From: Bellilinea caldifistulae
Lineage (GTDB): Bacteria; Chloroflexota; Anaerolineae; Anaerolineales; Anaerolineaceae
Reading direction: 5' to 3'
Length of the DNA stretch: 32,000 nucleotides
NCBI RefSeq assembly: GCF_001306055.1
Contig: NZ_LGHJ01000009.1
Span: forward strand, 1-32,000
Position numbers and translations under genes: made by a program. This document shows positions 1 to 32,000 of this stretch, piece after piece (position 1 is the stretch's first letter; the number at the start of each line of letters is the position of its first letter). The notes beneath the pieces were generated by a model, which saw only the letters and a program-made list of their open reading frames with translations, was not told the DNA's origin and searched no databases.

Positions 1-369
1 GAGACCTATGCGGCGGATAAAGGCTATGATGACGGCAACAATCACTTCTATTTAGAACTGCACGGCTTACACTCGGCAATTCGCTTGAAAAAGACGCGCA
101 CGCAGAAGAAAGACGCCAACAAAGACAGCTGGCTGGCCTTGGAGCAGACCCAACCGTACCGTCAAGGCTTGAAACAGCGCTACAAAATCGAACGCAAATT
201 TGGGGAAGCCAAACAGTGGCATGGGTTGGGACGCTGCCGGTATTTGGGAAAAATGGGCTTTGCGGTGCAAGCCTTTTTGACGGCGATAGCGCTCAACTTG
301 AAACGAATGGTCAAGCTCCTGTTTGGCGTCGGGTTCAAAACCCCGGCTGGGGCCGCCATCCAAGGGTGA
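1..369 (+). mobile_element. 3' part of an IS4/IS5-superfamily (IS5/IS1182-like) DDE transposase gene, truncated by the window edge
   Basis: Frame 1 is open from nt 1 to TGA 367-369 (ETYAADKGYDDGNNH...YKIERKFGEAKQWHGLGRCRYLGKMGFAVQAFLTAIALNLKRMVKLL). The ADKGYD block and the IER.FG..K...G..R.RY.G tail followed by NLKR are the typical C-terminal Asp/Glu signature of DDE_Tnp_1-type transposases. The IS terminus cannot be defined without the other end. Confidence 0.75.
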
Positions 370-572
370 ACTCCCATGCGGAGGGTGAAGTGTCGCTGGT
401 GGTCAAAAATCCAGAAAAAATGGAAGTGAAGAGGTCAAATCAAGATACACAGCCCCTTTATTTTAGGGTGGATACCCCATCGGGTGCGGCTTTTCCACCC
501 CTCAAACAGCCTGCTCGGCGTATTACGCTTGATTTTTCAACTCTCTCCAATCCATCAATTTGGAGGAAAAAA

Positions 573-1007
573 ATGACTACGATAACGGTTAGCACAAGTT
601 CTTCAAAGTCCGTCGTCAACGGCATTATCGGCGGTCTGGCAGGCGGCGTGGTCTTTGGCATCATGATGGCAATGATGGGCATGCTGCCGATGGTCAGCAT
701 GCTGGTACGACAGGACAACGCTGTAATTGGATTCATCGTTCACATGGGCATCAGCGCTTTCATTGGTGCGGTTTACGGTTTTGTGATCGCTCGCTTCCCC
801 AATCAGCTATCCACTGCATTTCTTGGAGGAGCACTCAACGGTATCGTATGGTGGGTGTTGGGAGCTTTGATCATGATGCCGCTGATGCTGGGGATGAATG
901 ATATGGTGTTTGTCATTGGGCAAGCCCAGTGGATGAGCCTGCTGGGACACTTGATCTACGGCGTGATTGCCGGTTTGATTTATTATCGGCTTTCCCCGAA
1001 AAGTTGA
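573..1007 (+). CDS. small integral membrane protein (about 4 TM helices, internal 2+2 repeat), function unknown
   Basis: ATG 573 lies 6 nt after GGAGG (562-566). The longer ORF from 216 overlaps the transposase frame and has no coding-like composition. The product is Gly/Ile/Met-rich with four hydrophobic segments, and the two halves resemble each other (GIIGGLAGGVVFGIMMAMMGM / FLGGALNGIVWWVLGALIMM). Confidence 0.7.
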   Translation: MTTITVSTSSSKSVVNGIIGGLAGGVVFGIMMAMMGMLPMVSMLVRQDNAVIGFIVHMGISAFIGAVYGFVIARFPNQLSTAFLGGALNGIVWWVLGALIMMPLMLGMNDMVFVIGQAQWMSLLGHLIYGVIAGLIYYRLSPKS

Positions 1008-1020
1008 CCTTTTATCAATT

Positions 1021-1061
1021 GAGCCACTCCCGCTGTATGGAAGCGTCAGCGGGAGTGGCTC
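1021..1061. terminator. perfect 15-bp GC-rich inverted repeat between convergent genes (likely bidirectional terminator)
   Basis: GAGCCACTCCCGCTG (1021-1035) pairs with CAGCGGGAGTGGCTC (1047-1061) around an 11-nt loop. On the plus strand it is followed by GCTTTAT. It lies between the stop of the + gene (1007) and the stop of the - gene (1108). Confidence 0.65.
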
Positions 1062-1107
1062 GCTTTATCCCATTTCACGGGGGTTGTTTTTAACTGAAAG
1101 ATAAGCA

Positions 1108-2142
1108 TCAACCAAAGTTCTTCATTTTCAAGAATACCCTGACCACATCCGGATCGAAATGAGTGCCGGCTTGTTTATGGATATATTCTAAGGTGCGTTC
1201 TTCACTCCACGGCTCAGGGCGATACGGCCGGCTGGATCGCAGGGCATCATACACATCAATGACCGCAAAAATACGCGCCTCCAGCGGAATCTGTTCCCCT
1301 TTCAAACCACGCGGATATCCGCTCCCGTCCCATTTTTCATGATGGCAGTAAGGAATGGGGATGGCCGGGCGCAGGTAATCAATCTGGCGCAACAGTTGTT
1401 CGGCATACGCCGGATGGCGGCGCATAATCTCCCATTCAGTTTCGTCAAGCGGGCCGGGTTTAAGCAAAATCGTATCACTGATCGCCATCTTGCCAATATC
1501 ATGCAGCAAAGCCCCGTGGCGCACGTTCAGCACCTCTTCCAGACAAAAACCCACCTCCAAAGCCAGCTGCACCGTGGTTTCGGCTACCCGCTGGGTGTGC
1601 CCGTGTGTTTCATAATCACGTAATTCCAGCGCTTTTGCCCAGCCTTCCAGCGTGTCGGTGAAGGATTGCTCCAGCATCAAATTTACGGCAACCAGTTCGT
1701 TTTGCACCTGTCGCCACTGGGACACATCCCGCAGCAGAACCTGGATCATCTCACGGCTGCCATTGGGGTAAGGCGCCAGGGTTAGAAAAACGGACAATGG
1801 CTCCCCAGCGGCCGATTTCATTTCGATTTCCAGCGGCCCCATGCGGCTGCGGCTGTATTTCATCAATTCCAGCAGCGAAACATAATCCGTCTGACAGACC
1901 GGCTCGATGAATTGGATCAACGGACTGCCGGTCAATTGCTGAGCCGGGCAAGCCAGTAGATTTTCCAACGCCGGGTTGGTGTGCTGGATGCAACCGTTCT
2001 CATCCAGCACACAGTAACCATCCAGCAAAATTTCCAGCAGATTCGGCGCAGGCAAACGAGCGGCTGCGCGCTGGCCGGTTTTCTGCCGCCAGTGAGTCAG
2101 TGCCGTAGAGCGGAAAGTGTTGGAGCGAAAGCGGGGGATCAT
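1108..2142 (-). CDS. PAS-domain HD-GYP protein (predicted c-di-GMP phosphodiesterase)
   Basis: The N-terminal half is PAS-like (LLEILLDGYCVLDENGCIQHTNPALENLL). The C-terminal half has HGHTQRV, LLHDIGKM and HHEKWDGSGYPRGL, which is the full HD...HHExxDGxGYP signature. Its ATG overlaps the cheW stop (ATGA at 2139-2142). Confidence 0.9.
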   Translation of the reverse strand: MIPRFRSNTFRSTALTHWRQKTGQRAAARLPAPNLLEILLDGYCVLDENGCIQHTNPALENLLACPAQQLTGSPLIQFIEPVCQTDYVSLLELMKYSRSRMGPLEIEMKSAAGEPLSVFLTLAPYPNGSREMIQVLLRDVSQWRQVQNELVAVNLMLEQSFTDTLEGWAKALELRDYETHGHTQRVAETTVQLALEVGFCLEEVLNVRHGALLHDIGKMAISDTILLKPGPLDETEWEIMRRHPAYAEQLLRQIDYLRPAIPIPYCHHEKWDGSGYPRGLKGEQIPLEARIFAVIDVYDALRSSRPYRPEPWSEERTLEYIHKQAGTHFDPDVVRVFLKMKNFG

Positions 2143-2588
2143 GCCATTACCGTTAAAGCTTCCCGCTCCTCAGTAGAGAGCACCTTGCCCAAATCCAGCA
2201 GGATAACCAGTTCGCTCTCTAATTTGGCAATGTTTTTGATGAAGGCCGAATTGATCGTTACCGACATCTGCGGCGGGGGTTCGATTTTGTCCTCCGGCAC
2301 CCGAATCACCTGAGTAACAGCGTCAACGATGATGCCAACCTTGCTGGAGTCCATGTTGGCAATCACAATCCGGGTATCGCGGGTCGGCTCTTTGCGCGGC
2401 AAACCAAACCGCGTGCGCAGATCCACCACCGGCACAATCGTCCCGCGCAGATTGGTAATTCCCTCGATGAATTCCGGGGCATGCGGCAAGCGAGTGATTT
2501 CCTGCATTTTGATAATGCCTTCAACCGAGGCAATATCCACACCGTATTTTTCGTTTTCCAGTTCAAAAACCACCAGTTGATGTTCCAT
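2139..2588 (-). CDS. cheW: chemotaxis coupling protein CheW
   Basis: The 149-aa product begins MEHQLVVFELENEKYGVDIASVEGIIKMQEITRLPHAPEFIEGITNLRGTIVPVVDLRTRFGL, a classic CheW fold sequence. An AAAGGAG RBS lies upstream. Confidence 0.95.
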   Translation of the reverse strand: MEHQLVVFELENEKYGVDIASVEGIIKMQEITRLPHAPEFIEGITNLRGTIVPVVDLRTRFGLPRKEPTRDTRIVIANMDSSKVGIIVDAVTQVIRVPEDKIEPPPQMSVTINSAFIKNIAKLESELVILLDLGKVLSTEEREALTVMA

Positions 2589-2628
2589 TGCTGATTACAC
2601 TCCTTTCTTTACATTTTTTTGATCAAAG

Positions 2629-3147
2629 TTATCCACTGACGGCTTTAGCGCTGGGAACCGCAATTTGGGGCGTTTTCAAGCCGCGCTTCCCCTCGCGCAG
2701 TGCCAGATGAATTTCAACCGAACCGGCATCGGTTACCAACGGTACAACCAGCCGCGGATAATCCAGCGTTGAAATAGAAGCGCCTTTGCCGAGGATCAGG
2801 GAAGGCGTCGAAATGTTCGACTCGTAGCCGTTTTCCGAAAGTTTCATGCTCGCCCGCCCGGTGATGACATTGCCAATTTCAGCAATGCCCGATTGCGCCA
2901 GCCCATCCAGCTCGATCAGCGATTCTCCCATCATAATGGAAGCAAAACGCACGGCAGCCGAGCGGTTCATGCTGTAAAACACGGTGCCTTCAACCGCCCC
3001 CACCAGCGAAAGGATGACCGTCACATCATCCGTGACATACATCCCCTGTTCCAGACGCAGTTCGCCACGGCTGATTTCCATACCGGTTTCAGCACGCAGC
3101 ACCTCGTAAGCCGCTTCCACAAAAGGATTGAGAAACTTAACGTTCAT
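2629..3147 (-). CDS. cheX: CheX-type CheY-P phosphatase (CheC/CheX/FliY family), paralog A
   Basis: The 172-aa product starts MNVKFLNPFVEAA. It has a single S-x3-E-x2-N active-site motif (SGIAEIGNVITG). A GAAAGGA RBS lies 5 nt upstream. Confidence 0.85.
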   Translation of the reverse strand: MNVKFLNPFVEAAYEVLRAETGMEISRGELRLEQGMYVTDDVTVILSLVGAVEGTVFYSMNRSAAVRFASIMMGESLIELDGLAQSGIAEIGNVITGRASMKLSENGYESNISTPSLILGKGASISTLDYPRLVVPLVTDAGSVEIHLALREGKRGLKTPQIAVPSAKAVSG

Positions 3148-3163
3148 GGCAAATCCTTTCTGC

Positions 3164-3679
3164 TCAACTGCCTTTAGCCGCAGGGGTCAGCGCAACAAAT
3201 TCTTCCAGCTTCCCATTGCGGTTCTCGCGCAAGGCCAGGTGAACGGTTAACTCACCCAGATTGGTCTGCAACGGTACCACAATGCGCGGGAAGTCGAGGG
3301 TGGAGATCTGAATCCCCTTACCGCTGATCAGGGTTGGCGGTGAGATATTGGACGCATAACCAGCCTGCGAGAACTTGATCGTCGCCCGCCCGGAAATGAC
3401 ATTGCCCAGTTCGGCAACACCGCTCTGCGCCAGCGAGTCAAACTCGGTAAATTCCTGCCCCAAAATTTGCGTCACAAAACGGATGCCGGTTTCGGTGTTC
3501 ATCCCGTACATGACCACACCGTAAACCTGCCCGACCAGATGAATCAGCACGGTGACATCATCGGTGGTCAGCGCAGATTGATGCAGGGAAAGACTGCCGC
3601 GCTGGACATTGACGCCGATTTCGGCCTTCAACACTTCTACGGCTGCTTCTACAAAGGGGTTCAAAAACTTAACATCCAT
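3164..3679 (-). CDS. cheX: CheX-type CheY-P phosphatase, paralog B (tandem duplicate)
   Basis: The start was chosen at ATG 3679 (MDVKFLNPFVEAA) because GAGGAGG lies 9 nt upstream. The ATG at 3697 overlaps that RBS. The active-site motif SGVAELGNVISG is intact. The product is colinear with paralog A over its full length. Confidence 0.85.
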   Translation of the reverse strand: MDVKFLNPFVEAAVEVLKAEIGVNVQRGSLSLHQSALTTDDVTVLIHLVGQVYGVVMYGMNTETGIRFVTQILGQEFTEFDSLAQSGVAELGNVISGRATIKFSQAGYASNISPPTLISGKGIQISTLDFPRIVVPLQTNLGELTVHLALRENRNGKLEEFVALTPAAKGS

Positions 3680-3713
3680 ACATTCAAGCCTCCTCAATCA
3701 CCGCACGGCCAAT

Positions 3714-4568
3714 TCATCCGGCGCCGGGCAGTGTAATTAACATCTCCGCCATTTCGATTTGATCCATTACGGTTGAAACCAGTTCTTCCTGTTCGACTTC
3801 CGTCAGGTTAAGAGCCGCCACAGCGCGTTCATCCAACGCATATTGCAGCCCATCCCTCCCCACCCCAATTCCCAACATCATCATGATGCTATCACCGATA
3901 TGGACGGCATAGGCCTGAGCCTGATACGGCCCGGCAGCTGCCGGGTTGTGATGATGAGCAATGACTGCCACCAATCCCTCCGGTAATCGCCAGCGACGCG
4001 CCATCTCGGCCCCCAGCATGGCATGATCAATTCCAAAATAAGAGCGCTCAATCTCCAAAAACGAGGCTGACTGCCACTCGTTCAAACTGAACACCATGCT
4101 GCGCAGTAATTTTTCCAGTGCCAGTTTTCCAATATCACTGAGCAAACCGGCAAAATAAAACTCCTCGATATTCTTCCACTGGCGCTTCTGGGCAATGGTT
4201 CTGGCACAAATTGCCACACCCAGCGAATGTCTCCACAGTTCACCTTTACGTAGTTCGTAACCGGGCAGCGGGCGGTTAAGAAAACTACCCAAACTGGCTG
4301 CCAGAATAATCTCATACAGCGCCTGTAAGCCGATGACCACGACCGCCTGATGCACGGTGGCAATCCGGTTGGGCATTCCGTAAAATGCCGAATTGGCCAC
4401 CCGCAGCACCACACCGGAAAGCACCTGATCCACCGCCAACACATCCGCCACAGCGCTCAGATTGCAATCGGGTGAGCGCATCAGTTCCAGCGCCCGCTGG
4501 GAGGCTTGCGGCAGCGGGGGCAGTTTGCCCGCTTCTCGAATCAGGTCGTCCAGTGTGTAACGCATCAT
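3714..4568 (-). CDS. stand-alone HDOD-domain protein (paralog 1)
   Basis: The 284-aa product has LPPLPQASQRALELMRSPDCNLSAVADVLAVDQVLSGVVLRVANSAFYG, then WRHSLGVA, LLSDIGKL, GIDHAMLG and AHHHNP. This is the HDOD layout, with the HD dyad changed to SD. An AAGAGG RBS follows directly after the cheR stop. Confidence 0.85.
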   Translation of the reverse strand: MMRYTLDDLIREAGKLPPLPQASQRALELMRSPDCNLSAVADVLAVDQVLSGVVLRVANSAFYGMPNRIATVHQAVVVIGLQALYEIILAASLGSFLNRPLPGYELRKGELWRHSLGVAICARTIAQKRQWKNIEEFYFAGLLSDIGKLALEKLLRSMVFSLNEWQSASFLEIERSYFGIDHAMLGAEMARRWRLPEGLVAVIAHHHNPAAAGPYQAQAYAVHIGDSIMMMLGIGVGRDGLQYALDERAVAALNLTEVEQEELVSTVMDQIEMAEMLITLPGAG

Positions 4569-4577
4569 TTTGACCTC

Positions 4578-5375
4578 TTATTCCTTCATGTAAAAGGAAA
4601 TGCCGGCGTTGCGGAAACCCAGCTCAGATGGGCGCGGCATGATTTCCGTCCCGCCCAAGAACAAGACACCGCCGGGACGCAGCGCCTCATGGAACTTGCG
4701 GTAAAGCAGGGTTTTGGCTTCGTTGGTGAAGTAGATAATGACATTGCGGCAAACGATCAGGTCAAAACCGCTTTCGAAAGGGTCATTGAGCAGATTTTGC
4801 TCGCGGAAAGTCACTTTACGCACCACCTCCGGTTTCACGAAGAAGGGTGGCGACGGGGAAAGAAACCGGATACGTTGCTCAGGGGTAAGATTACGGGCTT
4901 CTTCAGCCAGATACGGCCCGCCGGCTCGGGCTCTGGTCAGCGCGCCGCGATCAAGGTCACTGGCTAACAGATAGTGGGATTTCCCCGGAGCGGCCTCTTC
5001 CAGCAGAATCGCCAGCGTGTAGGCTTCCACACCCACCGAACAACCGGCGCTCCACACCCGCAAATTGCCACGCCGCTGCGGGTCACGCTCGGATTCGGCC
5101 AGCAAACGCGGCAAGATATCCCGCCGCAGCGCAGCCCAACGTTCGGGATCGCGGAAAAACTCGGTGACATTGATGGTCAGGTAATTGCGGAATTTTTCTA
5201 GCTCATCTTTGTTTTCGCGCAGCAGAGAAAAGTAATCGTTCCAGGAGGAAGCCCGCGAACGCGCCAGCCACGAGTCCAGTCGGCGTTTCATCTGCTCTTC
5301 TTTATAATGATTCAAGTCAATATTGAGCAAACTTTTGACCGAGGTTTTGATTTGGGCATAGATTTCGGCTTCCAT
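4578..5375 (-). CDS. cheR: chemotaxis protein methyltransferase CheR
   Basis: Contains TINVTEFFRD and VWSAGCSVGVEAYTLAILL motifs in a 265-aa product. Confidence 0.95.
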   Translation of the reverse strand: MEAEIYAQIKTSVKSLLNIDLNHYKEEQMKRRLDSWLARSRASSWNDYFSLLRENKDELEKFRNYLTINVTEFFRDPERWAALRRDILPRLLAESERDPQRRGNLRVWSAGCSVGVEAYTLAILLEEAAPGKSHYLLASDLDRGALTRARAGGPYLAEEARNLTPEQRIRFLSPSPPFFVKPEVVRKVTFREQNLLNDPFESGFDLIVCRNVIIYFTNEAKTLLYRKFHEALRPGGVLFLGGTEIMPRPSELGFRNAGISFYMKE

Positions 5376-5381
5376 ACTCCC

Positions 5382-6485
5382 TTAACTCCCGCTCAAAGTC
5401 AAAAGGTTTTCTCGAACGGCTTTTTGAATGGCGTCGGCTACATCCGTCAGCGGCGCGACCACATCCACGGCTTGCTTCTCCAACACGCTGCGCGGCATCC
5501 CCCACACCACACAGGTTGACTCATGTTCGGCAATCACCGTCCCGCCCAGACTGTGTAGCAAGACCGACCCGTTTGTCCCGTCGCTGCCCATGCCGGTCAA
5601 AATAACCGAGATGACTCGTTTTCCGTAACGCTGAACCAGCGAGGTGAGGGTCACATCAATGGCCGGACGGACACCGTGTACCGGGCTGTTCTGGTTGAGG
5701 GCAATTTGCTCATTTTCATCCAGCACCATGTGAAATCCGCCCGGCGCAAGCAGCGCCTGACCCGCCATCAGGCGGTCGCCTGGCTGGGCTTCGCGCACCA
5801 GCAGTTTTGATAGACCGTTGAGCCGTTCTGCCAGCGAATGAGTGAACCCGGCCGGCATGTGCTGGACAATCACCACCGCCGCCGGTAAATCCGCCGGTAA
5901 AGCCGTCACCACCTCATTGAGCGCCCGTGGTCCACCGGTGGAACTGCCAATCACCACAATCGGTTCGTTCGGTCGCAACGGGCGCACCGGTTTTTCTGCC
6001 ACTGGTTTGTTTTGCGAAACAGAACGCACCAGGGCAAATGGGCGCACCCGCGCACTGGCTGCGCGCTTGATCTTGGCAGCAGCCTCATCCATCACGGTTT
6101 GGATGTCCAATTGGCGGTCCGGTTTGGTGATGAAATCCACCGCCCCCAATGTCAAAGCCTGAATGGTGGTTACTGCGCCCTCGCGCGTCAGGCTGCTCAA
6201 CATCACTACCGGGCGGGGAAAGCGCGTCATGATCTCCCGTAAAGTCGAAATGCCATCCAGACGCGGCATCTCCACATCCAGCGTCACCACATCCGGCTTG
6301 AGGGTGGGGATGAGCTCAAGGGCTTCCTGTCCGTCGCGGGCGGTTGCAATCACCTGAATGCCATCCCGCCCGTTGAGATGCTGGCTGATCGAAAAGCGCA
6401 TAAACGCCGAATCATCCACCACCAGTACCCGCACCGGTTGGGCAGTGGAAACCGAAGCATTCGAGGATGACGGCAGGGGTACCAT
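5382..6485 (-). CDS. cheB: chemotaxis response regulator protein-glutamate methylesterase CheB
   Basis: The N-terminal receiver has VLVVDDSAFMR and VVTLDVEMPRLDG. The C-terminal esterase domain has GSSTGGPRAL, VQHMPAGFT and GMGSDG. Confidence 0.95.
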   Translation of the reverse strand: MVPLPSSSNASVSTAQPVRVLVVDDSAFMRFSISQHLNGRDGIQVIATARDGQEALELIPTLKPDVVTLDVEMPRLDGISTLREIMTRFPRPVVMLSSLTREGAVTTIQALTLGAVDFITKPDRQLDIQTVMDEAAAKIKRAASARVRPFALVRSVSQNKPVAEKPVRPLRPNEPIVVIGSSTGGPRALNEVVTALPADLPAAVVIVQHMPAGFTHSLAERLNGLSKLLVREAQPGDRLMAGQALLAPGGFHMVLDENEQIALNQNSPVHGVRPAIDVTLTSLVQRYGKRVISVILTGMGSDGTNGSVLLHSLGGTVIAEHESTCVVWGMPRSVLEKQAVDVVAPLTDVADAIQKAVRENLLTLSGS

Positions 6486-6494
6486 GAAGAAAAC

Positions 6495-6851
6495 CTAGCC
6501 CGCCAGTTTGTGAATGGCGCTCATCACGCGGTCATGCTCGAACGGTTTGACGATGAAATCGCGCGCGCCGGATTTGACGGCTTCCAGCACCACCGATTCC
6601 TGCCCCAACGCAGTCAACATGACCACTTTGGCCTGCGAATCGAAGGCGCGAATCTCTTTTAACGCCGCCAGACCGTCCATTTCCGGCATGGTGATATCCA
6701 TCAGCACCACATCCGGGCGCACCTCTTTATATTTTTCTACCGCTTTGGCGCCGTTTTCCGCTTCATAGACCTCAAAACCCTGCCCGGTGAGCATTTTGAT
6801 GATCCGAACGCGGAGAAATTCAGCGTCATCCACAATGAGTATCTTGGTCAT
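6495..6851 (-). CDS. cheY: chemotaxis response regulator CheY
   Basis: The 118-aa single receiver domain has ILIVDDAEF, VLMDITMPEMDG, MLTALG and FIVKPF. It sits inside the che operon. Confidence 0.93.
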   Translation of the reverse strand: MTKILIVDDAEFLRVRIIKMLTGQGFEVYEAENGAKAVEKYKEVRPDVVLMDITMPEMDGLAALKEIRAFDSQAKVVMLTALGQESVVLEAVKSGARDFIVKPFEHDRVMSAIHKLAG

Positions 6852-6872
6852 TCGTCCTTCCTCCTGAAAATA

Positions 6873-7358
6873 TTACAAATCCTTTTCTACACCGCCGACC
6901 ACTCGTACGGTAACCCGTCCGGTAGCGACGTAAACTCGCACGGTTCGCCCGCTGTGACCGCCGGTTTCCTCCGCATGCAGCGGCAGGTTGAGACGTTGCA
7001 GCGTTTCATGCGCGCTTTCGATGTTCCGCGTGCCGACATCGAAGGTTTTGGAAAGTCCGGCAGTGGTCAACATGTTAGCCCCACCCACCATACGGATGAT
7101 CAAATTCCGCCGGTCTGCCCCGGCTTTCAGCATGGCATCCAACAAACCCTCAATCCCACTATCCACGTATTTGGCACAATATGGATCAGCCCCGTTCAAA
7201 CGGTGAGGTAAAACCGCGTGGAGCAAGCCGCAAATGTGGCGCTGCCTGTCCACCATGGTAATTCCCAGACACGACCCCAGCCCATAAGCCACCAGCACAT
7301 CCGCCGGATCGCTGGAAACGACCACCTCACCCAGATTCACGCTGATCGGTTCTTTCAT
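6873..7358 (-). CDS. cheD: chemoreceptor glutamine deamidase CheD
   Basis: The 161-aa product has GLGSCLGI (catalytic Cys) and LLHAVLP (His). Its start overlaps the cheC stop (ATGA at 7355-7358). Confidence 0.92.
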   Translation of the reverse strand: MKEPISVNLGEVVVSSDPADVLVAYGLGSCLGITMVDRQRHICGLLHAVLPHRLNGADPYCAKYVDSGIEGLLDAMLKAGADRRNLIIRMVGGANMLTTAGLSKTFDVGTRNIESAHETLQRLNLPLHAEETGGHSGRTVRVYVATGRVTVRVVGGVEKDL

Positions 7359-7969
7359 TCGCGCTTCTCAACCTGTCGCAGGGCTTGCAGGGACTGAGCA
7401 TCTGGGATGACCCAGAAATCGGTCAATACCGAGCGGCTGCCATCCTTAAAGCATGTCTGGATCAGCAATACCTGATCGCTGACCCCGCCAGTTGTGGCAA
7501 CGATGATGTCCAAAATCGCACCGACCATGTCCACCATCACTGCCGGCGGTGTGGGACGGATTTCACGCTTGAGCGCGTTAGCCACCGCATTCATAAAGAA
7601 GGTGCCGGTCATGTTACCCACCTCTCCCAGCGCGGAACGTTCCAGCGAGCCAAGAAAGGTTGTACTGCCTTCCGGCTGTTCCATCAGCAGATCCACCAGT
7701 TGAAAGGCTTTTTCCAGCGGCAGGATCATCATGATTTGAGCGTTGAAATCCCCCTCGGCGCGCAGGTAAATACCGACGGCTTCGTTTTCCGGACCGCCAA
7801 CCATCATTGGAATCTGAGTGAGCGGCACAACCTTGACATCCGGATCGCCGAATTCCAGTTTGTGACCCAGCAAGCCGGAGAACCCCCGCACGGCATTGTG
7901 AATGCCAATGGTCGTGATTGAACGCAGCGTGTCCACCAGTTTTTCATCAAACTCAATCGCGGTCGTCAT
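7355..7969 (-). CDS. cheC: CheY-P phosphatase CheC (first active site degenerate)
   Basis: The start was chosen at ATG 7969 (MTTAIEFDEKL), which has an AAAGGAG RBS and lies after the cheA stop at 7980. The second site SALGEVGNMTG is intact. The first site reads DTLRSITTIGIHNA where CheC normally has D..KEIGNIGAGNA. Confidence 0.88.
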   Translation of the reverse strand: MTTAIEFDEKLVDTLRSITTIGIHNAVRGFSGLLGHKLEFGDPDVKVVPLTQIPMMVGGPENEAVGIYLRAEGDFNAQIMMILPLEKAFQLVDLLMEQPEGSTTFLGSLERSALGEVGNMTGTFFMNAVANALKREIRPTPPAVMVDMVGAILDIIVATTGGVSDQVLLIQTCFKDGSRSVLTDFWVIPDAQSLQALRQVEKRE

Positions 7970-7979
7970 CTTGCTCCTT

Positions 7980-10046
7980 TCAATGAATACCAGCCAGCCG
8001 CAATAACGCCGGCACATCCACAATCAAGGTAATACTGCCGTCACCCAGTATGGCTGCGCTGGAAATACCCGGAATTTCTCCAACCAGCTTGCCCAACGAC
8101 TTGACCACCACTTCTTCCTCCCCCATAAAGCCGTCCACCACCAGTCCAACCCGGTGTTTACCGGATTGGATGACCACCGCAAACAGCCGTTTGCGCTGCG
8201 TGCCGTTCTGCGGGATGTTGAACAACTCGCTCAGGTAAACCAGGGGGAGCACACTCCCGCGCAGCATGGTAACCGGTTTTTGACGGATGGTTTTGATATC
8301 CGCGGGGGAAAGCCGCAGGGTCTCCAACACCATCACCAACGGGATGGCGAAAGTAGCCGAACCAACCCGTACCAGCAGAGTCGGAACAATTGCCAGCGTG
8401 AGCGGCAGCACAATCTGGAAGGTCGTGCCGCGACCCACGGCCGTTTCGATGTGAATGGTACCGTTGACCCGCTGGATGTTGGTCTGGACAATATCCATGC
8501 CCACCCCACGCCCGGATATATCGGTGACCTTTTCAGCAGTGGAAAAGCCGGGCAGGAAGATCAGGTCAACCGCCTGTTCGTCGCTGAGGGCTGCGGCTTC
8601 TTCGGCGGTCATCAGTCCTTTTTGCACCACTTTCTTGCGTAAGACGGACGGGTCAATTCCGCGCCCGTCGTCCGAAACGGTGAGAATGATGCGTCCCTGT
8701 TCGTGCCAGGCGTTCAGCGTCACTGTACCGCGCTCTGGTTTACCGGCTGCGCGGCGTTCTTCGGGTGGTTCAATGCCGTGATCAATCGCATTGCGCACCA
8801 GATGAATCAGCGGATCGTTGATCTCTTCGATCATCGAGCGGTCGAGTTCGGTATCTTCACCGTGGATGACCACATCCACCAGTTTGCCGGCCTTTTGAGA
8901 CATATCGCGCACCATGCGCGGGAATTTGTGAAGCAGATTGCCAATCGGCAACATGCGGATGCGCATCACCTCCTCTTGCAGTTGATCGGTGATGCGGCTG
9001 ATGTGAGCAACCGTCTCGGCTAAATTTTCCACCAGAGGATCATTATGGGCTTGGGCTTCCAGTTTGTTGCGCACCTGAAAGAGGTGATTGCGGTCGGTAA
9101 TCAATTCACCTACCAGATTCATCAGACTGTCCAGCCGTTCAACGCTGGTACGCACGGTCATTTCCACCCCACGGCCACCAGAACCGTTGGAACGGCTGCG
9201 GCCCGGCTGGCTGACAGGGGCAGCCTGCGCCTGTGCCTCCGGCTTTTCGGCTGGTGATGTTTGCTCAGGCGGCGTGGTTTTCGATTCGTTAATTGCAGCC
9301 AGAGAGCGGCCATCCCCATCTGCCTGAACATCAATCTTCTCAATCTCGGAGATTTGACCCAGTTTTTGTAAGATCTGATCCGCGGTTGCAGGGGTGATCA
9401 ATTGCGCCCAAAAAGTTTGCACGGGTTGGGCGGTTTCAATCTCCTCCAGTGTGGGCTGCATCGAAACAATCTCACCCAGTTCCTGCAGCGCCATCATCAG
9501 TTGAAAGGCGCGCGCCGCCGAAGCCACACTGCGCGGGTCAATCCGCGCCTGAATGTGAAATTCTTTTTTTCCATTGGAATGCGTCGGTGGCGATTGCGGC
9601 ACGGCCGGCGCCGGGGGTATCTCAACCCGTTTCTCTTTGGGCTGATGCTCGCCCACCGCATTAAATTCCGCAAAGGCTTCGATCAAAGGCTGCGGATCAT
9701 AATCACTGAGGGTGCCTTTGATGACTTCTTCCCGCAAGGCTCTCAATCCGTCCACCGCATCCAGGCACAGGTCAATCAGCGCGGTACTGACCGAATACTG
9801 GGCTTTTCGCAGGCCATCAAAGGCTGTTTCCAGCGCGTGGGTCAGGTTGGTCATGCGGTGATGACCGATCATACCGGCCATACCTTTGAGGGTGTGCGCC
9901 GCCCGAAAGGCGTTCTGTAACAGGTCGGAATCATCGCTGCGGTGTTCCAGTTCCACCAGCGTTTCATCCAACGTCTGGAGGTGTTCATCCACCTCTGCCA
10001 GAAAGATGGGAAGTTCATCTTGGCTGATGTCAAAAACCATTTGCAT
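7980..10046 (-). CDS. cheA: chemotaxis histidine kinase CheA (P1-P5)
   Basis: The Hpt box is AAHTLKGMAGMIGH. The kinase core has HLVRNAIDHGIE, DDGRGID and GRGVGMD. A CheW-like P5 domain follows. The start was taken as ATG 10046 (MQMVFDISQDELPIF); the ORF upstream to 10100 has no RBS. Start uncertain by a few codons. Confidence 0.93.
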   Translation of the reverse strand: MQMVFDISQDELPIFLAEVDEHLQTLDETLVELEHRSDDSDLLQNAFRAAHTLKGMAGMIGHHRMTNLTHALETAFDGLRKAQYSVSTALIDLCLDAVDGLRALREEVIKGTLSDYDPQPLIEAFAEFNAVGEHQPKEKRVEIPPAPAVPQSPPTHSNGKKEFHIQARIDPRSVASAARAFQLMMALQELGEIVSMQPTLEEIETAQPVQTFWAQLITPATADQILQKLGQISEIEKIDVQADGDGRSLAAINESKTTPPEQTSPAEKPEAQAQAAPVSQPGRSRSNGSGGRGVEMTVRTSVERLDSLMNLVGELITDRNHLFQVRNKLEAQAHNDPLVENLAETVAHISRITDQLQEEVMRIRMLPIGNLLHKFPRMVRDMSQKAGKLVDVVIHGEDTELDRSMIEEINDPLIHLVRNAIDHGIEPPEERRAAGKPERGTVTLNAWHEQGRIILTVSDDGRGIDPSVLRKKVVQKGLMTAEEAAALSDEQAVDLIFLPGFSTAEKVTDISGRGVGMDIVQTNIQRVNGTIHIETAVGRGTTFQIVLPLTLAIVPTLLVRVGSATFAIPLVMVLETLRLSPADIKTIRQKPVTMLRGSVLPLVYLSELFNIPQNGTQRKRLFAVVIQSGKHRVGLVVDGFMGEEEVVVKSLGKLVGEIPGISSAAILGDGSITLIVDVPALLRLAGIH

Positions 10047-10154
10047 AGCAACCCGCCGTATCGAAGTTAAAATCCATACGCTCTGGAGTAAGATTAACAT
10101 AAGGCAAGCCGGCGTTCAGTAAAGAGCGCGTAAAATATAGCCAAAGAACGCATG

Positions 10155-10194
10155 AAAATTTAAACAAAAACTGCTGACCTCAGGCGGTCAGCAG
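10155..10194 (-). terminator. rho-independent terminator downstream of csrA
   Basis: On the minus strand CTGCTGACC-gcctga-GGTCAGCAG (10171-10194) forms a 9-bp stem with a 6-nt loop. It is followed immediately by TTTTTGTTTAAATTTT and starts 20 nt after the csrA stop. Confidence 0.8.
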
Positions 10195-10214
10195 TGATGA
10201 GCCGGTTAAGAAAC

Positions 10215-10505
10215 TTATGCTTGATTCGGTTTTTCGGAAGATGCCGGGGGGTTTTCTTCGGAGGTTTCGTCCGCCAGCAGTTTACGCAGCGCTTCGAAAG
10301 ATTCCGGCTCAGGGCCGCTTGCCAGCAATTCCTGCAAACGAGACTGCTCCTTGACCGCCTCGGCGACCTCCTGGCGTAAAATCAACACATCACGGGGAGC
10401 CGTGATCCCCAGCTTGACTCGGTCACCTTCCACAGCCAGCACCGTGACGGTGATCGAATCACCAATGGCAATACTTTCATCTACCCGACGGGTCAGCACT
10501 AACAT
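10215..10505 (-). CDS. csrA: carbon storage regulator CsrA with extended acidic C-terminal tail
   Basis: MLVLTRRVDESIAIGDSITVTVLAVEGDRVKLGITAPRDVLILRQEV aligns residue-for-residue with the canonical CsrA [47 protein letters not shown]. At 96 aa it is longer than typical. Confidence 0.93.
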   Translation of the reverse strand: MLVLTRRVDESIAIGDSITVTVLAVEGDRVKLGITAPRDVLILRQEVAEAVKEQSRLQELLASGPEPESFEALRKLLADETSEENPPASSEKPNQA

Positions 10506-10536
10506 AGCCGGTATCCTTTATCTTGTGGGAATGGCC

Positions 10537-10562
10537 GCACTGTCTCCCCGCAGGGACAGCGC
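10537..10562 (-). other. GC-rich RNA hairpin in the flgL-csrA spacer (no U-tract)
   Basis: On the minus strand GCGCUGUC...GACAGUGC forms an 8-bp outer stem with one G-U pair. An inner CC/GG pairing closes a small loop. No T-run follows it. Confidence 0.3.
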
Positions 10563-10570
10563 CTTCTTTT

Positions 10571-11461
10571 TCAGCGCAGGTAATCAAACAGGCTAAGGGC
10601 AGAAATGGCACGCCGGCTGACTTCCAGGACTGCCTGATAAGTTGTTTCCTGACCACGCAGCAGGGTGATGGCCTCAGCCATGTTCAGGTCTTCTCTTTTA
10701 GAAAGCAGGCTGTTCAATTCAATTTCGGTCTTATCAATCCCATCACTGGCTGCCTTTACCTGCCGCATCCGCGCGCCCAGCCCGGTGCGCTGCGCATCCA
10801 CTGTATCCAGCGCCGATTGTAACTGGTCAAAGGCAGTTTGTAAAGCGTTGCGGTCAAAGTTCGTGTTTTGCAGCGCATTTCGGGCAGCAACCAGCGATTC
10901 GATCAACGGCCGAAACACGGCTTCGGCTGAAAGGTTGATGACCACCGATTGACCGGGTGCAATCGCCCGCTGCATGAGACCATTATCCCCCTGATAGACG
11001 AGCGTATTTGGATCACTCATCACAAACGGCTGGGTGTGAATTTGGAAACCCGCGAAAATATAATCGCCTTTGTGAGTTGTGTTGCCAATTTGCACCACTT
11101 GAGCGATCATTCCATCAATCTCGGCAGCCAATGCGTGCTGACGCTCATCGCTGCCCATCGTATCGCTCAAACCGCGGGTAATCAGGCCAATCGCCCGTAC
11201 CCCAATCGTCTGTAACTGTTCGAGGCTGTAATCGCTGGCTTCCATCCATTCCCGGCTCAATTCGGTTGTGCTGCGGTAGGCTTGCAGGTTGTTCAGCGTG
11301 GAACGCATTGTCAGGCTTTGGGAAGTGTTTACCGGATCTTCCGAAGGCGAAAGATTCTTCTTTCCAGAGGCAATTTTGCTTTGCAGGCGGGAGATTTGTT
11401 CCATGTTACTCGATAAATGAGAAACGGTATTGTTGATCATTCCTTGATGGGTTACGCGCAT
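10571..11461 (-). CDS. flgL: flagellar hook-associated protein 3 FlgL
   Basis: The N-terminus is flagellin-like (MRVTHQGMINNTVSHLSSNMEQISRLQSKIASGKK) and so is the C-terminus (LLRGQETTYQAVLEVSRRAISALSLFDYLR). It lies downstream of flgK. Start ATG 11461 has GAGGA just upstream. Confidence 0.88.
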   Translation of the reverse strand: MRVTHQGMINNTVSHLSSNMEQISRLQSKIASGKKNLSPSEDPVNTSQSLTMRSTLNNLQAYRSTTELSREWMEASDYSLEQLQTIGVRAIGLITRGLSDTMGSDERQHALAAEIDGMIAQVVQIGNTTHKGDYIFAGFQIHTQPFVMSDPNTLVYQGDNGLMQRAIAPGQSVVINLSAEAVFRPLIESLVAARNALQNTNFDRNALQTAFDQLQSALDTVDAQRTGLGARMRQVKAASDGIDKTEIELNSLLSKREDLNMAEAITLLRGQETTYQAVLEVSRRAISALSLFDYLR

Positions 11462-11483
11462 GTCCTCATCCCTGCCTTTCCGA

Positions 11484-12893
11484 TTACCGTCCAACCAGTC
11501 CCAGCCCGTTGATGATGCGATCCAGCATCTCGTCGTAGGCCGTCAACACCCGCGCGGCGGCTTGATAGGCGCGTTGAGCCTTGGCCAGATTGGCGGCTTC
11601 CTCATCCAGCGAAACCCCGCCCACCGCCTCACGTTGATCGTTGAGGGCTTTGGCCACCAATCCGTGGGTGGAGCTGTTTTGGGTGGCATTGTTGGTCAAT
11701 ATGCCAAAAGAAGTAATCTGCCCGTTGTAGAATTCATTTGGAGAGGCATTCCCAAGCCCGGCAATCGCCTGATTGCGCAGCGCAGCAATCGCCATTGCTA
11801 CCGCATTGTTCCCGGGCTGACCAGCTGCATCAGCGGCTGCCAGACTCTCGGCATCCACCGCCGGATTCAATTTCATCGTGATAGCATCGCTGCCGGTAAA
11901 GAGTGGCAAACCGGTCGCGCCGTTCAAACCGTAACCACCGCTGTGGAGCGCGTTGATCTGCTGAATCAACTGGTCCGCCAGGGTGTTCAATCCCTGAATC
12001 TGCTGCGGGATGACCTGATCCCTGACCTCTAATATCCCCTTCAGCGAACCGCTCGGCAGGTTGACCGTTTGGGGCGGACTGTCGGCCTCCCAGACCACTT
12101 CTACCATCGGGGTATCACCGGCTTTGGGGCGGGTGGTCAGGTGAAGGGCCTGTACGCCCATTACCAGTACATGCCCGCCAATCGAAACCAGCACTTCGCC
12201 GTTTTTTTGTTCGTGGGCAACTGCGCCGCTCAATTCCGCCAGTTTGTCCAGCACCCGATCGCGCTGATCCAGCAAGTCATTCGGGCGTTCACCGGTGGAG
12301 AACACCCGCGCAATTTCCCTGTTCAGGCGGGCTACTTCATCGGCATAGGCATTGATTTGCTCCACCTGACTGGTAACGGCCTGATTTTGATCCAGCCTAA
12401 TCTGCTGCAATTGCTCCCAGCGCCGGTTGAATCCCTCCGCCAGGACACGGGCATCATCCAGCAAGCTGACCCGCAGGCTGAGATTGGCAGGATCGCCCGC
12501 TAAATTTTGCCAGCCGTTCCAAAACTGATCCAGTTTGTTGATCAACCCATCCTGCGAGGTTTCCGCCAGTGTGGCTTCGATTTGCAGCAAGATGTCCCGG
12601 CGGGCTTCCCAATATTTGGCGCTGGCTGATACCGAACGGTAGCGCCCGTCAAAAAATTCAAGGTTAAATCGTTGAATCTGGGCAACCCGCACCCCGCCGC
12701 CGCGCATACCTGCTCCCATTCCCTTGTGTGCCGCCAGGATGGGAGAGGGGACGGTGGCTTCCAAAATTGCCGATTGGCGGCGATAGCCCGGCGTATTGGC
12801 ATTGGCAACATTATGCTCAATCACCTCAATGGTTTGAGCATGCGCCAGAATGGCCTGTAAGGCGATGTGAATTCCTGAAGAGATTCCCGGCAT
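11484..12893 (-). CDS. flgK: flagellar hook-associated protein 1 FlgK
   Basis: The N-terminus has HNVANANTPGYRRQ and the C-terminus has SLDEEAANLAKAQRAYQAAARVL. The product is 469 aa. Confidence 0.92.
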   Translation of the reverse strand: MPGISSGIHIALQAILAHAQTIEVIEHNVANANTPGYRRQSAILEATVPSPILAAHKGMGAGMRGGGVRVAQIQRFNLEFFDGRYRSVSASAKYWEARRDILLQIEATLAETSQDGLINKLDQFWNGWQNLAGDPANLSLRVSLLDDARVLAEGFNRRWEQLQQIRLDQNQAVTSQVEQINAYADEVARLNREIARVFSTGERPNDLLDQRDRVLDKLAELSGAVAHEQKNGEVLVSIGGHVLVMGVQALHLTTRPKAGDTPMVEVVWEADSPPQTVNLPSGSLKGILEVRDQVIPQQIQGLNTLADQLIQQINALHSGGYGLNGATGLPLFTGSDAITMKLNPAVDAESLAAADAAGQPGNNAVAMAIAALRNQAIAGLGNASPNEFYNGQITSFGILTNNATQNSSTHGLVAKALNDQREAVGGVSLDEEAANLAKAQRAYQAAARVLTAYDEMLDRIINGLGLVGR

Positions 12894-12906
12894 CTATCTC
12901 CTCCCT

Positions 12907-13425
12907 TCAGGCGCGGTAATCCATGCCGAAGTTGGCTGCCTCACCTGCCGGACGAGCCTTGTAAGGCGGCGCATAGGCTGGCTCCGGTTGTACCACACCC
13001 ACCAGAAAGACCTGGGCGGCTTGCAGCCAGTCCAGACGGGTGACAGCCAGTGCCTGATTGTAATCATTCAACTGGCGGGCTTCTCGCGCAAGACTGGTAA
13101 TTCCCTCAGCCAGCCGGCTCACCCGCCGGGCATCATTCGCCTCGAGGTGGGGCAGTAATTCGGCAATCGAGGTTTCGTCGGAAACAATGCCGCGTTCCAG
13201 GGCCATTTTTTGAACCGCTTTACGGCGGTTGTCTTCCAGCACACCCAACCGGTCGAGCAGCACTTCCTTCTCTTCGACGATATTCATCAGGTCATCGCTG
13301 TTTTCCAGCAATGCCTGACGCTCCATCATGGTCAATTCAATCAAGCGTTGAATCTGGCGGAATTGCTCAACCAGTGTATCTTCCAGTTCAATCAGATATT
13401 CGCAGAAGTGATCGTGATTTACCAT
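12907..13425 (-). CDS. flgN: FlgN-like flagellar export chaperone
   Basis: The position between flgM and flgK matches Bacillus flgM-yvyG(flgN)-flgK. The product is a helical, Leu/Glu-rich protein (LIELEDTLVEQFRQIQRLIELTMMERQALLENSDDLMNIVEEKEVLLDRL). ATG 13425 follows GGGGAG. A GTG at 13452 is an alternative start. Confidence 0.55.
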   Translation of the reverse strand: MVNHDHFCEYLIELEDTLVEQFRQIQRLIELTMMERQALLENSDDLMNIVEEKEVLLDRLGVLEDNRRKAVQKMALERGIVSDETSIAELLPHLEANDARRVSRLAEGITSLAREARQLNDYNQALAVTRLDWLQAAQVFLVGVVQPEPAYAPPYKARPAGEAANFGMDYRA

Positions 13426-13451
13426 ACCGTTTCTCCCCGTTTCATTCCTCA

Positions 13452-13748
13452 CTAAGTATTAAAGTAGGCTCGGGCAGCCAGTTTACGGGCGATTTCTTCC
13501 ACCTGAACGGTGTAATCGCCGCTTTCAATTCGCTGGCGGATTTGGTTAAGACGTTCGTTTTCCAATTCTGGTGCGCTGTCTGCGGCTGCACGGGCTTTGG
13601 CCAGCAAGCGCGCATCCGCCGAAAGGGCGACGCTGTCGCGTCGTTGAGCCAGGCTGTTGATCTCGTTGGCGGGCTTTCGGTCAGCCCGTTGGATCGGGTC
13701 TGTGCCCTGGGGGGCAAGCGGGTTAATCCCATTGTTCTCAATCTTCAT
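13452..13748 (-). CDS. flgM: anti-sigma-28 factor FlgM
   Basis: The 98-aa product has DSVALSADARLL and a C-terminal ERLNQIRQRIESGDYTVQVEEIARKLA, the FlgM signature. It lies directly upstream of flgN-flgK-flgL. Confidence 0.88.
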   Translation of the reverse strand: MKIENNGINPLAPQGTDPIQRADRKPANEINSLAQRRDSVALSADARLLAKARAAADSAPELENERLNQIRQRIESGDYTVQVEEIARKLAARAYFNT

Positions 13749-13797
13749 CGGTCATACCTCCGGGAGCCAAAAACGGCAGATAAATCACGTGTTTACA

Positions 13798-13824
13798 GTA
13801 TCGGATGTTTTGGCTCAAACTTTA
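13798..13824 (-). promoter_or_regulatory. sigma-28 (FliA/SigD)-type promoter for flgM-flgN-flgK-flgL-csrA
   Basis: The minus strand reads TAAA-gtttgagccaaaaca-TCCGATAC. This is TAAA-N15-xCCGATAx against the consensus TAAA-N15-GCCGATAA. The -35 TAAA is formed by the flgG TAA stop codon plus the next A. The -10 ends about 49 nt before the flgM ATG. Confidence 0.6.
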
Positions 13825-14565
13825 CCCCTTACGCAGATTCAAAGCCTGGGCAATCATCGTATCGGTCTGCTGAAAAGTGCGCACCGACATCTGAAAGGCA
13901 CGCTGCAAGGACATCAAGCGGGTCATTTCGCTGGATAAGTCCACATTGGATTGTTCAACAGCATGAGCGGCAATCATGCCGAAATTAGCCGCGCCGGGCG
14001 TACCCACCTGAGCCGCCCCGGAGGCTTCGCTCGCCAGCCAGACATTGTGTCCCTGAGCAATCAAACCGCTGGGATTGACAAAGCGCGCCAACTGCACCTG
14101 CCCGGCAATCCGACGTGTGCCATCCTGCAGGGTAACCTGAACGCTGCCATCCGGCTGAATGTACACATCGGTGGTGCCGTCCGGTATCTGGCCGTTCCAG
14201 ATCAGCCGGTAACCGGCTGCCGTGACCAGCTGGCGGCTGGAATCCAGCAAAAACTGGCCGTCGCGGGTGTAACCAATCGTCCCATCCGGCAATCTGACCT
14301 GAAAGAAACCCTCGCCTTGAATCGCCCAATCCAGCGGATTTGCCGAATTGCGCAGGGCTCCCTGCTGCATCAACCCTTGTGTACTGGCCAGGGTAATGCC
14401 TTCCAGCGTGCGCTGATTGAGCAATTCTTGAAAGTTTGAGCGGCTGGCTTTGAAACCGGCGGTATTCATGTTAGCCAGATTATTGGAAACCACATCCAGG
14501 TCTAGTAATCGGCTGAGAATATCCTGACGCGAGATGTTGAGGGTGTGAAACAGAGAAGATGACAT
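13822..14565 (-). CDS. flgG: flagellar basal-body rod protein FlgG (distal rod)
   Basis: Contains NNLANMNTAGFK, and the C-terminus has VEQSNVDLSSEMTRLMSLQRAFQMSVRTFQ. Start ATG 14565 follows an AGGAG RBS and the stop of the preceding gene. Confidence 0.9.
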   Translation of the reverse strand: MSSSLFHTLNISRQDILSRLLDLDVVSNNLANMNTAGFKASRSNFQELLNQRTLEGITLASTQGLMQQGALRNSANPLDWAIQGEGFFQVRLPDGTIGYTRDGQFLLDSSRQLVTAAGYRLIWNGQIPDGTTDVYIQPDGSVQVTLQDGTRRIAGQVQLARFVNPSGLIAQGHNVWLASEASGAAQVGTPGAANFGMIAAHAVEQSNVDLSSEMTRLMSLQRAFQMSVRTFQQTDTMIAQALNLRKG

Positions 14566-14578
14566 AAGCGCTGCGCTC

Positions 14579-15340
14579 CTATCCAATTCTGCCCAGTGAG
14601 GCAATCGTCTTACCAAGCAGTTCGTCCTGATTTTGCACCATCTTCAAGGCGGCTTCGTAAGCCCGCCCCACTTCAACCAGCTGGGTCATCAACTGGGTCG
14701 GGTTGGCGTTCGACATCTCCAGAGCGCCCTGCACCACCCGGACGGGTCCCTGCTGGGTAGAGGCTGCCGGGCCGCTGTACAGGTTGCCTTCCTCGCGTTG
14801 AAGTTCGGCGCGCGGATCCTCAAACCGCGCCAGCCCCAGCCGCGCCACCTGCGCGCCGTTGACCTGAATCGTGCCGTCCGGCAGCACCATCACTTGACCA
14901 TCCGGTAGTCGGATCGGCTGCCCGCCATCACTCAGCACAAAGTAACCGTCCACCGTCACCAGATTGTTCTGGGCATCGCGCAGAAACCGCCCGTCACGGG
15001 TGTAACGGTCACCCTCAGGTGTCCGCACCCGGAAGAAGCCTTCGCCTTCAATGGCCAGATCCAGCGGATTTTGGGTCAATTGCAGGCCGCCCTGCGTAAA
15101 ATCGGTTACCTGCGGACCCAGTTCGGTACCCAGCCCCAGCAGGCCAACATAACTCAGCCGCTGGTTTTGAAGCAGATTGCCGGGTGAGTACAAAACTGGC
15201 GTCTGCGCCCAATCCTGCGCATTGGTAAGGATCTGTTTGAAGCCCGGTGTTTCGATGTTGGCGACATTGTGCGCCAGAATTTGCTGACGGGCAGCATTCA
15301 TGATCATGGCTGATACGGCTGAATACATTCCTTTAATCAT
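14579..15340 (-). CDS. flgF: flagellar basal-body rod protein, FlgF/FlgG family
   Basis: The N-terminus is MIKGMYSAVSAMIMNAARQQILAHNVANIETPGFKQ and the C-terminus has LEMSNANPTQLMTQLVEVGRAYEAALKMV. It is a paralog of the next gene. The FlgF versus FlgG assignment is by position only. Confidence 0.85.
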   Translation of the reverse strand: MIKGMYSAVSAMIMNAARQQILAHNVANIETPGFKQILTNAQDWAQTPVLYSPGNLLQNQRLSYVGLLGLGTELGPQVTDFTQGGLQLTQNPLDLAIEGEGFFRVRTPEGDRYTRDGRFLRDAQNNLVTVDGYFVLSDGGQPIRLPDGQVMVLPDGTIQVNGAQVARLGLARFEDPRAELQREEGNLYSGPAASTQQGPVRVVQGALEMSNANPTQLMTQLVEVGRAYEAALKMVQNQDELLGKTIASLGRIG

Positions 15341-15777
15341 CGTACATATCCTCCATTCCCGGCGGGGTTGCTACGCTGCTGGACGCTCAACACCAACCGC
15401 ACTTCCTCGCGGGTCATCCCCAACTGGCGGGCAATATCCACCTCCGACATTTGAGCAGACGCCATGGCGGCAATCATCCGATTGCGCTCGGTCGGGTCAC
15501 CGGCAGGTGAACCCGGCGGCTGAGTCATCGGCCGGTTTCTGGAAACTTCCAGCAATTGCTGGAAATCAGCCTGTCCGAGAATACCTGCCGAAGGCTGACT
15601 GAGCGGCACAGCAGCCTGATCGGTCTTACGGCTGTTTTCCACCAGCGTGCGCATCTGCTCGGTGACCGGATTGAGCTTTTCGGCTTGCGCCTGCCGCCCC
15701 TTCATCAGTGCGGTTTCGCGCATCAACTGCAAAAGTGTGTAGGTGTCTTCCAGGGAAACTCGCGGGATATTACTCAT
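15337..15777 (-). CDS. hypothetical 146-aa protein with C-terminal sigma-70 region-4.2-like helix-turn-helix
   Basis: Its ATG overlaps the fliA stop by 8 nt (ATGAGTAA). Its TGA overlaps the flgF ATG (ATGA at 15337-15340). The C-terminal MSEVDIARQLGMTREEVRLVL follows the same pattern as FliA region 4.2 in this window (LNFKEIGKVLGISESRVCQLH). I recognise no other family. Confidence 0.7.
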   Translation of the reverse strand: MSNIPRVSLEDTYTLLQLMRETALMKGRQAQAEKLNPVTEQMRTLVENSRKTDQAAVPLSQPSAGILGQADFQQLLEVSRNRPMTQPPGSPAGDPTERNRMIAAMASAQMSEVDIARQLGMTREEVRLVLSVQQRSNPAGNGGYVR

Positions 15778-16522
15778 GGCTCATCACCACCTTCAGGTTT
15801 ATCAATGCCCGCGCGTGGAGTTGACACACGCGCGATTCGGAAATACCCAGCACTTTACCAATTTCCTTGAAATTCAATTCATCGTGGTAATACAGCGAAA
15901 GGACTAACTGCTCACGCTCCGGCAGGGTGCGGATTGCATCTGCCAGTTGTCGGCGGAGTTCTTCATCCAGCGAAAGTTCCTGCGGGTCAATCTGACGTTC
16001 GTCGCCCAACCGATCATGCAGGTCGCTGTCTTCGTTGTCCATTTCGGTCGGCGCATCCAGCGAAAGCAGGAAGCGGTTGGAATCCATCAACCCACGCTGA
16101 ACCGTATCTACGTCTGTTTTGAGGTGTGCCGCAATTTCTTCGTCGGTCGGCTCGCGCTGATTTTTCAGCCACAATTCCTCCACCGCCTTCTGAATGGCAC
16201 GCACCCGCTGACGGGCCGTCCGGCTCATCCAATCCACCGAGCGCAGGTAATCCAGCACCTTGCCGCGGATGCGCACGGCAGCATAAGTGCTGAAGCGTGT
16301 ACCGAATTGCGGATCGTAGCGATCAACTGCCTCGATCAAGCCGAGCAGGCCCTGATGGAGCAGGTCCTCGTACTCGCTGCCCAGCTCAGGGGTGATGCCC
16401 AGACGGCTGAGCAGGTAGCGTACCAACGGCACCGATTGAAGCACCAGCTGCTCGCGGGCTTCGGGGCTGCGAGTAGCCAGATAAACTTCCAGTGCTGCCG
16501 TCGAAATATCCTGCACAGCCAT
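15770..16522 (-). CDS. fliA: flagellar sigma factor sigma-28 (FliA/SigD)
   Basis: The 250-aa product has region 2 (LHQGLLGLIEAVDRYDPQFGTRFSTYAAVRIRGKVLDYLR), region 3, and region 4 (LSLYYHDELNFKEIGKVLGISESRVCQLHARAL). Confidence 0.93.
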   Translation of the reverse strand: MAVQDISTAALEVYLATRSPEAREQLVLQSVPLVRYLLSRLGITPELGSEYEDLLHQGLLGLIEAVDRYDPQFGTRFSTYAAVRIRGKVLDYLRSVDWMSRTARQRVRAIQKAVEELWLKNQREPTDEEIAAHLKTDVDTVQRGLMDSNRFLLSLDAPTEMDNEDSDLHDRLGDERQIDPQELSLDEELRRQLADAIRTLPEREQLVLSLYYHDELNFKEIGKVLGISESRVCQLHARALINLKVVMSHE

Positions 16523-16539
16523 CTAAAATTACTCCTTAA

Positions 16540-16941
16540 TTACTCCTTCACCTCACCGACATTCGGTTGATTCCGTACCTCGCTGCCGGCTCCACTCTGA
16601 AAATCTGACGAATGGGTTGCCTGCTCCTGCCGGACGGTTTGTTCGGCTGTGCGGGCATTGACCAAACCGGCGGACACCTGATAGGTGAGAAACCACAATA
16701 ATGTACCTAACGACACCACCCCGACCACCGCTCGCAGAAAGACCTCCAACAAAGTTGCGCCTGACATGAACGAAACCAGCGCAATCACCAGTGTCACCAG
16801 CAGCAGAATCATGGTGGAAAATGAGAAGAACACCTCGGCAAACAACGGCAGGGTCACATCTGGCTGCGCGTTTTTCTTTTTGGCTGGTGGTTTTTTGGGG
16901 GTTTTTCCCTTTTCGGGTTTGGGTTCTTTGTCCTTCGCCAT
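16540..16941 (-). CDS. hypothetical small membrane protein with Lys/Pro-rich N-terminus, in the position usually held by flhG
   Basis: Its ATG at 16941 overlaps the flhF stop (TGATG). The product begins MAKDKEPKPEKGKTPKKPPAKKKNAQ, followed by two to three hydrophobic helices and a polar tail. The competing frame 16553..16966 is Arg-rich and looks non-coding. Confidence 0.6.
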   Translation of the reverse strand: MAKDKEPKPEKGKTPKKPPAKKKNAQPDVTLPLFAEVFFSFSTMILLLVTLVIALVSFMSGATLLEVFLRAVVGVVSLGTLLWFLTYQVSAGLVNARTAEQTVRQEQATHSSDFQSGAGSEVRNQPNVGEVKE

Positions 16942-18212
16942 CAGTCCTGATTCCATCCTTTCCCAAAGAGTGCTGCGCTCAGGCGCGAGGCTTCGGCAGC
17001 CTGAAATTTACCGGCGGTTTCTTTGCCGTAAGCAAAATAACGTAATGGATAGGGCGTCTGCCGGGCAAAGTTGTAGACACTGCCAAAGGTAAGCGTCTCG
17101 TCCATGCGGGTAAAAATCATTCCATTAAGGCGGAAAACGCCCAGCGCCGCGCTGATCTGCCGGAGGTCGCTCTCGCGGGTCAACGCCGATGCCACCAGCC
17201 AGGTCACCCGTTGAGGAATCTGGCTGAGCAGTTCACCCAGTTCAGCCAGTGGTTCTTCACGGCAGGGATTGAAACCCGCTGTATCCACCAGAAAGACATC
17301 CACCTCTTGCATCTCATCGGCAATGATTTGAATATCCTGGGGTTGGTACACCAGCCTCAGCGGTATGTTGAGTGCATCGGTATAAGCGCGGGCTTCCGCG
17401 ATTGCACCGGTGCGGATGGTGTCTGCACACACCCACACCACCTTTTTGCCGAGGTGCTGACTGTACAGCAATGCCAGTTTGGCGGTCGTGCTGGTTTTAC
17501 CGCTGCCGCTGGCTCCGACCAGAGAAACCCAGCGTCCGGGCAGGCGCAAAGCTCCCGGCGCTGGCAGGCGCAGGTCGGCCGCCAGCACTTCCTGCACATA
17601 ACGCAGGCATAAACTTTCCTCTTTGAGCATGGCAGCACCCAGAGTCTGATTCAGGCGCTGCAACGTTCGCCGCACAAATTCGGCTTCAACCCCCTGGTCC
17701 AGCAGCCGCTGCTGAATGCGCTGCAAACTGACCGGCAGCAGCTGCACCTCCGCTTCCACAGCCGGCGGATGATCGGCCGGCTGATTTTCGGGTTCTTTGA
17801 CCGTTTCCGCAATAACCGCCGGAGCGGCCGGCTTCTGGGCAGCCCGGATTTCTGCCCGGCTGAGATGCGGCGGTGACCAGCGCTGCGGCTGAGAAGATGC
17901 CGTCTTTTCACCCGGCGGAAAAGCCGGCTGCCCGCCCACCCACTCAATTTCGGGCGGTTGTTCTTCAAACTCAATCCCAGCGCCATCGGCGCTGCGCCGC
18001 AGGACGCTCCTGGTCTGGGAGGACTGGGCAGGTTGACTGTTCAACGGCGGAGCGGCTACCACCTCAACACCCTTTTTGCGCCACACATTCCAGACCGGCC
18101 CCATTGGAATTTCACGCGCCGAGAGGACAATCGCATCTGGCCCCAGTTCAGCCTGTATACGCTGGAGAGCCTCCAACATCGTTTCGCACTGATACTTACG
18201 CGTTTCCATCAT
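16941..18212 (-). CDS. flhF: flagellar biosynthesis GTPase FlhF (SRP-type)
   Basis: Has a P-loop (LVGASGSGKTSTTAKLA) and a DTAG motif. The B-domain start is MMETRKYQCETMLEALQRIQAELGPDAIVL. It lies downstream of flhA. Confidence 0.92.
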   Translation of the reverse strand: MMETRKYQCETMLEALQRIQAELGPDAIVLSAREIPMGPVWNVWRKKGVEVVAAPPLNSQPAQSSQTRSVLRRSADGAGIEFEEQPPEIEWVGGQPAFPPGEKTASSQPQRWSPPHLSRAEIRAAQKPAAPAVIAETVKEPENQPADHPPAVEAEVQLLPVSLQRIQQRLLDQGVEAEFVRRTLQRLNQTLGAAMLKEESLCLRYVQEVLAADLRLPAPGALRLPGRWVSLVGASGSGKTSTTAKLALLYSQHLGKKVVWVCADTIRTGAIAEARAYTDALNIPLRLVYQPQDIQIIADEMQEVDVFLVDTAGFNPCREEPLAELGELLSQIPQRVTWLVASALTRESDLRQISAALGVFRLNGMIFTRMDETLTFGSVYNFARQTPYPLRYFAYGKETAGKFQAAEASRLSAALFGKGWNQD

Positions 18213-18228
18213 CGTCTCTCCACCTCAC

Positions 18229-20340
18229 CTAATTTTGACCGTTGCTCAACACGGCGCCTAAATCCAACATTCCGTGCGCCTTGACGCGCGTGCCGGGGCT
18301 GACTTCGGAAAAGGCCAGCACCACCAGATTCGGCAGTGATTGGGCTGCCAGCCGGCGGAACGCCAGCCGCAATTCGCGCGGGCATAACAGAATCGGGTAA
18401 TAACCCAATTGCGCCAGTGCTTCCATTTGTTCGCCGGTTTTCATCAACAGGGTTTGCGCCAGGCCAGCATCCAGCGAAAGCGCCGGGCCGCTGTCGGTAG
18501 AAACCAGGGCGCTACGCAACAGCGATTCGACCTGCGGCGAGAGGGTGAACACATGCAGGGTGTTGTTCTCGTCTCGGTACTGAGCCGAAATGGTGTTTGC
18601 CATCGTCTGGCGCACGGCTTCGGCAAGAATGTTCGGGTCGCGGGTTACACCGGCGTGATTGGCCAGCACCTCCAAAATCCCGCTCAGGTCGCGAATCGGG
18701 ACGCGTTCGCGCAGCAAATTGCGCAGGACACTCTGTACCTCGCCCAGCGTCAACAAATCCGGCACCACGCCCTCCACCGAAGCCGGCGACTTCTGGCGCA
18801 GCTGGTTGATCATTTCCTGCACCAGCTGGCGGCTGAGCAAATCCGGAGCATGGTTGCGCACCGTTTCCGTCAGGTGCGTGCTCAGCACCGAGAGCGGCGA
18901 AACAACCGTGTAACCCTTCAACTCGGCCTGATTCTGCTCGGCCTCGCTGATCCACACCGCCGGCAGGCCAAAAGCCGGTTCAATGGTCTGAACGCCCTGC
19001 AATTCCCCATCTACGCTTGAACCGGGAATCGCAAGCATCCGGTCAATCATCAACTCGCCGCTGGAAACCTCCTGACCGCGAATCTTGATGCGGTAGGCGT
19101 TCGGCGCAAGGCGCAGGTTATCGCGGATGCGCACCACCGGCAACACCAGCCCCAGTTCGGCCATCAACTGGCGGCGAATGCTGGTAATCCGTCGCAGCAG
19201 ATTATCCTGAGCGTCTTCCTCGATCAACGGCACCAGCCCGTAGCCGATTTCCAGCTCAATCGGGTCAACCACCACCATTTCCAGCATCTGCTCCGGCGTC
19301 TCCGGCTCGGTAACAACCGGCGCGGCGGCCGTCATCACCTGAGCGGCCTGTTCTGCCAGGCGGGCCTTGTTGACAAAGTAAGCCCCCACCCCAAACCCAA
19401 CGCTGATCAAGGCGAACGGCAGTTTAGGCAGTCCCGGTACTAGCATCATCAAAGCCACCAGAATGGAACCCACCGCCAGCACGTTGAAATTGGAAATCTG
19501 ACCGAACAGTTCGTTGCCCAGCGAGGACTCGGAAGTGGAACGGGTCACAATCAGACCGGCAGCCGCGGAAACGAGCAAAGCCGGCACCTGAACCGCCAGA
19601 CCGGCGCCAATCGTCAACAGCACGTAGGTTTGCAGGGCATCCGCCAGTGGCAAACCGCGCTGCACCACCCCGATGACAAAGCCGCCGATGATGTTGACCA
19701 GCATGATGATGATGGCGGCAATCGCATCGCCGCGCACAAACTTGCTGGCGCCGTCCATTGCCCCGTAAAAATCGGCCTCAGCCTCGATGGCTTTGCGGCG
19801 CTGACGGGCTTCGCTTTCATCAATCAAACCGGCGTTAAGGTCGGCATCAATCGCCAGTTGCTTGCCGGGCATGGCGTCCAGGGTGAAGCGCGCCGCCACT
19901 TCCGCCACCCGCCCGGCGCCGCTATTGATCACCACAAATTGAATGATCATCAAGATCAGGAAGATGACGAACCCGACCACATAATTGCCGCCGACAATCA
20001 GGTTACCGAAGGTTGCCACAATCGCTCCGGCTTCGCCGTTGAGCAAAATCAGCCGGCTGACCGAGATGTTGATGCCCATCCGCAGCAGCGTAACCAGCAG
20101 CAAAACCGTTGGAAACGCCGAAAATTCCATTGGCTGGCGAATGTACATGGTCAGCAGCATGATACCGATGGAAACTGCAATGCTGAAAGCAATCAACAGG
20201 TCCACCAGCAGCGGCGGCAGCGGTACCAGCATCAAGCCGACGATCACCACCAGCGTAAACGCCATGACAATGTCTTTTGAACGCAGCAAACTCTGCAGGG
20301 ATTGGATCATCGGGTTTGAAGTACGGGTTGCTGTGGTCAT
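18229..20340 (-). CDS. flhA: flagellar type III export protein FlhA
   Basis: The 703-aa product carries the FHIPEP signature RFTLDAMPGKQLAIDADLNAGLIDESEARQRR...FYGAMDGASKFVRGDAIA. Confidence 0.96.
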   Translation of the reverse strand: MTTATRTSNPMIQSLQSLLRSKDIVMAFTLVVIVGLMLVPLPPLLVDLLIAFSIAVSIGIMLLTMYIRQPMEFSAFPTVLLLVTLLRMGINISVSRLILLNGEAGAIVATFGNLIVGGNYVVGFVIFLILMIIQFVVINSGAGRVAEVAARFTLDAMPGKQLAIDADLNAGLIDESEARQRRKAIEAEADFYGAMDGASKFVRGDAIAAIIIMLVNIIGGFVIGVVQRGLPLADALQTYVLLTIGAGLAVQVPALLVSAAAGLIVTRSTSESSLGNELFGQISNFNVLAVGSILVALMMLVPGLPKLPFALISVGFGVGAYFVNKARLAEQAAQVMTAAAPVVTEPETPEQMLEMVVVDPIELEIGYGLVPLIEEDAQDNLLRRITSIRRQLMAELGLVLPVVRIRDNLRLAPNAYRIKIRGQEVSSGELMIDRMLAIPGSSVDGELQGVQTIEPAFGLPAVWISEAEQNQAELKGYTVVSPLSVLSTHLTETVRNHAPDLLSRQLVQEMINQLRQKSPASVEGVVPDLLTLGEVQSVLRNLLRERVPIRDLSGILEVLANHAGVTRDPNILAEAVRQTMANTISAQYRDENNTLHVFTLSPQVESLLRSALVSTDSGPALSLDAGLAQTLLMKTGEQMEALAQLGYYPILLCPRELRLAFRRLAAQSLPNLVVLAFSEVSPGTRVKAHGMLDLGAVLSNGQN

Positions 20341-20350
20341 CTCTTACCTC

Positions 20351-21424
20351 TCATCCTCCCACTCTCTGCGGTTGAGCCGTGCGCCGACCGCGCAGGCGGT
20401 ATACATACGCCAGCACTTCCGCCATAGCCAGATACAGATCCGGCGAAATTTCCTGATCAATCTCAATTGTCTTGTACATGGCCCGCGCCAGCGGGATATT
20501 TTGCACAATCGGAATATTATGTTCACGGGCAATGGCGACAATTCTTTCGGCTACGCGCAAGGCGCCTTTGGCAATCACCCGCGGGGCGTTCATCCCTTCG
20601 TGATACTCAATCGCAATTGCCAGGTGAGTCGGGTTGGTCACCACCACGGTCGCCTTGGGAACTTTGGCCATCATGCGGTTGCGGGCAATCCGCCGCTGTT
20701 GAGCGCGAATCCGGCTCTTCAAGAAGGGATCCCCTTCGGAACGTTTATATTCCTCTTTGAGTTCCTCTTTGGTCATGCGCAGATTGCGCAGCCAATCCCA
20801 GCGCTGGTAGGCGTAATCGGCAACCGCCAGCACCAGATAAACCGCCCCCACGCGCAGCATCAGGTTGACTGCCAGGTCGGCAAACAAACTCAGCGCACTG
20901 CGAAAATCGGTTTGCAGCAAAACGGCCAGGTCTTCAATGTGACCGCGCAGATAACTGTATGCCACCCACCCGACCACGAGTATCTTCAGCAAGGCGCGGA
21001 TGATTTCCACCAACCCACGCAATGAAAAGATGCGCTTGAAGCCGTTGATCGGATTGAGGCGCTTGAAATCAAAGCCGATTTTTTTACTTGTCCACAAAAA
21101 GCGGGTTTGTCCCATCGTCACGGCAATGGCGGTAAACATCAGGGCAACCAGCATCAAACCCAGCGGCGGCAGTACCTGAACGCCAATCGAATAGACCAAT
21201 TGAAGCAGCCATTTTTCCCCGATTTCGACACTGGGGATTTGCACCAGCGATTGGGTAATAAGGGTTGTGAAAGAAGTGTTAATTTCCTTGCCCGGGCCGC
21301 GCAGTAAAAAAGCCGCCGCCAGCAGCAGCACAGCCGTATTCAGTTCCTGGCTGCGCGCCACCTGACCTTCCTTGCGCGCTTCCTCAATTCTTCGCGGGGT
21401 TGGGGCTTCGGTTTTGTTGCTCAT
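20351..21424 (-). CDS. flhB: flagellar type III export switch protein FlhB
   Basis: The N-terminus has KTEAPTPRRIEEARKEGQVARSQEL. The NPTH autocleavage site is present (VVVTNPTHLAIAI). Confidence 0.95.
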   Translation of the reverse strand: MSNKTEAPTPRRIEEARKEGQVARSQELNTAVLLLAAAFLLRGPGKEINTSFTTLITQSLVQIPSVEIGEKWLLQLVYSIGVQVLPPLGLMLVALMFTAIAVTMGQTRFLWTSKKIGFDFKRLNPINGFKRIFSLRGLVEIIRALLKILVVGWVAYSYLRGHIEDLAVLLQTDFRSALSLFADLAVNLMLRVGAVYLVLAVADYAYQRWDWLRNLRMTKEELKEEYKRSEGDPFLKSRIRAQQRRIARNRMMAKVPKATVVVTNPTHLAIAIEYHEGMNAPRVIAKGALRVAERIVAIAREHNIPIVQNIPLARAMYKTIEIDQEISPDLYLAMAEVLAYVYRLRGRRTAQPQRVGG

Positions 21425-21427
21425 CGG

Positions 21428-22189
21428 TCAGTTCCCAATCAACGACAACATGCGCGGAGCAATTTCACGGTACAGGTTGCCGATCAACGGCAGCCCTACC
21501 AGAATGACCATGCCCATTGCAATCAGCGAAACGCCGATTTTAAGCGGCAGGCCGAGAAAATAGACCTGCACCTGCGGCGCAACCCGCGCCAGCAGTCCCA
21601 GCGTCAAATCGGTGAGAAACAGAGCAGCCATCACCGGCAGGGCAAGATGGACGCCCGCCAGAATCAACTGGGCGGTGGTCTGCATGAGAGCATCCATTCG
21701 GTCAAGCGGGAGGGGCGCCATCAGCGGCAGCACATCGAAGGTCTTTTTGACTCCAATCAAAAACAGGTGATGCCCGTCAATCACCAGAAAATAGAGCATC
21801 ACCACCATCATGAAGAATTGATCCAGTGCGGTCGAGCTTTCCGCAATGGCAGGATTGAACAGTCGGCTGGAAGCAAAGCCGCTTCCCAGCCCCATGGCTT
21901 CCCCGGCGATTTGCAGCGCGCCAAAAGTCAGGCGGGCCGCAAACCCGGCCAGCGTTCCGATCAAAATTTCTCGGGCGATCATCACCGCGTAAGCCAGCCC
22001 GTCCATCCACTCGGTCTGCGGTGGAAGAGGCTGCCACGGCAGCAAAACGGCTGCCAGAATCAGGCCCAATCCAATCCGCACCTGTAGGGGAATGGATTGC
22101 CCACCCAAAACCGGCACGGCAATCATCATAGCCAGAATACGGGTCAGGGCAAGGAAATATAACTGAGCCTGCGCCACCGAAACCATCAC
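21428..22189 (-). CDS. fliR: flagellar export gate protein FliR
   Basis: The 253-aa product is polytopic and begins VSVAQAQLYFLALTRILAMMIAVPVLGG. It lies directly upstream of flhB. The start is GTG 22189 or ATG 22186, after GGGAGAG. Confidence 0.9.
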   Translation of the reverse strand: MMVSVAQAQLYFLALTRILAMMIAVPVLGGQSIPLQVRIGLGLILAAVLLPWQPLPPQTEWMDGLAYAVMIAREILIGTLAGFAARLTFGALQIAGEAMGLGSGFASSRLFNPAIAESSTALDQFFMMVVMLYFLVIDGHHLFLIGVKKTFDVLPLMAPLPLDRMDALMQTTAQLILAGVHLALPVMAALFLTDLTLGLLARVAPQVQVYFLGLPLKIGVSLIAMGMVILVGLPLIGNLYREIAPRMLSLIGN

Positions 22190-22239
22190 AATCGTTCTCT
22201 CCCACGGCAGAACTTAGTTTCAGGATAACGGATTTGGGC

Positions 22240-22281
22240 AAAAAATTCCGTAAAGGCGGAGTGAAGCCTGTCTAAATACGG
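22240..22281 (-). terminator. weak imperfect hairpin plus U6 tract in the REC-fliR spacer (possible attenuator or partial terminator)
   Basis: On the minus strand CCGTA...AGGC-ttcactcc-GCCT.TACGG is followed by AATTTTTT. The stems are only 5 + 4 bp with an asymmetric internal loop, so the prediction is weak. Confidence 0.25.
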
Positions 22282-22292
22282 CGTAAAAAATT

Positions 22293-22685
22293 TTATTTTT
22301 GTAAAACAGACGCAATCCGCTTGGTCAGCGCATCGGCATCCAATGGCTTGACAAAGAAATCGGCCACCCCCAACTCTCGCGCACGCAGCACCACTTCGGG
22401 GAAAGCCAGACGAGAAACCACAAATACTCTTGTTTCCCCCAGCGCCCGATCCGCCTGCAATTGTTCTAAAACATCCAGCCCATTGGCGCCGGGCAGGAAC
22501 AGGTCCAGCAGCAAAGCCTGTGGATGATGACGGGCAAGCAGGTCGGGCAAATCGGCTGCTTCCCGCGCCATCACCACTTCAAATCCGGTGCGTTGCAACG
22601 CCAGCCCGGCCAGATCACGCTGCAAGGCATCCGGTATCAGCAAGACAATCCGTTTCGACCGCTGCTCAGTCATCGCACCGCTCAT
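22293..22685 (-). CDS. stand-alone response-regulator receiver domain protein
   Basis: The 130-aa product has a phospho-acceptor context (ALLLDLFLPGANG), VFVVSRL and FFVKPL. The beta1 acidic pair reads IPD rather than DD. Its ATG overlaps the upstream HDOD stop (ATGA at 22682-22685). Confidence 0.85.
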   Translation of the reverse strand: MSGAMTEQRSKRIVLLIPDALQRDLAGLALQRTGFEVVMAREAADLPDLLARHHPQALLLDLFLPGANGLDVLEQLQADRALGETRVFVVSRLAFPEVVLRARELGVADFFVKPLDADALTKRIASVLQK

Positions 22686-23518
22686 GATGCCGAAACCCCT
22701 AACACATCCATAACTCGCTGCTGGAAGCGCTCCAGCCGCACATCGTCCAGCGAGAGAATGGCAAAGGTATCCGGGTGAATCTCATCGCAAAATAAACCCT
22801 GCTGGCTACCCTGCACCTTGATGGTCAGGTAATTGGCCAGGTTGACAATTGCCGGTAAAACCGGATTGGCATGTGCCGCTGATGGATAATGATGAAACGA
22901 GATGGCATCAATCAAGACGGTGGGGAAGCCCCAGCGCTGGGCGATCAAACCGCCGACCCGGGCATGGTCAATCCCAATCAGTTTTTCTTCCACCTGCCAG
23001 AGCGGCTGATTGTACTTCTTCACATACAAAATAATCTGGCTGTAATCGGAAAGCACGTATTGGTCCAGCAGCAGCTTGCCGATATCGTGCAACAATCCGG
23101 CAACATAGGCTTCCTCAGGATCACGGTAAGAAAGCGCCCGGGCTGCCCATTCGGCGGTGACGGCCGTTCCGACCGAATGATTCCACAACTCCCCGGCCCC
23201 CAACCGATACCCGCTCAGCTGGCGGTTCATCGAATCAACCGCCACCGAAGCCAGCAACAACGATTTCAAACGCTTGACACCAATCCGCACCACTGCATCG
23301 TTCAACGAAGAGCAGGAACGTCCGTATCCCAGTACAGCCGAATTGGCCATCTGCAGTACCAGCGCCGCCAATGCCTGATCCAGACCAATATACTCGGCAA
23401 TCATCCCAAGGCTTACCTTGGGATTTTCCAATTCTTTCAGCACGCGGGTGACATTGGAGGGAATTGGACGAAGATGATTGACCGATTGAAGAATGGCCTG
23501 TACACGTTGAGTCAGCAT
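22682..23518 (-). CDS. stand-alone HDOD-domain protein (paralog 2)
   Basis: The 278-aa product has LRPIPSNVTRVLKELENPKVSLGMIAEYIGLDQALAALVLQMANSAVLGYG, then WNHSVGTA, LLHDIGKLLLD, GIDHARVG and FHHYP. A GGAG RBS lies 7 nt upstream, 22 nt after the fliQ stop. Confidence 0.85.
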   Translation of the reverse strand: MLTQRVQAILQSVNHLRPIPSNVTRVLKELENPKVSLGMIAEYIGLDQALAALVLQMANSAVLGYGRSCSSLNDAVVRIGVKRLKSLLLASVAVDSMNRQLSGYRLGAGELWNHSVGTAVTAEWAARALSYRDPEEAYVAGLLHDIGKLLLDQYVLSDYSQIILYVKKYNQPLWQVEEKLIGIDHARVGGLIAQRWGFPTVLIDAISFHHYPSAAHANPVLPAIVNLANYLTIKVQGSQQGLFCDEIHPDTFAILSLDDVRLERFQQRVMDVLGVSAS

Positions 23519-23540
23519 TGGGTCGCTCCGTTGAAAATGG

Positions 23541-23810
23541 TCAGGGTGTCAGACTGGGAAGGGAGTTGAACAACTCGCTCGTGAAGACCAGAATTTGTTG
23601 CAGCATCCACGAACCCAAAACAACCAGGACGACAATAATGCCGATCATCTTGGGGACAAACGAAAGGGTCGGCTCGTTGATCTGGGTAGCCGCCTGCACC
23701 AGACTGATCAGACTGCCCACCAGCAGGCTGACCAGCATGACCGGCCCGGCCAGAATCAGCGCCATGGTGATCGCTTTTTGGGCCAGCGTCATGACAAAGG
23801 CTTCGGTCAT
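23541..23810 (-). CDS. fliQ: flagellar export gate protein FliQ
   Basis: The 89-aa product contains LILAGPVMLVSLLVGSLISLVQAATQINEPTLSFVPK. Confidence 0.93.
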   Translation of the reverse strand: MTEAFVMTLAQKAITMALILAGPVMLVSLLVGSLISLVQAATQINEPTLSFVPKMIGIIVVLVVLGSWMLQQILVFTSELFNSLPSLTP

Positions 23811-23820
23811 GGCATCCTCC

Positions 23821-24615
23821 TCATTGCAAAAAACTCAACGCCAGACTGCGCACCACCAGATACCAGCCATCCACCATCACAAATAACAAGAGCTTGAACG
23901 GCAGGGCAACCAGCGAAGGCGGCAACATGATCATACCCATCGAAAGCAGCACGCTGGAAACCACCAGATCAATGACCAAGAAGGGTATGAAGATGACAAA
24001 ACCCATGGTAAAAGCTGTGCGCAGTTCACTGATGACAAAGGCGGGAAACAGGGCAACCGTGGGAATATCCTCCACGGTTTGCGGCTGCGGCTCGCCGCTC
24101 AAATCCAAAAACAATTGAATGTCTTTTTCGCGGGTATGCGCCAACATGAAAGCCCGCACCGGTTCAACCGCCTTCTTGAAGGCCGTTTCCTGATCAATTT
24201 CCTCCTTCAAGTAGGGTTGAATGGCGGTTTGATCCACCTGCTGATAGACCGGAGACATGATGAAAAAGGTCAAGAGCAGAGATAAGCCAATGACCACCTG
24301 ATTTGGCGGAATGGTCGGTGAGCCGATGGCGCTGCGCAGCATGGAAAGCACAATCACAATCCGGGTAAACGAAGTTGCCAGAATCAGGATGGCCGGCGCA
24401 AGCGAAAGCACGGTCAGTAAAACCAGCAACTGCACCCCGCTGGTTACCTGCTTTGGCTGTCCCTCCGGTTCAATCGTCAGGGTGACCCCCGGCACGCTGA
24501 GGTTGGGATCGCCCACACATCCGCTCAACACCAGCGAAACAAGCAGCAGCACGGCCAGAATCATCAACATTTTTTGACGGCGGGAAAGACCGGTCAACCA
24601 TGCTTTGATTTTCAT
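23821..24615 (-). CDS. fliP: flagellar export gate protein FliP
   Basis: Contains TSFTRIVIVLSMLRSAIG and PNQVVIGLSLLLTFFIMSPV. The start was taken as ATG 24615 (MKIKAWLTGLS, signal-like), after the fliO stop at 24623. Confidence 0.93.
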   Translation of the reverse strand: MKIKAWLTGLSRRQKMLMILAVLLLVSLVLSGCVGDPNLSVPGVTLTIEPEGQPKQVTSGVQLLVLLTVLSLAPAILILATSFTRIVIVLSMLRSAIGSPTIPPNQVVIGLSLLLTFFIMSPVYQQVDQTAIQPYLKEEIDQETAFKKAVEPVRAFMLAHTREKDIQLFLDLSGEPQPQTVEDIPTVALFPAFVISELRTAFTMGFVIFIPFLVIDLVVSSVLLSMGMIMLPPSLVALPFKLLLFVMVDGWYLVVRSLALSFLQ

Positions 24616-24622
24616 GGCGAAA

Positions 24623-25126
24623 TTATTCCTTTCCACTCGACCTGACCTGCAAAAAGCCCTGTAACAGTCGGTTGAAATCTTGACCAATGGGGATGGGTTG
24701 TTCATCATCCGCCGGATCGGCCAGTTCGACCTGTGAAATCAGCGAAATGTTCTGATCGGTGGCGCCGACCAGGAATTGCTGCCCGCCTACCCGCACCAGA
24801 TGCAAAGCCTGCTTGGGTGAAAGGCGGATGGTTTCAACCACCATCATCTGGCCGCCACGGCTCAAGCGGCGCGGGTTACGCGCCCAGCGCATGACGATAA
24901 CCCCACAGCCGACAATGAGCAGCAAAACGCCGATCAGTTTCACCACCACGCCCGCAAAATAGAGGGTCGAGGGTTCATCCGCTGGCTGCTGAGGGGCAGC
25001 CCCGCCGCTGATGACCAGCCCAAAACTGGCAAGTACTCCTACCAGCAGCAGCACAGCCTGAATTTTCTGTTTTCGGCTGGCAGCCGCAAACCACTGCTGA
25101 AGGCGGTTTCGCAATGCCGTCATCAC
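24623..25126 (-). CDS. fliO: flagellar biosynthesis protein FliO/FliZ
   Basis: It lies between fliN and fliP. It has a TM helix plus LSPKQALHLVRVGGQQFLVGATDQNISLI, a FliO-type motif. Its start overlaps the fliN stop. Confidence 0.75.
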   Translation of the reverse strand: MMTALRNRLQQWFAAASRKQKIQAVLLLVGVLASFGLVISGGAAPQQPADEPSTLYFAGVVVKLIGVLLLIVGCGVIVMRWARNPRRLSRGGQMMVVETIRLSPKQALHLVRVGGQQFLVGATDQNISLISQVELADPADDEQPIPIGQDFNRLLQGFLQVRSSGKE

Positions 25127-25470
25127 AGGTTTCCTTTGCGATTTTCGGGGCTGATGACCTCGGTGATGCGCACACCGAACTTATCATCCACCACCACCAC
25201 TTCGCCGCGGGCAATTAACAGGTCATTGACGAACACATCCACCGGATCGCCCGCCAACCGGTCCAGTTCAATCACCGAACCGTTTTGCAGGTCCAAAACC
25301 TGCTGTAAAGTCATGCGGGTGCGCCCCAATTCCACCGTCACCTTCAACATCACATCCATGAATAGATCAATGCTGGCGCTTTCCCGGCTGGTGGTCTTCA
25401 CCGCTGCAGTGGTTGCCGGGCGCGCAGGTGCCGGCGCATTTTCAAATTCGACCGGATCGTTTTCGTTCAT
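25123..25470 (-). CDS. fliN: flagellar motor switch protein FliN (short form, no CheC-like domain)
   Basis: The 115-aa product has a SpoA domain (VTVELGRTRMTLQQVLDLQNGSVIELDRLAGDPVDVFVNDLLIARGEVVVVDDKFGVRITEV). Confidence 0.92.
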   Translation of the reverse strand: MNENDPVEFENAPAPARPATTAAVKTTSRESASIDLFMDVMLKVTVELGRTRMTLQQVLDLQNGSVIELDRLAGDPVDVFVNDLLIARGEVVVVDDKFGVRITEVISPENRKGNL

Positions 25471-25473
25471 CGT

Positions 25474-26526
25474 TCACCTCTCGATCTCATCGGTAGGGTC
25501 AGCCGGTTCGCGAATGACCCCGTTGATTTGAATGGCAATATTTCGACCGCTGCGTCCAACCCGTCCGGTAAATCGCTTGCGGCGGGCCACTTCCACCACC
25601 AGCGGTTCGCGGATGGAAGTATCCAGTTGAATGACATCTCCCACAGCCAGATTCAGAATTTCCCGCAGGCGTAATTCAGCCTGTCCCAGCGGCACCCGGA
25701 TGGGAAGGGTGACACGCTGCATATTTTGCAGAACCTTCTCACGGGTGGTGTAGTCCTGCTGCTGCTCCTTGCGTCCGGCAATCCAGATGTGGGGATTCAG
25801 CACATTGGCAATCGGTTTGAGCGTGTTGAAGGGGATAAAGAGGCTCATCGTACCGGTGGTACCTTGAATGTTCAACTCAAAGGTGAGCAGCATCACCCGC
25901 TCATTGCCCATGATCATCTGTACCCAGTGTTGATTGGTGGTGGAGTCCTCCAGGGTGGGTTCCACCGAAACCACCTTGCTCCAGGCCGCCTTAATATCAC
26001 CCAGCATGTGTTCCACCAGCCCGCGCAGCAAGGACTGGTCAATTTCGGTTAACGGACGATCCTGATAGCGTCCCTCGATTTTCCCACCCAGCCGCTGTTC
26101 CAAAATCAGGTAACTGATGTTGGGGCTCATGGTGATCACCACCTGACTGGGCAGCGGTGCAAGGTTGATCATGTGAAACAGGGAGTTGGGTGGAAAATCT
26201 TTGAGAAAATCGTGGAAACGTCCCTGTTCGGTATGCACCAGACGCGGGCGTAAATTGGTGCGTAAAAAGGTCGGCAGTGAGGTAGTCAGCCGCTCGGTCA
26301 GGTCTTCATGCACCAGTTCCACCGCGCGCATCTGCTCCTTGGAGAAGCGGTCCGGCGACCAGAAGTTGTAGGACGTTACCTTCTTGCCGCCTTCGGTCTC
26401 AGCGCGCCCGCGCTGCTCGCCGCCCTGGTTAATCAGTTCGGCAAGATTGACGCTTTCCTGACCGTCTTTCTGGTCAACCTCAATGGCGCCTTTGAGTAGT
26501 GCGTCAATTTCGGACTGGGATAACAT
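25474..26526 (-). CDS. fliM: flagellar motor switch protein FliM
   Basis: The N-terminal CheY-P binding peptide is MLSQSEIDALLKG. The product is 350 aa and ends in a SpoA-like domain. Confidence 0.95.
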   Translation of the reverse strand: MLSQSEIDALLKGAIEVDQKDGQESVNLAELINQGGEQRGRAETEGGKKVTSYNFWSPDRFSKEQMRAVELVHEDLTERLTTSLPTFLRTNLRPRLVHTEQGRFHDFLKDFPPNSLFHMINLAPLPSQVVITMSPNISYLILEQRLGGKIEGRYQDRPLTEIDQSLLRGLVEHMLGDIKAAWSKVVSVEPTLEDSTTNQHWVQMIMGNERVMLLTFELNIQGTTGTMSLFIPFNTLKPIANVLNPHIWIAGRKEQQQDYTTREKVLQNMQRVTLPIRVPLGQAELRLREILNLAVGDVIQLDTSIREPLVVEVARRKRFTGRVGRSGRNIAIQINGVIREPADPTDEIER

Positions 26527-26529
26527 GGC

Positions 26530-27135
26530 TCACTGCACCACAAACTCGGTGAAATAGACGGAGAGCAGGTGAAATTCCGGCAGGCGCTGCTGAATGGCCT
26601 GCATCAATTCCTGCCGCAGGCGTTCTTTGCCCTCAGCAGTGTAAAGTTCCTCAAACGTCTTGGTGGAAAGCAGGGTGATCACCACATCGTCCATCACCGG
26701 CATGCGCGACTGAATGCGGGTTTCAAAATCATTGCCGGCCGCAGCAGCCTCCCCTGAGTCATGCCCCCCGGATGCTTTAGCCGATTTTTCGTCCGCCGGG
26801 GCTTCCTCCGGCGCAAATTCCAGCACAACCGTCAGACGGATGTACTTGCGCCCGCTGGGATCAGCCAGATTGATGATTTTGGTGGACATATTGACCATAA
26901 TTCCTTCCCCCGGCTGATACACATGCGGGGTGGGGGTTGGTTCCACAGCGGCTTCCACCGAGCCCAACGGCAGAGTACTGCGGGAATAATCGTAAACCAG
27001 GTGGAAGGGTTTGGGGAAATCATCCGGCGCAAACATGATGTAGGCGGTTGCCAGTGAAATGGCAGCAATCGCCGTCACCACCAGAAAGGTCATCACCTTG
27101 GTTACAATGTTGAGAATATTCAGGACTTTGCTCAT
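26530..27135 (-). CDS. fliL: flagellar basal-body-associated protein FliL
   Basis: Has a single N-terminal TM helix, then KYIRLTVVLEF and a conserved C-terminal region. It lies between motB and fliM. Confidence 0.85.
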   Translation of the reverse strand: MSKVLNILNIVTKVMTFLVVTAIAAISLATAYIMFAPDDFPKPFHLVYDYSRSTLPLGSVEAAVEPTPTPHVYQPGEGIMVNMSTKIINLADPSGRKYIRLTVVLEFAPEEAPADEKSAKASGGHDSGEAAAAGNDFETRIQSRMPVMDDVVITLLSTKTFEELYTAEGKERLRQELMQAIQQRLPEFHLLSVYFTEFVVQ

Positions 27136-27152
27136 TGTTCTTGCTCCTTACT

Positions 27153-27938
27153 TTAAGGTAGCGGGACACTGGGGGCTACATTGAGATTTTCAACCCCGAT
27201 GACACTGTTCTCGATTGGATAAACGATGATGATATCTACCCGGCTGTTCAAAGCGCGATGTGCGGGTGTGTCGTTGGGAAAGATTGGGTCATATTCCGCT
27301 CGGCCGGTGATGATCAGGCGACTGGGAGCAATGCCGTTTTGCATCAAAAAGTCGGCCACGCTCATCGCCCGCGCCAGTGAAAGTTCCCAGTTATTTCGGT
27401 AGGGCGAATCGGAAGGCAGGGAATCATCCGTGTGTCCAACCAATCGAATTGGATTGCTGATCGGCCGCACCATCTCCACAATGGTATGAAGCACCTCCAG
27501 GGCCGAGGGGGAAAGTTCTGCCCGCCCCGGCGCAAACACCAGCTTCTCGCTCAACGAAATCAGCACCCCCTCGATGTTGGTCTGCACGCTGATCTCGTTG
27601 CCGAATTGGGTACCGGACAACATGCGGGTCAACTGGCCGGCCACTTCCTCAGACTTGGGAGGGGCTTCGGGGATGCCCGGCACAACAATCGGTTTGGGCT
27701 GGCCGTTTTCAATCGTGCCGCCACTCTGGTTGATCTGGACATCCACCACACGCGCCGCGCCGCCCAGCGAAAAGGCCGCCCGCATGCTCTCGGCCAGTCG
27801 TTTGTACTTTTCCACGTCAATCTGCCCCATCGAGTACAGCACCACGAACAACACCATCAACAAGGTGATGAAGTCCGCGTAACTGACCAGCCAGCGTTCG
27901 CTGTTTTCGCCGCCTTCGCCGCCGCCACCGTGTGCCAT
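27153..27938 (-). CDS. motB: flagellar stator protein MotB (OmpA-like peptidoglycan-binding domain)
   Basis: The plug/TM region is ERWLVSYADFITLLMVLFVVLYS, including the conserved Asp. The C-terminus has GHTD...SNWELSLARA. Confidence 0.92.
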   Translation of the reverse strand: MAHGGGGEGGENSERWLVSYADFITLLMVLFVVLYSMGQIDVEKYKRLAESMRAAFSLGGAARVVDVQINQSGGTIENGQPKPIVVPGIPEAPPKSEEVAGQLTRMLSGTQFGNEISVQTNIEGVLISLSEKLVFAPGRAELSPSALEVLHTIVEMVRPISNPIRLVGHTDDSLPSDSPYRNNWELSLARAMSVADFLMQNGIAPSRLIITGRAEYDPIFPNDTPAHRALNSRVDIIIVYPIENSVIGVENLNVAPSVPLP

Positions 27939-27941
27939 GGC

Positions 27942-28769
27942 TTACGCTCCTGCTTCTTTCGCGGCTGCCGCCGCTTTCTTGGCGGGCTTTTCAGCCCCTT
28001 TGTCTTCTTCGCCTTTGACTGCCGACGGAGGCAGGTAGGCGTTCAACTTCTCGCGCACGATGCGCGGGTTCTCACCAGCCTGAATGGACAAAATCCCCTC
28101 CAGCAGCATGTAGCGCAGGTGAGCCTCTTCATCACTCTTGGCTTTGAGTTTTGCGCCAATCGGCAGGAAAATCAGGTTGGCGCTCAACAAGCCCCATAGA
28201 GTCGCCAGAAACGCGCCCGCAATGGACTTTGCCAGCTTGTTGGGATCATCCAGCGATTGCAGTACCGAGATCAGCCCCATAACCGTACCGATAATGCCGA
28301 AAGTGGGGGCAAAACCGCCCGCGGCAGTGAAGAAACTGTAGCCGGCGCGGTGACGGGCTTGCATCTGTTGAATATTGATCTCCATGATCGAGCGCACCTG
28401 AGCCGGATCCACGCCGTCCACCACCATCATGATGCCTTTTTGCAAGAATTTATCGGTGATTTTCTTGCTGTCCTCTTCCAGGGCCAACAGACCGTCTCGC
28501 CGGGCGCGGTCAGCCATCTTCACCAGCAATTCAATCAATTCATGTTCATCATGCTTGGCTCCCATGATGGCCTTGCTGATCAAAACCGGCAATTTAGTTA
28601 CGATTTTCAGGGAGGTGGTGATGGTAGTTGCCATGATGGCTCCCAAAGCCGTGATCATAATCGCCGAGGGATGGGCAAACAACTCTGCCGGTGTCCCTCC
28701 ATCCAAAATCATGACGGTCACCACCACAATAACCGCGCCGATCAAACCGATGATTGTTGCCAGATCCAT
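27942..28769 (-). CDS. motA: flagellar stator protein MotA
   Basis: The 275-aa product has a MotA/ExbB-type channel region (IAGAFLATLWGLLSANLIFLPIGAKLK) and a Lys/Ala-rich C-terminal tail. Confidence 0.93.
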   Translation of the reverse strand: MDLATIIGLIGAVIVVVTVMILDGGTPAELFAHPSAIMITALGAIMATTITTSLKIVTKLPVLISKAIMGAKHDEHELIELLVKMADRARRDGLLALEEDSKKITDKFLQKGIMMVVDGVDPAQVRSIMEINIQQMQARHRAGYSFFTAAGGFAPTFGIIGTVMGLISVLQSLDDPNKLAKSIAGAFLATLWGLLSANLIFLPIGAKLKAKSDEEAHLRYMLLEGILSIQAGENPRIVREKLNAYLPPSAVKGEEDKGAEKPAKKAAAAAKEAGA

Positions 28770-28781
28770 CGCATTACCTCA

Positions 28782-28988
28782 CTATCTGTCCTGATTGGTA
28801 AACAAGGGCTGCGAAATTTGCCGTCGGTATTCGATGTAGCGTTCACGGATAACCTCTGGTGATTCGCGCACCACCAGTTTTTTATCGTTGATCAGAGTGA
28901 CCACGGTATCCGGTGTTCTTTCCACGCTTTGAATCAACTCCGGGTTGAGGTAAAATTCCGTTCCATTGAGCCGAGTCAGCCGAATCAC
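28782..28988 (-). CDS. flbD: flagellar protein FlbD
   Basis: The 68-aa product is IRLTRLNGTEFYLNPELIQSVERTPDTVVTLINDKKLVVRESPEVI, the FlbD signature. GTG start at 28988 with an AAAGG RBS. It is the first gene after a 225-nt divergent spacer. Confidence 0.88.
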   Translation of the reverse strand: MIRLTRLNGTEFYLNPELIQSVERTPDTVVTLINDKKLVVRESPEVIRERYIEYRRQISQPLFTNQDR

Positions 28989-29174
28989 ATCACAACCTTT
29001 CTAAACATCAGCCATCGAAACGCCTTAAATCAGTTCTCCCACGCAAGAATCTAACATATTGCCCCTTTCATGGACATAAAGATGCCGTGAAAGCCCTGTA
29101 AAGAACATCTAAAAATTCCCCCTCACCTTTCATTTTCATTAATTACCCGCCATTGTGAAGGATGCCTATCCGAA

Positions 29175-29182
29175 TGTATAAT
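29175..29182 (+). promoter_or_regulatory. extended -10 element (TGTATAAT) upstream of the hybrid kinase gene
   Basis: TGTATAAT is an exact TGnTATAAT match, 32 nt upstream of ATG 29214. TTGTGA at 29152-29157 is a poor -35 with a 19-nt spacer. Confidence 0.4.
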
Positions 29183-29213
29183 ACTCGTGCAGGAGGTAAA
29201 CCAAAGGTCACAC

Positions 29214-31130
29214 ATGCCGCATCCGGATAAACGGGTTCTGATTTTGGATGACGATGGCGCGCTGGGGACCATGCTGCGCGATTTCATTGCGCATGCCTGC
29301 CAGTGTGAGGTCGTTCATCTTGATCATCCAGATGATTTATGGGGAACGCTGGAAAGCGGCGATTTTGATGTGCTGTTTTTGGATTACAAACTCCCCGGCA
29401 GCAACGGCATTGAAATTCTGGAACGGCTTTACCAGAATCCCTGTTACCGCCATCTGCCCGTCATCATGATGACCGGCGAAGGCAGCGAAACAGTCGCAGC
29501 CCGCGCCATTCAGACCGGGGCAATGGACTATCTGGTCAAGACCGAATTATCGTTTGAAATGCTGCCAGCCCTGATTGAAAAAGCCGCTCAGCGCCGCGCC
29601 ATGCAACAGGCCATTCAAGAAGCGCGGCAAAAAGTAGAATATCAGGCGATGCTGCTGAACAACGCCCGTGATGCCATCATCAGCTGGGACTTGAACAACA
29701 TTATTACCTACTGGAATCAGGCAGCCGAACGATTATTCGGTTTTTCAGCCGAGTACATGCTGGGAAAACCTGTTTTCGAAGCCTATTTTTCACTGTTCGA
29801 GCAGCCCCAGCGCCGCAGCGCTGCCGATGAAAATGTGACTCTGCTGGGCGAACGACGCTTCCGCCACCCCCAGCGCGGTATGATATGGGTCAGTTCGCAA
29901 ATCAGCCGGCTATACGGCGGCGAAGATGGCAATCAACTGATCGGCACGATGGATGTGGTGCGCGACATTACCCTGACCAAGCAGGAACAGGAATCGCTGG
30001 CTCAAAGCCAGCATTTCATCAAACGCATTCTGGAAACCATCCCGCATATCATCTACATCATCCACTTGCGGGAAAATCAACTGCGCTACGTCAGTCCCAA
30101 AGTCAAGGATCTGCTGGGGTACTCGATCGAAGAAGCCGAAGCCATCCCCTTCCATAAGATTCTCGACGGTGTACATATGGAAGACCGCGAACGCGTCCGG
30201 CAGCATTACAAGAACTACCTCAAACAGCCGCCCCTGCAAGCTTTGACCATCGAATACCGTTTGAAGAATGCTGCCGGCCAGTGGCGCTGGCTGCGTAATG
30301 TTGAAACCATCTTTTCGCTGGATGGGGTGGGTAACCCGGTCGAAATCATCGGCATCTGCGAGGACATCACCGCCCGCAAAGAGATGGAAGAAAAACTGAG
30401 CGCTTCTCAGGTGTATGTTACCCAGACGGCGCGCATGGCGGCCATCGGTCAACTGGCGGCCAGCGTTGCCCATCAGATCAGCAATCCCCTGACCACCATC
30501 ATCGCCGATTCCCAGCTGCTGCTGCGCAGTTTGCCGCAGGACGAGGAGCAAGCCGATTCCTTGAAAGCCATTCTTTCGGCCGGCTGGCGGATGCAGGAAG
30601 TGATTGATCTCTTAATGAAATTTTCACAGCCGAGCAGCAGCACAAGACAGATATTATCAATTAATGATACAATTAGTAAAGCAATTTTACTGGCGGGATC
30701 TCATTTACGTTCCGCACAAATTGATCTGCATCTCAACCTCAGCGAACCCTCCCCATTGATTTTGGGTTTTGAACAACGTCTGGTGGATTTGTGGGTTAAT
30801 TTATTGCTTGCGGAACACCCTGCGGATCCCAATCAATCACCCCGCAACATCTGGATCGAATCGCGCAGCGTGGAGGGGGATATTCTTGTAACCATCAGCG
30901 ATGATGGCCAACCCATCTCCGCCGAGGAAATGGAAACCCTCTTTGAACCCCAACTGATTCCGCGCGGTACCGGAAGGGGCAACGGCATTGAGCTGAGCCT
31001 GTGCCGGGAGATTGTCCGCCAGCACGAAGGCTCTATTCAAGTCAGCAGTCAAGAGGGAAGAACAGTTTTTACAATTTGCTTGCCTTCAGGAGTGGATGGA
31101 AATGGACGGGAAGAAGATCTTGATAATTGA
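29214..31130 (+). CDS. hybrid sensor histidine kinase: N-terminal receiver + two PAS domains + HisKA + HATPase_c
   Basis: The receiver has VLILDDDGALG, VLFLDYKLPGSNG and MDYLVKT. Two PAS-like segments follow. The H-box is SVAHQISNPLTTI, and the ATPase G-boxes are ISDDGQPI and GTGRGNGIELSL. The start is ATG 29214 or GTG 29187. Confidence 0.9.
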   Translation: MPHPDKRVLILDDDGALGTMLRDFIAHACQCEVVHLDHPDDLWGTLESGDFDVLFLDYKLPGSNGIEILERLYQNPCYRHLPVIMMTGEGSETVAARAIQTGAMDYLVKTELSFEMLPALIEKAAQRRAMQQAIQEARQKVEYQAMLLNNARDAIISWDLNNIITYWNQAAERLFGFSAEYMLGKPVFEAYFSLFEQPQRRSAADENVTLLGERRFRHPQRGMIWVSSQISRLYGGEDGNQLIGTMDVVRDITLTKQEQESLAQSQHFIKRILETIPHIIYIIHLRENQLRYVSPKVKDLLGYSIEEAEAIPFHKILDGVHMEDRERVRQHYKNYLKQPPLQALTIEYRLKNAAGQWRWLRNVETIFSLDGVGNPVEIIGICEDITARKEMEEKLSASQVYVTQTARMAAIGQLAASVAHQISNPLTTIIADSQLLLRSLPQDEEQADSLKAILSAGWRMQEVIDLLMKFSQPSSSTRQILSINDTISKAILLAGSHLRSAQIDLHLNLSEPSPLILGFEQRLVDLWVNLLLAEHPADPNQSPRNIWIESRSVEGDILVTISDDGQPISAEEMETLFEPQLIPRGTGRGNGIELSLCREIVRQHEGSIQVSSQEGRTVFTICLPSGVDGNGREEDLDN

Positions 31131-31866
31131 AGATGATGACATTGTTGCCCGCACCATTGAACGCTGTCTGCGCGGTGGTGAATACCGCGTCACCATTGCC
31201 AGCAGCGGAGTTGAGGGGCTTCAGGCCGCCCGGCGTGACGTGCCCGATCTGGTCATTCTGGATGTAATCATGCCCGGCATGGACGGCTATACCGTCTGTA
31301 AAGAAATGCGGAAGGATACTCTGCTTGCCGAAGTGCCCATTCTCTTCCTGACCGCCAAGACCAAAGACGATGATAAGATCACCGGACTGGCAGCCGGTGC
31401 GGACGATTATCTTGGCAAACCTTTCAATGTGGATGAATTATTGCTGCGCATCAAAGCCATTTTGCGCCGCACCCAACGCATGAAACAGGAAAGCGCACAG
31501 CCAGCCGGGCCGGCCGCCGAAGCCAGCCCACGGAAAGAAGCGCCGGAGCGGATCGTCCGCATCGGCGAGTACACCCTCAACACCCGCACCTTCGAGTTTT
31601 ACAGCCCGCAAACCGGGAAATTCCGCCTGACGCCGGTGCAATACGACTTGCTCTATCACCTGATGACTCATCCCGGTGAAATTTTCTCACCCAACCGCCT
31701 GCTGGATGAGGTATGGGACTACCCCAGCGATGCCGGTAGTCCCGATCTGGTGCGGGTGCACATCAAAAACCTGCGCGAACGTATCGAACTCGATCCAAAA
31801 AATCCGGTCTTTATTCAAACCGTACCGGGCTACGGCTACACCATTCCACTTCCTGAGGAAGGATAG
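31096..31866 (+). CDS. OmpR/PhoB-family response regulator (receiver + winged-helix DNA-binding domain)
   Basis: The receiver has KILIIEDDD, LVILDVIMPGMDG and DDYLGKPF. The C-terminus has LTPVQYDLLYHLMTHPGEIFSPNRLLDEVW...VRVHIKNLRERIE...IQTVPGYGY. Start ATG 31096 follows CAGGAG and overlaps the kinase 3' end by 35 nt. Confidence 0.92.
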   Translation: MEMDGKKILIIEDDDIVARTIERCLRGGEYRVTIASSGVEGLQAARRDVPDLVILDVIMPGMDGYTVCKEMRKDTLLAEVPILFLTAKTKDDDKITGLAAGADDYLGKPFNVDELLLRIKAILRRTQRMKQESAQPAGPAAEASPRKEAPERIVRIGEYTLNTRTFEFYSPQTGKFRLTPVQYDLLYHLMTHPGEIFSPNRLLDEVWDYPSDAGSPDLVRVHIKNLRERIELDPKNPVFIQTVPGYGYTIPLPEEG

Positions 31867-31883
31867 CGGGGAATTTAACCTTT

Positions 31884-32000
31884 ATGCAGCCAGAAAATTT
31901 ATCGGTCGAATTTGCCGTCTGGGAAAATATCGCAAAAATTTACGAAGCGTTAAGTACACCCGCACCTCTGGAAGACCGCCTGAGGAAGGGATTGAACCTG
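31884..32000 (+). CDS. possible 5' end of a further gene (runs off the window)
   Basis: ATG 31884 opens 39 codons without a stop (MQPENLSVEFAVWENIAKIYEALSTPAPLEDRLRKGLNL). The RBS is weak and no family was recognised. Confidence 0.3.
   Translation, partial: MQPENLSVEFAVWENIAKIYEALSTPAPLEDRLRKGLNL

Follow-up and report, generated by a model that had tools for sequence, protein, structure and literature searches.

An HDOD-receiver gene pair between fliQ and fliR is a conserved feature of the flagellar gene cluster of Anaerolineae

In the flagellar gene cluster of Bellilinea caldifistulae, a gene for a stand-alone HDOD protein and a gene for a single-domain receiver (REC) lie between fliQ and fliR, and the question that this locus raises is what two signalling genes do at such a position. 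HDOD is a very large family of signalling domains (36,900 cluster representatives match at E <= 0.001) without a settled function, and HDOD genes repeatedly affect swimming in screens. A sequence-only reading of the stretch of DNA analysed here (32,000 nucleotides of contig NZ_LGHJ01000009.1; hereafter the window) had described the pair as translationally coupled, placed it at the heart of the type III export operon and proposed that it could be a phosphorylation-responsive checkpoint or a motor-control module, made in fixed ratio with the export-gate subunits. Here, we examined this locus and its relatives through profile, structure and literature searches and through comparison of gene order.

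The coordinates given in that reading for the two open reading frames, the ATGA overlap, the spacer with its GGAG site after fliQ and the spacer of 103 nt (22190-22292, 43% GC) ahead of fliR all hold (Table 1), and gene calls made in relatives support the start assigned to fliP. Both domain assignments lie far above chance in Pfam profile searches. The HDOD protein reaches 182.9 bits on HDOD (PF08668), where the cut-off is 22.9, with residues 17-212 spanning positions 2-196 of the 196 in the profile, and also clears the cut-offs of the HD and HDIG profiles; the receiver reaches 57.6 bits on Response_reg (PF00072; cut-off 30.2). FlhB passes its Pfam cut-off, as do FliN, FliO, FliP, FliQ and FliR. 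No membrane segment was found in either protein of the pair, and the maximum KD(19) of 1.51 marks the HDOD protein as soluble by this measure.

Table 1. Positions in the window of the genes and intergenic elements from flbD to fliR.
Feature	Positions	Strand	Evidence
flbD	28782-28988	-	Pfam FlbD 3.5e-28; first gene of the unit closed by HDOD-REC
motA	27942-28769	-	Pfam match
motB	27153-27938	-	Pfam match
fliL	26530-27135	-	Pfam match
fliM	25474-26526	-	Pfam match
fliN	25123-25470	-	Pfam cut-off passed
fliO	24623-25126	-	Pfam cut-off passed
fliP, 264 aa	23821-24615	-	Pfam cut-off passed
fliQ	23541-23810	-	Pfam Bac_export_3 1e-25; NCBIfam fliQ equivalog 95.1 bits vs cut-off 88.9
fliQ-HDOD spacer, 22 nt	23519-23540	-	GGAG ribosome-binding site 8 nt ahead of ATG, read from sequence
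Stand-alone HDOD gene, 278 aa	22682-23518	-	Pfam HDOD 6.4e-54, HD 1.9e-11
ATGA stop/start overlap (HDOD TGA, receiver ATG)	22682-22685	-	Read from sequence
Single-domain receiver (REC) gene, 130 aa	22293-22685	-	Pfam Response_reg 1.6e-15
fliR-proximal promoter-like block	22221-22290	-	nhmmer E = 1.3e-15 in window; conserved alignment
fliR, GTG start	21428-22189	-	Pfam Bac_export_1 5.1e-56; NCBIfam fliR equivalog 173.9 bits vs cut-off 168.6

The order fliQ-HDOD-REC is a class-wide feature of Anaerolineae and not peculiar to one genome, as it was found in 79 of the 80 species representatives of an HDOD-anchored sample, and the order motA-motB-fliL-fliM-fliN-fliO-fliP is likewise kept in 79 of the 80 Anaerolineae loci. 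Of 64 metagenome loci anchored on FliR, 59 have REC as the closest upstream neighbour of fliR, and none has fliQ adjoining fliR; in Thermomicrobium roseum, fliPQR are contiguous. The succession of HDOD and then REC as two separate open reading frames holds in 78 relatives, where a median gap of 4 nt and an overlap of the two genes in 23 of the 78 bear out the translational coupling. The gap between fliQ and HDOD has a median of 19 nt (79 loci) and that between fliR and flhB one of 6 nt. Where the gene order is broken (L012 and L013), the pair remains with fliPQ. For HDOD and REC, the distance matrices correlate with those of FliM, FliP, FliR and FlhB (r = 0.76-0.89), which points to vertical co-inheritance; raw mirror-tree correlations run high throughout the flagellar genes, and after removal of the shared phylogeny the partial correlation between HDOD and REC (r = 0.11) gave no signal of specific co-evolution. 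The pair is not obligate, since five loci have fliQ-REC-fliR without HDOD and a deeper lineage (L170) has fliQ-HDOD-fliR without REC. The junction between REC and fliR is an insertion hot spot: an MCP gene or genes for REC-HisKA-HATPase hybrids (the latter in L042 and L049) occur right after REC in some relatives, and a reverse-strand gene has also inserted at this junction. A literature search found no published description of the fliQ-HDOD-REC arrangement, in agreement with the earlier view that it was new. That reading had also named as an objection to itself that the insertion might be common and already characterised in the clade; it proved to be common and, in the literature found, uncharacterised, so only half of this objection applies.

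The intergenic region between REC and fliR argues for a boundary between transcription units at this point. It carries a promoter-like block with the pattern TTTACG-N5-TTTAG-N6-CTTCA-N7-TTTAC-N21-TATCCT, which begins 2 nt past the REC stop codon, ends 31 nt ahead of the fliR start and can be aligned gap-free across 66 of 68 REC-fliR spacers. A single copy precedes every fliR and moves together with fliR when the gene order changes. The gap between REC and fliR is at least 102 nt in all relatives, and terminator-like hairpins stand ahead of the block in 13 of 49 of them; a terminator scan of the window found none between REC and fliR, so read-through into fliR may occur in this genome. As fliR has its own deeply conserved promoter-like block, HDOD and REC are best read as the final genes of a flbD-motAB-fliLMNOPQ unit, which flbD likewise heads in two loci of relatives (L087 and L088), and fliR as the first gene of a downstream fliR-flhB-flhA-flhF-...-fliA unit. 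The pair thus lies at the end of one unit and not, as had been supposed, in the middle of an undivided export operon. Synthesis in fixed ratio may still link the pair with the motor and C-ring proteins and with FliP and FliQ; with the conserved block, the gap and the hairpins, it cannot extend to FliR and FlhB.

An RNA element in this spacer was rejected, as Rfam gave no match in the window and RNAalifold no consensus structure for the 66-sequence block, which is consequently read as a DNA element. By eye it fits neither a sigma-28 nor a sigma-54 nor a standard sigma-70 promoter, the 21 nt between TTTAC and TATCCT being too long for the last of these, and a generic promoter scan returned nothing in the REC-fliR spacer. 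When the whole window was scanned with a profile of the block, copies upstream of cheA (E = 0.3) and flbD (E = 2.1) were not significant, and these copies gained moderate support solely when a small, targeted search took in the orthologous regions of relatives. The comparison shows that the flagellar cluster of Anaerolineae consists of separate units (flbD...REC, fliR... and cheA...), which probably share one unusual promoter architecture.

The HDOD protein aligns H114, H144, D145, H185, H209 and H210 with the metal ligands of PDB 3HC1 from Geobacter sulfurreducens, in which five histidines and one aspartate bind two irons (PMC12075610). These six residues are invariant in 81 of 81 HDOD sequences and, judged from the alignment, the protein has an intact His5-Asp site with a predicted di-metal pocket. 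The sequence match to 3HC1 (1.3e-32, identity of about 27-30%) is mirrored in structure: the top Foldseek matches of an AF2 model are 3HC1 (rank 1), 3M1T, SadB (9.5e-07), MmoQ, 3MEM and Cj0248, the same HDOD structures that a sequence search recovers (Cj0248 at 3e-17), and behind them stands the HD domain of the c-di-AMP phosphodiesterase PgpH. The predicted fold is all-helical and HD-related, like the solved HDOD structures. The model was built from 15 sequences and has a poor N-terminal third, and because its confidence is moderate (pLDDT 66, pTM 0.70) it was left out of any reading of the pocket geometry. Neither an HD_5/HD-GYP profile match nor a GYP motif was found in the HDOD protein, whose matches in this search were HDOD and HD only and in which H209-H210 is followed by YPSAAHANP; as positive control, the PAS-HD-GYP protein of the window scores 3.4e-34 on HD_5. 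CheC and CheX profiles matched neither the HDOD protein nor the receiver.

In the receiver, the phospho-switch residues are kept almost throughout 78 orthologues (in CheY numbering, D57, S/T87, F106 and P110 in 77 each and K109 in 76), yet overall identity among relatives is merely 30-45%, which supports strong selection on these positions. The motifs noted in the window are as had been claimed, with LLLDLF around the acceptor, the Ser at position 87, the Lys and I-P-D in place of the Mg2+-binding acidic pair Asp12-Asp13. Most orthologues have E-x-D/N at these positions, with Glu at 12 in 62 of 78 and mostly Pro at 13, and owing to this degenerate pair phosphorylation may be inefficient or absent. 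The receiver is 31% identical over 101 residues to the canonical CheY (118 aa) encoded in the che operon of the same cluster, and in PDB and NCBIfam it matches generic receivers best (RpfC REC, Spo0F, PhoB and CseB), not CheY. By gene context, the candidate kinases are CheA from the same cluster, a hybrid kinase encoded at 29187-31130 and, in relatives, the hybrids that directly follow REC. The window also encodes an OmpR-type regulator (31012-31866).

Fusions among the nearest relatives of the HDOD protein comprise three REC-HDOD, five CheD-HDOD and one Hpt-HDOD proteins. A CheD-HDOD gene adjoins cheR and hybrid kinase genes, the Hpt-HDOD gene lies directly upstream of motAB, and a REC-HDOD gene follows a PAS kinase gene. 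In L172 an HDOD gene stands between flhB and flhA, with HD-GYP genes and cyclases nearby, so that, together with the HDOD gene after fliQ in L170, adjacency to export genes recurs. An HDOD paralogue is fixed in the che operon after cheR. As judged from these contexts, HDOD relatives have joined flagellar and che genes independently and repeatedly.

Several known systems resemble parts of this arrangement. In the Bacillus subtilis fla/che operon, cheY lies between fliY and fliZ, a precedent for a single-domain receiver among the switch and export genes of a Bacillus-type operon; that gene, however, encodes a canonical CheY, unlike the fliQ-linked receiver with its distance from its own CheY and its degenerate acidic pocket. 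The REC-HDOD regulators GsmR of Xanthomonas campestris, DVU0330 and MmoQ combine the same two domains, GsmR controls flagellar motility, and the HDOD of MmoQ matches that of Bellilinea in both sequence and fold. In regulators of the GsmR/MmoQ type, REC is N-terminal in one polypeptide, whereas Bellilinea has two genes, HDOD and then REC, in a flagellar operon, and the Bellilinea window has no adjacent cognate kinase. GsmR, moreover, lacks the conserved His and hydrolase activity (PMC4114195), whereas the Bellilinea protein keeps all metal ligands. The resemblance extends to PSPTO_4229 of P. syringae, to Cj0248 of C. jejuni and to PFL_0554 and PFL_5871 of P. protegens, HDOD proteins that stand alone, are about 270-300 aa long and alter swimming when lost or over-expressed. 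GsmR, Cj0248, PFL_0554 and PFL_5871 all influence swimming (PMC11004494), and PSPTO_4229 has a che-like fitness profile and on over-expression blocks swimming through two arginines predicted for protein contacts (PMC11813219), by which it probably acts. These modulators belong to Proteobacteria and Campylobacterota and have low identity to the Bellilinea protein, and the literature found contains no report of a flagellar-operon location or a coupled receiver for them. The best solved relative, 3HC1, has all six ligands in common with the Bellilinea protein; it is a structural-genomics entry without known function, and the metal in Bellilinea is predicted from sequence. In SadB of Pseudomonas, which governs the motile-sessile switch, the HDOD is a protein adaptor that binds no ligand (PMC12075610), but SadB has an extra N-terminal YbaK-like domain, has lost most pocket histidines and sends the transcription factor AmrZ to proteolysis. 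Within Chloroflexota, flagellar motility has been demonstrated, in the literature found, only for Tepidiforma isolates (PMC10746286).

We tentatively favour, at somewhat less than even confidence, the explanation that HDOD and REC form an accessory signalling module of the Anaerolineae flagellar and chemotaxis system, conserved in the lineage and functioning like a response regulator of the REC-HDOD type split in two. By gene order and sequence features, the two are translationally coupled, predicted to be soluble and last among the proteins that the flbD-motAB-fliLMNOPQ unit encodes. The receiver would be phosphorylated by CheA or a REC-histidine-kinase hybrid, its phosphorylation state would alter binding to the HDOD protein, and HDOD would then act through protein-protein contact on motor and switch or chemotaxis signalling proteins, possibly with a redox or metal input from its metal centre. 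The outcome would be altered swimming behaviour rather than export-gate assembly. The conserved position and coupling, the retained residues, the fusions and contexts of relatives, the MCP and hybrid kinase genes after REC and the swimming effects of other HDOD proteins speak for this explanation; the partial correlation without specific signal, the loci in which one partner is missing and the degenerate acidic pair of the receiver speak against it.

The metal ligands could also serve catalysis. It is unlikely, in our view, that HDOD is a metal-dependent phosphatase of the phosphorylated receiver, CheY-P or a phosphorylated Hpt domain, which would turn the pair into a phosphate sink with its phosphatase and shorten the motor signal. 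In Bacillus, the CheC-like domain of FliY plays such a role, and the FliN encoded here has only 115 aa and matches the FliN C-terminal profile alone, without a CheC-like match. CheD is the partner of the CheY-P phosphatase CheC, and the CheD-, Hpt- and REC-fusions place HDOD beside phosphorylated signalling domains. The ligands conserved in every sequence and the HD and HDIG matches fit this role, as does DVU0330, an HDOD protein with an intact HD site that is a weak phosphodiesterase on bis-pNPP (PMC4114195). Against it, CheC and two CheX phosphatases, recognised by profile matches, are already encoded in the same cluster, no HDOD is known to dephosphorylate a receiver, GsmR is without phosphatase activity and that of DVU0330 is weak (PMC4114195), and SadB functions without the pocket (PMC12075610). 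We consider it very doubtful that HDOD is a hydrolase or sensor of c-di-GMP or another nucleotide second messenger, with the receiver gating this activity and tying the messenger level to the motor. The missing HD_5/HD-GYP match and GYP motif, the inactivity of DVU0330 on c-di-GMP and other substrates tested (PMC4114195), the lack of c-di-GMP binding by P. aeruginosa SadB (PMC12075610) and the altered swimming without a Congo-red phenotype seen with PSPTO_4229 outweigh, for us, the Foldseek match to PgpH, the HD-GYP genes that border the che cluster (1108-2142, and likewise in L176) or lie beside the HDOD gene of L172, and the report, as cited in PMC12075610, that SadB of P. fluorescens binds c-di-GMP.

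The accessory-module explanation is also to be set against two readings based on position. A checkpoint in which the pair surveys or directs how the type III export gate is assembled or how active it is, for instance through the cytoplasmic domains of FlhA and FlhB or FliPQR intermediates, would accord with its place directly after fliPQ and with the HDOD genes next to export genes in L170 and L172. We nevertheless judge it highly improbable: both proteins are soluble, the promoter-like element and, in some relatives, the hairpins part the pair from fliR, flhB and flhA, other members of the subfamily sit beside motAB, cheR or kinase genes and not export genes, and these domains occur in no known export checkpoint. 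The checkpoint proposed at the outset thus gained no specific support, and the fusions and the che-operon paralogue favour chemotaxis and phospho-signalling. Least credible, and already disfavoured, is that the two genes are passengers, a generic two-component fragment kept by linkage at an operon boundary without flagellar function. The other inserts at the junction and the loci with one or other partner absent would fit this, but the pair holds the same position throughout the sampled class, its ligand and switch residues are invariant despite the divergence of the receiver, its GC and GC3 resemble those of neighbouring genes, and HDOD relatives lie near flagellar and che genes repeatedly and independently.

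The accessory-module explanation bears on HDOD at large. The class-wide, vertically inherited position after fliQ, the invariant ligands, the coupled receiver, the che paralogue and, in other lineages, the independent CheD-, Hpt- and REC-fusions and the genes located at motAB or between flhB and flhA are together the strongest kind of comparative evidence for a direct part of HDOD in the flagellar or chemotaxis machinery. They mark it as a conserved accessory of that machinery, whose exact action we infer, and name concrete candidate partners. A bolder version, which we rate as decidedly improbable, is that the HDOD encoded in the flagellar operon senses redox state, O2 or NO through a di-iron centre and with its receiver forms a new motor or chemotaxis input in strict anaerobes, a brake in energy taxis or aerotaxis, and that the subfamily is a widespread, overlooked flagellar accessory; if true, it would explain why HDOD genes recur in motility screens.

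Encoded on the minus strand of the window is a flagellar and chemotaxis cluster of the Bacillus type, which begins with flbD, motA, motB, fliL, fliM, fliN, fliO, fliP, and fliQ, continues directly with genes for a 278-aa stand-alone HDOD protein and a 130-aa receiver (REC), and runs on through fliR, flhB, flhA, flhF, a small open reading frame (ORF), fliA, rod and hook-associated genes, and csrA to cheA, cheC, cheD, cheY, cheB, cheR, a second HDOD gene, two cheX, cheW, and a PAS-HD-GYP gene. What a sequence-only reading had observed here is present: a 22-nt spacer with GGAG behind fliQ, an ATGA overlap of the HDOD and REC ORFs, a 103-nt spacer (43% GC) between REC and fliR, and a receiver with the acceptor motif LLLDLF and I-P-D replacing the DD pair; domain profiles identify both proteins unambiguously. 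Its interpretation is supported only in part.

Features of the flagellar and chemotaxis cluster, with counterparts in the loci of relatives (L-numbers)
Feature	Position	Strand	Support or remark	Counterparts
PAS-HD-GYP gene	1108-2142	minus	HD_5, 3.4e-34	L176 10962-11987
Second HDOD gene	3714-4568	minus	35% identical to the fliQ-linked HDOD	L175 6001-6846; L176 6001-6852
Block-like copy upstream of cheA	10091-10153	minus	whole-window scan, E = 0.3	
Intrinsic terminator after csrA	about 10170-10200	minus	clean	
csrA	10215-10505	minus	96 aa, C-terminal extension	
Small ORF between flhF and fliA	16540-16956	minus	no Pfam match	L087 16826-17224; L088 16548-16877
fliR block	22221-22290	minus	nhmmer E = 1.3e-15	
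REC	22293-22685	minus	Response_reg, 1.6e-15	
HDOD	22682-23518	minus	HDOD, 6.4e-54; HD, 1.9e-11	
Block-like copy upstream of flbD	about 29040-29116	minus	whole-window scan, E = 2.1	
REC-PAS-PAS-histidine-kinase hybrid	29187-31130	plus	divergent from flbD-motA	
OmpR-type response regulator	31012-31866	plus	as listed, overlaps the hybrid by ~120 nt	
Further block-like copies				L087 4405-4465; L088 4367-4414; L176 187-255

Several other features of the cluster deserve mention. The flhF-fliA interval usually houses a MinD/ParA-type FlhG; unlike the window, L087, and L088, where it holds the small ORF (109-138 aa), L172 has a CbiA/ParA-type gene there. csrA lies between flgL and cheA, and the longest cheA ORF (start 10100) is probably over-extended, a start near 10045 (MQMVFDISQ...) being likelier. 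The PAS-HD-GYP protein, a candidate c-di-GMP phosphodiesterase, ends the che cluster also in at least one distant relative. One protein encoded in the window matches a Bellilinea caldifistulae protein with 100% identity, which makes this species or a very close relative the source of the DNA. The gene set for flagella and chemotaxis is apparently intact and under purifying selection, although the species has been described as a non-motile filament.

Relatives of the HDOD protein number more than 1,300 at E <= 1e-10, and all named ones among the best 120 come from Anaerolineae or Chloroflexota. A scan of GTDB species representatives gave 422 relatives. Annotation assigns each of the best 80 loci to Anaerolineae or Chloroflexota; among them are those of the cultured Ornatilinea apprima, Leptolinea tardivitalis, Thermanaerothrix daxensis, and T. 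solaris. Within these 80, fliQ lies immediately upstream of HDOD in 79, the receiver immediately downstream in 78, and fliR-flhB(-flhA) comes next in 71. Because these loci had been found via HDOD, the comparison was repeated with FliR as anchor on 64 metagenome loci where 500 nt or more of sequence precedes fliR: fliQ adjoined fliR in none, the receiver was the nearest upstream gene in 59, and no gene was detected within the available 563-857 nt in the other five. In Thermomicrobium roseum, the source of the closest FliP in the plasmid collection, the run fliP-fliQ-fliR-flhB-flhA is unbroken, with a fliQ-fliR gap of 9 nt and neither HDOD nor receiver at that junction. It follows that the insertion is a derived character of the Anaerolineae as a whole. 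Distance-matrix correlations with flagellar genes (0.76-0.89) and neighbour-like GC and GC3 point to vertical inheritance together with these genes. Variants comprise fliQ-REC-fliR without HDOD (L161, L164, L165, L167, L168), a tandem HDOD-HDOD-REC duplication (L102), a rearranged cluster with HDOD and no receiver (L079), and insertions after REC of a dCache-MCP gene (L016/L034) or REC-HisKA-HATPase hybrids (L042/L049/L110).

The spacing of these genes bears on the picture of a pair within one export operon. Median gaps across relatives are 9 nt for fliP-fliQ, 19 nt for fliQ-HDOD, 4 nt for HDOD-REC (overlapping in 23/78), and 6 nt for fliR-flhB; the REC-fliR gap has a median of 169 nt and is never below 102 nt. 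This spacer contains a promoter-like block that aligns gap-free in 66/68 sequences (consensus TTTACG-N5-TTTAG-N6-CTTCA-N7-TTTAC-N21-TATCCT), i.e., four T-rich pentamers (TTTAC/TTTAG/TTCAC/TTTAC) in 11-bp phasing and a -10-like hexamer, TATCCT, 21 nt on. A single copy precedes every fliR among L007-L168, usually ending 16-50 nt upstream of the start codon; it stays beside fliR where an MCP or REC-histidine-kinase gene parts REC from fliR (L016, L034, L042, L049), is absent where REC has no downstream fliR (L012, L013), and also precedes fliR in two remoter lineages (L170, L172). Since neither an RNA structure predicted from the alignment nor an Rfam match was found, and since one copy moves with each fliR, the block appears to belong with fliR and to act at the DNA level. 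Its spacing fits neither a sigma-28, a sigma-54, nor a standard sigma-70 promoter. Terminator-like hairpins occur between REC and the block in 13/49 relatives with enough room, versus 2/49 in a coding control. One subclade (L018, L021, L026, L028, L029, L038) shares a hairpin with a 12-bp stem (consensus about ATCCTGAAGG-N7-CCTTCAGGAT) followed by a T-run, probably an intrinsic terminator behind the receiver gene. In the window the block begins 2 nt past the REC stop codon, so that read-through into fliR is possible. We read HDOD and REC as the final genes of a flbD...fliQ unit, with fliR heading a separately promoted one, a reading that amends the view of one export operon around the pair.

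Similar phased T-rich pentamers with a -10-like box lie upstream of flbD and cheA. The whole-window scan gave them no significance, but when only eight upstream regions were searched, their E-values ranged from 4e-7 to 0.07. The flbD, fliR, and cheA units may share one regulator. As OmpR-type regulators bind phased direct repeats, the OmpR-type protein encoded in the window is a candidate binder of the promoter blocks. It forms a pair with the hybrid kinase that is conserved in L088 and not in L087; the kinase is also a candidate for phosphorylating the fliQ-linked receiver.

REC is a generic single-domain receiver by profile and structure-database matches, 31% identical to the cluster CheY. 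Its orthologues show only 30-45% overall identity, and D57, S/T87, F106, K109, and P110 (CheY numbering) are each kept in 76-77 of 78, which argues for a working conformational switch; the DD pair is E-x-D/N in most orthologues and I-P-D in the Bellilinea subclade. The HDOD protein, predicted to be soluble, has as its best solved relatives the HDOD structures 3HC1 (Geobacter sulfurreducens; 1.3e-32), 3M1T, Cj0248, SadB, and MmoQ, and Foldseek with a moderate-confidence model returned the same list. In 3HC1, five His and one Asp hold two irons (PMC12075610), and the aligned residues H114, H144, D145, H185, H209, and H210 are invariant in 81/81 sequences.

Within an HDOD superfamily of 36,900 representatives (exhaustive search, E <= 0.001), the subfamily is recurrently associated with flagellar and che genes. 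The 150 nearest representatives include five CheD-HDOD (P0132, P0146, P0213, P0221, P0261), three REC-HDOD, and one Hpt-HDOD fusion. In Thermosulfuriphilus ammonigenes, the CheD-HDOD gene is flanked by a kinase gene and cheR, beside hybrid kinases and filament genes; the Hpt-HDOD gene (P0168, L173) lies immediately upstream of motA-motB. Stand-alone relatives follow fliQ without a receiver (P0124, L170; 43% identical) or lie between flhB and flhA (P0286, L172; 38%). The second HDOD of the window, between cheR and two cheX, keeps its place in distant Anaerolineae (cheA-cheC-cheD-cheY-cheB-cheR-HDOD-cheX-cheX-cheW); its pocket differs yet is equally fixed, with Cys/Ser for His144 and His226 and Asp229 for Asn226 and Asn229.

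The best-supported model, which we hold tentatively, takes the pair as a split response-regulator-like module. HDOD and REC would be co-produced with the stator, C-ring, and FliP/FliQ proteins; the phosphorylatable receiver would control the putative metal-binding HDOD protein, or the reverse, and the latter would then contact motor/switch or chemotaxis proteins. Swimming is affected by the HDOD proteins GsmR, Cj0248, PFL_0554, and PFL_5871 (PMC11004494) and also by PSPTO_4229 (PMC11813219) and SadB, with no agreed mechanism.

That HDOD is a phosphatase of the receiver or of an Hpt domain is unlikely: DVU0330, with an intact HD, showed weak activity on bis-pNPP, GsmR, missing the conserved His, showed no hydrolase activity (PMC4114195), and SadB is an adaptor for proteolysis that does not need its pocket (PMC12075610). 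A nucleotide second-messenger enzyme or receptor is more doubtful still; the profile search found no HD-GYP signature in the HDOD protein, and DVU0330 had no activity on c-di-GMP (PMC4114195). The export checkpoint of the sequence-only reading, which has the position behind fliQ on its side and the separate fliR unit against it, seems just as improbable. Lastly, that these are passenger genes is hard to credit beside their conserved placement and invariant ligand residues.

In line with the claim that the arrangement is undescribed, a literature search covering few subscription journals returned no paper naming HDOD alongside Anaerolineae flagellar genes, fliQ, or CheD. According to the literature examined, flagellar motility in Chloroflexota is experimentally demonstrated only for Tepidiforma (PMC10746286); the entry for Anaerolineae reads "flagellar or none". 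Both domains and the REC-HDOD combination are already known; new are the split, reversed-order form embedded in a flagellar operon, its retention across a whole class, and the broader recurrence of HDOD genes at flagellar and chemotaxis loci. The analysis shows the genes with their coupling and conservation, the ligand and switch residues, the operon boundary, and the repeated flagellar and che association of the subfamily. Receiver phosphorylation, HDOD-REC binding, target, and physiological output are what we infer, and Anaerolineae hosts are hard to work with; the locus offers a concrete, testable handle on the long-unexplained HDOD domain.
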